IMG/VR virus record: IMGVR_UViG_2802428818_000001
Coordinates: 52,564 to 116,563 of that record
Reading direction: 5' to 3' (one strand)
From: a virus
Lineage: Duplodnaviria > Heunggongvirae > Uroviricota > Caudoviricetes
Length of the DNA: 64,000 nt
Translations under genes and position numbers: made by a program
In this document: in pieces, positions 1 through 64,000 of the stretch
How the letters are laid out: each line of letters starts with the position of its first letter
How positions within the stretch are numbered: position 1 is the stretch's first letter
The notes under the pieces: model-generated
What the model was told of the DNA's origin: nothing
Databases searched by the model: none
Seen by the model: only the letters and a program-made list of their open reading frames with translations

Positions 1-52
1 TGACACGCCTTGTGCAGCGGGCAAAGACCCGCGGCCTGATCGAGCAGGAGAA

Positions 53-68
53 TTAGCGAAATCGCTAA
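53..68. promoter_or_regulatory. family A palindrome TTAGCGAAATCGCTAA
   Basis: perfect 16-bp palindrome about 65 nt upstream of kinase gene. Confidence 0.6.
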
Positions 69-100
69 TTCCCTACTTCCATAAATCGCTCCTGTGCAGT

Positions 101-120
101 AAGTAAATATTGATTGACTG
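101..120 (+). promoter_or_regulatory. family B motif AAGTAAATATTGATTGACTG
   Basis: 14 nt upstream of kinase ATG, sense orientation. Confidence 0.55.
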
Positions 121-133
121 CACAGGAGCAAAC

Positions 134-700
134 ATGAGCAATCCCACCCCCTACCCCAAACTGATCGCCCTTTGTGGCAACCCGACCTCGGGCAAATCGA
201 CCGCGGCCAACATCATCAACGACCTCTACGGCCACAAGCTCGCCGACGATGGCCTCGCCCTCCGCAAAATCGCTATGGATTACCTGGGACTGACCGCTGA
301 GCAGGTCTTCACCCAGGAAGGCAAGCTCGAATACGTCATGATCAACGGCCGGCGTTGGCAGGTTCGTGAGATCCTCGGCGAGATCGGCAATGCCTTCGAA
401 GAGAAGTTCGGTGGCGACATCATCCCGATTATGGCGCACAACGCCCAGCCCGAGGGGCAGTTCTCAGTCTTCGGGTCAGTGCGCCGCGAGCAGGGTCGCT
501 ACTGGAAGGAACAGGGCGCCCTCGTCCTCGAGATCATCAATCCCCTCGCCGGCCCGTCGCAATACGAGTTCGATACCTACAACCCGGCCTATGCCGATCA
601 TCAGATCCAGAACGATGGCCTGGCACGCGGCCTCTCGCCGGAAGAGGCTCGTCTCGATCTGATGGACAAGATCATTGCGATCGTGGGACCGGTGTTTTGA
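134..700 (+). CDS. P-loop nucleotide kinase, phage dNMP-kinase-like
   Basis: Walker A GNPTSGKST near N-terminus; AGGAG 8 nt upstream of ATG at 134; track ORF 110..700 trimmed. Confidence 0.5.
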   Translation: MSNPTPYPKLIALCGNPTSGKSTAANIINDLYGHKLADDGLALRKIAMDYLGLTAEQVFTQEGKLEYVMINGRRWQVREILGEIGNAFEEKFGGDIIPIMAHNAQPEGQFSVFGSVRREQGRYWKEQGALVLEIINPLAGPSQYEFDTYNPAYADHQIQNDGLARGLSPEEARLDLMDKIIAIVGPVF

Positions 701-738
701 TCCAGGTCTGGTATCAAAGCAAGAAGGTGGGCTCGCTG

Positions 739-1056
739 ATGATCAGCGTGCCTGCCTACCACAAAACGATCACTTTCACTGAGTTGTCGGACCCGGACGA
801 CCTGCATTCGCCCTTTAGCGAAAAGACGTTTTCGCTAATGACGCGCAACAATCTGGTCGACGAACGTGACCTGGCAGTGAGCGGCTGGGCGATCGAAACC
901 TATGTGACGCACCAGTTCGGCGTCGATCCGACGAAGTGCGAGATTCATCGGGACAATGCTGCTATGGGCTGGCGCGTCTCCTGGCGCATGATCGTCGCCG
1001 AGAACATCGACCAGTATGAATATCTGTTCGACAAGCGCGAGTTTATCGCCAACTGA
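739..1056 (+). CDS. hypothetical protein
   Basis: track ORF 697..1056 begins with TTG; ATG at 739 preceded by GAAGGTGGG. Confidence 0.45.
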   Translation: MISVPAYHKTITFTELSDPDDLHSPFSEKTFSLMTRNNLVDERDLAVSGWAIETYVTHQFGVDPTKCEIHRDNAAMGWRVSWRMIVAENIDQYEYLFDKREFIAN

Positions 1057-1065
1057 CTCTTGCAT

Positions 1066-1092
1066 GGCCGGTCACGCCGGCCTAAATAAATT
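1066..1092 (+). terminator. putative rho-independent terminator
   Basis: GGCCGG-TCACG-CCGGCC hairpin followed by TAAATAAATT. Confidence 0.5.
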
Positions 1093-1236
1093 CCCGGCGT
1101 GGCCCTAGAACTCTCTTCCGGCCCTGATCTCCCAAGATACCAGGACGGACGTGTCTAGTTCGTTGTTGACGCAAATGGGCCTCGCCACCCTCCTCTTCCA
1201 AATCCCGTAAAAGTTCGTTAACCATTAGGCGCTAGA

Positions 1237-1270
1237 GATTTAGCGATTTAACGACATAGGGATTTCGCGA
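1237..1270. promoter_or_regulatory. family A repeats (TTTAGCGATTTAACGA...GATTTCGCGAA) abutting parA start
   Basis: tandem/half-site copies immediately 5' of parA ATG. Confidence 0.55.
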
Positions 1271-1915
1271 ATGCCAACAATTATCTCATGTCTCTCCCAG
1301 AAGGGCGGCGTCGGCAAATCAACGCTGGCCCGGCTCCTAGCGCGCACCTACGCATCGGCCGACTGGTCGGTGAAGATCTGCGACTTCAACGTCAATCAGC
1401 TCACCTCGACCGATTGGGTAGCGATTCGCATGCAGGCCGGCGTAGAGCCACAGATCGATGCGCAGCCGATGACATCGACCAAGAAGCTGAAGGGCGAGCC
1501 CTACGACCTCTTGGTGATCGACGGCAAGCCGGACAGCGACCAGACTTCGCTCGAGGCTGCCCGGATCTCCGATCTCGTCGTCATACCGACCGGGCTGTCG
1601 GTCGATGACCTGAAGCCGCAGGCAGGCTTCGGCAATGAGCTGGTTGCGAAGGGCGTGCCGCGCGAGCGCATCATCTTCGTCCTCAACAAGACCACGGAGA
1701 GCGACGCGGCGACCCGCGAGGCCATCATGTTCATTCAGGCGCAGGGCTTCCAGGTGGCCGACACCGACATTTCGACCAAGAACGGCTACATGCTTGCCCA
1801 GAACGTCGGGCTTTCGATCGCCGAGACGCGCTATCCGTCGCTGAATGACCGGGCCGACACGCTGGCAGCCGAGCTCGTCGCCAAACTCAATTCCATCACC
1901 GAGGTAGCCGCATGA
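1271..1915 (+). CDS. parA: ParA/Soj-family partition ATPase
   Basis: deviant Walker A KGGVGKST, 214 aa, family A palindrome immediately upstream. Confidence 0.85.
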   Translation: MPTIISCLSQKGGVGKSTLARLLARTYASADWSVKICDFNVNQLTSTDWVAIRMQAGVEPQIDAQPMTSTKKLKGEPYDLLVIDGKPDSDQTSLEAARISDLVVIPTGLSVDDLKPQAGFGNELVAKGVPRERIIFVLNKTTESDAATREAIMFIQAQGFQVADTDISTKNGYMLAQNVGLSIAETRYPSLNDRADTLAAELVAKLNSITEVAA

Positions 1916-2190
1916 GAAAAGCCGTAGTCACCACCGCAGCCCAGCCAACCAAGGCCGAGGTTCCAAAGAAACCAGGCAAGGGTGGTATGCAGTATCTCGC
2001 GGCCCTCGACACCGAGAAGAAGGTCGAAGCCGACAACATGAAGGGCGAGGTGAAGCTGCGCGACCTGAACTTCAAGGTCGATCCGGACTTTCACACGAAA
2101 TTCAAGATGACGGCGACGGCTTCCGGCAAGAGCATGAAGGAGCTGCTCGAGGAGTGCTTCGCAGCCTGGATACACGCCAGACGCGGATAA
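1912..2190 (+). CDS. ribbon-helix-helix DNA-binding protein (ParG/CopG-like partner of ParA)
   Basis: ATGA overlap with parA stop; Lys/Pro-rich N-tail then LNFKVDPDFHTKFKMTA...SMKELLEECF RHH-like C-terminus. Confidence 0.55.
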   Translation: MRKAVVTTAAQPTKAEVPKKPGKGGMQYLAALDTEKKVEADNMKGEVKLRDLNFKVDPDFHTKFKMTATASGKSMKELLEECFAAWIHARRG

Positions 2191-2194
2191 CGAA

Positions 2195-2226
2195 AAGGGC
2201 GGTCGAAACCGCCCTTTCTTCATTTC
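2195..2226 (+). terminator. rho-independent terminator after par cassette (possibly bidirectional)
   Basis: AAGGGCGG-TCGAAA-CCGCCCTT then TCTTCATTT. Confidence 0.7.
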
Positions 2227-2230
2227 GTGA

Positions 2231-2246
2231 TTTAGCGAAATCGCTA
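2231..2246. promoter_or_regulatory. family A palindrome TTTAGCGAAATCGCTA
   Basis: between RHH gene terminator and convergent membrane-protein gene. Confidence 0.55.
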
Positions 2247-2465
2247 CCAACTAAGATCGAACTTCCAGCCGTGCGTCTCGCGCGGATCGATATAGCCGCC
2301 CAGCAGCGACAGGATGATCACCAGGGCGAGCACGACGACGAAGGGCACGCCGACGGCAAACAGGCTGAAGCCGATCATCAGCGCCAGGACGACCAGCAGG
2401 ATGATAACGGCGACGCGGATCACGTCGGCGAGGAATTTACGCAGGACAAACTTGAACTTTTCCAC
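2244..2465 (-). CDS. small membrane protein (2 predicted TM helices)
   Basis: hydrophobic stretches; GTG start with AAGGAG 7 nt upstream (track ORF 2244..2495 trimmed). Confidence 0.45.
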   Translation of the reverse strand: MEKFKFVLRKFLADVIRVAVIILLVVLALMIGFSLFAVGVPFVVVLALVIILSLLGGYIDPRETHGWKFDLSW

Positions 2466-2475
2466 GGGTAGCTCC

Positions 2476-2943
2476 TTAGAGGTTGTGGGCATCAATGAGA
2501 TTGAGAGCGCTCAGAGGAGCGCCGCAAAAGACGTCGAGGGCAATGGCTGCCTCGACAGCTTGAACCGCGTCAGCGCCCATCTGGATGGCGCCTAGCGCGT
2601 ATTTGCGGCCGGAGCCGATGGTGAATGTGTCACCGGTCAGCGGGCCGGCTGCGAAGTAGGCATCCGAGAACATGAAAACCTCGCCATCAGGCTTCACCAG
2701 GATAGCGGTGAGGCAAGGCTCGCCCGGCACCAGGTCGTCATCGCGAGACGCGCCGCGCTCGACCCACTTGCGGAACTCCTCGGCCAGGCCGACGACGTTC
2801 GTGGTGATGCCGAGCAGAGAGCCCGCGAACGGACCCTCCTTGATGCGATGGATCTTCTGCTTATTGCCGATCGGGTGCGTCGAGCCCGAATAGGCGCGGC
2901 TGTCGGCAGCCATGACGCCCTGATGGTAGACGACAACGCTCAC
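2476..2943 (-). CDS. HslV/proteasome-beta-like Ntn hydrolase
   Basis: MSVVVYHQGVMAADSRAYSGS...FAGSLLGITTN...IGSGRKYALGA resembles HslV TTIVSVRRNG...GFAGGTAD...IGSGG. Confidence 0.45.
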   Translation of the reverse strand: MSVVVYHQGVMAADSRAYSGSTHPIGNKQKIHRIKEGPFAGSLLGITTNVVGLAEEFRKWVERGASRDDDLVPGEPCLTAILVKPDGEVFMFSDAYFAAGPLTGDTFTIGSGRKYALGAIQMGADAVQAVEAAIALDVFCGAPLSALNLIDAHNL

Positions 2944-3281
2944 TGGCTGTCCTCGGGCAGGGCGATGCGCTGCGGCTGGAAGATGCCGCGGTTGATCAGC
3001 ATGAAGGCCACCTGCAGGTAGGTCATGCCGGTCGCGATGAAGCGCTGGTCGTATTTCTGCGGCCCGGCTGCCTTCAGCTCGTCGACCAGGCGCAGCACAC
3101 GCTCCTCGAGCTCCTTGGAGCGGTTGACCATGGCGACGTTCTCCTCGCTCTGGCTCTGGTAGCCCTTGACCGGCAGACCGGAATGCTTGCTTTCGAGCTT
3201 GGCCGCGGTGAACGTGCCGGCGAGCGGGATGCCTTCCAGCGGAAAGCCGAAAGGCGGGGAGGGGGCTTTGTCATCAGACAT
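2940..3281 (-). CDS. hypothetical protein
   Basis: AAGGAAAT SD before ATG; family A half-sites just upstream; coupled (ATGA) to downstream gene. Confidence 0.55.
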   Translation of the reverse strand: MSDDKAPSPPFGFPLEGIPLAGTFTAAKLESKHSGLPVKGYQSQSEENVAMVNRSKELEERVLRLVDELKAAGPQKYDQRFIATGMTYLQVAFMLINRGIFQPQRIALPEDSQ

Positions 3282-3292
3282 AGGGATTTCCT

Positions 3293-3319
3293 TATTTAGC
3301 GAAAGGGCGATTTAGCGAT
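3293..3319. promoter_or_regulatory. family A half-site direct repeats ATTTAGCGA x2
   Basis: upstream of 3281 gene SD. Confidence 0.5.
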
Positions 3320-4044
3320 CAATCGTCAATGCGATTGCCGACCGGGCCGTAGCGGAAGAGGCGGCTCTTGGTAGGGGTAAAGGGCAGTTCCCCGAGGAAG
3401 GGGTTCGAAACATTGGCGCCGAGCGCTTCAGCGACCGCATTGCGCACGAAGGTCGAAATATCCGTCGGCGCTTCGCCGTTGACGCTAATGTTGATCGTCG
3501 GCAGCACAGCCTCGCCGGCACGCTCACCGACAACGCTGTCAGGTTTAGCCTCGCCACCCGTCGCGAGATCACCCTGGCGCGTTGCCTCACAGAAGTCGCA
3601 GGCGCAGGCAGCCTGTTCGCTCTTGTTCGTCCAGTCTTCGGCCTTGTAGAGCGGGTTGATCAGCTCGACGTCCTCATCGTCGGCTTCCACCTCTTGCTGC
3701 TCTTCGCGTCCGACCTGACGACCCGCCTCGAAGGCTGCGTCGATCGATGCAGAGACCTTTTCGAGGTGCTCAGGGTAGGGGATGACGTTCGGCTCGACAT
3801 GCGTGACAGCAACGAGCTCGCCTTCACCCGTGGCAAACTCGTCCTGACGAAGCGTCAAAGCGGTCAGACGATAGGTGAGGCTGGTGCCCGCATCGTCCAC
3901 GATGGTGTGATTCTGTCCGATCCCAACGAGCTCATACGGATTGAGGTAGAAGTATGCGTGCAGCGGCGCAGAGACGAAATGCTTGGGCACGCCAGAGCCG
4001 CCCGCATAGAGGACTGCGCCGCTGGCTGGGAAATTGATCTTCAT
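3319..4044 (-). CDS. hypothetical protein
   Basis: 241-aa ORF with typical high-GC codon usage; family B motif upstream at about 4096-4118. Confidence 0.55.
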   Translation of the reverse strand: MKINFPASGAVLYAGGSGVPKHFVSAPLHAYFYLNPYELVGIGQNHTIVDDAGTSLTYRLTALTLRQDEFATGEGELVAVTHVEPNVIPYPEHLEKVSASIDAAFEAGRQVGREEQQEVEADDEDVELINPLYKAEDWTNKSEQAACACDFCEATRQGDLATGGEAKPDSVVGERAGEAVLPTINISVNGEAPTDISTFVRNAVAEALGANVSNPFLGELPFTPTKSRLFRYGPVGNRIDD

Positions 4045-4095
4045 GGAGATTGGATCCTCGAATGTTGGAATCTCAGGACATTATCCGGCTCGTAG

Positions 4096-4118
4096 CAGTC
4101 AGTCAATATTGATTGATC
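4096..4118. promoter_or_regulatory. family B CAGTCAGTCAATATTGATTGATC
   Basis: intergenic, upstream of 4044 gene (minus). Confidence 0.5.
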
Positions 4119-4454
4119 AAAATTGGGGATGGGTAGTCGGGAATTTGGGGATCTGGGCTCCGGGGCAGGGAAGCCGTGAGTTATAAGGTTTTGGCCGGAA
4201 GATTATAACCGACTACCCAGGTCAACATGTCCGTCCCGGTGAGGCACGAGGAGAGGTAGTCCAGGCCGGGATTTGCTCAGGCAGCAGGCGGCATCATGCC
4301 CAGCACACGCGAAAATCTCTAAGACTTCGATCGCTTCACAATTCAACACATGCACACTGACACGACGTTGCGCGAGGGATCGATCGAGCGTCTTTCGTGA
4401 GCAATGCAGCGCGCAAGCGTCTATGCGCTTGCATGAGCGTCTATGTGTCAATGC

Positions 4455-4476
4455 GAGTAAATCAGTATTGACTTAT
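4455..4476 (+). promoter_or_regulatory. family B variant GAGTAAATCAGTATTGACTTAT
   Basis: upstream of low-GC plus-strand unit. Confidence 0.4.
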
Positions 4477-4492
4477 ACATACATCAAAAATA

Positions 4493-4516
4493 ATTCGCGA
4501 TTTAGCGATTTAGCTA
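4493..4516. promoter_or_regulatory. family A ATTCGCGATTTAGCGATTTAGCTA
   Basis: about 80 nt upstream of 4596 gene. Confidence 0.5.
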
Positions 4517-4595
4517 TTGCATGACGTCGCGAACTAGTGTCTAAAGATCATGTCAACAACGACACTAGACAACAACACAGAAAGAGAGTTCTACA

Positions 4596-5162
4596 ATGAC
4601 TAAAGCAATCAACGCATACGCACTGTCTCTCTCTGCTCGCTACGATGCAGAGCTCAAGAATGAAAAGTCTGCAAACTCGTTAAACTTCATTTCGAAGTGC
4701 GCGCTTGTAGTATCGCAAGAGAAAGTCGCTGCAATGCTCGCAGCATGCGAAGTCAAGACTGACTTCGCACAAGACAGTGTGCAAGCAAATAGCGCGTTCT
4801 GCATGAAAGCACTTGAGAATTGCGCGCATATTCTTGAGTTCGCAGTTGACGCTCGCAACGTCGACAAATTGAAGTCGAACGTCGAAGAAACGCTTCGCAC
4901 TTTGATCAACTTCAAGAAGAACAATGAAGTCTTCAAAGCAAGCGACATTGAAATCGCGCTTGATAAAAACATCAAAGTCGCGAAAGAGCGCGCGCACTTG
5001 TATTATCGTCGTCGCGACGTGTTTTCTTCTGCAAAGCGTCATGCATCGATGAACATGCGCGCGCTTGTTGCTTTGAACATTCTCAAAGCAACGTCGAAAG
5101 ACTGCTACACAGTCAACGATAACGAGATTGTGCAGAAAATCGAAGCGCGTCTTAGCGCGTAA
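4596..5162 (+). CDS. hypothetical protein (low-GC island)
   Basis: 188-aa helical Ala/Lys/Glu-rich ORF in about 47% GC segment; opposite-strand ORFs there look spurious (Cys/Arg-rich). Confidence 0.5.
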   Translation: MTKAINAYALSLSARYDAELKNEKSANSLNFISKCALVVSQEKVAAMLAACEVKTDFAQDSVQANSAFCMKALENCAHILEFAVDARNVDKLKSNVEETLRTLINFKKNNEVFKASDIEIALDKNIKVAKERAHLYYRRRDVFSSAKRHASMNMRALVALNILKATSKDCYTVNDNEIVQKIEARLSA

Positions 5163-5239
5163 GATAGTCAATCAATCTTGATTTAGCTAGCGCGTGAGAG
5201 CGCGCTAGCAGTCGCAACAATCAACACAATCGAGACGTT

Positions 5240-5398
5240 CATGTTTATTCTGTATCTTCGCATAGTTGCAGCTCTGTCTAACACATATAGAGCGAACGCT
5301 GAATTGCAGCGCGCATTGCGCAAGCGTCAGAGTGCGCGCAAGTCTGCGAAGCGCGTCAGAGAGCAACGTCGTGCGATTGTGTCACGTTACAATTGAGA
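5240..5398 (+). CDS. small basic ORF (about 52 aa)
   Basis: read by eye (MFILYLRIVAALSNTYRANAELQRALRKRQSARK...); below ORF-track size cutoff; coordinates approximate. Confidence 0.2.
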
Positions 5399-5407
5399 GC
5401 TAGACAC

Positions 5408-5602
5408 ATGAGCAAGAGCTATAGCAAAGCACGCGTATCACTGACACAGCGCGAAATGCGCGAACGTGCGCAACGACGCGAGTTTAAGACGCGCAACGCG
5501 ACGACTGACAGTGTCGAATTGCTTGATAGACGTTTCGACTATCAGCAGATCGACATATACGAAATGCTGAATATGCGCGAAGAAACGCGCTATAGCGAAT
5601 AG
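5408..5602 (+). CDS. small basic protein
   Basis: track ORF 5393..5602 trimmed to ATG; followed by strong terminator hairpin. Confidence 0.3.
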   Translation: MSKSYSKARVSLTQREMRERAQRREFKTRNATTDSVELLDRRFDYQQIDIYEMLNMREETRYSE

Positions 5603-5623
5603 TCGAAATCGCTAAAATGCTAA
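5597..5623. promoter_or_regulatory. family A variant GTCGAAATCGCTAAAATGCTAA
   Basis: just after 5602 stop. Confidence 0.4.
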
Positions 5624-5626
5624 GTT

Positions 5627-5656
5627 AGAGCGCACTAATACAGTGCGCTCTTATTG
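5627..5656 (+). terminator. rho-independent terminator ending low-GC unit
   Basis: AGAGCGCACT-AATAC-AGTGCGCTCT perfect 10-bp stem then TTATTG. Confidence 0.65.
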
Positions 5657-5883
5657 CGTCGCACGTAATGTAGCGTGCGCTAAAGTAGCATCGACTTGCA
5701 AAGCGATCGCTAAGAGGCGAAATCTCTAGGCGCAGCGAGGGACCAGCCGGAGGATGGCAAGCCATGGAGCGGGATACCTCGGTGCCTGGAAATATAAGCC
5801 TTGGTTCTCCATGGCGAGGCCCAGAGACCGAAACACCGGCGAGTAGGCGGCTCGCCGGTGTGATCGTTGGGACGGAGGCTTCC

Positions 5884-6067
5884 TTTCTAGCCGGAGATCT
5901 TGATCATGACACAGACTGCGATGACGGCGCAGACGAATACGATGATCGCGATGAAGGAGGCGGTGTCCTTTGCGAGCTGCAACGTCTGCGAGGCGAAGTG
6001 CGACTGCCGCGGCGTCATTTCCTTGATGTGATAGACGGTGGTCGGCGCCGGGATGATGGTCTGCATT
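5884..6067 (-). CDS. small tail-anchored membrane protein (about 59 aa)
   Basis: by-eye ORF MQTIIPAPTT...FIAIIVFVCAVIAVCVMIKISG; GGAG 9 nt upstream; GTCAACAACGAAC box in leader; coordinates approximate. Confidence 0.35.
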
Positions 6068-6100
6068 GTCTGAACTCCGTTCGTTGTTGACGCTTCTGAG

Positions 6101-6124
6101 TTTAGCGAAATAGCGATTTAGCGC
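6101..6124. promoter_or_regulatory. family A TTTAGCGAAATAGCGATTTAGCGC
   Basis: upstream of small membrane-protein gene (minus). Confidence 0.55.
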
Positions 6125-6157
6125 AATCTGGCATGACTGCGCTAAACACTGGCGATG

Positions 6158-6463
6158 TTAGGCGTCGAACTCGACGGTGAACTCGGTCAGCTCGTCGAAG
6201 GCGTCGGCGGGAGAGGCAGAAGCATCGAGAGCGTAGTAGGCGCGCTTGAAGGAGCGCATGAACGCGGCGAGCACGGCAGGTGCATAGTCGCACTGCTGAG
6301 TGATCAGCTTGGTCTCGTCGCGGATAGCATAGCGGTTATACGAGAACTCGGCGTTGATGGAATAGATCTCGTGCTTGCGGTCGCTCTTGTGCTCGACGGT
6401 CGCGGTGAGGGTGTCGGAGTTGACGTCGTAGGTCGCGGTGATGATGGTGAAGGTGTTCTGCAA
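6158..6463 (-). CDS. hypothetical protein
   Basis: 101 aa; TTG start after GAAAGACACGCAC leader also seen before the 12457 gene; family A site upstream. Confidence 0.5.
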   Translation of the reverse strand: MQNTFTIITATYDVNSDTLTATVEHKSDRKHEIYSINAEFSYNRYAIRDETKLITQQCDYAPAVLAAFMRSFKRAYYALDASASPADAFDELTEFTVEFDA

Positions 6464-6492
6464 GTGCGTGTCTTTCGTTTGCGTTGCTTACA

Positions 6493-6517
6493 TTTAGCAA
6501 TTTAGCGATTTCGCTAA
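6493..6517. promoter_or_regulatory. family A TTTAGCAATTTAGCGATTTCGCTAA
   Basis: upstream of 6463 gene (minus). Confidence 0.55.
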
Positions 6518-6644
6518 GGCACGCAAGACGGCGACGCACGGCGACGCTAGGGCCTGGGGCAGGCAGGACCACCTGGCCTCACCATGGCCTGCCGGGGGTT
6601 GGACCAGGGTCGCCACGGGCGGCTCCCGCGCCATGGCATGCACC

Positions 6645-6682
6645 TACCCAGAGAAAAAGCGCCACGGGTGTGACGCTCTCTC
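6645..6682 (-). terminator. putative terminator after the 6688 gene
   Basis: minus strand AGCGTCAC-ACCC-GTGGCGCT then TTTTT. Confidence 0.45.
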
Positions 6683-6687
6683 CTTGG

Positions 6688-6960
6688 TTAGCGATCGAAC
6701 TCGCCGGCGCGTGCTGCGTAGGCTGCTTCACGATCGCCAACGAATGCGAAGTCGTGGGCGAGCTCGGCGCGACGTTCTGCCCGGCGCTCAGCCTCGGCGT
6801 CATATCCCTTGTCGAGATAGTCAGCCTTGACCATCTGCGTCTGCAGTCGCCACTCACGCGGCGACAGATTTAAGGCTTGCTCGCCTTCTGGCACCTTGGT
6901 GATCGCGCCGCCCTTTGCGAGAAAAGCGGCGATGAGTGCGTCTGCGTTCTGCTTTGCCAT
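6688..6960 (-). CDS. hypothetical protein
   Basis: track ORF trimmed to MAKQNADALIAAF...; GGAAGG SD; GTCAACAACGAAC box in leader. Confidence 0.55.
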   Translation of the reverse strand: MAKQNADALIAAFLAKGGAITKVPEGEQALNLSPREWRLQTQMVKADYLDKGYDAEAERRAERRAELAHDFAFVGDREAAYAARAGEFDR

Positions 6961-7220
6961 GAGAGTGAACCTTCCGTTCGTTGTTGACACTCAGACAGTC
7001 GCACGACGCAGCTAGGCGCTCACTCTGGCGCGACCTGGCGCACGACGGCGAGGTAAGGGTGAAGGCGCTGGCCGGAGCGGCACGCCATGGCAGTCCACGG
7101 CAGGCTATGGCGAAAAAGACCGTGGTTCCTGAAAGGATCATCCACGGTCGGTCCCTTGGACCCCACCGGTTCCCCAACTTTTATGTGCGGGTGCCTTGGT
7201 TCCCCATGGATCGGCCGTCA

Positions 7221-7259
7221 GCAAGCAAAAGAGGGTGGTGCATCCACTCACCACCCTCT
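7221..7259 (-). terminator. rho-independent terminator after 7289 gene
   Basis: AGAGGGTGGTG-N9-CACCACCCTCT 11-bp stem then TTTTGCTTGC on minus strand. Confidence 0.65.
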
Positions 7260-7288
7260 CCCCTCTGGCGCATATCTGTCCGGCGAGA

Positions 7289-8005
7289 TCAGACTGCCTT
7301 CAGAAGCTCCTTGAACGCGCCGGCCTGCTCTGTCGTGGCAAACACGTAGCTGGCAGCGCGCTTTGTGCCGACGTTCTTGATCAGGCCAAGTGCCTGCATC
7401 GCAGAGAGCGTCGACGATGCCTGGGTGCCGGCCGTGCCTTTGTCGACGTTGTGCCGGCGAAGCAGCTTCACGTTCGGATCCTGGCTGCGGATTTTATCAG
7501 AAGCGGCGCACATTGCCATTTCGCCGGTGAACGGCGCCTTGTGCTCCTCGAAGGTGAGCATCGACTTGCCGATCGCGACGTTGTGGGCGTTGGAGAGCTT
7601 CTGCTGCCCGGCGAGGAAGCGAACCAGGTCGACGAGCTTGTCGATGGCGTAGATGTTGAAGCGATCGCCGTCTTCTTCCTTCGTCTGGCGCGAGTTGATG
7701 AAGTCCGGGGTGATCTTCAGCGCCATCAGCACCTTGGCCATCGACGGCAGCGCCAGCTTCGCCCGGTAGCTGTTCAGCTTCTTCACCTTCGGCATGTCTG
7801 CGGTGTTGTTGGGCTTGCGGGTGATTTCGAACTGCACGCGGCTGTCGAAGGCAGCACCGATCGTCAGTGCAAACGCCTTGGCTGCGTCATCGTCGATCGC
7901 CTTCAGCGCATCAGCCAGTATGTAGGCGGCCTGGTTCTCGTTGGACTGCTGGCCGGCCGGTGCCTGGACGTTGTTGGTGGCCGGCGTGTTCTTGGACTTA
8001 CCCAT
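7289..8005 (-). CDS. hypothetical protein
   Basis: trimmed to MGKSKNTPATNN... with AAGGAGACAATCAC ATG; terminator hairpin downstream. Confidence 0.6.
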   Translation of the reverse strand: MGKSKNTPATNNVQAPAGQQSNENQAAYILADALKAIDDDAAKAFALTIGAAFDSRVQFEITRKPNNTADMPKVKKLNSYRAKLALPSMAKVLMALKITPDFINSRQTKEEDGDRFNIYAIDKLVDLVRFLAGQQKLSNAHNVAIGKSMLTFEEHKAPFTGEMAMCAASDKIRSQDPNVKLLRRHNVDKGTAGTQASSTLSAMQALGLIKNVGTKRAASYVFATTEQAGAFKELLKAV

Positions 8006-8129
8006 GTGATTGTCTCCTTCGTGTTGACGCTTGTCGAAAGTCGTTCGCTTTCGATGAACAGAAGATATGACAATCAATCGAGGCATAGAATCTGGCATGG
8101 GCAGGCGACGCACGGCACGAATCTTCACA

Positions 8130-9210
8130 CCGGAGTGCCATGGTCCTAGATAGAGGACACAATCCTGTCACGTTCCGTGCCGTCTCCCTTCAATATATAA
8201 AATACTTACTAACAGATAATAATTACATAGAAGGGACACGGCTCCGGATTGAAGCTCAGCTCCGGCGTGAGGATTTGTCCTCCTGCGGCTCCCAGCCATG
8301 GCAGACCGCGGCTGTCCAAGGATCTTCCGCTATTCCATGGCGCGCCTCACCTCACCATGGCGATCCATGGCTCCGGCGCTCGTGGTTCCTGGGATTTCGG
8401 AAAAGCCAAAAAGAAAGCCAGGCACGAAGACCCGGCTTTTGAAAATTAGACCGTCTCCACCGGTCACGCTGTATGCGATCAACAATCGATTGGATGATCA
8501 ATTGCTATGCTAGTGATTAGCACATTGTTCATAATAGAAGTTGCATCGCGGCGATCAAATGGCACGACCTGGCGCTATACACGGTGATTGGCGGATGGGT
8601 GGCTTCAGGCGGGGATTGAAGAGGAGGAGAAGGCGTGGCGCCGGCCACCGTCTGTCTCTTTGGTTTTCCATCTACACTGTCTATCTCCACACACGCGCTC
8701 TCTATCACGCACCTACACGCATAGCCTCTCTCTAGCTCTATACGAGGCCATGGTCTGTCTTATGGTGTTCTCTAGGTGATGGTGCTCTCTATGGGCCGGT
8801 GTGTGCTTCTATGCGTGTTGGTGTTCGATTGTCTTTTAAGCGTTGCGTGGCCGAGCGTTTAGCTTGTGCATTGGCTTAGCGTCTTGTGTTCGCATATCTG
8901 CTCTAGAGCGCGCTTTGTGAAGTTCTTCGCTGTCGATGATCGTTCTGTCTGACGGATTCGTTCTGTGAGCTTCTATGAGCGTTTCCAGAGTTGCGTTCTG
9001 CTGGCCTGGGTTATGTTGACAGAAAGGAAAATTCGAAATTGGGGAGATTTTTGTCAACGTAGCGTTAAGTTACGTCAACATGGAATCCTTAAATAGATGG
9101 TGGTTAGACAAAATGGGGCTTTTGGCTGTCAACATGCGTCAACATGGATGAGCCTATTTCCGGGTGCCTGATTTACACTGGACCGGTGCCTGTCAACATC
9201 GGGACCATGG
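8130..9210. repeat. 1.1-kb repeat-rich non-coding region (candidate origin/pac)
   Basis: AT-rich 45-bp core flanked by imperfect IR, CTCTAT repeats, six GTCAACAT(G) iterons at 9030-9200, CCATGG clusters. Confidence 0.5.
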
Positions 9211-9211
9211 C

Positions 9212-9601
9212 TCAGAGGATATACTTGAGCTCATCCAAGGCTCGCTTGGTAGCCTCTTCTATGGTGACGGGCTCTCGCTGCTTGAAGTCCTTATTCACTT
9301 CATGGGTCAGCCCATCGCCGACGACGTAGCTAAATATGACGAGGAAGTCCATGAGGTGAAACGGGTATCGGCGTGCTCTGATGAAGAAGAGCCGGGCGCT
9401 GCTCTTGGGCGTGGGAATCTGGTAGCGCACCTCGTATCTGCCCTTGAGGAGCTGCACGGTGGCAACGTTTGCCTCTATCTGGCGCAGTTCCTCTATGCCG
9501 GCTTTCACTTCCGGGGTGGTCTGCAGATAACGCTCTTCAAAGCGTTTCGGCCATGTGTCGAGATTGATGAGCTCCTCGAGGTAGGCGTTCCAGTCGGTCA
9601 T
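9212..9601 (-). CDS. hypothetical protein (downstream member of two-gene cassette)
   Basis: 129 aa, 4-nt gap after upstream 76-aa gene; no recognisable motif. Confidence 0.5.
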   Translation of the reverse strand: MTDWNAYLEELINLDTWPKRFEERYLQTTPEVKAGIEELRQIEANVATVQLLKGRYEVRYQIPTPKSSARLFFIRARRYPFHLMDFLVIFSYVVGDGLTHEVNKDFKQREPVTIEEATKRALDELKYIL

Positions 9602-9604
9602 CGC

Positions 9605-9835
9605 CTAGTGCCGTGCCATGGAGCATTGCTCTATAGAGAGCGTGACCAGGCGGTTCTCTTCCTCTGCGGCCAGGCGTGCGAAGGCGAGCTCCTGGAAGGC
9701 CTGGGCTGCCTCGGTCCTGTTCCAGCCGTATTGTTCGGCGAGCAGTAAGACCTGGTCGAAGGTGCTCTCGAGGGCTTGCTGGCAGTCAAGGTCGCGGTCG
9801 GCATAGGGTGCGAGCTGCTTGGGGCTGGTGAGCAT
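9605..9835 (-). CDS. hypothetical small acidic protein
   Basis: GGAAGAGGAACGGACC ATG strong SD. Confidence 0.55.
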   Translation of the reverse strand: MLTSPKQLAPYADRDLDCQQALESTFDQVLLLAEQYGWNRTEAAQAFQELAFARLAAEEENRLVTLSIEQCSMARH

Positions 9836-10106
9836 GGTCCGTTCCTCTTCCGTTCATGAGAACATAAGAAGTATCGCAGGAGTGGAATCTTGTCGAGAGG
9901 GGTGGCTCACCATGGCGTGCGTTGCCTATAGAAAGCCGGAGCAGGGTGGCTCCGTTTGTCACCTGGGGTGAGGTGAGCTTTCTATGTCGGATCACCAGGC
10001 GAAAGATATCCTGGCTCCGGCTGCCGATGTTGTTTTTCGCTCTCATGACCTTCGGCTGCACGAGAGGAGAGGCTGAACAGTCAAAGCGCCTCTCCGCGGG
10101 TATTCA

Positions 10107-10460
10107 CTATTCGCTTCTGTCCGATGGGCCAATCACTATTCGCGTGACGGGTCCGTCTCTCTTCTCGCCAGTGAGAGCGTCGTAGCCGGGTTTGGTGAGC
10201 TTAAAGTTGGGCGCGTCCTCAATGAAGCCTTCGCGCTTTTCCAGGAAGGTCGGGCGCTGCAAGATCGGCTTGGGCGGAAACTGGTGCATTAGATCCTTTG
10301 ACCACTCAACCAGGTCTCGCGAGCACTCGGTCATGATGGCACCGGAGCCGGCTTGGACCTTGGCCCGGATATAGAACTCGACGAATGCCTTGATCTTGTC
10401 GGGCTCGCCGGTGATCCTGGCGCCGTCGATATGGATAAAGGTTTCTGGTGCCTTGGTCAT
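10107..10460 (-). CDS. hypothetical protein
   Basis: trimmed to MTKAPETFIHIDG...; ATGA overlap with upstream gene stop. Confidence 0.5.
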   Translation of the reverse strand: MTKAPETFIHIDGARITGEPDKIKAFVEFYIRAKVQAGSGAIMTECSRDLVEWSKDLMHQFPPKPILQRPTFLEKREGFIEDAPNFKLTKPGYDALTGEKRDGPVTRIVIGPSDRSE

Positions 10461-10654
10461 CTGAATGTCACCACCCAATCGTCGCGTTGAAAATCGTCCA
10501 AGGTGAACATGCGGTCTTCACGCTCTCCTCGGGTGTCGGTGAATGCTATCTCGCCATTGGCGCCGATCCAATAGTCACCTGACAAGCCGTGAAAGAACAG
10601 CTTACCAGGAAGCTTGGAGCGGTCGAGGGTTCTAAGGAGCTTGCCGAGCCTCAT
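10457..10654 (-). CDS. hypothetical small protein
   Basis: 65 aa, translationally coupled to the 10107..10460 gene. Confidence 0.45.
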   Translation of the reverse strand: MRLGKLLRTLDRSKLPGKLFFHGLSGDYWIGANGEIAFTDTRGEREDRMFTLDDFQRDDWVVTFR

Positions 10655-10717
10655 GTGCTTCTCTCTGCGTTTCGATGTTTATGTGTAGCTCAGCGCGTCG
10701 AGGATAGAAATCTGGCG

Positions 10718-11014
10718 CTACTTGGTGAGATCGATGAGCGGCGCCGTGCCGGTGATGGCACCTGTCTCACTCATGTCCGCGGGCACGCACAGGGCGAACG
10801 CCACGTCGGCCTTCAAATCCTCGCCGTCTTCCTTAATGCCGGCCTGGCACTCAGCCATGGTGACGATCTGTGGCGAAAAGAAAACGCGTTTGTCCGCGCT
10901 TGCGTCTTTCAGAATGGTAATGGCTCGCGCCGGTGTGTCGTCGGTGATGGTTGCGGCGTGCGCTGCCGGCGCCATGGCGAGGAAGAGAAGGGCGGGTGCG
11001 ATGCGGTAATTCAT
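10718..11014 (-). CDS. secreted protein with N-terminal signal peptide
   Basis: MNYRIAPALLFLAMAPAAHA then ATITDD; trimmed from track ORF 10718..11071. Confidence 0.55.
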   Translation of the reverse strand: MNYRIAPALLFLAMAPAAHAATITDDTPARAITILKDASADKRVFFSPQIVTMAECQAGIKEDGEDLKADVAFALCVPADMSETGAITGTAPLIDLTK

Positions 11015-11136
11015 GATGACCTCGGTTGGTGTGTCTGAGGTCGAAATAGAGGCCTTGGCTTGGGCGTTCAAGGTGAAATGAGCGGCCAGCCATGGGATCG
11101 GCCGGCCAGAAAGGCGCTGTGACGCGCCTGACTGTC

Positions 11137-11394
11137 TTATGCTGCCATGTTGACCGTGTAGTCGTCGATCAGCGTGCGCGCCTCAGCGAGATCCTTCACA
11201 TCGACTGGATCGCCTTCGATCCACGCTACGAACGTGCCTTGGTAGAACTCCTGGTCATCGTTCTGCTCGTAGGTGCAGATTTCGATGCCGCGGTATTTGA
11301 TGTGATCGTAGCCACCGGGGATGCCGAGCTCGTGGATGACGCGCATGTCGTCCGGAACGTCGACTTTGTGCTCGTTGATGGTGTGCATGGTCAT
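11137..11394 (-). CDS. hypothetical protein
   Basis: trimmed to MTMHTINEHKV...; AAGGAG 6 nt upstream. Confidence 0.55.
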   Translation of the reverse strand: MTMHTINEHKVDVPDDMRVIHELGIPGGYDHIKYRGIEICTYEQNDDQEFYQGTFVAWIEGDPVDVKDLAEARTLIDDYTVNMAA

Positions 11395-11404
11395 GGCGAT
11401 CTCC

Positions 11405-11818
11405 TTAGTGCTTGACGGCTGCGATAAGCGCGCGGATGAGGTTTGCAGGCTCAATCCAGAAGAGTTCTGGCAATTTGCCGTCCATCTTTTCCTCGTGCGC
11501 CCATACATCGAGCTGGTCGTCGCCTTCCGGACCCTTCTCGCAGGTCATGGTCAGAAGGAAGCTGCCGTCGTCGTTGCGCATGAAGCTGACAGGAACGTGG
11601 TTGATCCACAGGTCGGCCCAGAGGAGCTCTTCGTTCTGGAATTCGTAGTCGCTGATCTCGAGCGGCATCGCCGCGATCTTGCGCTCGCTGCCTTCTTGCA
11701 GCGCCTCGGATATGACCGCGCCGATTTCGCCAGGAACAGTCATCTGGATTTTGAAATAGCAGGCGCCCATCCAGTCGCCGGCGTTCGGAAGAATTGTAAG
11801 CTGCGGTTGGCTGATCAT
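11405..11818 (-). CDS. hypothetical protein
   Basis: trimmed to MISQPQLT...; GTCAACAACGAGAGAG leader. Confidence 0.55.
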   Translation of the reverse strand: MISQPQLTILPNAGDWMGACYFKIQMTVPGEIGAVISEALQEGSERKIAAMPLEISDYEFQNEELLWADLWINHVPVSFMRNDDGSFLLTMTCEKGPEGDDQLDVWAHEEKMDGKLPELFWIEPANLIRALIAAVKH

Positions 11819-12175
11819 GTGCGCTTGTCTCTCTCGTTGTTGACAAGAAGACAGTAACAAGCGCGATCGCGGATTGCGGCAGGCAGAGCACGGCAGTTGA
11901 AAGCCATGGACGATCTGCTATATTGAGCAGGAGTGAGAGCCAGACAGCGGTAACTGCCTGACCCTCCCTTCGCTTAGGCTAAGATATGGACCCGGACGCG
12001 CACTGACCAGCCGATCCGGGTCTTTCTTATCTCAAGCGTGATTGCGATAGGTATCCCCATCTACATCACTCCTGTTCGAGGGCGAGGCACTCGCCTAGCT
12101 CGTGTGGCCCATCCTCACGAGCGCGCCGGCTGGTCTCGGCGCTTGCTGCTTTCGCCCTCGAATCGCTCGACTATA

Positions 12176-12457
12176 TCAATCCTCGGCGTTGTCGTCGCCA
12201 TCGCAGAAGCCTTCGTCCTGCTCGGCGATGCCTTCGGGATCGAGAATGTCCATGATCAGACCGAGGCCCTGGCGAACCTCGTCGGTTGCCGGTCGAACCT
12301 CATCCTCATCGGAGAGAATGCCATCGTCAGTCGTCGGCAAATGATACATGGCGTAGTCGAGGAATGACCGGAGGTAGCCAGCATCCTCTTCGCCGAGGAG
12401 CTCGCGAACCGCCTTGTAGTGGTCGATCGCCTTCTGAGTGTCTGCGGAGATTGCCAT
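12176..12457 (-). CDS. hypothetical strongly acidic protein
   Basis: trimmed to MAISADTQKAIDHYK...; C-terminus DPEGIAEQDEGFCDGDDNAED. Confidence 0.5.
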   Translation of the reverse strand: MAISADTQKAIDHYKAVRELLGEEDAGYLRSFLDYAMYHLPTTDDGILSDEDEVRPATDEVRQGLGLIMDILDPEGIAEQDEGFCDGDDNAED

Positions 12458-12974
12458 GTGCGTGTCTTTCAAGGTTGGCGATTGTTCATTGATCTCGCAC
12501 CGAGTAGGCGTTGCTCCTCGCGACCTGCCTTGGATGCAGTCCTACGAAGGGTGCGGATCGTGAGCAATCAAGCGATGGCTCTGTGACAATGCTCTCCGGT
12601 CGGCACGAGGCGGGCCATTGAAGCAAGGCTTACAGGTGGATTGATTTCACCCCGGATCTCTCAGCGAGTGGGCGACTATCGGACTCAGCATGGCGAGGCT
12701 TCCGGCTCCATCGCCTGCCTCTGTATCACCTATGCCTACCGCATGAGGGTAACGGATCCAAACCGAGCTATTTGCGGTCGAGGTAGCTACCCTCATCGTT
12801 CACATGGCGTTCTCACTGTTTGCGCTCTTTCTCGTTTCGTCTTCGATGATTTGTTATCGCATGTCTGCTTGCGGATTGCGGGAGGATCTCTTCGGCAGAT
12901 TCTTTTAGCAGATTCTAATAAGGCCCTTGGATTCGTCACTTGTTACACCTAAGTTGACGGGCCGGAGGTGCGTA

Positions 12975-13319
12975 ATGCCCGAAGATAGACAGATCAGGCG
13001 GGTCCGTGCAGCGGTCCTTGGATTGGGTAAATACCGCTCACACAGTAGCCTGCGCGACATTGCGGAGACACTGCTTAACCGCTGGCCCGAGGAGTTCGTC
13101 GGTGGCGAGGCCTCGGTGAATGCGCGGCTTATCTGCATTCAGTGCTTCGAAGGACGCCCCGCCGAGGATGCGCGGGATGCCTTTATCCTGGCGCTGGATG
13201 AGGCCGGCATTTCTGTTATGCTCGAGGATCGGATGCCTCGCTATCCGGTGCCGTCGATGCCGGAAGCCACCTCTGAATCAAAGGCTCCCAAACGGCGCAG
13301 CCGTTCTCCCTCCGCATGA
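12975..13319 (+). CDS. hypothetical protein
   Basis: GGAGGTGCGTA ATG; trimmed from track ORF 12927..13319; rare plus-strand gene. Confidence 0.5.
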   Translation: MPEDRQIRRVRAAVLGLGKYRSHSSLRDIAETLLNRWPEEFVGGEASVNARLICIQCFEGRPAEDARDAFILALDEAGISVMLEDRMPRYPVPSMPEATSESKAPKRRSRSPSA

Positions 13320-13497
13320 CACGAGCGCCGTCGCGCAGCGTCACCACGCGATCAGGCGGGTTGCTTCTGACGAGATAGTCGAAAGCGGCGTTTGCGGCGC
13401 CGGCGTCATTCATACCGCCTACCTTCTCGGGCAGCCTGTCGAATGGCGCCTGGATATCGATCGCGTGGATGAAGTGATCGCCTTGGAAATTCGTCAT
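13216..13497 (-). CDS. hypothetical protein
   Basis: trimmed to MTNFQGDHFIHAIDIQ... with AGAAGGAG SD; 3' end overlaps convergent gene by about 100 nt. Confidence 0.35.
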   Translation of the reverse strand: MTNFQGDHFIHAIDIQAPFDRLPEKVGGMNDAGAANAAFDYLVRSNPPDRVVTLRDGARVMRRENGCAVWEPLIQRWLPASTAPDSEASDPRA

Positions 13498-13666
13498 CGC
13501 ATGTTCTCCTTCTGTTCTCATCGAGCAGATAGGGTGAATCATGGCGGATGTCGAGGAGTGAACGGACGACCGCGACGCCGGATGGGAGAGGTGGGAGCGC
13601 CGCGGTCTGTGTCGCCAGGTTGTTAAACGACCCGAGCGAGATAGCGCTCCCAACCAAGCCGTCAAT

Positions 13667-14041
13667 TTATTTCAGATAGATCGTCGCCGGATTGGGCTGG
13701 TGATCCTTGTTGGCGCCGTTGCCGGCATCAACTGCAGCGCCGATCAGGCCGCCCGCGATGATGTTGCCAGCCATGGCGTTGCGACCGGCGTTGGACGTGA
13801 CGGTCTCGACCTTGATCGAGCCGGTCTTGCCGCCCAGCGTTGCAGTTGCGGTGAATGCCTTTTTACGCGGCACCTTGAGCTGGCAAGGTGTGGCCGGGCA
13901 TTCGAGGCCGATATCGGTCGTAACCTTGGCGCCTGACGGGACCGACTGGATAGTGACCAGTTCGGTCGTGCCACGGCTGACCGAGGCACAGCTAGAGAGC
14001 AGCGCGAGGACCGCGGCTGCGATTGCAATCTTGGTTTTCAT
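13667..14041 (-). CDS. lipoprotein
   Basis: MKTKIAIAAAVLALLSSC lipobox-type signal; trimmed from 13667..14098. Confidence 0.6.
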   Translation of the reverse strand: MKTKIAIAAAVLALLSSCASVSRGTTELVTIQSVPSGAKVTTDIGLECPATPCQLKVPRKKAFTATATLGGKTGSIKVETVTSNAGRNAMAGNIIAGGLIGAAVDAGNGANKDHQPNPATIYLK

Positions 14042-14220
14042 ATTAACCCCTAGTTGACTTGCGCTGAGAGTAATAGCGAGCGCGCGAGGGGATCGCAACG
14101 GTCAAACTTCGCGTCAGGGATGGCGAAATCTAATGGATAACAAATCGCTGAAAGCATTGGTTAACAAATGGTAAACGGAAGTGGTAGGCTCAGTCGCTTC
14201 CGTTTGTCAGTCCGTCTCCT

Positions 14221-14454
14221 TTAAACCAGCGTTTCGCGGTAACTAACGCGGCCCTCGTGATACTCCTTGCCGGTCTCCCAGCGACCGAGGCGCTCATTCC
14301 AGGTGGCGCGCTTTGCGAGATCCTCGAGCGCGAGCTCTCGCGTGGGCCAGGGCTGCTGATAGTCGGTCTGGTTTTGCCACTTGCCATACTGGTCGACATA
14401 GCCGGTCTCGGCCACCCACTCGACACGGTAGGTCTTGAAGGTGAAGTCTGTCAT
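14221..14454 (-). CDS. hypothetical small protein
   Basis: 77 aa, last gene of coupled small-gene operon 15996 to 14221. Confidence 0.5.
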   Translation of the reverse strand: MTDFTFKTYRVEWVAETGYVDQYGKWQNQTDYQQPWPTRELALEDLAKRATWNERLGRWETGKEYHEGRVSYRETLV

Positions 14455-14684
14455 GCGTCACCTTTGCATGGTTCAATGGCTGCGCTGATCGCCTTGGGAC
14501 CATCGCCGGTGCAGAACGTGCAGACGAAGAAATAGCAGAGCTTGCACCTCGGGCTGTAATGCGGAATCTCCTCGGGATCGTCGACTTCGCCGGCATAAAG
14601 GTCGATCACACCATCCTCGTCGAGGATAGGATCGTGGCCTTTCTCTACCATTGCGTCGAACCAGGTCTGCTCCTTGGTCTTCAT
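14451..14684 (-). CDS. Cys-rich small protein
   Basis: trimmed to MKTKEQTWFDAM...; C-terminal CKLCYFFVCTFC cluster; ATGA coupling both sides. Confidence 0.5.
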   Translation of the reverse strand: MKTKEQTWFDAMVEKGHDPILDEDGVIDLYAGEVDDPEEIPHYSPRCKLCYFFVCTFCTGDGPKAISAAIEPCKGDA

Positions 14685-15082
14685 GCCTGTGCGATCTCCT
14701 CGGGAGTAGCAGGGCGCACGCCTTGGTGCCAGAAGCTCATGTCGTCGTCGGTCATCCACCCGTCGCCGCGGTGAAACTGCCCGGTGATGCCATGCACAAC
14801 GAACCAGCCTTCACCAGGCGGGTCGATGAGACCTTGGATCGTGTATTCGAGAAACCCGCCATAGCTGTGCTCGTAGCTCGCGGCGCCAGTCACGCCTTCC
14901 TTGCCGGCGATCACGGTTGTGGTCTCAATGCCAAAGTTCTTCCAGTCGGTCGTGGAGCCGGCCGGGTCGTGCATGATCACCTCGATCAGCACGTCTTCAG
15001 GGGAATCGAGATCGATAACCTCTTCCTCGGTGTCGTCGGCTTGAGCCGGCGAGAAGGTGAGCTCCATCAGTCGACACTCCAT
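14681..15082 (-). CDS. hypothetical acidic protein
   Basis: 133 aa; start 15082 or 15067, both have GGAG-type SD. Confidence 0.5.
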   Translation of the reverse strand: MECRLMELTFSPAQADDTEEEVIDLDSPEDVLIEVIMHDPAGSTTDWKNFGIETTTVIAGKEGVTGAASYEHSYGGFLEYTIQGLIDPPGEGWFVVHGITGQFHRGDGWMTDDDMSFWHQGVRPATPEEIAQA

Positions 15083-15474
15083 GTCTTCACCAGCTCCTCG
15101 AGCGTGGCGTATTCAGCGATCCCGCCATCGTCCGTCCGAACGATCAGCATACTGTCCATCCTGATGCGGCCGCACCGCATCCGGCCCTCGGCGTTCGTCA
15201 CCCACGGCTGAGTTTTCACCGGCAGCGAGGTTTGCGGCCAGAGCCAGGGCGAGGAGATCCGCTCGAGATCCTCTTTCATGCGCGCCTGATTGTAGGCCTG
15301 CTGCTTATCGCGCTTGGCCTGGCCCTTGGCGATGAGCAACTCTTGAAGCTTTGCCTTGGGATCGGCCGCCTGCAACGCTTCCTGGGTGAGGCTATGCACG
15401 TCGGCGCCAGACAGCGTCATGTATTGCCGCAGCTCAGCCGGCAGCTCGAGGTTCTTCCAGAGGTCACTCGTCAT
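15067..15474 (-). CDS. hypothetical protein
   Basis: trimmed to MTSDLWKNLELPAEL... Confidence 0.5.
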   Translation of the reverse strand: MTSDLWKNLELPAELRQYMTLSGADVHSLTQEALQAADPKAKLQELLIAKGQAKRDKQQAYNQARMKEDLERISSPWLWPQTSLPVKTQPWVTNAEGRMRCGRIRMDSMLIVRTDDGGIAEYATLEELVKTWSVD

Positions 15475-15709
15475 CGGTGCTCTCCTCGATCGGTGTGAGC
15501 TGGTCGAAGGTCCACTCGACACCGTCCTCGTCTATGTAGAGGAGCTTTCCTTCGAGGAGCTGGGTTTCCTGGCTATCCCAGTCAATCTTGGAATCGCCGG
15601 CGTAGTCGGGCGTTCCATCGTCGTGAATGCCTTTGATATGGGCCGTCACAAGAACATAATCTGATGTGCCGACGATCGACGAGCCGTTGGGTGATTGATA
15701 CTGTTTCAT
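15464..15709 (-). CDS. hypothetical acidic protein
   Basis: 81 aa, coupled to neighbours. Confidence 0.5.
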   Translation of the reverse strand: MKQYQSPNGSSIVGTSDYVLVTAHIKGIHDDGTPDYAGDSKIDWDSQETQLLEGKLLYIDEDGVEWTFDQLTPIEESTDDE

Positions 15710-15996
15710 GCGGTCTTTCCTTCGTTCATCCAGGCATCGAGCCTGTCATCGACTGAATGGTCGGCGATCTGCTCTTCCGGATCGCCGTTGAACTCGTTGA
15801 CGATGAAGGCGCAGCCCCAGCGGTTGCCTTCGGCATCGCGTATGATCAGCCGCATTTCGTCGCACGCCTCGAGCGCTTCCTTGGCTTTACGCTGGCTCGT
15901 GCCCTCGTAGTCCGGGCTCTTCGGATTGTCGTAGAAGCAAACCATCGTCAGATCGTTGTCGGCGCAGTGCTTGAGGAGTTGTGCGAGCGTCTTCAT
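15706..15996 (-). CDS. hypothetical protein
   Basis: first gene of operon; GTCAACGAAAGGAAAGACG ATG leader. Confidence 0.55.
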   Translation of the reverse strand: MKTLAQLLKHCADNDLTMVCFYDNPKSPDYEGTSQRKAKEALEACDEMRLIIRDAEGNRWGCAFIVNEFNGDPEEQIADHSVDDRLDAWMNEGKTA

Positions 15997-16092
15997 CGTC
16001 TTTCCTTTCGTTGACTATGACTAATCATAGCTCGCGAAATTGCGGCAAAGTATCTGGCAGCAACTGGTTGTTTTCACTGCCAAAATAGATAG

Positions 16093-16407
16093 TTAGAATC
16101 GCCCGAAATTAGGGTGATTGGCATATGGATTTGGCTTCGGTTTGACAGCCAAGGCTGCCCTTGCTCTCTCGAAACTATCCGTGACCACGGCGAGGTTTCC
16201 CTCAAGCACAGCCTCCCAGAACACCGGCCCGTCACTGTCGTCTTGCCAATGCTTGAAGGAGATCGCCGGTGGGTTTGGTGATCGAACGCGCTTCTTCCAG
16301 AGCGAGCAACTGATGCCGGCTGGTGTTTCGAAGGCGCCAATCTGCTCCCACTCCGCATGAGGGTAGGCTTCATCGAACTCGGCGTAGCCAATCCCGTTCT
16401 TAGACAT
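16093..16407 (-). CDS. hypothetical protein with C-terminal NPYANHPNFGRF tail
   Basis: 104 aa; stop/start overlap (ATGTCTAAG) with upstream gene. Confidence 0.55.
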   Translation of the reverse strand: MSKNGIGYAEFDEAYPHAEWEQIGAFETPAGISCSLWKKRVRSPNPPAISFKHWQDDSDGPVFWEAVLEGNLAVVTDSFERARAALAVKPKPNPYANHPNFGRF

Positions 16408-16790
16408 CAGAAGCGCCCATAGTTCGGATTATTGGCATACGGGTTGACGGGTTTAGCTGGTTCCTCGGGAATCTGGCCGTCGCCGTCGAAGTCGTCCGGT
16501 AGGTCGACGTCCTCGCCATTGAAGTTCCAGGTGCCTTCCTCATCGTCGGGCATGAGCCATGGTGCGAAGAGATCATCATCGGCGGCGTTCAATGTCCTTG
16601 CCGCGGCGACCATGCGCATATACTTCTTGCGCATAGCCACGGTCTCACCTTGGTCGTTCAACTCCCAATCGCCGTCGAAGTAGTGCGCCAGTGCTGCGAG
16701 GCCGGTGTCCTTCCGGAGGAGCAAGAGCGCCCAATCACCTTCATGGGAGTCCAGCTCGTAGATGGATTTATCGAAATCAGGCGCGCTCAA
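16407..16790 (-). CDS. hypothetical acidic protein with C-terminal NPYANNPNYGRF tail
   Basis: 127 aa. Confidence 0.55.
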   Translation of the reverse strand: MSAPDFDKSIYELDSHEGDWALLLLRKDTGLAALAHYFDGDWELNDQGETVAMRKKYMRMVAAARTLNAADDDLFAPWLMPDDEEGTWNFNGEDVDLPDDFDGDGQIPEEPAKPVNPYANNPNYGRF

Positions 16791-17176
16791 AGGTTCATCT
16801 CCAATTGCCCGGTGACGCGGCGCCAGCAGTCGATGACCAGGCCGAAGTCGGATGAATAGTGGAGCTTGCGCTCAAGGTGGCCGGCGAGGCGGAAGTTGAC
16901 CTGCTCAAGGTAGATCCAATCGAACTCCCGCCCGCCGAGCGTGGGCCGTTCATCGAGGAACGCCAAAACCTCAGTGAAGAAGCCTTGGTTCCTGAATTTG
17001 GGGAAGACGTGGACGCTATGGAATTTCAGCACTCGATCGCGCACCTTGTCCTCGATGCGGCGTTCGCCGAAGCGCCAGGAAACGGCCCAGCGCTCATTGG
17101 TGAAGTCGCCATGGGAGCCGCCCGAGGACAGCGCCTGGCTGAGGTCGTCGAGCATCACAAGGCTTGTCTGCTTCAT
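16787..17176 (-). CDS. GNAT-like acetyltransferase (putative)
   Basis: FRNQGFFTEVL resembles GNAT motif A (Q/R-x-x-G-x-G/A). Confidence 0.4.
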   Translation of the reverse strand: MKQTSLVMLDDLSQALSSGGSHGDFTNERWAVSWRFGERRIEDKVRDRVLKFHSVHVFPKFRNQGFFTEVLAFLDERPTLGGREFDWIYLEQVNFRLAGHLERKLHYSSDFGLVIDCWRRVTGQLEMNL

Positions 17177-17526
17177 TTGGTCTCACCTTCTCCGATGCAG
17201 AGGCCGTGATCGATACACGGCCAGCCGCCCGCGCCAATAAAGATGCCTTGAATGCCGACCATTCCGCCCTTCGAATGGATGAACTCAGCATGATAGACGC
17301 GCTCTCCGCGTGGTCGATCGCCATCGCTCGTGGTGACCCTACAACTCCACCCTTCAAGGTCGAAGCCGCTCTCTGTCAGCCGGCCGGTAGCATATCGACT
17401 GATGCGATAGGCAAGACCAGGTGAAATCTCCTCATCGGTCGACAGAAGGGTGTCGGGAAGCTTTTGCCCCACCATGCTGAAACGCGGCTTGTCGCGCCGC
17501 AGAACTTCGGTTTTGATCACACCCAT
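17173..17526 (-). CDS. hypothetical protein
   Basis: 117 aa; ATGA coupling. Confidence 0.45.
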   Translation of the reverse strand: MGVIKTEVLRRDKPRFSMVGQKLPDTLLSTDEEISPGLAYRISRYATGRLTESGFDLEGWSCRVTTSDGDRPRGERVYHAEFIHSKGGMVGIQGIFIGAGGWPCIDHGLCIGEGETK

Positions 17527-18017
17527 TGCTCCTTATAGAGCTCGTTCATGCGCTCGTGGGTGAGGTTCTCCGTCACCTCGAGGCACAGCGGCACCTTGAA
17601 GTCGCGACTGCCGGCCTGATTGATCGACCGGCCGCACGGAACGCAATAATAGGAATAGGTGCCGCGGTTGTAGTAGATCGCCCTGCGACTGTTGCAGGCA
17701 CCTCGGTTGCACTCGCCATTGAAGACGCGGCCCTTGTATTCGTGGCCGTGGCTCTCGTAGCGGCCTGGATGCGAGGGTTGGATCTCGCCGATGGTTTCGC
17801 GCCGCTCAAGCTCGCCGCGGCTCAATTCGAGCGGGAAGACGACAATACCGTCACCGACCGCGAGTGCCTGCGCTTTCTGCTCCGGCGTCAGACCAGCGTA
17901 GAAGCCAACGGTCGGCCTGCGAATGAACGCCGCATGTGGCATGATGGTCAGCTCGCCGCGTTTGTAGCCGCTGTCACGGCGCTTGATCTTGCGTGAAAGA
18001 TTGCCAAGAGCTCCCAT
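17517..18017 (-). CDS. Cys/His-rich putative zinc-binding protein
   Basis: HGHEYKGRVFNGECNRGACNSRR...YYCVPCG cysteine cluster. Confidence 0.45.
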   Translation of the reverse strand: MGALGNLSRKIKRRDSGYKRGELTIMPHAAFIRRPTVGFYAGLTPEQKAQALAVGDGIVVFPLELSRGELERRETIGEIQPSHPGRYESHGHEYKGRVFNGECNRGACNSRRAIYYNRGTYSYYCVPCGRSINQAGSRDFKVPLCLEVTENLTHERMNELYKEQWV

Positions 18018-18433
18018 CAGGCAGCCCTCGCCATCGGCATATACGGCAGCATCGGATCGACGGCGCGCTTGAAGATCACGTCTTCCATGCAGAACACCTG
18101 GTGCCCGTAGGTCGGGAACTGCAAATAGCGGTAGCGGTGAACGCCGATCTCCTCGAGCTGGTAGCCACGGTCGATCAACTCGATCATATCGCTGTGGCTG
18201 AACCAGTTGGCGAGGCCGGGCAGAGTGTCGGTCGCACTGATCCAGGCCCGGCCGTCAGCCTTGAAGACCGGGTTCGGTGCCATAGGCAGCCCGGCAGCGA
18301 CGGCGTTCGACAAGGTGTGAATGAGGCCGGTCTCGCGACCCTCGGCGTCATACCAGAGCCCTTGCGAGCCCTCGGCGTAACCGACGCGGTAGAGCAGCGC
18401 CGGGAAGTTCAGATAACGGGTGCTGACGGTCAT
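18017..18433 (-). CDS. hypothetical protein
   Basis: trimmed to MTVSTRYLNFPALL...; N-terminal extension in track overlaps next gene. Confidence 0.5.
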   Translation of the reverse strand: MTVSTRYLNFPALLYRVGYAEGSQGLWYDAEGRETGLIHTLSNAVAAGLPMAPNPVFKADGRAWISATDTLPGLANWFSHSDMIELIDRGYQLEEIGVHRYRYLQFPTYGHQVFCMEDVIFKRAVDPMLPYMPMARAA

Positions 18434-18642
18434 CAGAAGTTCTCCGGCGTCGTGTTGTAGGTCGTCAATTCGGCGTTCCACCAGGCCTTCAACCAGGTGA
18501 GCGCCTCGCGGCTCGAGGACTCGCAAGCGATCCGCATTGCCTGCTCAGTCGTGTATCCGGCATAGGTCGGCTGACCCTGCTCATTGGTGCCGTTTAGGTC
18601 GATGATGACCGGCTCGATTTTCTTAGCTGCTGATCTGCGCAT
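18433..18642 (-). CDS. hypothetical small protein
   Basis: trimmed to MRRSAAKKIEPVII...; family B motif directly upstream. Confidence 0.45.
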   Translation of the reverse strand: MRRSAAKKIEPVIIDLNGTNEQGQPTYAGYTTEQAMRIACESSSREALTWLKAWWNAELTTYNTTPENF

Positions 18643-18652
18643 GTCTGCACCT

Positions 18653-18672
18653 CTCAATCAATGTTGACTTAT
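18653..18672 (-). promoter_or_regulatory. family B (plus-strand text CTCAATCAATGTTGACTTAT)
   Basis: abuts start of 18642 gene. Confidence 0.5.
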
Positions 18673-18709
18673 CAAATGTCGCACATTGCGACAAGGATAT
18701 CGGCTGGAT

Positions 18710-18967
18710 TTATGCGGCGGAAAACGTTCCCATACGGCGCGAACTGGCTTCACCGCGTGCGGCACGCCGGATCTGGGAGATCACATTGAGCTCGGCGCGC
18801 CGATCGCTGCCGTCGCCATCACCGCGGGTCTTCTTCGGGTGGATGCCGCACATGATGTCGTTGACGAAAATGCGGATATGTTTCTTGCCTTCTTCCAGGC
18901 GCCAGTCGTTGCCGAGCTCCTCGAGAGCAGCGCGGGTCTTCTTCGGTAGGCTATTGAATAGATTCAC
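18710..18967 (-). CDS. small basic protein, HicA-like (tentative)
   Basis: GTG start after GAGGAAAAC; GNDWRLEEGKKHIRI...GIHPKK pattern loosely like HicA. Confidence 0.4.
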   Translation of the reverse strand: MNLFNSLPKKTRAALEELGNDWRLEEGKKHIRIFVNDIMCGIHPKKTRGDGDGSDRRAELNVISQIRRAARGEASSRRMGTFSAA

Positions 18968-19042
18968 GTTTTCCTCTTCTCGTTGCTTACAGTTCAGTTA
19001 TCGCACGCGATCATTCGGAATGATCTCGGGTGCGTTCGGTAG

Positions 19043-19366
19043 TCAGAACCGCCCGTAGTTGGGGTGGTTCACGTATGGGCTGATCGGCGCCTCGGGCACG
19101 GGCGGCTGGTAGGTGCTTTTGTCGAACATGGCCCAGGTCTGCTCGAAGGAAGCCATGATCTCTTGATCCGTGGTGAACGGGATCACGCCTTCCGTGGTGC
19201 TGCCGGTGAGGCGATCAGTGATGCGCCATTTGAAGGACCGGCCGAGCAATACACCCGTCGCCGCAAAGCCTTCTTCGGTTTGAAGACACTGCCACTCTTC
19301 CTCCTCGACCAGGAACCCGATGTAGCGCTCGCCTTCCCGCTGATCGATGACCGCTTCCTGGAACAT
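19043..19366 (-). CDS. hypothetical protein with C-terminal SPYVNHPNYGRF tail
   Basis: 107 aa. Confidence 0.55.
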   Translation of the reverse strand: MFQEAVIDQREGERYIGFLVEEEEWQCLQTEEGFAATGVLLGRSFKWRITDRLTGSTTEGVIPFTTDQEIMASFEQTWAMFDKSTYQPPVPEAPISPYVNHPNYGRF

Positions 19367-19806
19367 CAGTAATCCTCGGCGTAGAAGATCGACAGGACGC
19401 GCCGCGTCACCTTGGGATCGGCCGGATTCTCCGACAGATTCTCCGTCGTCAGATGGTAGTAGTCGATCTTCCAGAAATACTTCTGCCCATCGATCTCGAA
19501 GGAGCCGAAGTCGTGCTCGCCGTGCGGATCGTCATTCGGATCGAAGGCCACGTAATCGCGGACCTGGACAGCAGCTCTGCGGATCTCGTCGGATTCGGCC
19601 TGGGCAAGCGCGCCCACTATGACGATCTGACCACCCTTGCCACTGCGGCGCAGCTTGTCATTCAACGCCCGGACGTCGGACGTCCATTCGTCCTGCTGGG
19701 CGACAACCCAGTCGTGATAGGAGAGCTTCAGCCCTTCCTTCTGAACCAGGTATTGCCAGTCCGCGTGCTTGAAGCGGTCATGCTCATTGGATGATGTCCA
19801 GCTCAT
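19366..19806 (-). CDS. hypothetical protein
   Basis: trimmed to MSWTSSNEHDRFKH...; ATGA coupling with the 19803..20033 gene. Confidence 0.55.
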   Translation of the reverse strand: MSWTSSNEHDRFKHADWQYLVQKEGLKLSYHDWVVAQQDEWTSDVRALNDKLRRSGKGGQIVIVGALAQAESDEIRRAAVQVRDYVAFDPNDDPHGEHDFGSFEIDGQKYFWKIDYYHLTTENLSENPADPKVTRRVLSIFYAEDY

Positions 19807-20033
19807 GCTGCGGCCTCGACTTGCTGGCGAACAAACTGGTCGATCGCCTGGGCGGCCGGAACGAAGGTCGCGGCGTATTCGGCGCAGTTGCAGTCGAGGC
19901 GCCGGCGTGGCTTCACGATGCTGAACGGCACGACGCTGATCTCGGTGATGTGGCCGCACTCGTCGCACTTGAGGAAGTGCTTGACGGGCTGCGCCTGAAC
20001 CGGTGGCTTCTTCTGCTTATGCTTCTTGGGCAA
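19803..20033 (-). CDS. small zinc-ribbon protein
   Basis: CDECGH...CNC pattern, 76 aa. Confidence 0.5.
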   Translation of the reverse strand: MPKKHKQKKPPVQAQPVKHFLKCDECGHITEISVVPFSIVKPRRRLDCNCAEYAATFVPAAQAIDQFVRQQVEAAA

Positions 20034-20574
20034 GGGAGAGCTCCTGCTTCTGGTTTTGAATCTGGTCCATCGTCAGCGACCACAGAACCTTGTCGCCGCG
20101 CAGCGCCAGGACGCGCATCACGTCCAGTTTCTCCTCGAGGAAGACGGGCGCGAAGCTCGGGCCGAGCTGGGCGATGTTCTTGATGTTGTCCTTGATGTCG
20201 GCGAGCTTCACGTCCTGGACGCGACCTGGCGCCAGCGCCAAGCGGTCGACATTCATCTTGTGGCGCGCCTTGCGATTGCCGGCGTCACGCTCGACGTTGG
20301 TGAGATAACCGACACCCTGCGCGATCTCTTCTCCGAAAAGGGTCCGGATGACCTCGAGCGTGACGCCGGTGTCCTCGACGGTATCGTGCAGCCAGGCCAT
20401 GCAGACCTGCTGCCAGGTGTGATCCGGGAGTGCCTGAATGATGCCGGCGACAGCGCGCGGATGAACAATGTAGGGCACGCCGGTGAACTTGCGCTTTTGG
20501 TCGACGGCATAGTGCGCTGCGGTCGCGAACGCCTCGGCACGAGCAATCATTTCCTCGCCATAAGTTGAATACAT
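20017..20574 (-). CDS. HD-domain (p)ppGpp hydrolase, small alarmone hydrolase type
   Basis: VHPRAV...AWLHDTVEDT matches the RelA/SpoT HD hydrolase signature; AGGAGAG SD; trimmed from 20017..20595. Confidence 0.7.
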   Translation of the reverse strand: MYSTYGEEMIARAEAFATAAHYAVDQKRKFTGVPYIVHPRAVAGIIQALPDHTWQQVCMAWLHDTVEDTGVTLEVIRTLFGEEIAQGVGYLTNVERDAGNRKARHKMNVDRLALAPGRVQDVKLADIKDNIKNIAQLGPSFAPVFLEEKLDVMRVLALRGDKVLWSLTMDQIQNQKQELSLAQEA

Positions 20575-20588
20575 TGCGTCTCTCCTGA

Positions 20589-20610
20589 CAATCAATCAAT
20601 GTTTACTTAT
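20589..20610 (-). promoter_or_regulatory. family B (CAATCAATCAATGTTTACTTAT)
   Basis: sense form AAGTAAACATTGATTGATTG directly 5' of AGGAGAG SD of HD hydrolase gene. Confidence 0.55.
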
Positions 20611-20648
20611 CGCATGACGCGAGACGGATTGCGGGTGGAAGCTTGTGG

Positions 20649-21170
20649 CTAGAAGCGGCCGAAGAGAGGATTGGCTGCGCGCATCATATCCTGAACCTTC
20701 TTGACGGCGATCTCGTGCAGGTGTTGGGCGCGCTGCTTGGCAAACATGAGACCTTGGATCTCCTCGCGGATGCAGAACTCGCCGCGGATCTCATACTTGA
20801 TGATACGACCGGCCTTGGGGTTCGGATTGCGCGGATCGCGCCTGTCCGTCTCCTTGCGCCAGATCTCGATGCGGCTGCCCGGCCATTTCGGATCATCGAT
20901 CACCTCTTCCAGATCGGGACGCACTTTTGGCGACAGAACCGACTTCAGCTCGTCGGCGACCACATAGTCGTATTCGTCGACCCATATCTGGGTGATCTCC
21001 TTGCCCCGCGCCTGACTCGTCACGGTATTGGTATAGGCAGACTTGCCGCGGCGCTGACTTGAGCTGAGGACGCCCTTGCGACTACGATAAGCGTTAATCA
21101 TCGGCTGGATCGAGGCAAGCATCTGCTTCTGGTAGTCGGTGAGCTCGGGCAGGGCGGTCGGTATCGGCAT
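20649..21170 (-). CDS. hypothetical protein with C-terminal ANPLFGRF tail
   Basis: trimmed to MPIPTALPELT...; CAACAACGGAGACAGAC ATG. Confidence 0.55.
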   Translation of the reverse strand: MPIPTALPELTDYQKQMLASIQPMINAYRSRKGVLSSSQRRGKSAYTNTVTSQARGKEITQIWVDEYDYVVADELKSVLSPKVRPDLEEVIDDPKWPGSRIEIWRKETDRRDPRNPNPKAGRIIKYEIRGEFCIREEIQGLMFAKQRAQHLHEIAVKKVQDMMRAANPLFGRF

Positions 21171-21217
21171 GTCTGTCTCCGTTGTTGATTTGCTGATAGC
21201 GCGGCGCTCGGCGATGG

Positions 21218-21240
21218 TCAATCAATTTTTACTGACTGAC
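21218..21240 (-). promoter_or_regulatory. family B (TCAATCAATTTTTACTGACTGAC)
   Basis: upstream of 21170 gene. Confidence 0.5.
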
Positions 21241-21253
21241 AACGCCAAATAAA

Positions 21254-21502
21254 TTAGGCAGCCTTTGCCGCCTGCTGTGCCTCGACCCAAACATTGAAGC
21301 TGGCGTCACTCTCGGTATCGGTGCTTTTCAGCGCAGCACCGATGGAGCGCATTAGCGCGCTCCGCTGGTCCTCGGGGTAGTCAGCGAGCGCCTTGACCGG
21401 ACATTCCTCGGCGTCGGGGTTGAGCGCGAAGAACTGCCTCGTCATCGTGGTGAGAAACGCGTTGCAAGCGAACTCGAGGCGTTTACGATTGATTTTTTGC
21501 AC
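21254..21502 (-). CDS. hypothetical protein
   Basis: 82 aa. Confidence 0.45.
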   Translation of the reverse strand: MQKINRKRLEFACNAFLTTMTRQFFALNPDAEECPVKALADYPEDQRSALMRSIGAALKSTDTESDASFNVWVEAQQAAKAA

Positions 21503-21896
21503 GGAAGCCGGCCTTTGTCATGATGAAGTTGATGCTCGCCCGGCTCCATTTGGCTGACCGGACAGGCGTGATGCCACTATTGTCCAGCACAGTCTTGATC
21601 TCCGCAAGCGAAGCCGACGGGTCTTCATCCAAAACCTTTTGGATAATAGGCACGACTCGCTCGTAGCGCTCCTCGGCTGCGGCCTTGGCTGCGACCGCTG
21701 CGGCAGCCGTTGCGACCTTGGTGCGCTCGGCTGCCGTCATGCGCCGGTTAACCAGGCGCTTACCTGGAACGATCTCCTCGATCATGTCCGGCGTTTCCTT
21801 TAGGCACTTCCGGATAAGCGCCAGAATCCGATCACCATCACGCTCATGGTGCGGGATCGCATTGATATGATCTGCGAGTGCGTATTTTCTATCCAT
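21483..21896 (-). CDS. putative HTH DNA-binding protein
   Basis: C-terminal IKTVLDNSGITPVRSAKWSRASINFIM helix-turn-helix-like segment. Confidence 0.4.
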   Translation of the reverse strand: MDRKYALADHINAIPHHERDGDRILALIRKCLKETPDMIEEIVPGKRLVNRRMTAAERTKVATAAAAVAAKAAAEERYERVVPIIQKVLDEDPSASLAEIKTVLDNSGITPVRSAKWSRASINFIMTKAGFRAKNQS

Positions 21897-22212
21897 TGGC
21901 GTTCGCGGCCTGAATTTCAGCCACCCCTTGATTGACAGCATAGCCGAGGATGGTCTGCTGAAGCTCCGGGGAGTGCGCCACGATCGAAAGCACCATGAGC
22001 AACTGCCCGTTCAGAAGCGCCTGTCTATCCTCGTTGGACACTGAGCTATGCGCCTGATGCAATGCAGCCATGCACATACCTTGTTGAAAAAGTTCCACCT
22101 GACCATCCTTGCGAATGACCAACCCACAGTCGCCATCAGACAGGGCAAATGCCCGGCGCGTGGGCTCCGGATCGATCGCGGCAACCATAACTCCAAGCGC
22201 GTTCGTGATCAT
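21889..22212 (-). CDS. hypothetical protein
   Basis: 107 aa. Confidence 0.45.
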   Translation of the reverse strand: MITNALGVMVAAIDPEPTRRAFALSDGDCGLVIRKDGQVELFQQGMCMAALHQAHSSVSNEDRQALLNGQLLMVLSIVAHSPELQQTILGYAVNQGVAEIQAANANG

Positions 22213-22475
22213 TGGCGTCCTTTCTATTGCAATTTTTTAGGCATGTGTAACCTAAATGTTGTTTAGTCTCTTTGTTAAAATAGTCTGTTAGACATCGGGT
22301 TGCGCAAGTTTTTTTACGGCTCATCTTGCGGGAGATATAAGCGTCAGCTATTTGAGGCGAGCGACTGGGGGACCCTCTCGCACCATCCACACACATGAAT
22401 CCGGGTTGCCACAAGCCCCCGCATCGGTTAGGAATGTAATCCTAATCGCAACTGATAGTGAAAGAAGGAATATCG

Positions 22476-22706
22476 ATGAACCGGCGAGTCTTCGACAATA
22501 CTCTTACCCTTTTGAAGGCTTCTCTCCTCGAAACCGCGACAAAGCTCCTCGAGGAGCAAGGAATGACGTTCGACATCGCCGGCTACCAAGCCCAGGCATC
22601 GTTCGATCTGGATGATGTTGCACGAGAAATGCTGTTTTTCGGCGCAAAACTCTACCCTGCGCCTACGCCTACTTTGGTCCTCGGATCACTCGAAATCGCT
22701 GCCTAA
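22476..22706 (+). CDS. hypothetical protein (low-GC island)
   Basis: AAGGAAT SD; trimmed from 22458..22706. Confidence 0.45.
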   Translation: MNRRVFDNTLTLLKASLLETATKLLEEQGMTFDIAGYQAQASFDLDDVAREMLFFGAKLYPAPTPTLVLGSLEIAA

Positions 22707-22730
22707 CGCGCACCGCAATGAACGGGGCGC

Positions 22731-23015
22731 CTAATGCGCGCCCCTGCTTTTCCAGTCATGGTTGAGCTTTTCCATCCCCTTCCGCGCAAGTTCGCCCACG
22801 AAGTTAGGATGCTTTTCCCAAAACGTCAGCTTTCGCTCACAGACGACCAGCTCTTTCTCCGCCTGCCATCGCTCTATCTGCGTGCCGTGCTTCGCAAAGA
22901 AGCATAGTATTAGTTTATTCTCATAATGCTTTAGATACTGTTTCGTGCCGTCCATCCGGTTAATCGAAATATTACTAAAACCGCCGCGGACGCTCTCATC
23001 GTATATCAGTGCCAT
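22731..23015 (-). CDS. hypothetical protein (low-GC island)
   Basis: AT-rich codon usage unlike neighbours; trimmed to MALIYDESVRGG... Confidence 0.45.
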   Translation of the reverse strand: MALIYDESVRGGFSNISINRMDGTKQYLKHYENKLILCFFAKHGTQIERWQAEKELVVCERKLTFWEKHPNFVGELARKGMEKLNHDWKSRGAH

Positions 23016-23149
23016 TTTTGCTCTCTCCGTAGTATAACGAGAGAACTTTCGCACAGTTAGACAAGGCATAACATTGGATCATTCTGGCACGGGCGCCATG
23101 GGATCGGTAAATAAAAACTTAATTATCAGAGCCCACTTTAAACGAGAGA

Positions 23150-23174
23150 AGGCGGCGTATGGGACGCGCCGCCT
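23150..23174 (-). terminator. putative terminator hairpin after rtcB
   Basis: AGGCGGCG-N9-CGCCGCCT; weak T tract. Confidence 0.35.
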
Positions 23175-23293
23175 AACCTGTCTAAGACCGTGGAAACTAC
23201 TCGCTCAGGTTAGTCGCGCCTGACTTAAATCAATCGGAGCGCGACCAGATGCAAATAGCTAGCACGCTATTCACTTTTTTGTGATCAGCGCAC

Positions 23294-24754
23294 CTATGCA
23301 GCCGCTTCAGTGGTCCTGGGCTTTTTCTTCGAGCGCTGCCACTTCATTTCGCCGGCCATGATCGAGCCGAGCGGAAGGATGCGATCGACGACATTGGCAA
23401 GACCGTGCTTCTGGATCTGCGCCTGCACCTGGTCAGCGTTCTTGTAGGCCGACGGAAACTCGGACGGATCTGCAAAGCCGGAATAGAAGCGAACGTCGAG
23501 CCCGGCCGTCTCCTTGATCATCTGCTGCGCCGTGTCGCGTGGGCTAAGCCCACGGTCGTCAGAGCCATATGCAGCAGCCAACCGCCTCAGGTGAGCCGTG
23601 CGTGACAGATTGCGGCCAGCACCGTGCGGCGCAAAGCCAAGGGCGTCTTCGTTGTTGACGTGCTCCGTCACCAGGATCGGCTGCGCCATGTTGAGCGGAA
23701 TCAGCGTCACGCCGCGATCGTCGGGTGCAAAGCCTTTGAAGGACGGCGTTGCGCCTTTGGCGTGGTAGAAGAGCCCGTCCTCGCGCTTGAAGACGAAATT
23801 GTGCTCATTCCACACCTGATCGACGATGGCATTGCCGAGATAGCCGGCGATCAGATGGTGCAGGGCGAAGTGATTGAGCTTTGTCCACAGGCGAACGGTC
23901 TGAAGCGCATCCCAATATGCCAGGCCGTCTTCGCTGTTGGCGTCGATCCAGGCGTTGTGCAGCGGGACTCGCGGCGCGACGATGCGCGTGTGCTTCTCTG
24001 CGACACGCTTGCCACGCTTGTAGAGCTGCGCGCCAAGGCCACGCGAGCCGAAGTGCGTCACGAGCGCCAGCTCGCCGGTGCTTTCCTTTTCGCCGACAAA
24101 CAGGAAGTGGTTGCCGTCGCCGGCCGTGATGAAGTGCTCAATGGCGATATCCTCGAGGCCCTTCAGGAACGGATTGGCAGGGAAGCGCTGCAGAACAGTC
24201 TTCAGCAGCGGCGTGAAGTTCGACGGCACTTCCTTGTCGTGCGGCCGGCCGCCTGGCCCGAAGTGCGCTGCTTTCATCGCAGCGTTCAGCACCTTGGCGA
24301 CGTCATCCTTACGCTTGAAGATCGACATCGCCACAGAGCAGCAGATATCCGCGGAATGGAAGCCCGGATGGATCGCAGCCTTGGTCGCCACGACGCCACC
24401 GACAGGAATGGTGCCCATCTGGGTGCCGGAGGGGCAGGCGTCGGGCATGACAGCGCCACGCTCGATCGTCGGCACGCGCAGCAGCGCATCCATGTGCGCG
24501 ATGACTGATGCGACATTGAGGATCTCGTCTTCGGTCTCCGGCTCGATGAAGCGGCCGAACGGAATGGAGTTCGTGCGCAGCGGCACTGCATCAACGACGC
24601 TCGGCATGACGCGCAGCGTGAAGAGGTGATCGATGATCTGGCGATCGGTCTTGCCTTCAGAGCGCATCTGATTGGCGAGCGGGATAGCGTCCTTGAACCA
24701 GGCGCCAGGCTCGAGGCCCCAGGCCGTCAGGGTTTTGCCAGAGATATTGCTCAC
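23294..24754 (-). CDS. rtcB: RtcB-family RNA 3'-phosphate/5'-OH ligase
   Basis: 486 aa after trimming to GTG with GAGAAAGGAAAC SD; RtcB metal-site residues in the CPSGTQMGT-type context. Confidence 0.85.
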   Translation of the reverse strand: MSNISGKTLTAWGLEPGAWFKDAIPLANQMRSEGKTDRQIIDHLFTLRVMPSVVDAVPLRTNSIPFGRFIEPETEDEILNVASVIAHMDALLRVPTIERGAVMPDACPSGTQMGTIPVGGVVATKAAIHPGFHSADICCSVAMSIFKRKDDVAKVLNAAMKAAHFGPGGRPHDKEVPSNFTPLLKTVLQRFPANPFLKGLEDIAIEHFITAGDGNHFLFVGEKESTGELALVTHFGSRGLGAQLYKRGKRVAEKHTRIVAPRVPLHNAWIDANSEDGLAYWDALQTVRLWTKLNHFALHHLIAGYLGNAIVDQVWNEHNFVFKREDGLFYHAKGATPSFKGFAPDDRGVTLIPLNMAQPILVTEHVNNEDALGFAPHGAGRNLSRTAHLRRLAAAYGSDDRGLSPRDTAQQMIKETAGLDVRFYSGFADPSEFPSAYKNADQVQAQIQKHGLANVVDRILPLGSIMAGEMKWQRSKKKPRTTEAAA

Positions 24755-24881
24755 TTCTTGTTTCCTTTCTCTTGCGCCATAGCGCGCTGAATATTGGCGA
24801 GCACCAGCTTGCGGTGATCGTAAAAGTCGTCGGTGTGGGTGCGAACGCGGCCGAGCTTCGGGTCGTATTGGCCGACTGCCA

Positions 24882-25349
24882 TCAGTCAGCCTCATCCCAG
24901 GTCTCGGCGAAGCGGCAGTTCGCCGGCATGTCAGCGAACATCGGCTTGATCTGCTCACGCTTGTAGCCGGCGAGGCCGCAGCCGATCGGCGTCACGTAGA
25001 AGGTCCAGCGCGAGTGCTTACGGGCAAAGGCGATGAAGTCCATAACCGACTTCTCGATCTCGACCAGGCCGCGTGTGCGCAGCCATTCATCCTTGGTCGG
25101 GATGCCGTAGGACGTGCCTTGCAGCCCGACACCCTGGCCGCGAATTGCTCCGCGCTGACGGAGGGCGTAACGAGCGGCGCCGGCGCCATGAATGCCGGCC
25201 AGGTTTGAGCCAAAGACAAAGACGTCATTCGTGCGCGCGCCGGTCGTGGCGTTGACGCGCTCAAAGGTGACATCATCGATCCAGAAATTGTCGGGATCGC
25301 TCGGGTCGGGCGTGCCTGACCAGTGGTTCGCGTCGTCCGTGTCAGTCAT
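24882..25349 (-). CDS. Rossmann-like (SLOG/DprA-like?) protein
   Basis: VFVFGSNLAGIHGAGAARYA...GQGVGLQG glycine-rich Rossmann signature; trimmed to MTDTDDANH... Confidence 0.4.
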   Translation of the reverse strand: MTDTDDANHWSGTPDPSDPDNFWIDDVTFERVNATTGARTNDVFVFGSNLAGIHGAGAARYALRQRGAIRGQGVGLQGTSYGIPTKDEWLRTRGLVEIEKSVMDFIAFARKHSRWTFYVTPIGCGLAGYKREQIKPMFADMPANCRFAETWDEAD

Positions 25350-25656
25350 CGGATCTTCCTTCCTCTTCTGCTTTGTCGGCGCAGTCCGGGCAGCGCCCGT
25401 TGTAACCGTCGCCACCATCCTCATAGTGCTCGCCGCAGTCACGGCAGGCGTCTTCGTCAGGCTCAGCCAGCTCGGTCTCCTCTTCGAAGATCTCCGGCTT
25501 GTCGAACTCGCGAACCTCGCCGGTCTTCGACCAGATACCGCTCGCGTAACGGTCGGCTTGCGCGAACTCATTCGCCTGCTCAACCGTGTCGGCCTCGATG
25601 ATCGCCTCGTAGACGACGTAGGCGTCGTGACCTTTGAGAATCTTGAATTTCGGCAT
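25342..25656 (-). CDS. acidic zinc-ribbon protein
   Basis: trimmed to MPKFKILKGH...; CRDCGEH...CPDC; GGAGTAAGCGAA ATG. Confidence 0.5.
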   Translation of the reverse strand: MPKFKILKGHDAYVVYEAIIEADTVEQANEFAQADRYASGIWSKTGEVREFDKPEIFEEETELAEPDEDACRDCGEHYEDGGDGYNGRCPDCADKAEEEGRSDD

Positions 25657-25720
25657 TTCGCTTACTCCTGCCGTGCGAAAGCAGCGCGCCAGGAACGCGC
25701 CGCTTGATCGCGATGGGTGA

Positions 25721-25984
25721 TTACATTCCGCCGACGCCGAATCCGCCGATACCGCCCGACTGAACACCGACGGTCGGATCGGAGAAGCCGCGGAAACCAA
25801 CGACCGGAATGTCACAGCGGCGATCGAACTTACCGACCGGCGCGGTGCGCACGCAGTCCGTGGCCGACTTATACGGATGGCCGGCGATCTGGTATTCGCC
25901 GCTCCTCACAACTTTGTAGTCCGCGGCATTCGCGCACGACGAGACAGCGACAGCCAGTGCTGCCAAGAGAACAATCTTCTTCAC
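25721..25984 (-). CDS. lipoprotein
   Basis: GTG start; VKKIVLLAALAVAVSSC signal with lipobox. Confidence 0.5.
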   Translation of the reverse strand: MKKIVLLAALAVAVSSCANAADYKVVRSGEYQIAGHPYKSATDCVRTAPVGKFDRRCDIPVVGFRGFSDPTVGVQSGGIGGFGVGGM

Positions 25985-26032
25985 GGATTTCCTTCCTTTC
26001 CTATGCGAGCGCCTTATGGGATGCGCCGCGGA

Positions 26033-26053
26033 GTAAGTCAATAATGATTGACC
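26033..26053 (-). promoter_or_regulatory. family B (GTAAGTCAATAATGATTGACC)
   Basis: upstream of lipoprotein gene 25984. Confidence 0.5.
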
Positions 26054-26096
26054 GACGGAGACAAATTATCCTCGTCGGTCGGCGGGCGCTTGGGAG

Positions 26097-26867
26097 TTAT
26101 GCGCCTGCGGCGAAGATATCGCGCAGGCGCTGGGCGACGGTCGAGTTTTCATTCAGCACCAGCGTGTTCTTGGTGCGGGTCGCGATCTTGGCTGCTTCGA
26201 ACAGCGTCATGATCTGACCGGACTGCGACTGCGCCGTGCCCTGCTTGTAGCTCGCCTTGAACATCGTCGTGACGTCCGTGCCAGTGATGGTCTTCTTCTC
26301 ATCGAGAAGCTTGAACGCCTGGGTGACGTAGACCGACGGCTGCTTGCCGGCGTGCAGGGCGGCGAAGAGGTTTTCGAACTTCTCGGCGATCTTCTTCTGC
26401 GACGGCACGGTCGCCATGACAGCCACCTTGTTGTCGTTCAGATCGTCCTCGCTCATCGTCGAGGCGTCGCCTTCGAGGACGAAGACCTTCGCGTCGAGCG
26501 ATGCCATGTCGCGCGGCGTGCGCGGTGCAGACGGCGTCTTGGCTGCCTTCGCCGGCTTGCTCTTCGCTTCAGCGACGGCATTGGCCGGCTTTTCGGCGAC
26601 CGACAGTTCGCTTTCCTGCGAAGCGTAACCTTCTTCGCGATCGAGGCTCATTTCCAGGTCGTCGATGTTGACGTTTTCGAGGTCTTCTTCCGTCACTTCG
26701 GCGCTGTCTTCGACAATCGCCGAGGCTTCGACCACTTCTTCAACGGCGTCGGTGACTTCTTCGCCGTCCAGGCCGTCGAGCTCGAGGTCATCGAGCAGGT
26801 CGTCGAGAGCGGCAGCGGTCGAGCCAGCGAGAGCTACTGCGGAAGTGGAAGTGTTGAGGTTGGTCAT
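26097..26867 (-). CDS. hypothetical protein with highly acidic N-terminal half
   Basis: AAGGAGATAGAC ATG; trimmed from 26097..26933. Confidence 0.55.
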   Translation of the reverse strand: MTNLNTSTSAVALAGSTAAALDDLLDDLELDGLDGEEVTDAVEEVVEASAIVEDSAEVTEEDLENVNIDDLEMSLDREEGYASQESELSVAEKPANAVAEAKSKPAKAAKTPSAPRTPRDMASLDAKVFVLEGDASTMSEDDLNDNKVAVMATVPSQKKIAEKFENLFAALHAGKQPSVYVTQAFKLLDEKKTITGTDVTTMFKASYKQGTAQSQSGQIMTLFEAAKIATRTKNTLVLNENSTVAQRLRDIFAAGA

Positions 26868-26956
26868 GTCTATCTCCTTTGCGAGTTCGTTCAAGTCGTT
26901 GTTTTCGCTTGCATTGTCTTTATAGCGCGTCATTGCTTGGAACTCGGTAGGATTAT

Positions 26957-27517
26957 TCAGGCTGCTTGCTGAATTGCGACGGGAAGTGCAGCAGGCTCGA
27001 CCGCACCGAAGCGGCGAGCGTTGAAGAGTGCTTCCATCATTCGTGAAACGTCATAATCCGCGGCGTGCGCCAGCGTCTCGTCATATTCGACGTCCGTCGC
27101 CAGGCAGAGCTCCTTCAGCGACGGCTTCTTACCGTCGGGCGTTGCCCATGTGTATTGCATGGTGTCGATGATCTCGCGTTTCGGCATGACCAGGCCCACG
27201 CGCTTGAACTCGTAGGTGACGAAATCGATGTCGAAGCTGGCGTTGTGCGCAACGATCACGTCAGCCTTGGTGAGGAACGCGTGGACCCTGGGAGCGACCG
27301 TCTCCCATGTCGGCATGCCGACGAGATCCGCGGACGAGATCTTGTGGATCTCCTGCGCTTCCTTGGAGATCGAGCGCTGCGGGTCGATGCGCTGATTGAG
27401 CGCCTTCAGCAGCGAGGTGCCGCGGTAGAGGCCGATATAGACCTCGACGAAGCGGTGATCGCCGTATTCCAGGCCGGTCGTTTCAGTATCGAAGCCTGCT
27501 TCAATGGGTTCGCTCAT
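26957..27517 (-). CDS. DnaQ-like 3'-5' exonuclease (DEDDh)
   Basis: Exo I FDTETTGL, Exo II VAHNASFD, Exo III HAADYD motifs. Confidence 0.85.
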   Translation of the reverse strand: MSEPIEAGFDTETTGLEYGDHRFVEVYIGLYRGTSLLKALNQRIDPQRSISKEAQEIHKISSADLVGMPTWETVAPRVHAFLTKADVIVAHNASFDIDFVTYEFKRVGLVMPKREIIDTMQYTWATPDGKKPSLKELCLATDVEYDETLAHAADYDVSRMMEALFNARRFGAVEPAALPVAIQQAA

Positions 27518-27810
27518 GCTGTTTCTTCCTTCAAGCGTTTGAAATCGTCCGGGCCGATGCCCTTGTGTGCGAATATGATATCGACAATCGACCAGGCGTC
27601 CGGGTGGCGACGCTTGGCGCGATCGTAGCCGTCCCAGAACTTCTCGTTCAGTTCGTGCGCGCAGCTTTCAGCCATAGCGCGCCCAGGAAAGCGAATTGCA
27701 ACGTCGGGCTTCACTTGTCGCGTCACATGCAGGATCGTGCGTCCACGACGCTCACAGAGTCGCCAGGAGCCATCCTGTTCTTGTCTTGCACCCCAGGCCA
27801 TCAGTAACAA
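27514..27810 (-). CDS. hypothetical protein
   Basis: ATGA overlap with exonuclease gene. Confidence 0.45.
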   Translation of the reverse strand: MLLMAWGARQEQDGSWRLCERRGRTILHVTRQVKPDVAIRFPGRAMAESCAHELNEKFWDGYDRAKRRHPDAWSIVDIIFAHKGIGPDDFKRLKEETA

Positions 27811-28076
27811 ATCCCGATATCGTCGTCGTAGGTGAGGTCGCGCTTTTGCTCGAGGAGCTCCACGATGACCACGGGGCCGTGTTGCTCGCCTCGGGAGTCG
27901 ACGATCCAGAGGTCGTCGCCCTTTTTCGAGAGCGTGCCGTCCCAGGCGCCATTGAGCACGACAAACGGCAATTCGCCGTCGCTACCCAAGCCATCGAACT
28001 CGCACTGGATAGTCTTTTCGGTTGGGTTGGAGCCCAGCCAGGCCGTGCGATACGGCAACTCTTCAAAGGTGCTCAT
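27801..28076 (-). CDS. hypothetical protein
   Basis: trimmed to MSTFEELPYRTAWL... Confidence 0.45.
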   Translation of the reverse strand: MSTFEELPYRTAWLGSNPTEKTIQCEFDGLGSDGELPFVVLNGAWDGTLSKKGDDLWIVDSRGEQHGPVVIVELLEQKRDLTYDDDIGICY

Positions 28077-28182
28077 GGGCGCACCTGCGTGCAGACGAGG
28101 ACGATGATCGAATAGAGGGTGAAGGCTGCGCCGATCGAGCCCCACATGATCCAGCGGACCTGCTTGCAGACGCGGCTATCTC

Positions 28183-28758
28183 TCATACGTGAATCCATGT
28201 GACCTCCTTCAGGATGTTGACGATGGTGGATCGGGCGACGCCGTGCTTCTTCGCGAGCGCCGAGGGACTCTCCGGCGATGCGCGGATCTCTGCGACCTCT
28301 GGCGCCGTCAGCTTGGCGTTAGAGTTCTGCGAGCCACGGCCGGTCTTCAGGCCGTTGGCATGGGCGTGCTTCTCATTGTCGCGGCCGGTAGACCATTCGA
28401 GTTGAAACTCGCCGTATTTGGCGATCAACTCCGGTGTCGGCTGCCGCAGGTAATTGTGGCTCTTGTCGCCGTCGATATGGTTCACCTGCGGGAGATTGAG
28501 CGGGTTCGGCAGGAAGGCAAGGGCGATGACGCGGTTCACAAGCACCGATTTGGTGATGCCCTTAAAGGTTAAATTGAAATAGACCCGCTGCGTCGCCTTG
28601 TGCGTGCGCTGCTTGATCTGATGGACCTCGCGGCTCATCGATTTCAGGTCGGCGCTGATCCATTTGCGGCGCCAGACCGTGCCATCTTCGCGGGCAATTA
28701 TGTATTTGCAGGCAAGGGCCTCAAGGATCCATGCATCTTTCGGAAACTTGTCGGTCAT
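28183..28758 (-). CDS. HNH homing endonuclease
   Basis: VNHIDGDKSHN...LEWSTGRDNEKH HNH motif plus C-terminal HTH; trimmed to MTDKFPKDAW... Confidence 0.8.
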   Translation of the reverse strand: MTDKFPKDAWILEALACKYIIAREDGTVWRRKWISADLKSMSREVHQIKQRTHKATQRVYFNLTFKGITKSVLVNRVIALAFLPNPLNLPQVNHIDGDKSHNYLRQPTPELIAKYGEFQLEWSTGRDNEKHAHANGLKTGRGSQNSNAKLTAPEVAEIRASPESPSALAKKHGVARSTIVNILKEVTWIHV

Positions 28759-29000
28759 TTCTTCTTCTTTGCGAGCTGGACGCGCAATGCAGCGTGGATG
28801 GTTTCGAGCGTGCGGCTGTCGCTCTCGAAGATGAGGCCGGCGCTGACGTCCCAAAGCAGGCTGACCAGGAGGTAGAGCTCCCGGTCAGTGATGATGCCGT
28901 TGGTGTGTGCCTTGACGCGGCGCTCGAGCTGCTCGTTGACCTTGCGGCTGAGCTCCTCGACGTGTGTCGGCCATTCAGCGGCTTCCGGAGAGACGCTCAC
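28755..29000 (-). CDS. hypothetical protein
   Basis: GTG overlapping TGA of upstream gene (GTGA). Confidence 0.4.
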   Translation of the reverse strand: MSVSPEAAEWPTHVEELSRKVNEQLERRVKAHTNGIITDRELYLLVSLLWDVSAGLIFESDSRTLETIHAALRVQLAKKKK

Positions 29001-29341
29001 TTGGCGAGATCCTGCTTGCGCCACGAGAACCACTTCGTCTCAAGTGGGGTTTCGATTGTGAAGCTTTCCTGAGAAAGCTCCTCGCGCAGTTTGCTCGCGA
29101 GCGCAAAAGCCAGACTGTCGATCTCCCACCTCTCCTTCGGGAAGCGTGGGTAGTTGATAAGACCGACGCGCACGCCGACCTCGTTGCCACCCGTGTAGAT
29201 GTAGTCGGCGTCAATGACCGTGACGCACAGCCCGGCCGCGTCGCAGAACTCTTGGCAAATGCGCCGCGCAGCGATCGGATCGCCGGCGATGTGAATTGTC
29301 ACCGGATGCGAAGTCGCCTTTGCGAAGTGGGGCTTCTGCAT
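28997..29341 (-). CDS. hypothetical protein
   Basis: family B motif abuts TAGGAGAAAGAC ATG. Confidence 0.5.
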   Translation of the reverse strand: MQKPHFAKATSHPVTIHIAGDPIAARRICQEFCDAAGLCVTVIDADYIYTGGNEVGVRVGLINYPRFPKERWEIDSLAFALASKLREELSQESFTIETPLETKWFSWRKQDLAK

Positions 29342-29352
29342 GTCTTTCTCCT

Positions 29353-29372
29353 AAATCAATATTGACTGACTA
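29353..29372 (-). promoter_or_regulatory. family B (AAATCAATATTGACTGACTA)
   Basis: sense AGTCAGTCAATATTTAGGAGAAAGAC ATG, motif abuts SD. Confidence 0.55.
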
Positions 29373-29375
29373 TAA

Positions 29376-30020
29376 TCAAGCTGCGATTGGAAGTGAAGCG
29401 TATTTCGCCCGGCGCCTGACGGCGTCTTCATAGGCCTGCAGAAAGAACTCCTTGGCGCGGAAGGGCTCCATCATTTCGATTTCGTAAGGCGCGACCTTGC
29501 TGTCGTCGTGCAGCTTGGACTGCCATTCGTCGTTCGGGTCTTTCGGAACAATCTGCATGGACTCGGCCGCGCAGACAGCTTCATCGGCCATCTTCACTTC
29601 CTTGGGCATCGGGAAGGAGAGGTTGAAGCGTTTTGCGATCACCTCTTCGGCCCGATCCTCGAGCGGCTTGTAGACCGGGTGAACGCGCGGATCATGCTTG
29701 ATCGGCCGGATCATGTCCGAGAGCAGATATTCCGGCGCGTCGTGCAGCAGCGCTTCCAGCTCGTATTGCGGGCAGTGCAGCACCTCGACCATGTAGCGAG
29801 CGCAATAGACGGAGTGCTCGGCCACGGAAAAGAAGATGCGGCTGCGGAACTGCTTGTGCTGCGTGGCGCCATTCCAGCGACCGTTGCAGGCCAGGTGATG
29901 CGCCACGACCTCGATGTCGATCTCTTCAGGGCGCGGGTCGAACGGCCAGATCTTCCGGCCATTCGCAGAGTGCATGTAGGGACCGCGGTGGACGGTCGAA
30001 TTGGTAACGATCGGCGTCAT
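29376..30020 (-). CDS. HD-domain phosphohydrolase (YfbR-like 5'-deoxynucleotidase type)
   Basis: VAHHLACNGRWNG and LLHDAPEYLLSDM HD motifs; GAGGATCACAC ATG. Confidence 0.6.
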   Translation of the reverse strand: MTPIVTNSTVHRGPYMHSANGRKIWPFDPRPEEIDIEVVAHHLACNGRWNGATQHKQFRSRIFFSVAEHSVYCARYMVEVLHCPQYELEALLHDAPEYLLSDMIRPIKHDPRVHPVYKPLEDRAEEVIAKRFNLSFPMPKEVKMADEAVCAAESMQIVPKDPNDEWQSKLHDDSKVAPYEIEMMEPFRAKEFFLQAYEDAVRRRAKYASLPIAA

Positions 30021-30028
30021 GTGTGATC

Positions 30029-30137
30029 CTCAGAAAACGTTCTGGATGAGCAGCAGCGTTGCGGCCGCGGCGAGGAAGAGAATACCGACGACGCCCGAAC
30101 GACGACGACGGCTGGAAATGCGATAATGGGTTTGCAT
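30029..30137 (-). CDS. small membrane peptide (about 35 aa)
   Basis: by-eye ORF MQTHYRISSRRRRSGVVGILFLAAAATLLLIQNVF with AGAGGA SD; coordinates approximate. Confidence 0.3.
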
Positions 30138-30196
30138 GTGTTCCTCTTATGCATTGAGGGCCGACACCATTGCCAGCCCTCGGGGTTCGCCTGGGA

Positions 30197-31705
30197 TCAG
30201 CCGTTGGGCTTCAGGCCGTGCTTGTCGAAGAGCTTCTTCAAGGTCTTGCGGCAGATGTGCAGCTCAGCCTCGATCGCGCGGTTAGACTTGCCTTCGCTGT
30301 GCAGCTTCAGTGCAGCCGCATGTTTTTCAGGGATTGCGCCTGGCGCTTTGACGACAGTGCCGACAGGAAGCTGCTTAGGCGCGTCCTTCTTCAGCTTCTT
30401 AGCCTTGACGAGCTGCGGCACCTTCACCTTGACCGAGACGCTATCGGGAGCCGCCGAGGCAGTGATCGCAGCGCTCATGTCGCCAGTCTTCGCAGCTTCA
30501 TCCACGCGCTTGCGAAGATCCTTGATCGAAACCTCAACCACAGCTTCAGCAGGTGCGACCGGCCGATCATCGAGCGCTTTTGCTACACCCGAGGTGCCGA
30601 CTGCAGCACGCGGCAGCTTTCTCGCACCTTCGACCGGCGTAACAGTGACGCTTCCGCCCTTCGCTGCACCGATGTTGACGACCTCGAGAATGGGCGTGTG
30701 ATTGCCCTTGATGACGTCAGCCAGGAGCTTCGACGCTTTTTCGTTGCCAGTCATCGGCCGGTTCTGCCGAAGCGTCGGGTGGACGTCTGCGGGGAGAACA
30801 GCGACGATGTGATAGCCTTTCGCACGCATCTTGTTCGGCTCACCTGGCGGGACCGCAATGACGTCTTCCGGCGCGACCTTAACCAGGGTGATGATGTTGC
30901 CACGGAAGCCGCTCAGATAGCCGCGACGTGCAATGTGCAAGCCGGTCGAGCATTCATTGCGCCGGTTCGGATCGACCAGCTTCTCGTCCATCTGCACGAA
31001 AGAGCCGAGCTTCTGCGTCACCTTGCCTGAGTGGCAATCGACAAAGCCGTTTTGCGCGCTGTTCAGAACCTTATATGCAACGATCGAGCCGTCATCAGCG
31101 ATCGGCAGGTCGCCGTTGCGCATGAAGTTGAGCAGCTCCTTGACCGTATGCGATCGGTGATCGATCACGGTCGCGATGCGCTCCATGAACTTCTGGAAGC
31201 CAGCAGCATCTTCGCCGTTGTTGATCGCATCCATGTAAGGCGTGAGGGCCTCGACGCCCGGAATGACCTTGTTGTTGACGACGGCATGCAGTTCTTCCGG
31301 CTCGTAAGCGATCGCCGGTCCCTTCTCTTGCGGCACGAAACGCTGCGTCGGCGATTGTGTCTGGACCGACGCAGCGGGAGCAGCCGACGGCTTCACAACG
31401 CCAAGCACGACAGTCGTCATCTTCGGCTCTTCAACCGTGCCACCGAACATCGCCTTGAGTTGCGAGAACCGGCCACGAACGAACTTGACGACGCCGTTGG
31501 TCTTTTCCTCGATCGTCTTCTCAATGGAGAAGGTAGCGGTGTCGATTTCGAGGTGTTCGCCGCGATTCAAGGCTTCGATCGTCTGATCGAGGATCTCCTT
31601 TGTGCGCTGCGTGTCTTTCGGCAAATTCATTTCCGAGCCGTCTTCGAGATAAAGCGTGACACCGGAATTAGATGCGATCGCTCCGAGAATGCGGACCTTG
31701 CTCAT
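30197..31705 (-). CDS. protein with C-terminal sigma-region-4/LuxR-type HTH (rIIB-like position)
   Basis: C-terminus KSNRAIEAELHICRKTLKKLFDKHGL; ATGA-coupled downstream of GHKL ATPase gene. Confidence 0.5.
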   Translation of the reverse strand: MSKVRILGAIASNSGVTLYLEDGSEMNLPKDTQRTKEILDQTIEALNRGEHLEIDTATFSIEKTIEEKTNGVVKFVRGRFSQLKAMFGGTVEEPKMTTVVLGVVKPSAAPAASVQTQSPTQRFVPQEKGPAIAYEPEELHAVVNNKVIPGVEALTPYMDAINNGEDAAGFQKFMERIATVIDHRSHTVKELLNFMRNGDLPIADDGSIVAYKVLNSAQNGFVDCHSGKVTQKLGSFVQMDEKLVDPNRRNECSTGLHIARRGYLSGFRGNIITLVKVAPEDVIAVPPGEPNKMRAKGYHIVAVLPADVHPTLRQNRPMTGNEKASKLLADVIKGNHTPILEVVNIGAAKGGSVTVTPVEGARKLPRAAVGTSGVAKALDDRPVAPAEAVVEVSIKDLRKRVDEAAKTGDMSAAITASAAPDSVSVKVKVPQLVKAKKLKKDAPKQLPVGTVVKAPGAIPEKHAAALKLHSEGKSNRAIEAELHICRKTLKKLFDKHGLKPNG

Positions 31706-34062
31706 GCTGCCTCCTTATGGGCGGTTGCGACCGTGTTGGCCGGGTTGTGTTTGTCAGTCAACTTTGACTGACTATTGCGGCGCTGAAGAAACTTGATCGT
31801 CTCGATCAGGTCGTCTGCCAGCTTTGAGTTTGGATCATATCTGTCGCCATTACCGATGATGTTCGCGCCGCGCAGAACGAAGAGGTATTCGAACCGCTTT
31901 TCCAGCGTCTCCGGACGCACCGACCTGAAGGTCTCGGCGCAGGCCTTGCGAAGACCGGCCGTTGCTTCACTGACGATTTTCCGCGTCTCTTCCGAGAGAG
32001 ACGTGATGTCTGTCACGAAGTCCCAGAGCATCGCGGCCTCTTTGTGCGCCTCACCAGGCGTTGCCTTGTCAGGGAAGAGGAGCTTGGCAATGCGCATATC
32101 CTTCTTCGACAGCTTCATGACCGCATCGCAGGCCGTGCCGCTGTAGAAGTCGTCGGACGACACCATGCGACCGTGCCGGATCGTCTCGCCGTAAACCACC
32201 TCGCGGAGCTTCGTAAGTTCGACCAGGCGCTCGGCTGCGACTTCCGCAAGATTACGAACGCCGAGCTTCTTGAGCTTCTCTTCCTGCCCCTTCGTCGTGA
32301 TCAGGACGGTGTTCGGGTATTTTTCGCCGATCTGCTTTTTCAGATGCCCGCTGAATGGCAGGCGAGGGCGCTCGTCACGCTGCCAGGTCATCAGGTAGAA
32401 GGCGGGCTCTGAGCATTTCGGCTCGACGTAGCTGTATTCGCTCTGATCCGCGACCGTGAGGTATTTATCCTCGGTCTTGACGCGCTTCGGCATTGCCTTG
32501 CGGTTCTGCTTCGCTTCCTCGTAGTCGAACACTTCCAGCTCGATCTTGAAGTGGGCGCACAGATCGCGCAGCGCCTTGAGGTTCTTCTCGGTCCACTGCC
32601 GCAGCACGACGCCGGCGATGTAGTTTTGAAGCCTATAGCTGAACCGATGGCTAATACCGCTCATAGTCGGTCGCAGGTCACGCAGATTACGCGCCACGCA
32701 CAACACCGGATGAACATTGCCCTCCTGCGAGAACTCACCGATTTTGCGCGTCTTAGGTCCGGACGTCTGATGGCGATGCCCGTGAGCGTCGAAGAGCATC
32801 AGATCCTTGAGTAGATCCATCTTCGACGCGATACGCATCATTGGCATTGCCGTGCGCCGGAAGTTGTGCTCGCTGGCCATCTCGTGGCGCTTCACTGCAC
32901 GCCGGAAGAAGCGCCGGTTATCACGGAAGATCTTCGCGGCGGCGCTATATTTCAGGCGCTTCGTCTCGATTGAGAGGTGATTGCGGGTATCCGTTCGGAT
33001 AGCATGGTAGGCGATCATGTCCGGTGTCGAGAGAACGCCAGGTGTAATTCTCTCCTCGCCGAGATAATCGTCCACACCTTGCACGCCCTTCTTTTTCACC
33101 CACTCGTTGATGTAACGCTTGGCTGCGACGGGAAGTGCCAGCTCAATCTGTTTGATCGCCTTGCTGAGCAGCCGCTTGACCGTTTGAGTTGTCAGTTCCG
33201 AGTAGGACAAGGCCTCACGGGAGGGTGTCACACCGACCGAGTTGGGCGGCGCGACGAGCAGGAGGGCTGTATTATCGCCGATCAGACGCACCGCCTTGTT
33301 CGCCAGATCCGAGATCTCACTGTCCGTTGTCGAGACCGGATAGATGACTGTGCCATAGAGCAAATAAACCCTGCCTTCGGGCAGGTGCACGTAAGGAATG
33401 GCGCAATATTCGGTCTCCCGCGCCACGGTATAGTCATAGCGTTCGATCGGCATGCCATTCAGATTAGCGAGCATGCCGCCCTGCCTCGCAACGAGCCGGA
33501 TATGGCCTTCGAACTCGTAGCGATCCTTCTTGTTGTGCAGTGGGATCGTCACGGTGATGCCGGTCTCGGTCGTCGGAACGCGAACCATCGGACGCATGTC
33601 GGGCTTACCGTCGGTCGCGGCACCACCGCGCGAGATCGCGTAGACCGTCTTAAAGCCGGCATGGCGATTGATGACGTTGAAGTGGTCGGTGACTGCGAAG
33701 GGCGACTTGGACCCGAGACCAAACCCACCGGTCTGGTTTTCGTCCTTCACCTTCGTGGACTTGCCGTAGATGCAATAGATCGGGCGCATCAACGCATCCG
33801 GGATGCCTGGGCCAAAGTCTCGGATCTCGATCTCGGTGTCGGTTACGGTAATCTCGACTGGCACATCAGTCTTGCCGACCATGATGTGCGCATCCCAGGC
33901 GTTGCAGATGGTCTCGCGCATCGCGGCGCGCTTCTTGTCGCGGTAGATGTTGTCGGAGAGGATGCTGTAGAACTCCGCATCGTCGGCCAGGCCGAACGCT
34001 TCGGGCTTACCACCACCGATGATGGCGTGAGTGTCTAGCTGCGCAATCTGCGAAACTTCCAT
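31702..34062 (-). CDS. GHKL-superfamily ATPase (rIIA-like)
   Basis: Bergerat motifs E-x3-NAWD, DFGPG, GGFGLGSKS in N-terminal 130 aa; 786 aa. Confidence 0.6.
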   Translation of the reverse strand: MEVSQIAQLDTHAIIGGGKPEAFGLADDAEFYSILSDNIYRDKKRAAMRETICNAWDAHIMVGKTDVPVEITVTDTEIEIRDFGPGIPDALMRPIYCIYGKSTKVKDENQTGGFGLGSKSPFAVTDHFNVINRHAGFKTVYAISRGGAATDGKPDMRPMVRVPTTETGITVTIPLHNKKDRYEFEGHIRLVARQGGMLANLNGMPIERYDYTVARETEYCAIPYVHLPEGRVYLLYGTVIYPVSTTDSEISDLANKAVRLIGDNTALLLVAPPNSVGVTPSREALSYSELTTQTVKRLLSKAIKQIELALPVAAKRYINEWVKKKGVQGVDDYLGEERITPGVLSTPDMIAYHAIRTDTRNHLSIETKRLKYSAAAKIFRDNRRFFRRAVKRHEMASEHNFRRTAMPMMRIASKMDLLKDLMLFDAHGHRHQTSGPKTRKIGEFSQEGNVHPVLCVARNLRDLRPTMSGISHRFSYRLQNYIAGVVLRQWTEKNLKALRDLCAHFKIELEVFDYEEAKQNRKAMPKRVKTEDKYLTVADQSEYSYVEPKCSEPAFYLMTWQRDERPRLPFSGHLKKQIGEKYPNTVLITTKGQEEKLKKLGVRNLAEVAAERLVELTKLREVVYGETIRHGRMVSSDDFYSGTACDAVMKLSKKDMRIAKLLFPDKATPGEAHKEAAMLWDFVTDITSLSEETRKIVSEATAGLRKACAETFRSVRPETLEKRFEYLFVLRGANIIGNGDRYDPNSKLADDLIETIKFLQRRNSQSKLTDKHNPANTVATAHKEAA
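31754..31773. promoter_or_regulatory. family B near-perfect 20-bp palindrome GTCAGTCAACTTTGACTGAC
   Basis: inside 5' region of GHKL gene / upstream of 31705 gene. Confidence 0.45.
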
Positions 34063-34095
34063 TTCTGTCTTCCTTTCGTGTCGATCGTTCTTCGA

Positions 34096-34115
34096 TCAAT
34101 CAATATTTACTGAAT
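34096..34115 (-). promoter_or_regulatory. family B (ATCAATCAATATTTACTGAA)
   Basis: about 35 nt upstream of GHKL ATPase ATG. Confidence 0.55.
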
Positions 34116-34156
34116 AGCACGCGCGCAGATGGGATGCGCGCGGCTATATCAGGCAG

Positions 34157-34777
34157 TCAGTGCATTCCCTCGCTGACGCGAAGGTCGTCAATTTCGTTCA
34201 TGCGCTCCACGATGTTCTGAGCGATGAAATCCACACGCTCCTGCACCGGCATAAACGGCACCATCGCGTAGTTGATATGACTGTGGATCTGCGACACTGC
34301 GCCGTGAATGAGGGCGTGAATGTGCAGTTGGAAGGCGGGATTAGCCGTCGGCGTCGCCTTGGTCGGATCGACTGCATAGACCTTGAGCGGGTCCATGATG
34401 AAAACCATGTCGTAATAGGTCTTCGTCTCTTCCAGGCACTTCTCGGCGAAGGCATGGGCGGCTCTGAGCGTCAGCTCGTCTGCCTGTTCATGCGAGGTCA
34501 TGCCGAACTGCGCCAGCGTATAGGCGAAATAGTCGAGCGGCGTGCGATCGGTGACAAGCGGCCGAGGTGCTGCCTTCAGCTTCTCGATATGATCCTCAAG
34601 CACGAGGATCTGCATTGCCATACGGTCTTTCAGGCTCATCCGGCCGACAGGGTTGTAGCCGAACTTCTTTGCGACATCGAACGAGGAATCGAGAAACTCG
34701 ATTCCAAGCTGTTCTGCGAGCGCCTTGGCGACGGTCGTCTTCCCGGAGCGGTGAGTGCCACAAACGCCATACAGCAT
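34157..34777 (-). CDS. P-loop NTPase, putative nucleoside/nucleotide kinase
   Basis: Walker A GTHRSGKTT at residue 7; ATGA-coupled to dut. Confidence 0.5.
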   Translation of the reverse strand: MLYGVCGTHRSGKTTVAKALAEQLGIEFLDSSFDVAKKFGYNPVGRMSLKDRMAMQILVLEDHIEKLKAAPRPLVTDRTPLDYFAYTLAQFGMTSHEQADELTLRAAHAFAEKCLEETKTYYDMVFIMDPLKVYAVDPTKATPTANPAFQLHIHALIHGAVSQIHSHINYAMVPFMPVQERVDFIAQNIVERMNEIDDLRVSEGMH

Positions 34778-35262
34778 TATTTACCCTCGAGACGATCGCG
34801 GATCGCGGACGCTCCGGTTGAGCCGAAACCACCTTCACCGCGATCTGTGCCGCGCAGCTCGGTCTTCTCGACAAAAGCTGCCGGCACGTAGGCTGCAATC
34901 ACCATCTGCGCGATGCGGTCGCCCTGCTTGATCACGAAGTCCTCGTCGGACGTGTTGAGCAGGATCACGCCAATATCGCCGCGATAGTCCGCGTCAATCG
35001 TGCCGGGCGAGTTGAGAACGGTAATGCCGTTCTTGAACGCCAGACCTGAGCGCGGGCGGATCTGGGCTTCAAGGCCAGCCGGCAATTCAATTGCAATGCC
35101 AGTCTTGACCAGCTTTCGGTCGCCGGCGAGCAGGATCATTTCCTCGAACTTCTCGCCGATCGTCGCCTTGACGTTCGCATACAGATCGGCGCCGGCTGCC
35201 TGCCTGGTGCCATAGGTCGGCACCTGGGCGTCGGGGTGGAGTTTCTTAAAACCAATTCTCAT
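34777..35262 (-). CDS. dut: dUTP diphosphatase
   Basis: [19 protein letters not shown] motifs typical of trimeric dUTPase. Confidence 0.9.
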
Positions 35263-35474
35263 GCTGCTTCTCCAAAGAGTGCTGAAACGAGAGCGTCTGC
35301 CACAGACTGCTCGATGGTCTCGAGGACGTCTGCTTCAGCTTGCTCACGGGTTTCGTAGGGGCCGTATTCAGTCGCCACATCACCGAGGCTGAAATACCAA
35401 CCATCGCCGCCTCGCTCGCGACCTGCGTCGCCTGTGTGCTCGGTGATCGTGTAGTTGATGGTTTCGTTTTCCAT
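35259..35474 (-). CDS. hypothetical acidic protein
   Basis: trimmed to [10 protein letters not shown]...; AAGGAG SD; hairpin/family B motif just upstream. Confidence 0.5.
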
Positions 35475-35497
35475 GAGTGGCTCCTTAAAACAAAAAG

Positions 35498-35527
35498 AGT
35501 AGTCAATCAATGTTTATTGACTACTCT
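35498..35527 (-). promoter_or_regulatory. family B embedded in 11-bp-stem hairpin GAGTAGTCAAT-N8-ATTGACTACTC
   Basis: hairpin followed on minus strand by TTTTTGTTTT then AAGGAG ATG. Confidence 0.6.
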
Positions 35528-35556
35528 TAGCGAAGAAAATCGTGGGATGCTACTGA

Positions 35557-36411
35557 TTACTTGATGTTGAGAAAGGGAGTCGCACTGCCGGGGATGAAGC
35601 TGGTCGGCAGTTTACCATCCCAGCGCTCGGCCTTCGTGAGCTCGACGAGGTTAGGCGATTGTGCCAGAGCGTCAGATTTCGCCTTGATCGCATCAGCCTG
35701 GGCTTCACCGTTGAGGCGCACGGCCTCGGCATTGGCCTTCGCAGTGGCAAGCTGGCTGTCAGCCGCTGCTTGAGCCTGGGTGACGGCAACCTGGGCAAGA
35801 ACCTTCTCGCGTTCCAGCTTTTGCTTTTCAGTCTGAACCAACATTTCAGCTTGGGCACGCTGCTCGGCCGCAGCCTCGACGGCGTCAGAGAAGTTGATGT
35901 TCTCGATGTTCACGCCTTCGACCTTGACCAGACCGACGCCGAGATCAGCGATTGCCTTTGCGACTTCCGTGTTCAAACGCCCTCGCTCTCGGATCGCCGT
36001 GTCAGCGGTGAAGGTGCCGAAGACATTCTTGATCTGCTCGCGGATCTGACGCTTGAGTGCGCGGGTCTCGAGTCCTTCGAGCGTCTGATAGTCGCGATAG
36101 AGCGCTTCAACCTCCTTGTCGGCCGGCACAGCCGCATAGTTGACGGAGAAGGTTACATTGGCAGTCTGACGATCAGCCGTGTAGACCGGCTCTTCCGGAA
36201 ACTCGAGCGCCTGGGTGCGAACGCTGATGACATGAGCGTCATCGAGGAAGGGCTTCTTCCAGTGGAAGCCGGGGCCGGCGACGCTGGCGATCTTGCCCTG
36301 ACTGACAACGACGGCGCGCTCGCCTTCGTCGACCGTGTAGAATGAGCCGCCCAAAACGGACAGCACGAGGATGGCGACAATACCGCCGATGATAAGACCA
36401 ATCTTACCCAT
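35557..36411 (-). CDS. SPFH/band-7 (prohibitin/HflK-like) membrane protein
   Basis: N-terminal TM helix then SPFH core; Ala/Gln-rich coiled-coil tail. Confidence 0.8.
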   Translation of the reverse strand: MGKIGLIIGGIVAILVLSVLGGSFYTVDEGERAVVVSQGKIASVAGPGFHWKKPFLDDAHVISVRTQALEFPEEPVYTADRQTANVTFSVNYAAVPADKEVEALYRDYQTLEGLETRALKRQIREQIKNVFGTFTADTAIRERGRLNTEVAKAIADLGVGLVKVEGVNIENINFSDAVEAAAEQRAQAEMLVQTEKQKLEREKVLAQVAVTQAQAAADSQLATAKANAEAVRLNGEAQADAIKAKSDALAQSPNLVELTKAERWDGKLPTSFIPGSATPFLNIK

Positions 36412-36418
36412 TTATTCT

Positions 36419-36526
36419 TTATCTCCTTGTGGTTTATCCGCACGATTGCGGATGAGTTCGAGCGCCTTTGTGACGCCCATTGCGATGATGCCTGCAACGA
36501 CGCAGGCGCCGATTACTTTCAGCATG
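36419..36526 (-). CDS. small membrane peptide (about 35 aa) upstream of SPFH gene
   Basis: by-eye ORF MLKVIGACVVAGIIAMGVTKALELIRNRADKPQGDKE; AGGAA SD; its stop abuts SPFH SD; coordinates approximate. Confidence 0.3.
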
Positions 36527-36537
36527 GATTAAGGTTC

Positions 36538-36801
36538 CTACTTCTTGGTCGAGCGGCTCGAACTGCTCGGTTTCGGCTTAGCGGGCTTGGTTACAGGCTT
36601 GGCTGCCGGCTTGGATTTCTTCTTTTTGTCAAAGAAGTCCTCGAACTCCGGAAACAGGTTGTCGCAGAAAGCGTCGGACATGCCGGCGTCCTCGCACTCA
36701 TCCTCATCCGCGAAGGTGCGGGTGGGTTGGGGTTGCTGCGGGCGTTGGTCACAACCGCCGAGCAGCACAGCGACAAGCCCGATAGCGATGAGCTTTTCCA
36801 T
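36538..36801 (-). CDS. lipoprotein
   Basis: MEKLIAIGLVAVLLGGC lipobox; Lys/Pro-rich tail. Confidence 0.55.
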   Translation of the reverse strand: MEKLIAIGLVAVLLGGCDQRPQQPQPTRTFADEDECEDAGMSDAFCDNLFPEFEDFFDKKKKSKPAAKPVTKPAKPKPSSSSRSTKK

Positions 36802-36897
36802 CCTAATGTCCTTTCTTAGAGGAGGGAGAAGAGAAAGCAGACGGTGACAATGGCGACGCCAAGCCAGAACATCTGATTGTGGAATCGCCTGTCGGCG

Positions 36898-37833
36898 TCA
36901 CGCTGCCTCGCGGACATATTCGCCGGGGAGGGTCTTGCGATATTGGATCCAGCCGGGGCCGAGATTGCCGGCGAGCGAGGGGTTATCCCACTGCCAGAAA
37001 GACTTGCGCGAGGCGGGTCCGCGCGAAGCGTCAACGCAGGTGGCGCCGGTGTCAGGCGTTGCCTGGTGTTCGGCCGGCGAAGCGTGCAGCGGCGACGAGC
37101 CCACGAGCATGTCGTAGCGCTCAAGCTCCTTCTCGATCGAGGCATCGCCGTCGAACGGTGCATAGGAGATTCGGGCGCAGCGGGCGACCGAGAGCTTTTG
37201 GCAGATATCAAGCGGAAGCGTGTCGCGCTCTTCGCGCGTGACATAGGGCAAATGCCACTCACCGGGGTTCAGACCGCGAACCGGCGTGTTCTTGATCGCG
37301 TCGCGGATCATACGAGCGAGATCCTGGAAGTGCGGCTCAGCCGCCTCGTGATCGCGCAGATGCAGGAAGTTCGCCCAGTCCGTCGAGGTGATCAGCGTGT
37401 CGATCCAGGAGAATGGCTCGATCAGACGATTGGCGACCTGCTTGTGATAGCCAGCCTCGGCGAATGCCTCTGCCATGTCTGCTGCCTGGTGAGCGGCGAT
37501 GCGCCAAGCTTCCTCTCGGTGGAGAGAGTAGCCGCCGTCTGGCCCCGGCATGAAGACTTTACCAGTCCACTCTTCGGATGCCTGCATCCCCTTCTGGTTC
37601 TTGCCCCAATGCCAGGGAACAAAAGGCGTCTCGCGGATCTCCTTCAGCATCGTCGCGACCGGCACGGCGCGCGAGGAGCGAGCATTCCGGCTGAAGACGC
37701 GATGCGTCATGATCTCGCCGTGAATGATGCGCGGGTAGCGCGCATGGATGGTGAAGATGGACGGCGCCTGACTCAGCCAGGGCATCGGCGTGGACGCAGC
37801 CACGACCTTAACGAACATTTGGTCCTTGCTCAA
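36898..37833 (-). CDS. thyX: flavin-dependent thymidylate synthase
   Basis: RHRVFSRNARSSR ThyX signature (RHR-x7-S). Confidence 0.9.
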   Translation of the reverse strand: MSKDQMFVKVVAASTPMPWLSQAPSIFTIHARYPRIIHGEIMTHRVFSRNARSSRAVPVATMLKEIRETPFVPWHWGKNQKGMQASEEWTGKVFMPGPDGGYSLHREEAWRIAAHQAADMAEAFAEAGYHKQVANRLIEPFSWIDTLITSTDWANFLHLRDHEAAEPHFQDLARMIRDAIKNTPVRGLNPGEWHLPYVTREERDTLPLDICQKLSVARCARISYAPFDGDASIEKELERYDMLVGSSPLHASPAEHQATPDTGATCVDASRGPASRKSFWQWDNPSLAGNLGPGWIQYRKTLPGEYVREAA

Positions 37834-38054
37834 AGCGAGGCTCCTGCGGGTTTGGTGTTAAGAATTGCTTCGGCGACCTCGAGCAGGCCTTCCGGTGCTT
37901 CGTTCTTTTTGTCCTTGGTGACTGCGACACGATCCCAGACGAGATCGCCGAGGGTCTTCATGTCGCGATAGGAGAGCTTCTGGATCAAGCCGGCGATGTG
38001 CTTCAGCTTGTTCTCTTCCTTCGGCTCAGTCGTCGTGGTGATTCTGCGGTCCAC
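37830..38054 (-). CDS. hypothetical protein
   Basis: GTG start with AAAGGAG 8 nt upstream; overlaps end of the 38026..38238 ORF. Confidence 0.4.
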   Translation of the reverse strand: MDRRITTTTEPKEENKLKHIAGLIQKLSYRDMKTLGDLVWDRVAVTKDKKNEAPEGLLEVAEAILNTKPAGASL

Positions 38055-38238
38055 GGTTGAGACTCCTTTCGAGGTCTGCGGCATCGTCCGAGCGCTCTGC
38101 GGCTTCGGCGCGCCTGCCATTGATGAAAAGGGTGGTTGCTTCTTCGCGAAGAGCGCTGAGCTTGCGGCGCTGCTCCATTTCCCAGGCCCAGGAGCCGACG
38201 TAAGGCGTGATTGGTTTGCCGTTCGTCGAGAGGCCCAT
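38026..38238 (-). CDS. hypothetical small protein
   Basis: 70 aa; TAATG overlap with upstream stop. Confidence 0.3.
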   Translation of the reverse strand: MGLSTNGKPITPYVGSWAWEMEQRRKLSALREEATTLFINGRRAEAAERSDDAADLERSLNRGPQNHHDD

Positions 38239-38507
38239 TAAGCGAACCTCGGGCCGTCAGTGACTTCCTCGAGGAACACATTGGCGCGGTATTCGACGCC
38301 GTTGTGCGTGAAAGTGGTCGCGATCGTCTGCTTGCCTTCCAGGAAACCGCGAATAACAGCCTTGCCGGAGTTGACGACATCGAGGGCGCGATCGGTAACG
38401 TTCTTCACACGATCGAGCAGATGACACTCCTCGTCGGTGATCTCCGGACGGGCAGGTGCCGGCTCGGGTGTGGGTCGCAGCTTGAATGCAAGAATGGTGG
38501 CAGACAT
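38238..38507 (-). CDS. hypothetical protein
   Basis: trimmed to MSATILAFKL...; GGAG 6 nt upstream; family B motif abuts SD. Confidence 0.55.
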   Translation of the reverse strand: MSATILAFKLRPTPEPAPARPEITDEECHLLDRVKNVTDRALDVVNSGKAVIRGFLEGKQTIATTFTHNGVEYRANVFLEEVTDGPRFA

Positions 38508-38513
38508 GCGCTT

Positions 38514-38536
38514 CTCCTCAATCAAAGTTGACTTAC
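38514..38536 (-). promoter_or_regulatory. family B (CCTCAATCAAAGTTGACTTACTG)
   Basis: abuts GGAG SD of 38507 gene. Confidence 0.5.
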
Positions 38537-38745
38537 TGCGGTAAGGGATTCGAGCCCTTGGGGGCCAGCTACTTGACGGCAGCGCGCCATTTCGCCAGTC
38601 CTCTATCGCTGCTTCACCGTTAGACCACTCCGGCAACCGCAATTCTTAAATGGACAAGTTTGGTATCCCGCCGAGGAGTCGAACCCCTAAAACCTAAGCT
38701 CTGCGCAAAGCGTCGGTTCCTGCTCTCACAAGGCCACCCTCACTA
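38530..38745 (-). ncRNA. tRNA-like element(s): two T-arm + acceptor-3' motifs, one ending ACCA
   Basis: minus-strand GGGGTTCGACTCCTCGGCGGGATACCA and AAGGGCTCGAATCCCTTACCGCAG; second has pairing 5' TTGCGGT; full cloverleaf not closed by eye. Confidence 0.4.
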
Positions 38746-38947
38746 CCGGCAGTCTACAGCGCGCGTATCCTGCTTTCGTCTTCGAGCGACGGGACACCAA
38801 ACCTGTCCTTTATGTGATGGGTGACGCTACTAGAGGACACTCGGAACCAGTCCTCCTTCGTCGCTTTCCGAGCGCGACAGGCTCTCGCCGTCCTCACCCA
38901 TCACATAAAGGCCGGGCTTATTTTCTGACGATCCCGGCTCGTCTTGG

Positions 38948-38965
38948 CTCAATCAATTTGGACTG
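38948..38965 (-). promoter_or_regulatory. family B variant (CTCAATCAATTTGGACTG)
   Basis: intergenic upstream of tRNA-like element. Confidence 0.4.
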
Positions 38966-39028
38966 TATCCGACGGTCACTTAGAACTTGGTCATCAACAC
39001 CTCTTTGTTCGTTTCGCTGCGCTTGTGT

Positions 39029-39068
39029 TCAATCAACATTTACTTACTAGCAAGCGCAGCGATGGGAC
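39029..39068 (-). promoter_or_regulatory. extended family B box (TCAATCAACATTTACTTACTAGCAAGCGCAGCGATGGGA)
   Basis: nearly identical 40-nt box to the one at 61129-61168; no CDS follows, only the tRNA-like element. Confidence 0.55.
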
Positions 39069-39082
39069 TCAAGCGCTATTTT

Positions 39083-39331
39083 TCAGAAATCGTCGTCTTC
39101 CTGCGAAGTGCTCTGCAGGTGCTTCTCGAGATCCTCGAGTCCACCAAGCAACTCGCCGTCGATGAAGACGCGCGGGAAGGAGCGATGACCGGCGTTCTTG
39201 AAGGCTTCGACCTTCTCCGGCGTCTCGTGATCCTCGGTCGTATATGCGAGACCCTTGCGCTCCAAGAGCGCCTTGGTCTTCACGCAGTAACCGCAGGGCG
39301 GCGTGGATCTGATCAGAACATGAATACCCAT
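39083..39331 (-). CDS. glutaredoxin (NrdH-like)
   Basis: CGYC active site, 82 aa; immediately downstream of RNR alpha. Confidence 0.8.
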   Translation of the reverse strand: MGIHVLIRSTPPCGYCVKTKALLERKGLAYTTEDHETPEKVEAFKNAGHRSFPRVFIDGELLGGLEDLEKHLQSTSQEDDDF

Positions 39332-41019
39332 TAGGCTTCGCACGCCACGCAAGACGCATTCGCACGAGCGAGCTCCTGTGCCTTGTTGAGCCCCTTGCGG
39401 TAGTAGAGCGACTTGAGCCCCGACTTCCACGCCAGAATGATCAGATCGATATCATCCTTCATGGTCGCTTCGGGCGGCATGATGATGTTGTGGCTGACGC
39501 CCTGATCGATGAACTTCTGGCGATCGCCGGTCTGCCGGATGAGCTCGGCCTGGTCGATCTCGGCGAACGTCTTGAAGACGGCGCGCTGATGAGGCGACAG
39601 GAACTCAAGATGCTGCACCGAACCGCCTGCCTGAAGAATGGAGATCCAGACGTCATGCGTGTTGCGGCCGAGCGAGGTCAGCAGCTCTTCCAGATGGACG
39701 TTCTTCTGCGTAAACGTGCCCTTGGCATTGTCGTTTTCGAAGATATTTGCCGTCCACGGCTCAATCGACTGCGAGACCTGACCACAGATGATCGAGGAAC
39801 TGGTCGTCGGAGCGATCGCGTTGACCGTGAGGTTGCGATAGCCCGTGCCGATAAGACCTTCCGGCTCGCCAAGAACCTTCGCCAGGTGCTTCGAAGCGGC
39901 ATGGGACTCGTCGGCCACATACTTGTGGACTTCGATGTTCAGCGCACGCGCCTCGTCGCTCTCAATCGCGATCATCTTCGATTGCAGCAGCGAATGCCAG
40001 CCAAGGGTGCCGAGGCCAAGCGCACGCCAGCGAACAGCAAAGCGATGCGCATCAGCGAGCAGCCGGACGCCCTTGGTCTTCTCGATGTATTCGGACATGA
40101 CCGCATCGAGGAGATAGATCATTTCGCGGACGAAGTTCGTGCCCTTCCACTCATCGTAATAGAGCAGGTTGACCGAGGACAGATCGCACACGAAGCTCTC
40201 GTCCGGACCAGACGGCAGGAAGATCTCCGTGCAAAGGTTCGACGCGTAGATCAGCAGGCCAAGGCGCTTCAGGATCTCCGGCCGGCCCATGTTCGCGTTG
40301 TCGCGGAACATGATGTAGGGGAAGCCAGTCTCGCGGCGCTTATTGCGGATCTTCGCCATCAGCTTGCGCTTCGGGCCACCCTTGGGCTCGGCAAGCATTG
40401 CATTCATCCATTCGTCGCCGATGACGACGCCGAACGAAAGATGCTGGATCGGGTGATGCACGCCGCCCGAGATCGAGCGCATGTCGAGCCAGCGCTCGGC
40501 ATCTTCATGCTCGATATCATTCCAGACGGCACAGTTACCGCGGCGCACGTTGCGCTGCGAGACGACCGTTACCTGTTCCTGGGGCAGGCGCGCGAAGTGA
40601 ACCGGGCCTTCCGAGTAGCCACCGCCCGTAATGCTCGCGCCAAACGGCCGCAGCTTGCCCATATAGAGCGAGGTGCCGGCGCCTTCCTTCGTCATCATGC
40701 CGATCTCGGCATTCTTGTAGAGGATCGAGTCCATGTCGTCGGCCATGAACGAGCCGTTGCACGAGATCGGCAGACCACGTCCGGCGCCGAAATTCGACCA
40801 GATCGGGGAGGCGGGACTCATCCAGCCGCGTTTTGCACCAAGGCGAACGGCAGGCAGTTCGAAACCAAGGATCTCTTCGGCACGGTCAACGATACCGTTG
40901 ACGCGAGCGATCGCCTCGTCTTTGAGGTTTTCAGGGGCAATGCCCTCACGCAAATATCCGCGCGAGAGCGTGAGCAGCGATACCTCATTGAGGTAGGCGT
41001 AGTCTTCACGCATTTTCAT
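39331..41019 (-). CDS. nrdA: ribonucleotide reductase class I alpha subunit (compact, no ATP-cone)
   Basis: ISCNGSF active-site Cys region, C-terminal CVAC pair, 562 aa. Confidence 0.9.
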   Translation of the reverse strand: MKMREDYAYLNEVSLLTLSRGYLREGIAPENLKDEAIARVNGIVDRAEEILGFELPAVRLGAKRGWMSPASPIWSNFGAGRGLPISCNGSFMADDMDSILYKNAEIGMMTKEGAGTSLYMGKLRPFGASITGGGYSEGPVHFARLPQEQVTVVSQRNVRRGNCAVWNDIEHEDAERWLDMRSISGGVHHPIQHLSFGVVIGDEWMNAMLAEPKGGPKRKLMAKIRNKRRETGFPYIMFRDNANMGRPEILKRLGLLIYASNLCTEIFLPSGPDESFVCDLSSVNLLYYDEWKGTNFVREMIYLLDAVMSEYIEKTKGVRLLADAHRFAVRWRALGLGTLGWHSLLQSKMIAIESDEARALNIEVHKYVADESHAASKHLAKVLGEPEGLIGTGYRNLTVNAIAPTTSSSIICGQVSQSIEPWTANIFENDNAKGTFTQKNVHLEELLTSLGRNTHDVWISILQAGGSVQHLEFLSPHQRAVFKTFAEIDQAELIRQTGDRQKFIDQGVSHNIIMPPEATMKDDIDLIILAWKSGLKSLYYRKGLNKAQELARANASCVACEA

Positions 41020-41031
41020 GGTCCTTCTTGA

Positions 41032-42021
41032 TTAAAACTCGTCTTCGTCAGGCTGGTCGGCCTGCTGGTAGCTCGTCGGCTCGGTGTCGAAGAAGTCGAC
41101 CTTGGCCGGCGCGAGCTGTCCGGAAATCATCCAGAATGTGTCTTCGGGGAGCGTCACCGGCACCGCGAACTGAGCCTTGAAGCCGATATCGACCAGGCTG
41201 GAATTGAGCCGTTCGGCCACGTAATGCTTGAGGATCTCGGCGTTGAGCGGATATTCCTTGCCCTGCTCGAAACCGGAGCGGCTGTAATCGCCGACCATCC
41301 AGTCGATCAGTGCTTCTTCAGCCTTCAGGGCTTCGCGCGCCTCGGAAACAACACGGCGCTCGAGCTCGTCGTCGAACAACTCCGGATATTCCTGGCGCAG
41401 GGTATTGATGATCTTGGTGCCGGCCTGGGCGTGCAGAAGCTCTTCATTGCGGGTGTATTTGACCTGCTGAGCCGCATCCGAGAGCAGCTTATGGAAGCGG
41501 TTCAGATGCAGAATGATGAAGAACTGGCTGAAAAGGCTGACATTTTCGACAAACAGCGTGAAGAGGATCAGGCTGTAGATGTATTGCTTCTTGTCGTCGC
41601 CATAGACCTTGTCGTTGTGCTTGGTCAGATAGCCGACACGACCGGCAAGCGCCGGAACGCTCATGTTCTCCTTGAAGACATGGGAGAGGCCCAGCTTCTT
41701 CAGGAGCTTCTCATAGGCGTTGTTGTGGATCACCTCGATATAACCCATCGTGATGCCAAGGTCGGTGATCGAGGGATGCGGCAGATGATCGCCCAGGCGC
41801 GCCCAGAACTTCTTCACCGCAACCTCGATCTGCGCAATGGCAGCCAGGCAGCGAGAGACGACCTGGCGCTCGGCGTCGGTCATGTGAAGCTCGTAGTCGG
41901 TCGCATCGCGGTCGAATGTGAATTTCTTGGCTGTCCAGAAGCCCTCTTGCATGGCCTCGATGAAGCTCTGTGCCCAAGGGTAATGGTCGGGGAGGCGTTC
42001 GACCTGCGGTTCGAAAAGCAT
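41032..42021 (-). CDS. nrdB: ribonucleotide reductase class I beta subunit
   Basis: 329 aa R2 di-iron protein; EVIHNNAYEKLL region; adjacent to nrdA. Confidence 0.9.
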   Translation of the reverse strand: MLFEPQVERLPDHYPWAQSFIEAMQEGFWTAKKFTFDRDATDYELHMTDAERQVVSRCLAAIAQIEVAVKKFWARLGDHLPHPSITDLGITMGYIEVIHNNAYEKLLKKLGLSHVFKENMSVPALAGRVGYLTKHNDKVYGDDKKQYIYSLILFTLFVENVSLFSQFFIILHLNRFHKLLSDAAQQVKYTRNEELLHAQAGTKIINTLRQEYPELFDDELERRVVSEAREALKAEEALIDWMVGDYSRSGFEQGKEYPLNAEILKHYVAERLNSSLVDIGFKAQFAVPVTLPEDTFWMISGQLAPAKVDFFDTEPTSYQQADQPDEDEF

Positions 42022-42062
42022 GGTGTGTCTCGTGATGTTGAATTTGAAAGGGTGCCTATGCT

Positions 42063-42082
42063 AAATCAATATTTACTGACTG
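42063..42082 (-). promoter_or_regulatory. family B (AAATCAATATTTACTGACTG)
   Basis: between RuvC-like gene and nrdB stop. Confidence 0.5.
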
Positions 42083-42105
42083 CATAGGCTTGAATTTTTG
42101 GCGAT

Positions 42106-42681
42106 TTATGCTGCTGCCTTTTGGCTCGCAGCAATGATCGCGATCGCCTGCTTGAAGCTCGGCAGCTTGATGCCGGCATGGCAGACACCAACGCCATCGG
42201 CGAGGTGCTCATTCTTCTGAACCGGCACAAGCACTCCACCGCGCTTCGTCGTCAGCCACGGCGCGGTCGGATAGAGCTTGAAAGCCCAGTCGATCATTTC
42301 TTCCTTGGATGCCGTGCGCGTGCCGACCGCGGCGATCTTCGTCTGCGCCGGAGCGACTTCTTCCGGCACCACGTCGAGCGATGCATAGATACCGATGACG
42401 ATCCCGAAACCGAGCACCGCGTCATAGGATTTTCCGCCGAACGGCACTTCTGCGAAGGTGACGACGCAATCCTTAGTGAACTCGTTGGCTTCAGCCGCGA
42501 GCTTCTTGGCGCGCTCGAAGGTGTCAGACGATGCGCGCATCTTCTTGGTCTGCTCTTTCTCGGTCTCGATCAGCTTTAGATCGAGGACGGACAGGGCGGC
42601 CGTGTTGATATCGTATTCCATTTTCGCAATGCCGAAGTTGCGAAGCGAGCCGTCGAGGCCCGCAATCTTAATCTTGGTCAA
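42106..42681 (-). CDS. RuvC-like Holliday junction resolvase
   Basis: N-terminal IAGLDGSLRNFGIA RNase-H-fold start and C-terminal LADGVGVCHAG. Confidence 0.6.
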   Translation of the reverse strand: MTKIKIAGLDGSLRNFGIAKMEYDINTAALSVLDLKLIETEKEQTKKMRASSDTFERAKKLAAEANEFTKDCVVTFAEVPFGGKSYDAVLGFGIVIGIYASLDVVPEEVAPAQTKIAAVGTRTASKEEMIDWAFKLYPTAPWLTTKRGGVLVPVQKNEHLADGVGVCHAGIKLPSFKQAIAIIAASQKAAA

Positions 42682-42683
42682 TG

Positions 42684-43184
42684 TCAGAACCTTCCGAACA
42701 TGGGGTTGCCTTCATAGGCCTTTGTGGCCTCTTTCTTCTCCTCGAGCGCCAACTGTGCGGCCGCCTCGTCTTCCTTCAGGAGACGGTGCTTCACAGTCGC
42801 GACGATCTCGCGGAAATCCTCGCACTCTTCGATTTCGAGTGCCTCTGCCAGGGACGCGCCGACCAGGGGGAAGACGTTGTCCATCGAGCCTTCGTCCACG
42901 TCGGCCCAATCGTATTCACTCGTCTCGACCGGCGTCACCTTGAAGATGAGCTGGCCCTTGGCGCCGATGTAGAAGTCGGCGATGAAGTGCTCGGAGCTCG
43001 GCAAGAGCGGCTTCTGCCGGTAGCCAGGTCGGGCGTCGTTCTGCTTCATCACAGGGCGGGTATGCACTCCCTCGACAGCAAAAGGCTCATCGAGCACCTT
43101 CAGTGTTTCAAGCAGGCGTTTGCCGGCTCGCTCCGTCAGCGCAAGCTCCTCTTGGCTGATCGGGGTTTTTGTTGCTTTTGGCAT
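42684..43184 (-). CDS. hypothetical protein with C-terminal EGNPMFGRF tail
   Basis: 166 aa. Confidence 0.55.
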   Translation of the reverse strand: MPKATKTPISQEELALTERAGKRLLETLKVLDEPFAVEGVHTRPVMKQNDARPGYRQKPLLPSSEHFIADFYIGAKGQLIFKVTPVETSEYDWADVDEGSMDNVFPLVGASLAEALEIEECEDFREIVATVKHRLLKEDEAAAQLALEEKKEATKAYEGNPMFGRF

Positions 43185-43196
43185 TCAATCCTCGTT

Positions 43197-43216
43197 CAGT
43201 CAGTTTTTACTGACTG
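43197..43216. promoter_or_regulatory. family B hairpin CAGTCAGT-TTTT-ACTGACTG
   Basis: perfect 8-bp arms, 4-nt centre. Confidence 0.5.
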
Positions 43217-43252
43217 CTTAATAGTCAGTTTGGCCTTGGTGTTTCGAAAAAG

Positions 43253-43810
43253 TTACGCGGAGATCGCAGCGCGCAGCTTCACCAGTTCCTCGACGGCAGC
43301 ATCCATGAGCGCGTAGGCTTCCGGCTGAGAACCAGTGATGCCCGCGCCGAGCGCCTTCATCCACTTGTCGAGATCGCCCTCGAAGCGGAGTCGTTCCTGC
43401 TCTTTGGCCTTTCTCAATTCGCCGTTCTTTTCGGCGAGTTCGCGCGCCTTCTTCATCCAGAAGCGCCAGAGAACATTGCCCTCGACGGCTGCCTCGACGC
43501 GCTGATAGGTGCTGCGCGGGCAGGGCGTGAATTTCTTCAAGCGCAGCCGCTCCGCGGTGTTCAGATCGACAGGGTGCTTCCCGAGACCGGCTGCAAAAGC
43601 GAACCGCAGCAACTCTTCCAGGTCGTCGGACTGCACCGCGGCACAATCACTGTCAAATTCGACCAGCTTGCGGATTTCGCAAGCGTAGAACCAGACGCGC
43701 ATGCCGCCCTCGTAGCCGTCAGGCATCTTCGGTGCGGTCTTCTCCCATTCGTCGATCTCATTGGGATGCACCGACCAGAGACGATAAGCGAGTTCATCGA
43801 TATCCTTCAT
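43253..43810 (-). CDS. hypothetical protein
   Basis: trimmed to MKDIDELAYRLW... Confidence 0.5.
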   Translation of the reverse strand: MKDIDELAYRLWSVHPNEIDEWEKTAPKMPDGYEGGMRVWFYACEIRKLVEFDSDCAAVQSDDLEELLRFAFAAGLGKHPVDLNTAERLRLKKFTPCPRSTYQRVEAAVEGNVLWRFWMKKARELAEKNGELRKAKEQERLRFEGDLDKWMKALGAGITGSQPEAYALMDAAVEELVKLRAAISA

Positions 43811-44208
43811 GCCGATTTCCTCTCCGTCGAGGCTACAAGGGCGGGCAGCGGCATCCAACGATAACGCTCCTGGTAGTCAGGACGGATGCAGACGCCTTCT
43901 CTCCGGCAGTGCCAGTAGTTCGGTGGCCCTTCCCACTTATAGACGCGGGCGTATTCGATCTCATGCCGACTGTTGATTTCAACAGCAACAAACCTCGCGC
44001 CGTCCTGCGGTGCAGTATCCATTGTCTGCCACCCCAGATGTGAAAAGGGTGGCGGGGCTAGCGCGGCGAAAGGACTTCCCTCCATCGGGTCGGCCTCATC
44101 GAGCTTCCGAACGGAGACCCACTGGCCGTCAGGGTGTTTACGGAAGAGCCAGCCCTTCCACTTGCCATCGAGGCAAACACCCACGAACTCGGTAAGTTTT
44201 GCAATCAT
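43807..44208 (-). CDS. hypothetical protein
   Basis: trimmed to MIAKLTEFVGV...; ATGA with sbcC stop. Confidence 0.5.
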   Translation of the reverse strand: MIAKLTEFVGVCLDGKWKGWLFRKHPDGQWVSVRKLDEADPMEGSPFAALAPPPFSHLGWQTMDTAPQDGARFVAVEINSRHEIEYARVYKWEGPPNYWHCRREGVCIRPDYQERYRWMPLPALVASTERKSA

Positions 44209-46151
44209 GCTGCTACCTCTCTGACGGTCGTTGCGCCGTCCTTCTTTTCGATTTCGATGACCTGGGGAATCCAATCACGAAGCGAATTGTGGCTGATCAC
44301 AAAGACCGAGCCGCGCTCCTTCGCCTTCTCGTCGAGCACCTGCATCAGACGCTCGAGGCCGGCTTCGTCCAGCGCGTCGTCAATCTCGTCGCCGAGGAAG
44401 AGTTCGATCGGCTTAGTCGCTCGAGTCGCCACGAGATCCTGCAGTGCAAGCGCACATGCGATCCGGACCTTGCGCTTCTCACCACCTGACTGCAGCCCGA
44501 AGCGCTTGCCGCCTTTCTCATTCTCGACCTCGATCGAGAACTTCTCCTTGAGCTCGCCTTTGGCGTTGGCGACAAGCGTCGTCCAGGTCGCAGTGATGTT
44601 GCCGTCGGACAGAATGCCGAGATAGTGCGCGGTTCTGGTATTCAGGAATGGCGTGACCTCATCCATGATGTGCGCGCGGACACCGGCCGGCGAGAACACC
44701 TTCACGACCGCTTCGGCGTGCGCAACGTCAGTGTCAGCCTTGATTTTCTCGTCGTTCAGCTCGGTCAGGAGGTCGTTGTGCTGACTGATCTGATCCTTGA
44801 AGCGCTGAATGGTGCGATCGTGCGGGTTGACCTCGACCTTAATGCCCTTCGCGCGCTCTGCGTGCTGCCTAGCCCGGATCGCATCGTTCTCCTTCAACTG
44901 CGCAAGACGATTGACCTCGTTCAATTTCGCTTGCAATTGCGATCTGAGCGCGTTGGCCTCACTTAGATCAGTCATTGACGCTTTGAACGCGTCCCGCTCG
45001 CCCTCGACGCGCTGTAGCTCGTTCTGAGCATCATCCAGCTCGTTCGACACTCGCTTGTAGTTCGCAACGATCGGCGCCAGCGCTTGCTTCTCTGCGTCTT
45101 TGGCAGGCGCAATCTCTTCCGCCGAGAGTTCCCGGCCGCAGGAGGTGCAGGGGCAGCCGACCTTATGATCGAGATTTGCAATCACGGTCTTGCGCTTGCG
45201 GATCTCACCGGCGTCAACCTGCTTGCGGCTATCGAGCGCTGCGATCTTCGTCCGGATGCTGGAAATCGATCGTTCGAGATCCGCGAGCTCCTGCTGCTCA
45301 TGCCCGACGGCTTGAATTTTATCGTCAACGTCCTTGATCTGCTGCTCGAGGTCAGCCTTCGCCGGCTCAGCCTGGATTAGCGCCTCGGTCGCACGGACTT
45401 TGGTGACGTAATCACGGGCGAAACCCGTTTCGTCGCTGACACGCTTCAGTCGATCCGTCTCCCAGACCTTGTGCTGCTCTTCGGCACTCGCGAGATTGTC
45501 CTCTTCGCGGTCCCTGGCGAGGATCGTGCTATCGAAGGCTGTGACAACCCCGGCAGCCGCGTTCTTCGCGTCGGTGAGGCGCTGACGGGCAACAGTGTAG
45601 GCTTCTTCCAGCACCGTGACGCCGGATGCCTCCTCGATGAGGATCTTGAGCTGCTTGTCGGTCATGCCGGGCAGGTCGGGCATTCGCTCCTGGCCCGCAT
45701 AGATCGAGCCAATGAAGACATCGAGCGAGCAGCCGAGGATCTTATCGACGACTTCCTGCGTCAGCTTGTCCGTGCCCTTCGTCAGATCGCCCCAGGCAGC
45801 GCCGAGCGTCGGTGACAGGTGGCTGACCATCAAGGCGTTCTTATGCTGTTTGTGCTTGCGATGGCGCGCGATCAGATAGGTGTGGCCGTTGTCGTTGATT
45901 TCGACAACGACGCGCGTGCCCTTGCCGGCAATATCGTTGATGATGGCGTCGCCGGATTCGTCGCGTGCGGTGACGCCGAAGAGCGCCCAACAGAGCGCGT
46001 CGAAGATCGAGGACTTGCCGGCGCCGTTCGACATGGCTGACGTATCGTCGAGGTTCTGGCCCTGGATCAGCACCAGGCCGCGATCGGAGAGCTTGAAGCT
46101 CGCCTGGGTGATCGCCATGAAGTTTTCGATGGTGAGAGCGGTGATTTTCAA
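44205..46151 (-). CDS. SbcC/Rad50-like recombination ATPase (T4 gp46-like)
   Basis: N-terminal Walker A GAGKSSIFDA, long coiled coil, C-terminal signature/Walker B. Confidence 0.9.
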   Translation of the reverse strand: MKITALTIENFMAITQASFKLSDRGLVLIQGQNLDDTSAMSNGAGKSSIFDALCWALFGVTARDESGDAIINDIAGKGTRVVVEINDNGHTYLIARHRKHKQHKNALMVSHLSPTLGAAWGDLTKGTDKLTQEVVDKILGCSLDVFIGSIYAGQERMPDLPGMTDKQLKILIEEASGVTVLEEAYTVARQRLTDAKNAAAGVVTAFDSTILARDREEDNLASAEEQHKVWETDRLKRVSDETGFARDYVTKVRATEALIQAEPAKADLEQQIKDVDDKIQAVGHEQQELADLERSISSIRTKIAALDSRKQVDAGEIRKRKTVIANLDHKVGCPCTSCGRELSAEEIAPAKDAEKQALAPIVANYKRVSNELDDAQNELQRVEGERDAFKASMTDLSEANALRSQLQAKLNEVNRLAQLKENDAIRARQHAERAKGIKVEVNPHDRTIQRFKDQISQHNDLLTELNDEKIKADTDVAHAEAVVKVFSPAGVRAHIMDEVTPFLNTRTAHYLGILSDGNITATWTTLVANAKGELKEKFSIEVENEKGGKRFGLQSGGEKRKVRIACALALQDLVATRATKPIELFLGDEIDDALDEAGLERLMQVLDEKAKERGSVFVISHNSLRDWIPQVIEIEKKDGATTVREVAA

Positions 46152-46375
46152 GGCTTATTCCTTTGCTTTTTCTTTTGAGCTTCGACGAACCGAGCCATGC
46201 CTTCTTCGTTGATAGCCTTGATGCGAATGCGACCGACCAATCTGATGCCGGTATCCGTGCACATCGCCTCGGCCAGACTCGTAGAGCCATAGCGAGTCCG
46301 CATAGTCTGGCCGACGGTGAACCTGTCGCCCTCGGCGTAATTGTTGACGTAAGCGCCAACGAGCCACTGCCACAT
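46148..46375 (-). CDS. hypothetical small protein
   Basis: ATGA overlap with sbcC. Confidence 0.5.
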   Translation of the reverse strand: MWQWLVGAYVNNYAEGDRFTVGQTMRTRYGSTSLAEAMCTDTGIRLVGRIRIKAINEEGMARFVEAQKKKQRNKP

Positions 46376-46376
46376 T

Positions 46377-46736
46377 TCACTTGCCTTTCAGATTGATACC
46401 CGCGGCCATATTGCCGGTCGCGGCTGCCTGGTTGATCTGCTCTTGCTTGGTCGGTTTCGCTGGCTGCGCGGGACGAGCCGCTGCGCGCTGCGTGGACGTA
46501 TCTTCACGGCGACGCTCGCGCTTGTAGGTGCGCGGTTGCTCATTCGAGACTGCGGTCTGCGCGACCATGACGAAGTTCAAGCCGGTCATCTTGGACCGAT
46601 ACATTTGCGCCGTCGGAAGCGGCAGATCGTGCATGGAAACACGCACGCGCTCTTCGCGATCGCCAGTCTTGTTGCCTTTATCGTCAAAGGTAGAGATCAG
46701 CGTGAGCTGATCATAGGTGATGCTGTAGAGCTGCAT
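46377..46736 (-). CDS. hypothetical protein
   Basis: 119 aa. Confidence 0.5.
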   Translation of the reverse strand: MQLYSITYDQLTLISTFDDKGNKTGDREERVRVSMHDLPLPTAQMYRSKMTGLNFVMVAQTAVSNEQPRTYKRERRREDTSTQRAAARPAQPAKPTKQEQINQAAATGNMAAGINLKGK

Positions 46737-46795
46737 TGCGTCTTTCCTTAGTAATTTCAGTATCTTGACACTAGCGCGTCACGACATGGGATGCT

Positions 46796-47887
46796 TTAGG
46801 CATCTTCAGTGACCGCTCTGGCAGCAGTGAGCACGATGGCGCACTCGACCTTCAGGCGAGCCCGATCAACGAGCGTCGAAATGTCGGTGGCGCCATCGAT
46901 GAAGTTGGCGACGGACTCGTCAACGGTGACGGTGCCCTTCGAGACAGCGCCGGTGCGCGCGGACGCAGCCTGCTTCTTCGGCGCCATGATAACGACACCT
47001 TGGGCGCCGGAGTCGGCGAGGAACTGGCGCAGCTCGGCGATCTCGGCAGAGGTCATTTCGGGGCCGGAGTAGCGCACGTAGTTGCCGTCGGCCGCGAGAG
47101 CCATATCTTCAGCGTCCATACCGCTCAGATCGACAAAGCGCGGCGCATGCGTTGCTTGGAATGCGACCTTGCCCTTGTCATCGACGGACAGGAAGCCTGC
47201 CTTGGTGCCGACGTCGCCCCAGGTCTGGTGCGTGGTCGCGCCGATCGACCAGACATTGCCTGGAAGCTCTTTGTGATTGTGATAGTCGCCGGCAAAGACG
47301 TTCTGAAAACCGAAGTCAGAGAGCATGTCTGCCGTCAGGCCGTGGGGAGGGGTGTTGATCAAGACGCCATCGATACCGGCGTGAATGAAGACGTCCATAT
47401 GATCTGCGTGCGGGCTCTTGGCGAGCTCGGTGAGATCCTTCATCAGGAGCTCGGTCGTCATGCGATAGGGCACGAAACCGAGCACATGATCGTTATGAAT
47501 GGTGATGTCGCGCCGGTTGAAGACGTGAAACTCGCCGTGCTCGCTTTTCGTCTCCGAGAGCGTGAGCATGCCATTACCCAGGACCGTCGTGTCCTTGCCG
47601 GCCAGGTCATGATTACCAGGGATCGCAAGGATATCGAGCCCCATGTCGAGGATGCGCCTGACCGTCGCCTGAAGCGGATTGAGCACTTCCGGGTCGATCG
47701 AGCCGCGGACGTGCATGATATCGCCGGCACAGACGATGAATTTCGCGCCGATTTTCTTGGCGTAGGTCGCGGCGCGCATCAGCTCGTCGAGGATGATCTG
47801 CAAGCGGCCATTCACGCCGTTGACCGTGAAGGTCGAGAACGTCGACCACTTGTGTGCGTGAATATCGGAAACGATGACGTAGCTCAT
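46796..47887 (-). CDS. SbcD/Mre11-like nuclease (T4 gp47-like)
   Basis: MSYVIVSDIHAH metallophosphoesterase motif I, GNHD motif; trimmed from 46796..47974. Confidence 0.9.
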   Translation of the reverse strand: MSYVIVSDIHAHKWSTFSTFTVNGVNGRLQIILDELMRAATYAKKIGAKFIVCAGDIMHVRGSIDPEVLNPLQATVRRILDMGLDILAIPGNHDLAGKDTTVLGNGMLTLSETKSEHGEFHVFNRRDITIHNDHVLGFVPYRMTTELLMKDLTELAKSPHADHMDVFIHAGIDGVLINTPPHGLTADMLSDFGFQNVFAGDYHNHKELPGNVWSIGATTHQTWGDVGTKAGFLSVDDKGKVAFQATHAPRFVDLSGMDAEDMALAADGNYVRYSGPEMTSAEIAELRQFLADSGAQGVVIMAPKKQAASARTGAVSKGTVTVDESVANFIDGATDISTLVDRARLKVECAIVLTAARAVTEDA

Positions 47888-48477
47888 GCTGCTTTTTTGA
47901 TCCTCGATTTGAATACTTTGGTGATGGGAACGAGATCGCTTGGATGACGGAGAGGATCGTTGTCGTGGATCCAAACCAGATTGCTCGCCTTCAAACTAAA
48001 GCGGTCATGGTCGTAAAAATGAAGGATGTCGCCGTCACCAGGCGCACCGAAAAGCACGGCGACAATCTTTGCAGCCTGAAAGCTCTGGTTCTTTTTCTCG
48101 GGCGTCGTCAGTGAGATATAGGCGATACCACGATTGTTGGTCAGCTTGCGTTCGCCGCGCTTAGAGCGGAACCGACCAAAGCTCGAAACCTCAATCCCGC
48201 CTGTATTTGGAATACCTTTCCAGGTCTCCGTTTCGGCGGTTGATGCTACCAACTGCGGACGGCCGAGTCGCTCAAGCCGCTCGCGCATTTCCTGATTTTC
48301 AGCAATGATCTGATCGATCACCTCTTGAACGATGTGGAGATCACGGATCGAAAACTCGCAAACATCACCGCCGACGTTGAGAAAGCGGGCTTGATCGAGC
48401 GCCTTCTTCTGTCCACCGCCGTAGATCCCGAAGAAGTCTTTGTCATCAATCGTGCCGCCGTGTTTCAGCGCTTTCAT
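47884..48477 (-). CDS. putative homing endonuclease (NUMOD4-type motif)
   Basis: WKGIPNTGGIEVSSFGRFRS matches NUMOD4/HNH_3 W-x-I-x-GY-VSN-G-V-S pattern. Confidence 0.45.
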   Translation of the reverse strand: MKALKHGGTIDDKDFFGIYGGGQKKALDQARFLNVGGDVCEFSIRDLHIVQEVIDQIIAENQEMRERLERLGRPQLVASTAETETWKGIPNTGGIEVSSFGRFRSKRGERKLTNNRGIAYISLTTPEKKNQSFQAAKIVAVLFGAPGDGDILHFYDHDRFSLKASNLVWIHDNDPLRHPSDLVPITKVFKSRIKKAA

Positions 48478-48488
48478 AATGTCTCCTG

Positions 48489-48509
48489 TAAGTCAGTTTT
48501 GATTGACTT
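48489..48509 (-). promoter_or_regulatory. family B (AAGTCAGTTTTGATTGACTTT)
   Basis: upstream of homing-endonuclease gene 48477. Confidence 0.5.
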
Positions 48510-48544
48510 TCTATCTTCTGAATAGCGCGTCACACACAGGGACG

Positions 48545-48563
48545 CAATCAATATTTACTGACT
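48545..48563 (-). promoter_or_regulatory. family B (CAATCAATATTTACTGACT) with GCGTCCC extension
   Basis: second copie 35 nt from the first. Confidence 0.5.
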
Positions 48564-48572
48564 AAACAAGGG

Positions 48573-48600
48573 AAATGAAAAGCCGCCCGAAGGCGGCTCC
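48573..48600 (-). terminator. rho-independent terminator after 48605 gene
   Basis: minus strand GCCGCC-TTCG-GGCGGC then TTTTCATTT. Confidence 0.7.
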
Positions 48601-48604
48601 GGTG

Positions 48605-49018
48605 TTAGAATTGCGCGACCAGGGCTTTCGCAATGACCTTGTAGTGATCCGGTGCTGCAGGCGCAGTGTCTTCAAAATAGACCCGTTCCTTCGCGCCTTC
48701 GACACCAACCACGTAAATCCACTTAAAACCAGCCTTGTTGCGCGCCTCGATAGCACCGACGATTTTGATCGAGCCGGTCAGCCATTGAGTGCGCTGAAGT
48801 TCGAGCTTCAGATCGTTATGGCCATCAAGGTAGGCATCATTGATCTCATTCACGAGGAAGGAGCCGAACTTTGAACCAACGACGCGCTCCACAAGCTTAT
48901 AGCAATCGTCATAGCTGTCCGCAGCCACGAAAAAGTCGACGTCATCACCCAGCGGGTATTTGCCCATGTCCGAGGTTACTTTGATGTCGGCCGGGACATG
49001 GAATGAAAAGGTCTGCAT
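48605..49018 (-). CDS. hypothetical protein
   Basis: 137 aa; terminator immediately downstream. Confidence 0.55.
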   Translation of the reverse strand: MQTFSFHVPADIKVTSDMGKYPLGDDVDFFVAADSYDDCYKLVERVVGSKFGSFLVNEINDAYLDGHNDLKLELQRTQWLTGSIKIVGAIEARNKAGFKWIYVVGVEGAKERVYFEDTAPAAPDHYKVIAKALVAQF

Positions 49019-49095
49019 TATCTTCCTCTCTCAATATGTTAGGTGCGCAGGGCACGTCCACAAATGGGTCATGTGCGGCAGGAACACAAGCTCCG

Positions 49096-49494
49096 CTACT
49101 TGATTTTCACCGCACCGGGAATGTGGGTGAAATACTTGATGGGAAGGTAGCGCTGCGCGGCTCCACCGCGGCGCTCGAAATTCAGGAACTTGGTTTTGTT
49201 CCGATCCATGAAGTTCTCAATCCGGGTGACGTAAATGTCGTTGTTCTGTTTGACCCTTACGCCGACCCAGACGATCTTCATCAGGCGCAGCTCGGTGATG
49301 GTTTCCTCATCGAGCGCCCAGGATGCGGTCTCTTTACGCAGCGCATCCGAATTGCACTTCTCGCCGAACCGGAAGATCTGATCCAGCTTCCGGGCGGCGA
49401 GATACACGTTCCTATTGGCAAAGTGATAGATGTGGCCGTAGATTCGACGACCTCTGCGGACGACCGTTGTCGGCACCTTGGGCTTGCGCGCCAT
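49096..49494 (-). CDS. GIY-YIG-like endonuclease (tentative)
   Basis: RIYGHIYHFANRNVYLAARKL loosely matches GIY-x10-YIG; trimmed to MARKPKVPTT... Confidence 0.35.
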   Translation of the reverse strand: MARKPKVPTTVVRRGRRIYGHIYHFANRNVYLAARKLDQIFRFGEKCNSDALRKETASWALDEETITELRLMKIVWVGVRVKQNNDIYVTRIENFMDRNKTKFLNFERRGGAAQRYLPIKYFTHIPGAVKIK

Positions 49495-49924
49495 TTTCAA
49501 AGCCTCTCCATTCGTAAAGACCCTGCGCGCCCTTGATCGGGATCGGATGCTCAAGAGCTTCCGGCTTGGTCATGCGCCAGGCGTAACCGCCTTCCTTGAA
49601 CCAGCCATAAGCCTTTTCCTCGCGCGTGATATCGGAGAGAAACTCCTCGTCGATCAGCTCGTAGCTGTCGAGGATGGCCGTGCCGAGCAGATAGCCACGC
49701 GGCAGCTCTTCGAAGTCAGGCATGTCGAGCATCTGATAGAAGAACTGGAACTCTTCCTCGTTGAACGCTGCCATCTGTTTCGGCAGGACGCTTTTCGTCG
49801 AGGCGATACCAATTCTCTGACCGACGACTGCCTTGGGCGGCGCCCAGGTCCGTGTCTCAAAGATTTTGAACCCGCGGACAATAAGCGGTGCCCACGGGTT
49901 CCAGACTGAAATCACTTTCATCAA
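49412..49924 (-). CDS. ASCH-domain protein
   Basis: MKVISVWNPWAPLIVRGFKIFETRTW typical ASCH N-terminus; 3' end overlaps next gene. Confidence 0.55.
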   Translation of the reverse strand: MMKVISVWNPWAPLIVRGFKIFETRTWAPPKAVVGQRIGIASTKSVLPKQMAAFNEEEFQFFYQMLDMPDFEELPRGYLLGTAILDSYELIDEEFLSDITREEKAYGWFKEGGYAWRMTKPEALEHPIPIKGAQGLYEWRGFENGAQAQGADNGRPQRSSNLRPHLSLCQ

Positions 49925-49990
49925 TGCTCTCCGATAATCTTCAAATCAGAATAGACGTCATATCATCGGAGTTGCATTGAGCGGAAGAAA

Positions 49991-50011
49991 TTTTCGCTAA
50001 ATCGCGAAATT
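49991..50011. promoter_or_regulatory. family A TTTTCGCTAAATCGCGAAATT
   Basis: about 80 nt upstream of ASCH gene, just after recombinase stop. Confidence 0.5.
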
Positions 50012-51110
50012 ACGCCGCGATCGTTGCATCCTCGTCGACCTCGGTGTCAACCTCAGCAACGACGGGCGGCTCATAGTTCGCCGGCAGGAGATCCATGAGC
50101 TTCTTAAAGCCCTTGTCGCCTTCACCTTCGATCTGACGTGCGAGCGTCTCCTTAGCGATCTGCTTGCCGTCAAAGTTGACGAAGCCCGGCTTGCCCTTGG
50201 TCAGAAGCCCGTTCGTCTCGAGGAACTCAACCATTGAGCGTTGACGGTCGAACTTGCCGGTGCCGTCTTCCTGGAACATAAAGCGCCAGGTCGCCGTCTG
50301 GAACGGACGCGCGATCTTGTTCTTCATGTATTTGCCGGTCACTTCCATGCCGATGATGTCGGTGCCCTTCTTGATTTGGGCAGCCGAGAGCCAGAGGCGC
50401 TGCGAGAAGTAGAACGCCGGAGCATTACCACCGGTCGTCTTGCGCGGATCACCAAACTTGACATTCAAATCCTGACGGATCTGGTTGAGGAAGATAGCGC
50501 AAATGCCAAGCTCCTCGACATGCTGCGCGAAGGCCGGGAACGCATTCGACGTTGCACGCGCCAGCGCCGTGTTGTCGTTCATATTGCGGTCTTCCAGCGA
50601 CTTCACGCCGATAGCCTTGCCGTTCTTCATTTCGTAGTAGGCCGACTGCGGCACCATCGAGGCCAGGCTATCGAAAACCCAGCAGATCGGCGCGTCCTTC
50701 TTGATCAGCTTGTTCTTGCGGACATGAGTGGCCGCGACGACGCAGAGCTGCAAGCCTTCCTCGAAGGTCTTCGGCGTCTTAAAGACGAAGCGGCCAGGCG
50801 TGGTGTCGAGGCCGAGGCGCGGCGCCAGACGCAGCGAGAACGAGCGCTCGAAGTCCTCGAAACCCGCAATGCCGCCCATTTGCTGTGCACCGGCCATTGC
50901 GGCCGTTGCCAGCGCAGTCTTGCCGGACGACGGTGGGCCGGCGATTTCGATCATGCGGCCGACCGGGAACGCACCGAGTTCCCAGTTCGAATTGGAAGCG
51001 TGGTCGAGGGGCGGAAAGCCCGACGGAAGGAACTGGGAAACAGTCACTTCCTCGTCGTTTGCACCGATCGCGCCGGCGAGCGATGCTGCGATATCTGCTG
51101 CTGATGCCAT
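50010..51110 (-). CDS. RecA/UvsX-like recombinase
   Basis: Walker A GPPSSGKT; AAGGAGAAAGAC ATG; trimmed from 50010..51188. Confidence 0.85.
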   Translation of the reverse strand: MASAADIAASLAGAIGANDEEVTVSQFLPSGFPPLDHASNSNWELGAFPVGRMIEIAGPPSSGKTALATAAMAGAQQMGGIAGFEDFERSFSLRLAPRLGLDTTPGRFVFKTPKTFEEGLQLCVVAATHVRKNKLIKKDAPICWVFDSLASMVPQSAYYEMKNGKAIGVKSLEDRNMNDNTALARATSNAFPAFAQHVEELGICAIFLNQIRQDLNVKFGDPRKTTGGNAPAFYFSQRLWLSAAQIKKGTDIIGMEVTGKYMKNKIARPFQTATWRFMFQEDGTGKFDRQRSMVEFLETNGLLTKGKPGFVNFDGKQIAKETLARQIEGEGDKGFKKLMDLLPANYEPPVVAEVDTEVDEDATIAA

Positions 51111-51120
51111 GTCTTTCTCC

Positions 51121-51705
51121 TTACTTGTCATCAATGAAGTCAACGTCGTCCAGAAGGTCGCTGCCTGTGTCAGCAGGCGGCAAACCATCCTCGTCTAAAT
51201 CAGTATTGATTGACTGAACTGGACGTGGAGCAACGGCTGCTGCGGCCTTGGTCAGGCGCCCGCCGATGGCCTTCGCCAAAGTCTTGCCATCCATTTTCGA
51301 GGTATCGATGGGACCAGCCGGAAGAACCGGGGCTCGGGCTTCGATTTGCTCGGAACCTGGAAAGGTGATGCGCTCTTCCGGCGCCAGTCCCTTCCGCGGC
51401 GACTGATTATACCAAGTGACCTGGTATTTCGCCGGCATTTCAATGCTGTCGAGCGAGAAGTCGCCGTTTGTGGCCTTGGCGACGTCGCGGACCACGTCGA
51501 TTTTTTCCCAGATCTTCTTGATCGTCTCGGACAGGAAATACTGCGCCTTGGCGTAGTCGTCCTTCGAGATATCGTCGCCGTGCTTTTCAGCAACGCGCAG
51601 CAGGTCGCCGTAGCTCTTGCCGATCTTCTGGATGGCAGCCTCGAGCGCCTTCTTGGCTTCAGGCTTGGGATCAGCCGCCTTGGGCGTAGTGATCAGGTCA
51701 GACAA
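51121..51705 (-). CDS. hypothetical protein with acidic C-terminal tail (DDVDFIDDK)
   Basis: 194 aa; family-B-like sequence lies inside its 3' end. Confidence 0.5.
   Translation of the reverse strand: MSDLITTPKAADPKPEAKKALEAAIQKIGKSYGDLLRVAEKHGDDISKDDYAKAQYFLSETIKKIWEKIDVVRDVAKATNGDFSLDSIEMPAKYQVTWYNQSPRKGLAPEERITFPGSEQIEARAPVLPAGPIDTSKMDGKTLAKAIGGRLTKAAAAVAPRPVQSINTDLDEDGLPPADTGSDLLDDVDFIDDK
51196..51220 (-). promoter_or_regulatory. family B-like (CTAAATCAGTATTGATTGACTGAAC) inside coding sequence
   Basis: lies in 3' end of 51121..51705 gene, about 85 nt upstream of recombinase start. Confidence 0.35.
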
Positions 51706-51898
51706 AACGGCGTCCTTTCATCTTGTCGTAGGCCGAGGTCAGAAACACTGCCGGCCAGAAAATGAACCAGAAGAAGACGGCGAACGCGATACGACGCCCG
51801 TCACCTCCCGTAACGATGGGCTTAATGATGTAGAACGTGAAAACTACCATCACGAGGTAGATCCACGCTGCACTCAGGGTGATGATTGATGCCGTCAC
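51698..51898 (-). CDS. small membrane protein (2 TM)
   Basis: 66 aa hydrophobic. Confidence 0.45.
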   Translation of the reverse strand: MTASIITLSAAWIYLVMVVFTFYIIKPIVTGGDGRRIAFAVFFWFIFWPAVFLTSAYDKMKGRRFV

Positions 51899-52851
51899 GC
51901 GGCGAGCTCCTCTTGCAGGTGGTGGAAGGCAGGGAAGACCGAGATCCAGGGCTCCAGATCCTTTGTGATCGAGCGGAACATCAGCCGGTTGCAGAACGTC
52001 TTGAAGCGCTCGATGTCCGGCGTGCCTGTGTCGACGCGCAGATTGACCGGCTCCGGCCGGAGCTTCGTGCGCAGATCCATGAGCTTCAGGTTGCGCTGAT
52101 AGATCATCTGCTTTTCCTCGGACTCTCCGAAGTCACGGAACTTCTTCGGCACGGTCTTTGGATCGAGCGTCTTGTCGATCAGCATGTTGGAGAAGTTCGA
52201 CACCGAGACGTATTCCTTCAGGAACGCGATCGCGCCTTTGTCGCCGATACCACCGACGCCGGATATACCGTCACCTTCGTCACCCCAAAGGCACTTCATT
52301 TCGACGAACGCCTCGAAGCTTTCGAGGTCGTAACCGAGCGCCGGCAGCATGTCGGCAGCCTTCATGATCTTGCGGTCCTGGATCGGATCGAGCCAGATGA
52401 TGTTGGGGTTGACGAGCTGCACCCAGTCTTTGTCGCCGGAGACGAGCACGACCTTGCCGCCCTTGGCAGCGTAGCGATCGCCCATGATTGCGGCGAGATC
52501 GTCAGCTTCCATGTTCGAAGCGCGGACCTGCGGAACGCCCAAGAGCTGCATCGCCTTCTTGATCGCCGGGATCTGACCTTCTGCGATCTTCTTCATTTCG
52601 GCTGCTTTGACGGCCGACGGCGTGTCTTGCTTCTTGCGATTGGATTTGTAGTCGGGAAAGTCCATGTAGCGCCAGCTTGCACCATCCCAGAGCACCGCGG
52701 GCTTTGCGGTCGGGTAGGTGGCGATCAGCTTCCGGACGATCTTCACGAAATGGTAGATGGCTTGAACCTGCGTCTCACCGACCTTCAGCGGCTTCGCGTT
52801 GTTGGCTGCATGAGCAATATTCATGCCGTCGATCAGGAGATAACGCTGCAT
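51895..52851 (-). CDS. 5'-3' exonuclease / flap endonuclease (T4 RNase H-like)
   Basis: MQRYLLIDGMNIAH PIN-like N-terminus with acidic clusters. Confidence 0.85.
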   Translation of the reverse strand: MQRYLLIDGMNIAHAANNAKPLKVGETQVQAIYHFVKIVRKLIATYPTAKPAVLWDGASWRYMDFPDYKSNRKKQDTPSAVKAAEMKKIAEGQIPAIKKAMQLLGVPQVRASNMEADDLAAIMGDRYAAKGGKVVLVSGDKDWVQLVNPNIIWLDPIQDRKIMKAADMLPALGYDLESFEAFVEMKCLWGDEGDGISGVGGIGDKGAIAFLKEYVSVSNFSNMLIDKTLDPKTVPKKFRDFGESEEKQMIYQRNLKLMDLRTKLRPEPVNLRVDTGTPDIERFKTFCNRLMFRSITKDLEPWISVFPAFHHLQEELAA

Positions 52852-53002
52852 ATCAAAAACCTTTGTATTTCAGGGGAGGGGCGTCAGGAGATCGCAAGTG
52901 CCAAGCGAGCAAAGGAGGGCGCAACCTCCTGACGAACAGGCCCGGCAGCGCGACTTGCCGGGCCAGAGATCACTGCGCACAAGCGCGCGGCGCAGTGACG
53001 AC

Positions 53003-53959
53003 TTAGATGGTGTCCAGGTCAGCGAGGACGTCATCGAGGTCGTTGTCGTCAAGTTCGACGACAGGCTCTTCGACAACAGCCGGCTTGGACGAAGCCTTCT
53101 GAGTGGTGGTCGCAGCGGCCTTCGTGACCGGTGCGGCTTCTTCAGTGTCGACGTCGAACGGTGCTTCGTCGAGGTCGGCTGCGTCAGCAAGTGCGTCCGC
53201 ATCGACGTCCGGATCAACGGTTGCTGCACGCGAGGTCAGAGCGGCAGTCGGGGTCTTGTTGCCGAGCTTCGGCAACGAAACCTGGGCGACCTGGGCGATG
53301 AAGTTCAGCGCCTTCTGCTCATCACCGCGGAAGAACTCCTTGTTGATGTGGCCGATGAGGTCGTGGCATTCCTTGAGCTGCTGCGGCGTGACCGGAGCAT
53401 GTGCCTTGCCGGCAGCGACGTTGACGGCGTATTCGGTGTTGAGACCCTTGCCGGTGCGGGTGATGGAGATATCCATACCTTCGCTCGGCGACAGAATGTC
53501 TTCGCCTTCTTCGGCATACTGCTGAACGATGCCGAGGATGGAGCCGAACGTGCCGGGCGTGAGTTCGAGGATCTGCACCTTGTCCGGATCAGTCGAGCCC
53601 TTCGAGCGATCGAGAACGTTCAGAAGAACGGTCTTACGAGCCTTCCAGCTCTTGTAGAGCTCCTTGGACTCTTCATCGATCGCCGCGCTCATGGCCTGGT
53701 CGATCGCGGTGTCGATCGCGCACGGCTGATCGAAGCAGATGCTCGGGCATCCAACAACGGCAATCGGCTTGCCCTTGCCTTCAACTTCCGGCTTGATCCA
53801 GTGAACGCCGAGGTCGGCCCAGAACTGAGCGTTCTGATCGGGCACGAGGATGCGGTAGCGGTTAACGCCTTCCTTCGGCTTGATGCGTTCGCCAGTGGAA
53901 CGCTGATACTTGTTTGCGCCTTGCGAGACGAGCTTCTGCAGTGCGGGAGAAAGTGCCAT
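53003..53959 (-). CDS. gp32-like single-stranded DNA-binding protein
   Basis: His/Cys zinc-site-like HW...VGCPSICFDQPC and long acidic C-terminal tail. Confidence 0.55.
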   Translation of the reverse strand: MALSPALQKLVSQGANKYQRSTGERIKPKEGVNRYRILVPDQNAQFWADLGVHWIKPEVEGKGKPIAVVGCPSICFDQPCAIDTAIDQAMSAAIDEESKELYKSWKARKTVLLNVLDRSKGSTDPDKVQILELTPGTFGSILGIVQQYAEEGEDILSPSEGMDISITRTGKGLNTEYAVNVAAGKAHAPVTPQQLKECHDLIGHINKEFFRGDEQKALNFIAQVAQVSLPKLGNKTPTAALTSRAATVDPDVDADALADAADLDEAPFDVDTEEAAPVTKAAATTTQKASSKPAVVEEPVVELDDNDLDDVLADLDTI

Positions 53960-54010
53960 TTCGAGTTTTCCTTTTCGAGGCTGGTGCTTGTGAGCTTTGT
54001 CGGTTCGTAG

Positions 54011-54035
54011 TTAGCGATTTAGCGAAATCGCTAAT
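54011..54035. promoter_or_regulatory. family A TTAGCGATTTAGCGAAATCGCTAAT
   Basis: about 50 nt upstream of gp32-like gene. Confidence 0.55.
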
Positions 54036-54086
54036 CTATAAATAGACAGTTTTCAATCGGGTTTCGCGAAAAAATTCGAGGATTTT

Positions 54087-54338
54087 TCAGGCGAACGTTT
54101 CGAGGATCTTCGAGCGCTTGGCAGCGGCGCGGGACGCAGCGTCCTTCGCAGCGGCAGCGGCCTTTTCGGCACGCTCTGCAGCTTCGGCGCGGCGCTGGGC
54201 GGCCGACTGCTGCTTGCGCTCATGCTTTGCCAGTTTCGTCGTGATCTTGGTGATCGGCTTCAGGATCGAGTCAACGGACTCTTCGCGGCCGAACAGCTTG
54301 CGGACGAAAGCGAGGAAGTCATCGAGATTGTATTTCAT
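54087..54338 (-). CDS. hypothetical protein
   Basis: 83 aa; palindromic family B site upstream. Confidence 0.45.
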   Translation of the reverse strand: MKYNLDDFLAFVRKLFGREESVDSILKPITKITTKLAKHERKQQSAAQRRAEAAERAEKAAAAAKDAASRAAAKRSKILETFA

Positions 54339-54358
54339 GAGAGGGCTCCGTGGGTTCT

Positions 54359-54380
54359 AGTCAGTCAATTTTGACTGACT
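54359..54380. promoter_or_regulatory. family B perfect 22-bp palindrome AGTCAGTCAATTTTGACTGACT
   Basis: between 54417 stop and 54338 start. Confidence 0.6.
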
Positions 54381-54416
54381 GTTGAATAGACGAAAAATCG
54401 ACGGATTTCGAAAAAT

Positions 54417-54959
54417 TTAAGCGGCGTTCTTTTTCACCCGCTCGAGATATCCGGCCTTAAGGTTATCGAGGTCTTCCTCGCGGCTGCTGCGCAGCTTGGT
54501 GACGAGCTCGCCTTTCATTTCCTCGCGCTCGGTTGCACCGTGCTGGACGAGCATGTCCTTGCGATGCCGGAAGCCTTCAACCGCAATCTTAGCAACCGCC
54601 TCGATCTGCTTGGCTTCATTGAGCGCCTTCTTGACGGCCGTCACACGCTCATGGCGCGTGACCATCTTGTCGAGCAGCGCTTCCGTGACCTTCTCGCCCT
54701 TGGCAACCATCGAGTCACGCAGGACGCGATAGACGGCCGCCTCGGTGTTTTCGAGCAGCAGCTTGATATTGTCCACCTGGCGCGCGGCCTTGGCCGAGAG
54801 CTCACCGTAATGGACGAACAACTGCGCCTGGCGCGATTGGGCACCGGAGATATCGACAAGCGAATAGCCGATGTCTTCCTTCAGCTTGGCGCTGTCGATG
54901 TAGTTGCGCACCTTGATCGTGGTGCGCGCCTTCTTCTCTTCTTCAGTCTCTTCACTCAT
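54417..54959 (-). CDS. hypothetical protein
   Basis: 180 aa, helical, Glu/Lys-rich. Confidence 0.5.
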   Translation of the reverse strand: MSEETEEEKKARTTIKVRNYIDSAKLKEDIGYSLVDISGAQSRQAQLFVHYGELSAKAARQVDNIKLLLENTEAAVYRVLRDSMVAKGEKVTEALLDKMVTRHERVTAVKKALNEAKQIEAVAKIAVEGFRHRKDMLVQHGATEREEMKGELVTKLRSSREEDLDNLKAGYLERVKKNAA

Positions 54960-55018
54960 GATCGTTCCTTTCGATCTGCATCAATAGAATAGCGCTTGCG
55001 AGCGCGGCTTACGGGTGG

Positions 55019-58000
55019 TCAGTCGAGGAGATCGACGACTGACGCGAAGACTTCCTCCATGAGATCCTGCTTCTCGGGCGCGTAGTAGATTTCGCCAGGA
55101 TTGAAGCCGATCACGAGGTTCGCATCGAGATCCTTGTGATAGACAACCTTGCCGGCGACGTCCGAGGTCTTGCCCTTGAAGTCAGGCATGAAGTGGCGCA
55201 CGGCAGCAGTGCCGAGCAGCACGATGATCGGTGGCTTCAGGATATCGATTTCGCGCTCGAGGTAGGGCCAATACATGCGGATCTCTTCCGGCGAGACCTG
55301 CTTGCCCGACTTCGGCCGCTTCAGCAGAGCCGTCCAATAGATCATCTTGCGATCGAGCTGGTGCGACATCAACGCATCGATGACAGGCGCCGACGCCTTG
55401 CCGATCGACATCATGCCTTCCTGCTCTTCCGGGTTGTTGGGCGCGTCCGTGATGATCATGAACTGCGCTTGCTTGCCGAAGTGCGGATGCACCATGATAC
55501 CGTCCTCAGACAGATCCGCCTTGTAGTCGTCGATGACCTCGGCGATGGCGTCCTTCGTCGCCTTGTCGTTCTCCATCGAGCGCGCGACCGGCACGGTTGC
55601 TGTGACCAGGCCAGGCAGGAGCTCGAGCTGATCCTTGATGCGCGCCGGATCGTTCGGCCCAAGCTGTCCAGGCTCGATGCGTGAGAATGCGCCGACGAGA
55701 TCGAGGTTTTCCTGGTGCTTCTTATTGCACTTGGTCTTGTTGACGCGCTCGAGGAAGTCAGCCTTGTCCTTGAAGAGGCCCAGCGGCTTCTTCGTGGTGG
55801 GATCGACCGCCTTGCGCGCCTCGAGGATCGCGTTCGTCGTGTTGGAAGAAATGCCCTTGATGCGCTGGAACGGCATGACCAGCCGGACGTCGGTGACAAT
55901 CTCGAACCTTTCGGTCGAAATGTTGATATCGGGCATGTTCACGTCGATGCCGAAGCGCGCAGCGTCACGCAAGATCGCCGGCAGCTTGTCTTCGTCCATC
56001 AGTGTCAGCGCAGCCGCGAAGAACTCGACGGGATAATGCGTCTTCAGCCACATCGACTGCCACGAGATCAGCGAATACTCGACCGAGTGGCTCTTGTTGA
56101 AGCCGTAGCCGGCGAAGCCTTCGATCTTGTCGAATAGAGCGCCGGCCCATTCGTCCGTGCAGGCGATCGTCTTCACGCAGCCGTCAACGAAATTCGACCG
56201 CTCCTTCTTCATTTCCTCGGGCAATTTCTTGCCCATGATCTTGCGGAGCTTGTCAGCTTGGGCGCCGGTGTAGCCTGCGATCACCTGAGAGATCTTCATG
56301 ACCTGCTCCTGGTAGACGATGACGCCGTATGTTTCGCGCAGCACGTCTTCCATCAGCGGATGGTCATAGTCGACCGTCTCGTTGCCCTGCTTGCGCAGAT
56401 AGTAGCTGTCCATCATGCCTGACTCCATCGGGCCAGGTCTGTAGAGCGCGGTCGCGGCCGTGATATCGTCAAAGGTGATGCAGCCGTCAGCGCCGAGCTC
56501 GCGCAGCAGCTTGCGCATGCCGGGGCTTTCGAACTGGAAGACGCCAGTGGTGAGACCGGCTGCGAAGTTCTTCAGCACTGCCGGATCGTCGAGCGGCACC
56601 TTCATCAGGTTGATCTTCTTTTGATGGCGCTCGAAAATGTAGCGCAGCACCAACGCGATCAGATCGAGAGTGGAGAGGCCGAGAATATCCATTTTGACCA
56701 GGCCTTGATCCTCGACGATGCGCTTATCCCAGCAGACGACTGCCGAGTCGCCCTTGCGCTTTTCGATGACCGCTCGCTCCTCGAGATCCACGCCACCGAC
56801 GACGATGCCGGCTGCGTGCTGGCTCATATTGCGGATCGTCCCTTCGATGCGCTCCATGATGTCCCAGTGCGCCGGATACTTGGCTGCGAACTCATCGATT
56901 TCAGCGACTTCCATGCGGCATTCAGGCAGCGGCACATTGGCGCCGTGCTTCTTGGGCACCAGCTTGGAGATCGAATATTCCTTCTCCGGGATCTGGAAAG
57001 TTCGGCCGACGTCGCGGATCGAGGACGCAGCAGCAAGCGTGCCGAAGTTCGACACGCCGGCGACGCGCTTCTCGCCGTATTTCTTGATAAGGTATTCGAC
57101 GACCTCGTGGCGACGCGTCGACATGAAGTCCAAGTCGGCGTCTGGCAGGTCGAGACGCTCCGGGTTGATGAAGCGCTCGAAGAGCAGACCGAAGCGGATC
57201 GGATCGCAGTCAGTGATGCCCATCAGATAAGCGACGAGCGAGCCGCCGACAGAACCGCGGCCAGGACCGACGAGAATGCCGCTCTGCTTGGAGAACTGCA
57301 CCACGTCCTGCACAAGCAGGAAGTAGCCTGCGAAGGAGAGCTTCTTCAAAACCTCGAGCTCGTATGCCAGGCGCGGCTTGTAGACGTCGATCAACTCTTG
57401 CTGGGTCGGCTTGTGCCCGAAGCTTTCCTGGCTGAAACGGACCTTCCAGCCGGCCTTGCACTCTGCGACGAGACTGGCGAACTCGTCTTCTGCCATCACC
57501 GGCAGCGAGACCGGCGCCTTCGACCAGGTGTATTCGACCGCATCGACCAGCCAGTCGGTGTTTGCGAGGCCTTGCTTGAAATGCGCGCCTGCACCGACGA
57601 CGCCGCGGAGCGCGACGTGCTTTGCAGCCTTGACCACTTCAGCGCCGAGATCGGCTGCCTTCAGAACGTGGAAGTCGCGGTTGAAGGTCGATTTGTGCCA
57701 ACCGTCCGTCACCTTGTTGTTATTGGCGATCGCGGTCATGACTTCGTGCGCGTCAGCCTGGTCGGCTTCGTAATAGGCAGGGCGCACGACGAGCGGGCGA
57801 GCCTTGAAGCGTGCGATCAGATCCAGCGAGCGCTTATTGACCGTGCCGAAGTAGGGCGTGTCGATCGGGATCAGCGGCGCGAAGACGTAATCGGGATGCA
57901 GGCAGTCAACCAGGCGCTCGAGGATCTGCTCTGCGTCAGCGCGCATGATGACGCCGTGGGTGTCGCCCAGGTGAAACGCAAGATGACCGGCGCCGAGCTT

Positions 58001-58432
58001 TTCGAGCTCTTCCCAGAGATCGTCATAGCCAAGCTTCGCGGTGTAATAGAAGCGCCCAGGCACCTTGTTACCGGCCGCGTCTTCGGTGTCGCCGGAATTG
58101 GCCTTGGTCAGCAGACGATAGATCGCCTTCATGCCTGTTTCCGTCAGCACGTAAGCCGTGAGGAAGTGCTCGGGCGGCATGTGCTTCTTCTTCTGACCCT
58201 TGGCCGGACGCCAGGTCGGATCCTCAGACAGTCTGAGCCGCACACCGATGATCGGCTTAACCTCGGCCTTCTTGGCGCGATTGGTGAAGTCGATCATGCC
58301 GGTGATCGACATGGTGTCGGTGATCGCGATCGCCTTGGCGCCTTGCTCTTTGGCGATATCGACCAGCTTCTCGGCGTTGAGAATGCTTTCGCCGAGTGAG
58401 AAGTCGGTGCGGGCGGCTAGAATGGCGTGCAA
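55019..58432 (-). CDS. dnaE: DNA polymerase III alpha subunit
   Basis: 1137 aa; N-terminal PHP domain, palm/fingers region characteristic of DnaE. Confidence 0.95.
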   Translation of the reverse strand: MHAILAARTDFSLGESILNAEKLVDIAKEQGAKAIAITDTMSITGMIDFTNRAKKAEVKPIIGVRLRLSEDPTWRPAKGQKKKHMPPEHFLTAYVLTETGMKAIYRLLTKANSGDTEDAAGNKVPGRFYYTAKLGYDDLWEELEKLGAGHLAFHLGDTHGVIMRADAEQILERLVDCLHPDYVFAPLIPIDTPYFGTVNKRSLDLIARFKARPLVVRPAYYEADQADAHEVMTAIANNNKVTDGWHKSTFNRDFHVLKAADLGAEVVKAAKHVALRGVVGAGAHFKQGLANTDWLVDAVEYTWSKAPVSLPVMAEDEFASLVAECKAGWKVRFSQESFGHKPTQQELIDVYKPRLAYELEVLKKLSFAGYFLLVQDVVQFSKQSGILVGPGRGSVGGSLVAYLMGITDCDPIRFGLLFERFINPERLDLPDADLDFMSTRRHEVVEYLIKKYGEKRVAGVSNFGTLAAASSIRDVGRTFQIPEKEYSISKLVPKKHGANVPLPECRMEVAEIDEFAAKYPAHWDIMERIEGTIRNMSQHAAGIVVGGVDLEERAVIEKRKGDSAVVCWDKRIVEDQGLVKMDILGLSTLDLIALVLRYIFERHQKKINLMKVPLDDPAVLKNFAAGLTTGVFQFESPGMRKLLRELGADGCITFDDITAATALYRPGPMESGMMDSYYLRKQGNETVDYDHPLMEDVLRETYGVIVYQEQVMKISQVIAGYTGAQADKLRKIMGKKLPEEMKKERSNFVDGCVKTIACTDEWAGALFDKIEGFAGYGFNKSHSVEYSLISWQSMWLKTHYPVEFFAAALTLMDEDKLPAILRDAARFGIDVNMPDINISTERFEIVTDVRLVMPFQRIKGISSNTTNAILEARKAVDPTTKKPLGLFKDKADFLERVNKTKCNKKHQENLDLVGAFSRIEPGQLGPNDPARIKDQLELLPGLVTATVPVARSMENDKATKDAIAEVIDDYKADLSEDGIMVHPHFGKQAQFMIITDAPNNPEEQEGMMSIGKASAPVIDALMSHQLDRKMIYWTALLKRPKSGKQVSPEEIRMYWPYLEREIDILKPPIIVLLGTAAVRHFMPDFKGKTSDVAGKVVYHKDLDANLVIGFNPGEIYYAPEKQDLMEEVFASVVDLLD

Positions 58433-58442
58433 TATCGTGTCC

Positions 58443-58664
58443 TCAATTGAATTGAACGTGGATCGTAGAAATGTCGGTGCGGGCCTCGGTGCTCATGACG
58501 ATCACCCGAGCGGCGAATTGCTCGGACAGGTATTTCTCCAAGGCCTCGATCGCATCGTGCTCGGCATAGACCGTCGGCGTCGGGGAGGGAGCATCGAACC
58601 AACCGCCTCTAATGAGCGGTGTGTTTCTGGACTCGAGCAGCAAGTGAAAGCGCAGGCCGGCCAT
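58443..58664 (-). CDS. hypothetical protein
   Basis: 73 aa. Confidence 0.45.
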   Translation of the reverse strand: MAGLRFHLLLESRNTPLIRGGWFDAPSPTPTVYAEHDAIEALEKYLSEQFAARVIVMSTEARTDISTIHVQFN

Positions 58665-59194
58665 CAGCCTCTCCTCAGAACGATGGCGCCGTCGATGTTG
58701 TTGACCGCGCCGATATGGGTGAGCGCCTGGATCGCCATGCGCGCGTGACTGTCGGCCGTGCCTTCGGTCCAGCCGAGCTTGGTCGTGTAGGCGTAAGCGA
58801 GCGTCTGGCGATCGAGCGGCTGCTTCAGCTTCAGGAGCAGATGACCGGCGATCTTCAAGAAGTTCGACGAGGCTGCGAACGGATTGACGCCTTTGGCGAA
58901 GTTCTCGGTCACACGCAGATTGGAGCTGTCGAGCTTTTCAACGAGCGCCATGACCTTCTTCGGCACGGTCATTTCTGCGGGACCTGCCGTCGGCTTTTCA
59001 ACGAGCGGGTTCTTGGCGTCTTTATTACCCTTGCCCTTCACACCGACGCGCTCACGAAGGATCTCGAGATTGGTCAGGTGCAGCGGCTTGCACGCTTCTG
59101 CGAACTTGCAGACCGCGCACACCGGCGCCGTCTCCTCGTAAGCAAGCGCAGAGCCGAAGCAGCCAGGTGCAAAAGACGGAATGTAAGCTGTCAT
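58664..59194 (-). CDS. hypothetical protein with N-terminal Cys cluster
   Basis: CFGSALAYEETAPVCAVCKFAEAC. Confidence 0.5.
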   Translation of the reverse strand: MTAYIPSFAPGCFGSALAYEETAPVCAVCKFAEACKPLHLTNLEILRERVGVKGKGNKDAKNPLVEKPTAGPAEMTVPKKVMALVEKLDSSNLRVTENFAKGVNPFAASSNFLKIAGHLLLKLKQPLDRQTLAYAYTTKLGWTEGTADSHARMAIQALTHIGAVNNIDGAIVLRRG

Positions 59195-59832
59195 GCGGCG
59201 TTCCTTTGGACCTTCTCGGAGAGCTTGCGCAGCTCGGCGAGGATCTTCGTGCGTTCCGGGCGATCAGCGTCCATCAGACGGAACACAAACGCCGTCGTGA
59301 TCTGGCTGATCAGAATGTTTTGCGCTCCGATCTCTTTGGCCCAATCGGAGCGCGCTTTCAGTTGGCGCATCTGTTCAAGCAACTCGGGCGGCTGCTCGTA
59401 GAGGAGCTTCAGAAACAGCGAGGCGCGGGCGCTCAGCTTCCTCAGCGCCCAGGCGAGGTGCGTCTCTTCAGCCAGCTTGTCTTCGGCGCTGTCATCGCCA
59501 GATGCGATGATGTCGAGGAGCGAACCTTCGGAGCTGTCGTCGCCATTCATTGCGATCGGGGCGTCGAGGCTCTTGGCGCGCTCTTCGGCAATCCGCTTGA
59601 ACATCGTGCGGTTAAGGCCAAGCTTCGAGCGACGGATGCCCTCGAGCAGATAGGCCTTGAAGGGCACGCCGAGCGTCGGATCGAATGTGTCGCGTGCGCG
59701 GCACCAGACGATCCAAAGCTCTTGCTCGACGTCTTCATGGCTCATCGACGTTGCGCCGGAGCCATGAAGCTTTCTTGCGATCGACCAAGCGAGACGCCGG
59801 ATCAGATCGACGCTCTCCTTATGGTCGATCAT
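59191..59832 (-). CDS. sigma-70-family (ECF-sized) sigma factor
   Basis: region 2 pattern DLIRRLAWSIARK...ELWIVWCRARDTFDP and C-terminal region-4-like HTH. Confidence 0.65.
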   Translation of the reverse strand: MIDHKESVDLIRRLAWSIARKLHGSGATSMSHEDVEQELWIVWCRARDTFDPTLGVPFKAYLLEGIRRSKLGLNRTMFKRIAEERAKSLDAPIAMNGDDSSEGSLLDIIASGDDSAEDKLAEETHLAWALRKLSARASLFLKLLYEQPPELLEQMRQLKARSDWAKEIGAQNILISQITTAFVFRLMDADRPERTKILAELRKLSEKVQRNAA

Positions 59833-61091
59833 CAGGCGAAGTGCCTCTGAAGCACTTGTTCGACTGTCACCTGGTCGACGCGGGAGCAGCGGTTGGCGAA
59901 TGCGAGCTTGAAGCCGAGCGTCGGGTTATTGCCGAAGACGATGGTCAGCGATGCAGCGGTGATCAGCTCACGCGGCGAGATCGTCATCGACATTTCGCCC
60001 TTCGCGAAGCTCTCGCGAATGGCGTTCGCGACCTTGACGAACTTGTCAGCATCGGGCTTGCCGAGACCGGCCTTCGACCGCAGGACCAGAGCTTCCTGCT
60101 TCGGGTCCATGTATTTCACTTCCTCAGTGATGTGGAAGCGCGAATAGGACGCAGCATTCTGGATCATCGTGCCTTGGTAGAGGCCAGTCTCGTCGCCGAC
60201 GCCGTTGGTGTTACCGGTCGCGACGAAGCGAAAATCGGGATGCGGATGAATGACGCGCTGATCGATGGGCGCATCCTTGATGACAAGCGGCTTGCCTTCG
60301 AGCACCGGCTGATAGAGCGCGATCACGGACGGCATTGCGAAGTCGTATTCGTCAGCGCAGTAGACCATGCCGTATTTCATCGCCATCGCCAGCGGACCAT
60401 ATTGGAACTCGGTCACAGTCTGCGGCTTCTGCACGATGTGGATTCTGCCGTCGGCGCCGAGCTCCTGGCTGTCAGCCATCACCGTCTTGACTACATACTG
60501 TCCGAGAATGTGCGCCTCTTCGGTGTTGCCGGTGTGCTGGACGCGCAAGAACGCGCGGCCCGTGCGCGCGGCGCACTGCTCGAGGACAGTCGTCTTGCCA
60601 GTGCCGTGAAAGCCCCAGAGATAGACGTTCATGCCGAGTTCGAAGCCCAGGCAGACTTTCTTCACCAGGTCGATGTTGAAGACGTAGTCCGGATCGGTCG
60701 CCTGGATATAGGCAGCGGACTCGAGGTGATGTTCGGTGAGGCAGCGCAGCATGATCGGATTGTTGGTCGAGCTCAAGCCGGCCGACGCGTCGAGGCCGAA
60801 GATCTCCGACAGCGTCCGTTCGGTGAAAGCGAACGGCTGGTTCGGCTGCAAGGCGGTGGACGACTTCTTGCGCTGCTCGGCAGCTTCCCTGGCCTTTAGA
60901 GCGGCGCGCTTGCCGGTTTCGGACAGCATCGGCTGGCCCGGATACTTTTCCTTGTATTGCTCGATCGTCCATTCCGGATAGTTCTCGCGCAAATAGACGC
61001 GGATCGAGTGGCAACGACCACCGTCGATCGCGCAGGTAATCATGTCGTCGGTGGGGTCGGCTTGCACTGCTACGGCTGCTGCTGCTGTCAT
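59832..61091 (-). CDS. CobS-like AAA+ ATPase (AAA_5)
   Basis: Walker A GFHGTGKTT; GGAGACAGGAA ATG; trimmed from 59832..61133. Confidence 0.75.
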   Translation of the reverse strand: MTAAAAVAVQADPTDDMITCAIDGGRCHSIRVYLRENYPEWTIEQYKEKYPGQPMLSETGKRAALKAREAAEQRKKSSTALQPNQPFAFTERTLSEIFGLDASAGLSSTNNPIMLRCLTEHHLESAAYIQATDPDYVFNIDLVKKVCLGFELGMNVYLWGFHGTGKTTVLEQCAARTGRAFLRVQHTGNTEEAHILGQYVVKTVMADSQELGADGRIHIVQKPQTVTEFQYGPLAMAMKYGMVYCADEYDFAMPSVIALYQPVLEGKPLVIKDAPIDQRVIHPHPDFRFVATGNTNGVGDETGLYQGTMIQNAASYSRFHITEEVKYMDPKQEALVLRSKAGLGKPDADKFVKVANAIRESFAKGEMSMTISPRELITAASLTIVFGNNPTLGFKLAFANRCSRVDQVTVEQVLQRHFA

Positions 61092-61128
61092 TTCCTGTCT
61101 CCGTTTAATCTCGCGTTCTAGTGACGCT

Positions 61129-61190
61129 CTCAATCAATATTTACTTACTAACAAGCGCAGCGATGGGACGCAATCAATATTTACTTACCG
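61129..61190 (-). promoter_or_regulatory. two tandem extended family B boxes (TCAATCAATATTTACTTACTAACAAGCGCAGCGATGGGACG / CAATCAATATTTACTTACC)
   Basis: upstream of CobS-like gene; first box nearly identical to 39029-39068. Confidence 0.6.
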
Positions 61191-61205
61191 ATTGCGCTTC
61201 CCTCG

Positions 61206-63674
61206 CTATTTCATGAGGATCTTTTTCAACTCACCCATGACGGCCTTCGGCAGCTCATCGACGGAGTTGAGGATCAGGTAGTTGTCGTAGAAGCGAGCCA
61301 CGGCCGAGGACTCGATGCCGATACCGACGAGATCGAAGCCCATCTTCGTCAGGCGCTCGACCATGTATTTCAGGTGTTCATCGTCACCGTCGGCGCCAGC
61401 GGGGAAGCCGTCGGAGAGCACGATGATCACCTTGCGCTTTTCCTTGCGCTTGGCGAGACGCATCGCAGCATATTCGAGGGACTCGCCGTCGATGTTGCCG
61501 CCCATGAATGGCTGAAACTTACGCTGATAGGCAAAGCGCTTCTTCACCTCGGCATTGATGCGCTCGTGGAACTCTTTGAAGATCGGCATGTAGATCGGAT
61601 ACACACGCGAGAACTTCACGCGGCTCTTGTTGACCTCGTTCTGAAGGTCGGCATTGAACTGGCGAATACGCGCTGCATTCAGCGGACCATCATCGCCATA
61701 CATCTGCGCCGTCGTGAAGCCCATGCACTCGGCAGGAATGTTGCAGCGCTCGAGAACCTGGGCGAGCGCATAAGAGGCAGACATTGCCGTCGCCATCGGC
61801 TTCTTCGACATCGAGCCGGAGCAGTCGGACAGCAGCGCAACGGCTGTGTCTTTGGCGCGGATCTCTTCGCGGCGCGAGAACACGCGGGGATCGCCAGCCG
61901 TCAGACGATGCAGGCCGGAGCTGTTGAGCCTGCCAGAGCGCTGCCCGGCGACGTTGAAGACGCGCGACTGCGCAGCCATCATGCGCTCGATGTCCTTCTG
62001 CATGACGCCAGTCAGTGCGCGGGTCTGCTCGTCGAGCTCCACGATGTGCTTGCTGTCGAAATTCTCCGGCACGTCCAGCGTCTTGATCACATCGTATTCA
62101 CGGGTGAAGACCGAATAGTCGGCCGCCCGGCACGCTTCGATCGCCTCCTTGACGATGATCTTGACCAGCGCCGACGAGAGATCCTTCTCCTCGAGCGCGT
62201 CGTCGTTCATTTCGGAGAAGGGGTTCTGGTTCGGATCGTAGCCGATACCTGCGACCTCGAGATCGTTCTCGCCGTCTTCGCCTTCACCGTCGGTGTCACC
62301 ATCGTCGTCGTGATCGCCGGTGTCTTCGATGGCGACGTTGCTCAGATCCGGTGAGCCGTTGGCTTCTTCGCCTTCCTGGCTCTCATCATCGGGATCAGAG
62401 CTTCCAGCGTCGCCGTTGCTTTCATCATCCCCTGCCTGATCAGGCTCGCCGCTTTCATCGGCGCTGTCTTCCATCTCAGCGGGCTCACCTTCACCCTCTG
62501 CATCAGAATTCTCTGCTTCCTGCCCAGCGTCAGCAGGCTCACCATCACTCGTGTCGCCTTCGTCCTGGTCATCGTCGTTGCCGTCGCCGGCACCATTCTG
62601 ATCATCGGCATCGTCAGCCGCGCCTTCTTGATCGTCCGCTTCGTCGGAGCCTTTTCCGTCAGCGTCACCGGCATCTTCTTCGCCAGCCTGATCGTCGTCG
62701 CTGCCATCTGCGCTTTCTCCGGCAGTGTCATCGTCGTCGCCATTGTTCTCATCGTCGGCTTTTTCTTCGCCTTCGCCGGAACCTTCGTTTTCACCGTCGC
62801 CGGCATCTTCTTCCTTCTCCTCTTCGTCAGACTCGCCTTCACCGCCCGAAGCGTTGTCGTTGTCTTCGGTGTGCTCGCGCTCACCGTCGCCTTCGCCGTC
62901 ACCGGTCTGTTCTTCGTCGGAGTGATCCTTGTCGTCTTCGCCGTCGGACTCTTCCTGATCGTCAGAGCCTTCACCCTGGCTGTCGTCTTCGTCCTGTTCT
63001 TCAGGCTCGGGCTGCGGCGGGGCAGGGGGCGGTGGTGGATAGAGGATGGCCTCGACCTCGAGCGCGATCTCGTAGGTCTCTTCGGTGGACGCGAGCAGCG
63101 GCATCTTCTTCTGCGACGCCTTGCTGAAGCGCTTCATGAACTCCTTGACCAGCTCATGATCCCAGTAGTTGTTGTCGTCCATGAACTCCTGGAACTCGGC
63201 GTGGCCGGCAAGCGCGCGCATCAAGACGACGAGGAGGTAATCGAACTCGTCCTGCTTCGACTGCGCCTTCGCGATCGCAACGGCCGTGACGTTCTGCAGG
63301 AAGTATTTGCCGAGGCGCGAAATGTTCTTCTTCGAGCCGGGAAACTCATTGCCCATCAGGCGCTCAATCATCGTGTCCTCGACGATGTTGTGCAGATTAT
63401 GCAGGCGGCGCGACTTCTCGTGAGCCTTGTAGAGGAAGTCGGTGAAGAGGACGTGGGCGACTTCGTGGTCGATAAAGCCCTGGATCGCGAAAACGAAGTC
63501 CGGCTCTGCGTTGTCGGGCAAGAGCGGAATGTTGACGCGGTAGGGAAGGCCGGTGACGGGGTGCGGCTGAACATAGGCTTGTGTGCCCATTTGCGTAACG
63601 GTCAAGCCTTTGCCTGCAAGCATCGGAATGATCTTCTTGATCGCTTCGCGAAGGATCACAATGTCGTTGTTCAT
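61206..63674 (-). CDS. CobT-like VWA-domain protein with giant acidic low-complexity region
   Basis: MIDAS DCSGSMS near C-terminus; about 250 aa of D/E/G/S repeats. Confidence 0.7.
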   Translation of the reverse strand: MNNDIVILREAIKKIIPMLAGKGLTVTQMGTQAYVQPHPVTGLPYRVNIPLLPDNAEPDFVFAIQGFIDHEVAHVLFTDFLYKAHEKSRRLHNLHNIVEDTMIERLMGNEFPGSKKNISRLGKYFLQNVTAVAIAKAQSKQDEFDYLLVVLMRALAGHAEFQEFMDDNNYWDHELVKEFMKRFSKASQKKMPLLASTEETYEIALEVEAILYPPPPPAPPQPEPEEQDEDDSQGEGSDDQEESDGEDDKDHSDEEQTGDGEGDGEREHTEDNDNASGGEGESDEEEKEEDAGDGENEGSGEGEEKADDENNGDDDDTAGESADGSDDDQAGEEDAGDADGKGSDEADDQEGAADDADDQNGAGDGNDDDQDEGDTSDGEPADAGQEAENSDAEGEGEPAEMEDSADESGEPDQAGDDESNGDAGSSDPDDESQEGEEANGSPDLSNVAIEDTGDHDDDGDTDGEGEDGENDLEVAGIGYDPNQNPFSEMNDDALEEKDLSSALVKIIVKEAIEACRAADYSVFTREYDVIKTLDVPENFDSKHIVELDEQTRALTGVMQKDIERMMAAQSRVFNVAGQRSGRLNSSGLHRLTAGDPRVFSRREEIRAKDTAVALLSDCSGSMSKKPMATAMSASYALAQVLERCNIPAECMGFTTAQMYGDDGPLNAARIRQFNADLQNEVNKSRVKFSRVYPIYMPIFKEFHERINAEVKKRFAYQRKFQPFMGGNIDGESLEYAAMRLAKRKEKRKVIIVLSDGFPAGADGDDEHLKYMVERLTKMGFDLVGIGIESSAVARFYDNYLILNSVDELPKAVMGELKKILMK

Positions 63675-63686
63675 GTCGCACTCCGT

Positions 63687-63707
63687 TCAATCAGTTTTGA
63701 TTGACTA
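63687..63707 (-). promoter_or_regulatory. family B (TCAATCAGTTTTGATTGACTA)
   Basis: 12 nt upstream of CobT-like ATG. Confidence 0.5.
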
Positions 63708-63716
63708 GTTATCGCA

Positions 63717-63947
63717 CTAAAAATCTTGGACTTCAAAAGGGAAGAGCAGGAGCCCGTCGCCCACAGCAGGGATGATGATGTGGATATTGCCGTGCTCGGG
63801 ATGCGTGCCGGCAAAGACGGTGACGCCGTTCGTGTCGGTTCTGACGACATTCGCCAAGCTACCTCCCTCTGCCCAGGCTACATCGAACGGAATTTCCTGG
63901 GTGGAGTTGCGGTGAGACTTGGTGATTGTCGCTGGTGTGTTCTGCAT
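63717..63947 (-). CDS. hypothetical protein
   Basis: trimmed to MQNTPATITK...; 24-bp perfect palindrome upstream. Confidence 0.45.
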   Translation of the reverse strand: MQNTPATITKSHRNSTQEIPFDVAWAEGGSLANVVRTDTNGVTVFAGTHPEHGNIHIIIPAVGDGLLLFPFEVQDF

Positions 63948-63972
63948 GATCCGTCCTTTGTCATGTCTTAAC

Positions 63973-63996
63973 CGATCAGTCAATATTGACTGATCG
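63973..63996. promoter_or_regulatory. family B perfect 24-bp palindrome CGATCAGTCAATATTGACTGATCG
   Basis: upstream of 63947 gene at window edge. Confidence 0.6.
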
Positions 63997-64000
63997 CGAT

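Follow-up and report, generated by a model that had tools for sequence, protein, structure and literature searches.

The 64,000-nt stretch of DNA analysed here (the window) carries a two-gene cassette. It consists of parA and, overlapping it by four nt, a gene for a 92-aa ribbon-helix-helix (RHH) protein; a terminator hairpin follows, and short repeated boxes flank the pair on both sides. Rhizobium phage RHEph10 and its relatives are collinear with the window, and so are complete circular plasmids of ~115–119 kb (p5 of Pararhizobium, pLM21S1, pRlX6 and others). All features are listed in Table 1, including similar box arrays that occur elsewhere in the window.

Table 1. Genes, terminator and box arrays in the window (boxes in capitals, spacers in lower case)
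Feature	Position	Strand	Context
Box palindrome AATTAGCGAAATCGCTAATT	51-70		~65 bp upstream of dNMP-kinase-like gene (ATG at 134)
Inverted pair TAGCGA...TCGCTA	816-837		16 bp start to start; inside ORF 697-1056
Invariant upstream block GTTCGTTGTTGACGCAAATGGGCC	1157-1180	+	contains -35-like TTGACG (1165-1170)
Upstream box array, candidate operator/centromere	1228-1270	+	ends at parA ATG
parA ORF	1271-1915	+	214 aa; deviant Walker A KGGVGKST at residues 11-18
RHH gene	1912-2190	+	92 aa; ATG overlaps parA TGA as ATGA, 1912-1915
Intrinsic terminator hairpin and T-rich tail	2194-2226	+	terminator scan; hairpin 2194-2217, 10 pairs, 6 GC
Downstream box array TCGTGA-tt-TAGCGA-aa-TCGCTA	2225-2246		three boxes, 8-bp period, last two palindromic
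TAGCGA-(GGGCGA)-TAGCGA	3297-3318		15-40 bp upstream of Acb2/Tad1-like gene (start codon 3281, minus strand)
TAGCGA-tt-TAGCTA	4503-4516		just downstream of promoter-like TTGACT-N17-TAATTC; ~80 bp upstream of ORF 4596-5162
Box pair TAGCGA...TCGCTA	5593-5614		16 bp start to start; low-GC intergenic
Three direct boxes TAGCGA-aa-TAGCGA-tt-TAGCGC	6103-6124		adjoins second exact copy of GTTCGTTGTTGACGC (6079-6093)
TAGCAA-tt-TAGCGA-tt-TCGCTA	6495-6516		upstream of minus-strand ~100-aa ORF
TCGCTA-aa-TCGCGA	49994-50007		between UvsX-like recombinase gene and next minus-strand gene
Triple box TAGCGA-tt-TAGCGA-aa-TCGCTA	54012-54033		55-75 bp upstream of gp32-like SSB gene (53003-53959, minus strand)

The parA product belongs to the small (type Ib-size) class of ParA ATPases, without an N-terminal DNA-binding domain. 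It matches the Pfam families AAA_31, CbiA, ParA and MipZ, PHROG 164 “ParA-like partition protein” (E = 1.2e-27) and NCBIfam NF041546 “ParA family partition ATPase” (E = 1.9e-25); its score with the latter, 89.6 bits, lies under the equivalog cutoff of 180 bits, and the similarity is, therefore, at the family level only. A phmmer search of PDB sequences with a threshold of 1e-5 yielded no match. Once the threshold was relaxed, ParF (4DZZ) and a 214-aa ParA (5U1G) emerged as full-length, colinear matches (E ~ 1e-5 to 3e-5), together with Soj at ~1e-5. Residues 4–185 align with residues 3–184 of ParF. The Walker A motif, D38 and the D84-G85 motif are invariant in 10 ParA homologues, and the dN/dS ratio of parA relative to its relatives is 0.17–0.33.

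The 92-aa protein is labelled “hypothetical protein” only, in all the relatives examined. Its AlphaFold2 model contains two helices (residues 58–70 and 75–90; pLDDT > 90), preceded by a disordered tail, and the predicted beta-strand before the helices reads KLRDLNFKV. A Foldseek search with this model placed ParG on top (probability 0.99), followed almost exclusively by other RHH proteins, and a profile of the RHH family run against PDB sequences retrieved ParG (1P94; E = 4.8e-4) and omega (2BNW; E = 4.7e-3). The Pfam ParG model (PF09274) matches nine of the 16 family members at E < 0.05 (best 3.2e-4); the protein from the window itself reaches 19.2 bits (E = 1.4e-3) and stays below the gathering threshold of 21.4, so that it is ParG-like rather than a curated ParG member. 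Disorder extends over the N-terminal ~47 aa, which include a conserved basic stretch, T[KR]A..P.K, and the motif (A/P)(D/N)NM; the dN/dS ratio of the gene relative to relatives is 0.15–0.53. We presume that this ParG/omega-like RHH protein is the centromere-binding protein and autorepressor of the cassette. Weak Pfam matches to HicB and to antitoxin RHH domains prompted a toxin–antitoxin reading of the same protein, which we rejected: the gene upstream codes for a conserved ParA ATPase, and ParG and omega are the best matches.

In each of the relatives that we examined, the ParA and RHH genes are syntenic and evolve under purifying selection; all of them share the 4-bp overlap. The hairpin behind the pair was the one terminator-like site in our scan, a count no higher than shuffled sequence gives (mean 1.7); it is nonetheless kept in six relatives. 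As an A-run lies 5′ of this hairpin, transcription of the convergent minus-strand gene, which ends at 2244, could stop there too. The sequence-only reading had described a deviant-Walker-A ParA (KGGVGKST), coupled through ATGA to a 92-aa protein with a C-terminal RHH fold and followed by a strong terminator, as a type Ib (ParF/ParG-like) layout. The family matches, the profile search, the structure model with its Foldseek neighbours and the conservation of the hairpin bear this description out, and the layout agrees with a small ParA, a translationally coupled RHH protein and repeat arrays flanking the operon.

The non-coding flanks of the cassette are nearly invariant in six relatives, whereas the synonymous sites of the adjacent genes differ at 38–65%. 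Upstream, the 24-nt block ahead of the first array is identical in the six relatives, against 38–51% difference at the synonymous sites of the adjacent gene, and a 15-mer from this block recurs exactly at 6079 and with one mismatch at 6976. The block may serve the par operon as a distal promoter or as an element to which a protein binds. A sigma-70 consensus scan of positions 900–2700 returned no promoter, and what we say about promoters is therefore by eye and tentative. The array that runs up to the parA start codon, itself nearly invariant in the six relatives, comprises degenerate tetramers with AT-rich spacers in an 8-bp register (AGCG at 1242–1245, AACG at 1250–1253, AGGG at 1258–1261 and CGCG at 1266–1269), plus an inverted CGCT at 1230–1233.

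Downstream, GATTTAGCGA(A/T)ATCGCTA is kept in the six relatives. This second array lies between convergent gene ends and, hence, cannot be an ordinary operator; its position, similar to that of parC2 in pB171, makes it a candidate second centromere site. In systems with other box types, too, a box of the respective type is present downstream of the RHH gene (B1VFA, pLM21S1, Ancylobacter and a Bartonella plasmid). The boxes on both sides, upstream of parA and just after the terminator, with AGCG/CGCT cores and a period of 8 bp, are thus candidate binding sites for the RHH protein, with two to five boxes per array.

Similar arrays are found away from par at about nine places in the window. Clusters of at least two TAGCGA/TCGCTA boxes number eight in the window (0.43 expected) and nine in plasmid p5 (0.73 expected), and the spacings within them are 8, 16 or 24 bp without exception. 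An 18-mer, with up to three mismatches allowed, occurs nine times against 0.03 expected, whereas GATTTNNCG by itself is not enriched (17 matches versus 14.5 expected): the signal resides in the longer unit and its clustering. Maximal-order Markov k-mer enrichment did not raise the motif, since its sub-words are themselves enriched, and the box clusters were, therefore, counted directly against simulated sequence. The intragenic inverted pair at 816–837 could be a chance match or a genuine site.

We compared the boxes with the predicted beta-strand of the RHH protein in about 12 systems, and the two covary. A strand of the form ..D[LM][NS]FK[VM] goes with AGCG-type boxes (the window, RHEph10, Y2_11, p5, Shinella, Methylocystis and Faunimonas), and ..MTFNM goes with TAGCT boxes (B1VFA, pLM21S1, Ancylobacter and Chelativorans). 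B1VFA has three TAGCTA clusters and no TAGCGA cluster, the reverse of what is seen in the window and p5. The covariation extends beyond the par flanks: the triple box upstream of the SSB gene, which directly follows a promoter-like TTGAAA-N17, has syntenic counterparts in p5 (position 104927; AGCG boxes) and in B1VFA (105104; three TAGCTA with an 8-bp period), and the box type at this site switches together with that of the sites flanking par.

These dispersed arrays suggest that the same RHH protein also regulates other promoters or has extra centromere sites. It is possible, although we hold it only tentatively, that the protein acts both as centromere binder and as a genome-wide regulator of the phage-plasmid with some 10 sites, wiring partition dosage into the decision between plasmid and lytic states. 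Such a protein would be the phage counterpart of omega (pSM19035) or KorB (RK2). If true, early and anti-defence genes and the SSB–exonuclease–recombinase genes of lytic replication would be repressed in the plasmid state, and the covariation of AGCG and TAGCT boxes with the beta-strand would delimit mutually compatible specificity groups within the family.

Alternatively, the dispersed TAGCGA arrays might be promoter elements, e.g., −10 boxes recognised by host RNA polymerase or a phage sigma factor, with the RHH protein binding at the par flanks only. Indeed, at the parA, SSB and 6088 sites, TAGCGA follows TTAACC, TTGAAA or TTGACG at a distance of 17–18 bp, and the element encodes a sigma factor. 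We consider this unlikely nevertheless: a strict 8-bp period in tandem or palindromic arrays is unlike a promoter hexamer, TTAACC and the first box are 13 bp and not 17 apart in B1VFA and pLM21S1, two arrays are located at convergent gene ends or within a gene, and the box type of the syntenic site upstream of the SSB gene switches with the beta-strand of the RHH protein. The dispersed boxes could also be bound by a different factor whose changes parallel those of the RHH protein, or form part of a phage promoter.

A second question is whether the RHH protein is the partner of ParA at all. In the relatives, two proteins with ParB/Srx domains are encoded ~3 kb upstream of the cassette; proteins near it are annotated as ParB/RepB/Spo0J, and the papers on the family name parA and parB as the partition genes. 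One of the two could be the true partner, leaving the RHH protein to do no more than repress the operon and further early promoters; the many arrays at promoter-like positions would speak for this. We deem this improbable. The ParB-like genes form part of a separate cluster on the opposite strand, and in the RHEph10 annotation both have a ParB-like nuclease domain, one of them being described as a DNA methyltransferase. The 214-aa ParA, devoid of an N-terminal domain, aligns colinearly, over almost all of its length, with ParF, which pairs with the RHH protein ParG. The 4-bp overlap shared by all relatives also argues for the adjacent gene, as does a 23-kb non-phage Bartonella plasmid on which the ParA–RHH pair adjoins a gene annotated “replication initiator protein A”. 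Moreover, one array is situated between convergent gene ends, a place in which a promoter would not be expected. Most likely, then, ParA has the downstream RHH protein as its partner (type Ib); a product of the annotated “parB” genes is less likely.

The element that carries the cassette can be traced to its host. Rhizobium azibense has a protein, TDW20434.1, with 100% identity to the RHH protein; it is encoded on a stand-alone 116,563-bp contig that has the size of the whole element, from which we infer that the element is physically separate. Among the collinear replicons is p5 of Pararhizobium qamdonense, a complete circular plasmid of 115,652 bp that encodes TerL, major capsid, tape measure, lysozyme and repC, with no annotated integrase. 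ParA relatives (47–78% identity) reside on six plasmids of ~115–119 kb in finished genomes and on stand-alone contigs of 109–119 kb from other isolates; the latter were found with a profile of 10 ParAs, a search of the contigs with the single ParA sequence having returned no relatives. The nearest relatives share 76–78% ParA identity with this element, in which an island at ~8–14.6 kb is particular to it, and a more distant ParA relative occurs on a Paracoccus contig of similar size. Outside the family, the closest ParA homologues are on ordinary plasmids.

In B1VFA and p5, the part beyond the window holds the TerL, portal, major capsid, tape measure, tail and lysozyme genes. A tblastn search for RepC within the 64 kb found none; in p5 and B1VFA, repC lies ~1.5 kb past the CobT-like gene with which the window ends. 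No integrase was found among the window ORFs examined (those of at least 90 aa with a p5 or B1VFA homologue, plus window-specific ORFs scanned for recombinase domains), nor in the annotations of the relatives. The surroundings of the cassette, read beforehand as phage DNA-metabolism genes, indeed include a DnaE-type polymerase, SSB, a UvsX-like recombinase, SbcCD and rII. The suggestion that the element can be maintained as a plasmid prophage gains support from the collinear circular plasmids with virion genes and repC, from the stand-alone contig of element size and from the outcome of the integrase search.

The phage-plasmid lifestyle of the family is already published (Dziewit 2015; Pfeifer 2021; Gunathilake 2025), and its members have been called plasmid-like prophages (PMC4447125, PMC7969092, PMC12509600). 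One of them, pLM21S1, which was sequenced as a host plasmid, was reported as a circular plasmid-like prophage and was not induced by mitomycin C (PMC4447125). Lysogeny by the phage isolates is unreported in the literature cited here, and the CtrA paper (PMC9437464) does not discuss the RHEph10/pLM21S1 family. What is new here are the likely RHH partner, the repeated candidate binding sites and the dispersed arrays with their box/beta-strand covariation; otherwise, the cassette is an expected feature of an element of an already described kind.

That the cassette would instead serve lytic growth, by positioning replicating or packaging phage DNA or by disturbing the repABC segregation of the host, with the plasmid records reflecting carrier-state or pseudolysogenic infections, is very improbable: plaque-forming isolates among the relatives (RHEph10, RHph phages, B1VFA and V1VFA-S), the large lytic-type replication set and the failure of mitomycin C to induce pLM21S1 would be in line with it, but the occurrence of a discrete ~110–119-kb replicon in bacteria of different genera (at least six finished genomes and several drafts), the recovery of pLM21S1 as a plasmid, and repC, a plasmid initiator, in the relatives, along with ParA homologues from ordinary plasmids, all speak against it.

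We consider it probable that the cassette is the active-partition module of the ~116.5-kb phage-plasmid of the RHEph10/pLM21S1 family in R. azibense, with an organisation similar to that of TP228 parFG–parH. By analogy with type Ib systems, RHH dimers, one per box, would bind the AGCG/CGCT tetramers separated by 4-bp AT-rich spacers. On the arrays upstream of parA and behind the terminator, they would both build the partition complex and repress the operon, and the disordered, basic N-terminal tail of the RHH protein may contact ParA and stimulate its ATPase. Nucleoid-bound ParA–ATP would then move and space the low-copy circular prophage, such that each daughter cell receives a copy. Replication in the plasmid state would depend on a RepC-type initiator predicted just beyond the end of the window.

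Among known systems, the prophages P1 (parABS) and N15 (sopAB) are likewise kept extrachromosomally by a ParA-type system. Theirs is of type Ia, with a large ParA and an HTH ParB, whereas the window encodes a small ParA with an RHH partner. The repeat numbers of pB171 are much larger than those in the window; it is by layout that pB171 par2 can be likened to the present cassette, with centromere-like repeats (candidate ones here) both upstream and downstream of a type Ib operon. Its order is parC1, parA, parB, parC2 (PMC4270457). P1 and N15 have been named as phage-plasmids (PMC7969092). The closest relatives by gene content, the pLM21S1/RHEph10/B1VFA/pRlX6 family, share with the window collinearity, the ParA–RHH cassette, the neighbouring genes and the lack of an annotated integrase; their size is ~115–120 kb and replication in the relatives is of the RepC type.

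ParG of TP228 binds to ACTC tetramers, one dimer per box; these stand in direct and inverted orientation, 4 bp of AT sequence separates them, and the operator doubles as centromere (PMC3130281). As in TP228 parFG–parH, a small Walker ATPase (206 aa there, 214 aa here) is followed by an RHH protein with a flexible tail and a C-terminal fold, the best PDB match of which, by sequence profile and by fold, is TP228 ParG itself. The candidate sites of the window also resemble those of TP228: the boxes measure 4 bp, are spaced by 4 bp of AT-rich sequence, occur in either orientation and adjoin the promoter, which is tentative in the window. The similarity is, however, marginal (E ~ 5e-4 with ParG by profile, and the single protein under the Pfam cutoff), and the box is AGCG instead of ACTC. 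Furthermore, parH has 12 boxes (20 with the OF operator, i.e., eight plus 12) versus two to five per array here; the window further differs in its second array downstream of the operon, its dispersed arrays and a phage as host replicon.

For the dispersed arrays, the model is the delta/omega system of pSM19035, the omega protein of which is the second-best PDB match to the RHH protein of the window. There, omega repeats, direct or inverted, overlap several promoters and double as centromeres, and at least four contiguous repeats are necessary for full ATPase activation (PMC9499535). Those repeats are 7-bp heptads in runs of seven to 10, whereas the window has an 8-bp period with two to four boxes, the binding of which is only predicted.

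The comparison would correct a likely mis-pairing in current annotations, in that ParA probably pairs with the “hypothetical” RHH protein next to it and not with the products of the ParB/Srx nuclease-like genes. It provides candidate sites that can be tested and a natural swap of AGCG for TAGCT boxes, of use in studies of RHH–DNA recognition and of incompatibility. A 116.5-kb contig without annotation from a nitrogen-fixing Rhizobium isolate is thereby connected with a widespread RepC-type phage-plasmid family of Hyphomicrobiales, which bears on the persistence of phages in rhizobia and on the movement of genes between them.

The sequence-only reading had described a ParA and ribbon-helix-helix (RHH) partition-like cassette in a phage replication region, and its description and coordinates were correct: the Walker A ParA, the ATGA overlap, the 92-aa ORF and the hairpin were all found. 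ParA matches ParA/MinD-type families (Pfam search), PHROG 164 "ParA-like partition protein" (E=1.2e-27) and NCBIfam NF041546 "ParA family partition ATPase" (E=1.9e-25; 89.6 bits, under the equivalog cutoff of 180). Its best full-length matches among solved proteins are ParF of TP228 (4DZZ) and a 214-aa ParA (5U1G), each with E~3e-5. The 92-aa protein alone is weakly ParG-like (Pfam ParG, 19.2 bits, under the 21.4 cutoff; PDB ParG 1P94, E=0.021), and a profile of its 16-member family has ParG (E=4.8e-4) and the omega repressor (E=4.7e-3) as top solved proteins. In an AlphaFold2 model made with 19 homologues as input, the N-terminal ~47 residues are disordered and helices span residues 58-70 and 75-90 (pLDDT >90); the beta-strand is unformed, as expected in a monomer model, since the RHH sheet forms between two subunits. 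Foldseek returned ParG first (prob 0.99), then almost entirely other RHH proteins. The ParG and omega matches of the small protein, ParG being the top one, and the place of ParF among the best matches of ParA therefore give the pair the type Ib (ParF/ParG-like) make-up that had been proposed. With dN/dS of 0.15-0.53, both genes are under purifying selection, so the cassette is no decaying remnant.

Features of the window discussed in the text
Feature	Position	Strand	Remarks
parA	1271-1915	+	214 aa; deviant Walker A motif KGGVGKST
Small-protein (RHH) ORF	1912-2190	+	92 aa; start overlaps parA stop as ATGA
Terminator hairpin	2194-2217	+	10-bp stem, T-rich tail; 3' of small-protein ORF
Upstream array	ends at parA ATG (1271)		AGCG-ATTT-AACG-ACAT-AGGG-ATTT-CGCG
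Downstream array	straight after terminator, between convergent gene ends		TCGTGA-tt-TAGCGA-aa-TCGCTA
DUF982 ORF	12927-13319		inside ~8150-14650 island
gp32-like SSB gene	53003-53959	-	heads cluster with 5'-3' exonuclease, UvsX-like recombinase
Strongest box array	54012-54033		three perfect boxes; upstream of gp32-like SSB gene
DnaE-type Pol III alpha	within 55019-63674	-	1137 aa
Phage sigma factor	59191-59832	-	
MoxR/CobS-like ATPase	59832-61133	-	
CobT-like protein	61206-63674	-	

TDW20434.1, a Rhizobium azibense protein encoded on a 116,563-bp contig, matches the RHH protein at 100% identity; the window therefore belongs to an element-sized stand-alone contig in the assembly of a bacterial isolate, and it is solely from the size of this contig that we infer the physical state of the element. 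With RHEph10, RHph_N1_15 and RHph_Y2_11, Rhizobium phages of 115-117 kb, the window shares ~77% DNA identity; ParA identity is 71-76% with these three and 53-55% with B1VFA, V1VFA-S and RHph_X66. The cassette neighbourhood is syntenic in all of these phages (helicase, small ORFs, ParA, small ORF, convergent membrane-protein, HslV-like and Acb2/Tad1-like genes). Six plasmids of ~115-119 kb in finished genomes, from Pararhizobium, Shinella, Sinorhizobium (pLM21S1), Rhizobium beringeri and Methylobacterium (two), carry ParA relatives at 47-78% identity; further relatives lie on stand-alone 109-119-kb contigs of R. bangladeshense, Ancylobacter, Phyllobacterium, Faunimonas and Paracoccus.

From the par region round to the CobT-like gene, the window is collinear, reversed, with p5, the complete circular 115,652-bp plasmid of Pararhizobium qamdonense (tblastn map). 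This plasmid has no annotated integrase. It contains virion and lysis genes (large terminase, major capsid, tape measure, tail, lysozyme) together with repC and HTH regulators, and B1VFA is organised like it. RepC was not found within the 64-kb window by tblastn; in the relatives, an HTH regulator and repC directly follow the Pol III alpha/sigma/CobS/CobT block, just beyond the window end, and repC lies just past the matching position in p5 and B1VFA. The window itself holds phage DNA metabolism genes (DnaE-type polymerase, RNR, SbcCD, UvsX-like recombinase, gp32-like SSB, 5'-3' exonuclease, dNMP kinase, RtcB, rIIA/rIIB, a sigma factor and CobS/CobT-like genes), and a domain scan of window-specific ORFs revealed no recombinase domain.

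The published record agrees. pLM21S1 has been described as a "plasmid-like prophage" that has RepC-type replication, lacks an integrase and has 83 genes in common with RHEph10, though, as a caveat to this lifestyle, it was not induced by mitomycin C (PMC4447125); RHEph10 has been noted as its homologue (PMC7969092). B1VFA and V1VFA-S carry parA, parB, repC and direct terminal repeats of 3.6-3.9 kb, and plasmid pRlX6 is 93-94.5% identical to them (PMC12509600). The suggested phage-plasmid lifestyle is thus supported by resident plasmids among the relatives, by p5 with its virion genes and repC, and by this literature, and it is already known for the family. The many resident plasmids and repC also speak against a role of the cassette in the lytic cycle or in host interference, which we disfavour.

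Several other genes deserve mention. Homologues of rIIA (786 aa) and rIIB (502 aa), usually linked to virulent T4-like phages, lie at 30197-34062 (-) in this element apparently living as a plasmid. Hardly anything in the stretch ~8150-14650 has a homologue in p5 or B1VFA, and it looks like an island specific to this lineage; DUF982 aside, its scanned ORFs contained neither a recombinase domain nor any other that could be recognised. An SPFH/Band 7 (prohibitin-like) protein (35557-36411, -) is 87% identical to its B1VFA homologue and missing from the closer relative p5, which indicates exchange of modules within the phage-plasmid family. Three tRNA genes (44310-44547) separate the HslV-like cluster of B1VFA from the gene that follows; ARAGORN detected none anywhere in the window. 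Adjoining the cassette, a 113-aa ORF (2940-3281, -) with an Acb2/Tad1 hairpin domain (PF24729, E=2.8e-13) shares an operon with the HslV-like peptidase (2476-2943); its product is, judged by this domain, a homologue of phage anti-CBASS/anti-Thoeris nucleotide sponges. The gene has a box pair (see below) just upstream and keeps its position in relatives.

Conservation around the cassette is far stronger in the non-coding flanks than at synonymous sites of the genes (pS 0.38-0.65): among six relatives, 92 of the 136 upstream columns do not vary, nor does any part of the terminator-plus-palindrome segment. The conserved parts hold the unit TAGCGA/TCGCTA; taken as 4-bp boxes (AGCG/CGCT) separated by AT-rich 4-bp spacers, it has an 8-bp period and occurs in both direct and inverted orientation. 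This architecture is like that of the TP228 ParG sites, ACTC tetramers with 4-bp AT-rich separators, direct and inverted, each bound by one dimer, in an operator that doubles as centromere (PMC3130281); the placement on both sides resembles parC1-parA-parB-parC2 of pB171. Also upstream of parA, the 15-mer GTTCGTTGTTGACGC (1158-1172), part of a 24-nt block invariant in six relatives, recurs at 6079-6093 and 6976-6990 (all +; two exact copies, one with 1 mismatch) and may serve as the -35/UP region of a promoter or as a site for protein binding. GTAA-N7-TTAAC (1207-1222, +), kept in relatives, is one mismatch from the CtrA box (TTAA-N7-TTAAC); the window has six such one-mismatch boxes (1.55 expected), and the site is a possible sign that the par operon is controlled by the cell cycle.

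A 23-kb non-phage plasmid of Bartonella sp. HY406 carries a ParA at 53% identity with an 84-aa RHH homologue, adjoining a gene annotated "replication initiator protein A", and its own repeat, GGTATAGC[GT]GTATTTACC, on both sides of the pair. Its presence there shows exchange of the cassette between ordinary plasmids and phage-plasmids. That a ParB/Srx protein is the real partner of ParA is disfavoured by this pair, by the size of ParA and by the operon coupling.

Clusters of at least two exact boxes number eight in the window (0.43 expected) and nine in p5 (0.73 expected), with spacings of 8, 16 or 24 bp throughout; the 18-mer GATTTAGCGAAATCGCTA occurs nine times with up to three mismatches (0.03 expected). 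Most arrays precede a gene start by 25-90 bp, either in the early region (1-7 kb) or at the SSB gene, whose array has syntenic counterparts in p5 and B1VFA in each lineage's own box type, in B1VFA three TAGCTA boxes at an 8-bp period. The RHH beta-strand reads LRDLNFKV in the window and PVGMTFNM in B1VFA and pLM21S1, whose cassettes are flanked by TAGCTA boxes. In B1VFA, TAGCTA forms three clusters (0 expected) and TAGCGA forms none, the opposite of what is seen in the window and p5. MTFNM strands pair with TAGCT boxes in Ancylobacter and Chelativorans too, and [LM][NS]FK[VM] strands with AGCG-type boxes in Shinella, Methylocystis and Faunimonas. It is mainly this covariation that suggests, indirectly, recognition of the boxes by the RHH protein, and together with the tandem and palindromic 8-bp arrangement it makes us disfavour the view that the dispersed boxes are promoter hexamers. 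A separate promoter-like motif, TCAATCAAT...ATTGACT, recurs at ~4060-4090 (-), ~4470-4485 (+) and 35503-35525 and probably marks a phage promoter class; two 7-mers related to it, ATTGATT and AGTCAGT, belong to the most over-represented words both in the window and in p5.

We consider it likely that the cassette is a partition system, and hold the details of its mechanism less firmly. In the model with the best support, a type Ib segrosome, RHH dimers would coat the box arrays and there autoregulate the operon, their N-terminal tails would activate nucleoid-bound ParA-ATP, and ParA would space the circular prophage along the nucleoid. The parS repeats of pSM19035 overlap three promoters, those of copS, delta and omega, and full ATPase activation there takes at least four contiguous repeats (PMC9499535), which argues against the arrays of two or three boxes in the present element as centromeres. 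A second role of the RHH protein as an omega-like multi-promoter regulator acting through the dispersed arrays is, by this analogy, a tentative and rather doubtful proposal. The cassette is real and was rightly interpreted, yet it has already been reported for the phage-plasmid family. What is added is where the window comes from, which RHH protein is the partner, how the boxes are arranged and covary, and that further arrays are dispersed: no new kind of system, but annotation-level advances and testable hypotheses.

Follow-up and report, generated by a model that had tools for sequence, protein, structure and literature searches.

Our analysis indicates that the ORF-free block at positions 8006-9211 of the window—the whole 64,000-nucleotide stretch of viral DNA analysed here—is most likely a conserved gene-control region rather than a replication origin. 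We consider it reasonably probable that the block is a composite control region of a plasmid-prophage, acting at both the transcriptional and the post-transcriptional level and read on the minus strand. The source is a Rhizobium plasmid-prophage of the RHEph10/pLM21S1 type (~116 kb), in which the block spans ~1.2 kb between the minus-strand genes at 7289-8005 and 9212-9601; the gap measures 1.2-1.4 kb in every relative, its position and length being kept in 14 of 14. A first-pass annotation had placed a candidate replication origin here and named a regulatory hub as an alternative, and it is the hub that the evidence bears out, through promoter-like boxes, a terminator, an RNA supported by covariation and a dyad upstream of a gene for a winged-helix protein. 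The same annotation saw no credible ORF in the region, and indeed no conserved ORF exists between the two bordering genes. Some genome annotations place ORFs in the gap—172 aa in Y2_11, 168 aa in L117 and 172 aa on the opposite strand in L121—and a hidden protein gene was rejected, since these ORFs are not conserved in frame or strand across relatives. Moreover, the search returned no tRNA, tmRNA or known RNA family. The two-gene cassette noted earlier at 9212-9835 is present as minus-strand ORFs of 129 and 76 aa. The CCNNGG array (8296-8370), the terminator (8439-8414) and the structured RNA (8524-8405) had no counterpart in the first-pass annotation. The features, in the leftward direction of reading, are as follows.

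9605-9835, minus strand: gene for a 76-aa product, an acidic two-helix hairpin that co-occurs with the TGTTGAC module in pRL10
9212-9601, minus strand: gene for a 129-aa product, for which no matches were found
9013-9199, minus strand: predicted portable promoter/operator module, from motif enrichment, conservation in homologs and homology to pRL10
9199-9190, 9145-9136, 9135-9126, 9081-9072 and 9060-9053, minus strand: five ATGTTGAC(A/G) boxes with a TTGACA-type -35 hexamer
9113-9095: conserved element TTTTGTCTAA..CCATCT inside the module
9020-9013: inverted box GTCAACAT, predicted transcription start of a leftward RNA
8560-9012, minus strand: U-poor stretch of ~460 nt, conserved in length, probably transcribed, with no conserved fold
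8531-8558, minus strand: predicted sigma-70-like promoter TTGATC-16-TATTAT from a consensus scan, preceding the structured RNA
8404-8524, minus strand: candidate RNA of ~120 nt, an sRNA or the 3' domain of a longer transcript, from covariation
8524-8506, minus strand: hairpin Ha
8505-8482, minus strand: hairpin Hb
8484-8465, minus strand: highly conserved single-stranded core UGUUGAUCGCAUACAGCGUG
8465-8449, minus strand: hairpin Hc
8439-8414, minus strand: stem of the intrinsic terminator, with tail CUUUUUGG and a U-tract to ~8404
8383-8392, minus strand: nearly invariant CCAGGAACCA directly after the terminator, from alignments
8296-8370, no strand assigned: CCNNGG array, often the 8-mer TCCRYGGA, in 10-bp phase with 4-7 units per homolog
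8179-8242, no strand assigned: dyad element, an inverted repeat of the form CCGTCTCCCTTC, AT-rich core of ~38 bp, GAAGGGAGACGG
8008-8171, minus strand: conserved leader of the winged-helix gene, from alignments
8171-8155, minus strand: invariant GTGACAGGATTGTGTCC in this leader
~8107-8090, minus strand: GCCTGCCCATGCCAGAT in this leader
8054-8034, minus strand: hairpin TCGAAAG-N7-CTTTCGA in this leader
8028-8022, minus strand: GTCAACA box, 23 nt upstream of the winged-helix ATG and present in 13 of 13 homologs
7289-8005, minus strand: gene for a 238-aa protein whose C-terminal domain is a DNA-binding winged helix

The repeats earlier described as iterons are 9-bp TGTTGAC boxes, present in both orientations and matching the -35 hexamer of sigma-70 promoters. 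GTCAACAT is strongly enriched in the window, with 12 matches against 1.45 expected, and 5 of the 12 fall within 9013-9199. Where at least six direct copies had been counted, five direct copies of GTCAAC[AG]T stand (9053, 9074, 9128, 9138 and 9192) and the sixth is inverted (9013). Similarly, the proposed recurrence of the repeats at 4100-4595 holds for GTCAACATG, found again at 4221, but not for GCGTCTATG, which lies only at 4417 and 4438 and never in the block. Box number, orientation and spacing (21/38/54) are kept in 12 of the 13 homologs scanned, the cluster of the most divergent one, L115, having degenerate boxes only; the arrangement itself differs among homologs, direct in the window and palindromic in Pqam and A. 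vitis. Homology to the plasmid pRL10 spans the box cluster and stops right after the last GTCAACAT, with unrelated sequence beyond—the kind of boundary that a promoter unit would show. Read from the alignment, TTGACA-N17/18 followed by a -10-like hexamer (A at position 2, T at position 6) is present in 10 of 13 homologs. Additionally, GTCAACA boxes lie 23-28 nt upstream of the ATG in at least five other genes, 6-9 nt past -10-like hexamers, and a GTCAACA(ACGA) box would mark leaders or 5' ends in several further genes of the phage. All promoters named here are consensus-level calls, the consensus scan having found 3 sites against 3.0 expected by chance.

Besides resembling -35 hexamers, the TGTTGAC boxes are possibly operators. 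C1 of P1 has 22 operators, each an asymmetric site of 17 bp, scattered across the genome (PMC8546580). The boxes resemble these in being asymmetric (G(C/T)GTCAACAACGA / TGTTGAC), in either orientation, at many promoter-proximal sites and multiplied at one locus; they differ in that the motif sequence is unrelated and the fixed 23-28 nt to start codons also fits a +1 or leader element. The upstream 76-aa protein was considered as a box-binding repressor and judged unlikely, as an acidic two-helix hairpin without a DNA-binding fold.

Leftward of the module, the U-poor stretch passes from ~230 nt of A/C-rich sequence (T ~0.10) through ~120 purine-rich nucleotides to a C-rich end, with TAGA, AGAG and GTGT motifs enriched. 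The compared segment (given as 440-9000) measures 542-564 nt in 13 homologs and is nearly identical in composition in all of them, at 49-62% sequence identity to the window over the block. RNAalifold found only 4 pairs and no consensus structure in the 5' 460 nt, the fold z-score was -1.5, and a comparison with Rfam gave no match for the stretch. The whole 616-nt transcript was also tried as a structured RNA (z of -1.5 and -1.7 on the two strands) and rejected for its 5' part. About six CTCTAT repeats had been reported here; the exact hexamer occurs three times on the plus strand of the block and is not enriched (23 in the window, 15 expected), whereas the looser YTCTAK is enriched, with 8 of its 22 plus-strand matches within 8700-8971. 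The conserved length and composition of these 460 nt are left unaccounted for by our best explanation of the block.

The structured RNA that follows is previously undescribed and without an Rfam family. RNAalifold returned 34 pairs, 16 of them with compensatory changes. Over 31 pairs, 91.3% of cells were paired against 82.0 ± 0.9% after shuffling, and 16 covarying pairs compared with 7.0 ± 1.5 in shuffles—values reached by 0 of 500 shuffles in either case; slid controls were 37-53% paired. In the strand test, pairing was 91.3% on the minus and 76.6% on the plus strand; there were 76 G-U cells, and the G-U pairs assign the RNA to the minus strand. The terminator is conserved in 15 homologs, likewise with G-U and compensatory pairs, so that two marks of an sRNA are present: a compensatory structure on a single strand and a 3' intrinsic terminator made of a GC-rich hairpin and a U-tract. 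The covariance model detects one copy per genome, at the orthologous site only, and found no copy at ~160 other loci. Across the window, Rfam release 15 yielded nothing at the gathering threshold, and at E<1 the sole match within 7950-9300 was a spurious 17.5-bit eukaryotic lncRNA.

At the site of the predicted sigma-70-like promoter, relatives carry TTCGCA/TTGCGA-16-CTATCT at a position conserved in the alignment; owing to this promoter-like site, the RNA may be a separate small RNA and/or be processed from a long transcript. Its length of ~120 nt, the promoter-like site, the three hairpins with covariation, the conserved single-stranded stretch and the GC-rich terminator with its U-tract are features in common with Hfq-type terminator sRNAs; it differs from them in having neither an Rfam family nor a target found, and in the ~460-nt U-poor stretch that precedes it and is probably co-transcribed. 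No conserved target of the single-stranded core was found within the phage; the best match, 13 nt in the rIIB-like gene of the window, was discarded because it is not conserved in Y2_11. An ECF-sigma promoter at CCAGGAACCA or GCGTCAAC was dropped as well, as the spacings do not fit GGAAC-N16-17-CGTC.

Past the terminator, the CC..GG columns of the CCNNGG array are invariant at period 10 in the alignments, and the window contains one three-unit run at this period, where 0.00 would be expected. The array most likely acts at the DNA level, binding or wrapping a protein. Its interpretation as RNA helices was rejected for want of consistent partners and covariation. A par centromere was rejected too: Type Ib centromeres consist of short boxes of 8-bp period upstream of parA, bound by the RHH protein ParG, and no such ParA-ParG boxes lie in the block. 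The ParG-type 8-bp boxes TAGNGATT occupy 1233-1264, directly in front of parA, with further ones at 4497-4518 and 6492-6511.

The AT-rich core with inverted repeats described in the first-pass annotation is real, with arms at 8179-8197 and 8224-8242. No other 45-mer of the 64-kb window is as AT-rich as the core at 8189-8233, which is 82% AT; the right arm directly adjoins a -10-like hexamer, TATATT/TATAAT, and the arms show compensatory changes in several homologs. A second copy of the dyad, missing the CCNNGG array, lies upstream of the terminase operon in Y2_11, Pqam p5 and the divergent genome L197; in Y2_11, the two copies are the two AT-richest 45-mers. Both copies have the arms CCGTCTCCCTTC / GAAGGGAGAYGG in Y2_11 and Pqam, and ..TCAGTCA / TGACTGA.. 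in L197, the only variant genome checked. Within a genome, the arms of the two copies vary in step, an indication of a trans-acting protein, although gene conversion between the copies could mimic such a concerted change. We read the element as a regulated promoter with flanking, putatively protein-binding half-sites. Dyad-symmetric activator sites are found at the Ogr/Delta-dependent late promoters of P2/P4 and the C-dependent late promoters of Mu. The half-sites of the block are similarly inverted, stand at the promoters of a packaging/structural operon and a regulator, and co-evolve with the genome; unlike those sites, which lie upstream of a -35, they enclose the whole AT-rich core at a distance of 38-45 bp from each other, and hairpin extrusion of the arms is also conceivable.

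Our candidate for binding the dyad arms is the 238-aa winged-helix protein, which may control both its own gene and the late operon. Within GTGACAGGATTGTGTCC of its leader, GAUUGUGUCC is complementary at 9 of 10 positions to the Shine-Dalgarno region GGAGACAAUC (8017-8008)—a predicted anti-SD pairing between two nearly invariant sides.

The data show the conservation of the block, the fold and strand of the RNA, the terminator, the portable nature of the module, and the duplicated dyad with arms that vary in concert. In the model that we propose, for which we infer the transcription starts, the assignment of sites to proteins and the regulatory role of the RNA, the TGTTGAC module would fire leftward, starting at the inverted GTCAACAT of 9020-9013. 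The transcript would cross the ~460 nt of U-poor RNA, conserved in length but not in fold, and reach the ~120-nt structured RNA, whose terminator would insulate the downstream genes. A second, regulated promoter, preceded by the CCNNGG array, would lie in the AT-richest 45 bp, flanked by inverted half-sites of 12-18 bp that a protein of the phage would recognise, most likely the winged-helix protein whose gene lies just downstream. Since the same dyad heads the terminase/structural operon, the winged-helix protein would couple its own expression to that of the late genes.

An RNA immunity region of the P1 c4 / P4 CI type, with the RNA processed from a long leader, is unlikely, though it overlaps with our composite control region and specifies a mode of RNA action. 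Here, the RNA or the AUGUUGAC repeats of the leader would pair with GUCAACA boxes at the RBS of the winged-helix gene and other early genes, and a block of translation, or Rho-dependent termination on the C-rich unstructured leader, would control lysis-lysogeny. Plasmid prophages such as P1 do use c4 RNA, which is trans-acting and processed from a longer transcript (PMC8546580 and references therein). The block likewise has direct and inverted motif copies in a putatively transcribed, untranslated region upstream of a regulator gene with a complementary RBS box; moreover, the single-stranded core begins with UGUUGAU, complementary to GUCAACA, and the leader is unstructured, richer in C than in G and rut-like. 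However, the complementarity stops at a core of 6-8 nt (GUUGAC/GUCAAC) with flanks that do not covary, e.g., ACGUUGAC vs GUCAACAU, and in the most divergent genome the boxes become TTGACA/TTTACA, which are good -35 hexamers that have lost pairing to GUCAAC. There is no conserved intragenomic target found for the core and no Rfam match, which covers any C4 antisense RNA model in the release. Set beside P1/P7 immI (c4) and P4 CI themselves, the block shares the plasmid-prophage setting, short repeats, direct as well as inverted, in an untranslated and putatively transcribed region ahead of a regulator gene, a regulator RBS with a complementary box and an RNA that could be processed from a longer transcript; it differs in having no sequence or covariance-model similarity and only 6-8 nt of non-covarying complementarity, and its repeats behave better as -35 and +1 promoter elements.

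We regard as equally doubtful the proposal that the U-poor ~460 nt and the structured ~120 nt constitute one long regulatory RNA of an undescribed kind, which would set a lysis-lysogeny or early-late switch together with the dyad-binding winged-helix protein. Such an RNA might sequester a protein, as a sponge does, or serve as a timer that depends on Rho and is coupled to transcription.

A lytic (vegetative) origin is as unlikely as either RNA proposal. The dyad-flanked core at 8179-8242 would then be an unwinding element between inverted initiator sites and its second copy a second origin, with the CCNNGG array loading the adjacent winged-helix protein as initiator and the upstream purine-rich RNA activating or priming synthesis. 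Inverted initiator sites bracketing AT-rich unwinding DNA are the architecture of HSV oriS and the SV40 core, and R-loops activate or prime initiation at T4 oriF/oriG. The phage encodes a DnaB-like helicase, primase, Pol III alpha, SSB, a UvsW-like helicase and RecA, and thus needs a lytic initiation mechanism. A viral origin core would also fit the combination of inverted sites, the most AT-rich DNA of the window (and, in both copies, of Y2_11), a phased array unique in the window and a gene for a DNA-binding protein, while covarying arms common to both copies speak for a dedicated DNA-binding protein. Nevertheless, each copy precedes the opening gene of an operon by 55-180 nt, in sense orientation and with a -10-like hexamer at the arm, a location expected of a promoter. 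The winged-helix protein is similar to generic regulators rather than to Rep or initiator folds, the second copy has no CCNNGG array, and the block shows neither DnaA boxes nor a GC-skew inflection. The skew of a complete relative is monotonic, tracks nearly one-directional transcription and is uninformative either way.

Packaging is a far weaker candidate, in which the dyad would be recognised by terminase as a cos or pac site or serve as a T5-like injection-stop element. Cos sites often lie upstream of terminase genes, and the T5 injection-stop region is repeat-rich and non-coding; the second dyad copy stands immediately upstream of a small ORF and the gene for the terminase large subunit, and the family encodes a T5 A1-like protein. 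Yet ~15 kb separate the copy in the block from the terminase genes, and a genome with two cos sites at that distance would be cut; the linear RHEph10 record ends ~19 kb from the block, and the rest of the block has no link to packaging.

Least probable of all is the iteron-type theta origin of the first-pass annotation, with GTCAACAT repeats as Rep-bound iterons that melt the AT-rich core: the repeats are clustered and enriched, with spacings that are roughly helical-turn multiples (10/20-21/54/64 bp), and the AT-rich core exists, but the boxes are 9 bp long and in both orientations rather than direct iterons of 17-22 bp, they lie ~800 bp from the core with the RNA element and a strong terminator in between, their module is portable and ends at GTCAACAT in pRL10 before unrelated sequence, and the AT-rich element is duplicated, its second copy being upstream of the terminase operon. 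No DnaA box (TTATCCACA-like, at most 1 mismatch) was found in 8006-9211, and no CtrA box in the window. The family, moreover, replicates as a plasmid with RepC (PMC4447125), and a RepC-type oriV is A+T-rich, free of iterons and located inside repC (PMC3155836). The comparison with the repABC origin extends to the host family and to the RepC module carried by this phage-plasmid group (PMC4447125), not to position: the origin reading is not supported because RepC, with its origin expected inside repC, is ~55 kb away. In Y2_11, repC occupies 61511-62614 and the block 6985-8136.

RHEph10/pLM21S1-type elements appear widespread. ParA relatives occur on hundreds of contigs, many of 110-120 kb, in Rhizobium, Ensifer, Mesorhizobium, Phyllobacterium, Ancylobacter and Aureimonas, with phage-group membership checked for the 14 loci studied. 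In the search for more members of the family, a 16-mer probe of genome contigs gave chance matches only, and a protein-anchored metagenome scan found nothing. With 19-mers as probes, metagenome and viral contigs yielded 69 additional loci, all of which fail the covariance model. We found no literature on the regulation of these elements.

Several parts of the proposed control region are testable: an RNA family absent from Rfam and equipped with a covariance model, a class of promoters recognisable by a GTCAACA box at the start, a promoter module of several boxes that is portable, and a dyad linking the winged-helix regulator to the packaging operon. The block also carries a caution for phage genomes, where repeats next to an AT-rich patch are not automatically an origin; in this case the repeats have the look of promoter elements, and the AT-rich patch exists in two copies that adjoin promoters. 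Finally, the long-RNA switch, if true, would operate in a large group of alphaproteobacterial plasmid prophages that has hardly been studied.

The ORF-free block at 8006-9211 lacks any conserved ORF, in agreement with the first-pass annotation. A block of 1.2-1.4 kb between the same two minus-strand genes was found in all relatives, including an A. vitis megaplasmid, with nucleotide identities to the window of 49-62% in the alignment and 65-71% by blastn. What that annotation had observed here proved largely real; its interpretation as a replication origin was not supported, and its alternative label, a regulatory hub, fits. The source contig (116.5 kb, Rhizobium azibense) is kin to the ~115-kb Rhizobium siphoviruses RHEph10, RHph_Y2_11, RHph_N1_10 and RHph_N1_15, with a 115.6-kb "plasmid" of Pararhizobium qamdonense as a further relative. 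In published descriptions this group, together with pLM21S1, consists of plasmid-like prophages that replicate by a RepC-type system and carry a partition module (PMC4447125; PMC7969092). The window itself has an extensive set of replication genes (Pol III alpha, ribonucleotide reductase, RecA, SbcCD-like proteins, RtcB and a sigma factor), and from ~6.1 kb rightward nearly every gene lies on the minus strand, so that the block sits within a long co-directional gene array. Its anatomy was read along the minus strand, as the flanking genes run, with 14-18 homologs aligned.

Features of the window (coordinates, strand, description)
1233-1264, 4497-4518, ~6100-6125 and 6492-6511: boxes TAG(N)GATT / GCGATTTA with an 8-bp period
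1271-2190: type Ib ParA/ParG pair
2940-3281, minus strand: Acb2/Tad1-like ORF (Acb2/Tad1 hairpin domain, Pfam E = 2.8e-13)
8179-8242: dyad element, a 12-bp inverted repeat around an AT-rich core of ~38 bp
8558-8404, minus strand: structured RNA region with a promoter-like site, three hairpins, a conserved single-stranded core and an intrinsic terminator
9012-8560, minus strand: U-poor stretch
9199-9013, minus strand: box cluster, with ATGTTGAC(A/G) in five copies and GTCAACAT once, inverted

Within the structured region, a sigma-70-like promoter (TTGATC-16-TATTAT) is predicted ahead of the RNA, with CTATCT-type -10 hexamers in relatives. Of the 34 pairs returned by RNAalifold, 16 show compensatory changes. 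In a 31-pair control, 91.3% of cells were paired vs 82.0 +/- 0.9% in shuffles (0 of 500 reaching the observed value), and 16 pairs covaried vs 7.0 +/- 1.5; a slid-structure control gave 37-53% paired. With G-U in 76 of 427 cells, pairing dropped to 76.6% on the opposite strand, identifying the minus strand as the one from which the RNA is read. Searches with a covariance model gave a single hit in each genome, at the orthologous position, and no match in ~160 other loci; Rfam contained no counterpart. The search for targets inside the phage gave none that is conserved. A 13-nt perfect complement of the RNA core (AUGCGAUCAACAA against UUGUUGAUCGCAU) occurs at 31218-31230 (minus strand), inside the rIIB-like gene 30197-31705, vs ~0.03 matches expected by chance; this match is not conserved in RHph_Y2_11.

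The U-poor stretch ahead of the RNA is conserved in length (542-564 nt in all homologs for the comparison segment 8440-9000) and almost identical in base composition across homologs, starting with A 0.37, C 0.30, G 0.20 and T 0.10, then turning purine-rich and finally C-rich. The homolog alignment revealed no conserved structure, and folding z-scores are weak; the stretch may be a leader that loads Rho or binds protein. The exact CTCTAT repeats reported earlier are not enriched, but the looser YTCTAK is. CCATGG is also enriched in the block (7 of 24 window sites).

Downstream of the terminator, a nearly invariant CCAGGAACCA is followed by CCNNGG units phased every 10 bp, with invariant CC..GG columns in the alignment and no RNA-type covariation; a three-unit run at this period occurs once in the window vs 0.00 expected. 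The AT-rich core with its inverted repeat, as first described, is real and constitutes the AT-richest 45-mer in the window. The dyad arms show compensatory changes in several homologs. The complete phage RHph_Y2_11 has exactly two dyad copies, which are its two AT-richest 45-mers, the second lying ~55 nt ahead of the gene that opens the terminase/structural operon; the P. qamdonense plasmid also has a second copy. Consensus genomes carry ..TCCCTTC / GAAGGGA.. arms in both copies, and the divergent genome L197 carries identical variant arms, ..TCAGTCA / TGACTGA.., in both. Since the four half-sites change together, the dyad is likely recognised by a genome-encoded sequence-specific protein, rather than acting as a hairpin as such. 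Inverted binding sites around the most AT-rich DNA are also an origin-core layout, and a lytic origin at the dyad was thus retained as a rival, which we regard as improbable. The core is duplicated and adjoins predicted promoters. The proposed GC-skew check, run on RHph_Y2_11, gave a monotonic cumulative skew, which cannot place an origin. Elsewhere, a perfect, AT-rich inverted repeat of 13 bp (AAGAGTAGTCAAT-N8-ATTGACTACTCTT, 35485-35529) between minus-strand genes again contains a GTCAAT/ATTGAC motif, and could be a bidirectional terminator or operator.

An iteron origin fares worse: the boxes at 9013-9199 are short, in both orientations and 800 bp from the AT-rich core, with the RNA element and terminator in between, DnaA and CtrA boxes were sought in the block and not found, and the family's RepC gene lies ~55 kb away beside CobT, just past the window's right end, RepC-type origins being located inside repC without iterons (PMC3155836). 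The repeats themselves are genuine (GTCAACAT, 12 matches vs 1.45 expected, five of them in 9013-9199), and the cluster has a conserved TTTTGTCTAA..CCATCT element. GTTGAC/GTCAAC hexamers are confined to the cluster (6-8 copies, set at conserved intervals of 21, 38 and 54) and to one box, present in every homolog, ~24 nt upstream of the downstream gene's ATG. Arrangement varies: the boxes are tandem direct in the window, and in P. qamdonense and A. vitis a perfect palindrome occupies the same position; in the most divergent homolog, L115, the boxes have degenerated to TTGACA/TTTACA, still good -35 hexamers with pairing to GUCAAC lost. In 10 of 13 homologs a -10-like hexamer stands 17-18 nt after the last TTGACA, and GTCAACAT comes 9-10 nt beyond that hexamer. 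On the R. ruizarguesonis plasmid pRL10, homology spans the entire cluster and ends exactly after GTCAACAT, with unrelated sequence beyond; the upstream 76-aa gene has a homolog nearby. G(C/T)GTCAACAACGA recurs 23-28 nt upstream of start codons at ~6066, 6957, 8005, 11812 and 18636, and precedes the plus-strand gene at 4596 by 47 nt, usually 6-9 nt past a -10-like hexamer. From the -35/-10 spacing, the pRL10 boundary and these recurrent boxes, we infer that the "iterons" form a portable compound promoter/operator module, in which TGTTGAC would serve as -35, possibly also as operator, and GTCAACA as start or leader box.

The second non-coding block (4045-4595), said to share the repeats, is a divergent promoter region between 3319-4044 (minus) and 4596-5162 (plus), with the window's lowest GC content. 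Only GTCAACA boxes are common to both blocks (second-block copies at 4221 and 4552); the two copies of GCGTCTATG (4417, 4438) are exclusive to the second. The 8-bp-period boxes lie directly upstream of parA, a ParG-type operator/centromere layout, and again in the second block and ahead of two small genes on the minus strand; several promoters may be under the control of an RHH protein (ParG or a relative), or the centromere may be split. The hairpin domain of the Acb2/Tad1-like ORF, which is conserved close to the block in relatives, suggests an anti-CBASS or anti-Thoeris sponge. Two unusual minus-strand fusions were also observed: a DnaE-type Pol III alpha with a C-terminal uracil-DNA-glycosylase domain (55019-58432), and a CobS-like AAA protein with an N-terminal Ros/MucR-like domain (59832-61133; E = 8e-5, under the Pfam cut-off).

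The whole block is present on large conjugative Agrobacterium plasmids (A. vitis pAvCG78b, 264.0-265.4 kb, and P0019), with RNA, terminator and dyad element all intact, with a truncated (143-aa) copy of the winged-helix gene, a Doc toxin and an IS30 element as neighbours; the block hence persists outside the phage context. A perfect 10-nt inverted repeat (GCCATGGTCC / GGACCATGGC, 8137-8146 and 9202-9211) brackets it in the window, and is not clearly conserved among relatives.

Taken as new are a covariation-supported ~120-nt RNA without an Rfam entry, a portable multi-box putative promoter module marked by a recurring GTCAACA start box, a U-poor spacer whose length is conserved, and a putatively protein-recognised dyad promoter element common to the block and the packaging operon; functions past structure and conservation are those we infer. 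A ParA search yielded 622 relatives at E <= 1e-40, many on 110-120-kb contigs of Mesorhizobium, Phyllobacterium, Ancylobacter and Aureimonas. If these contigs are the same kind of element, the plasmid-prophage group would be far larger than the literature suggests.
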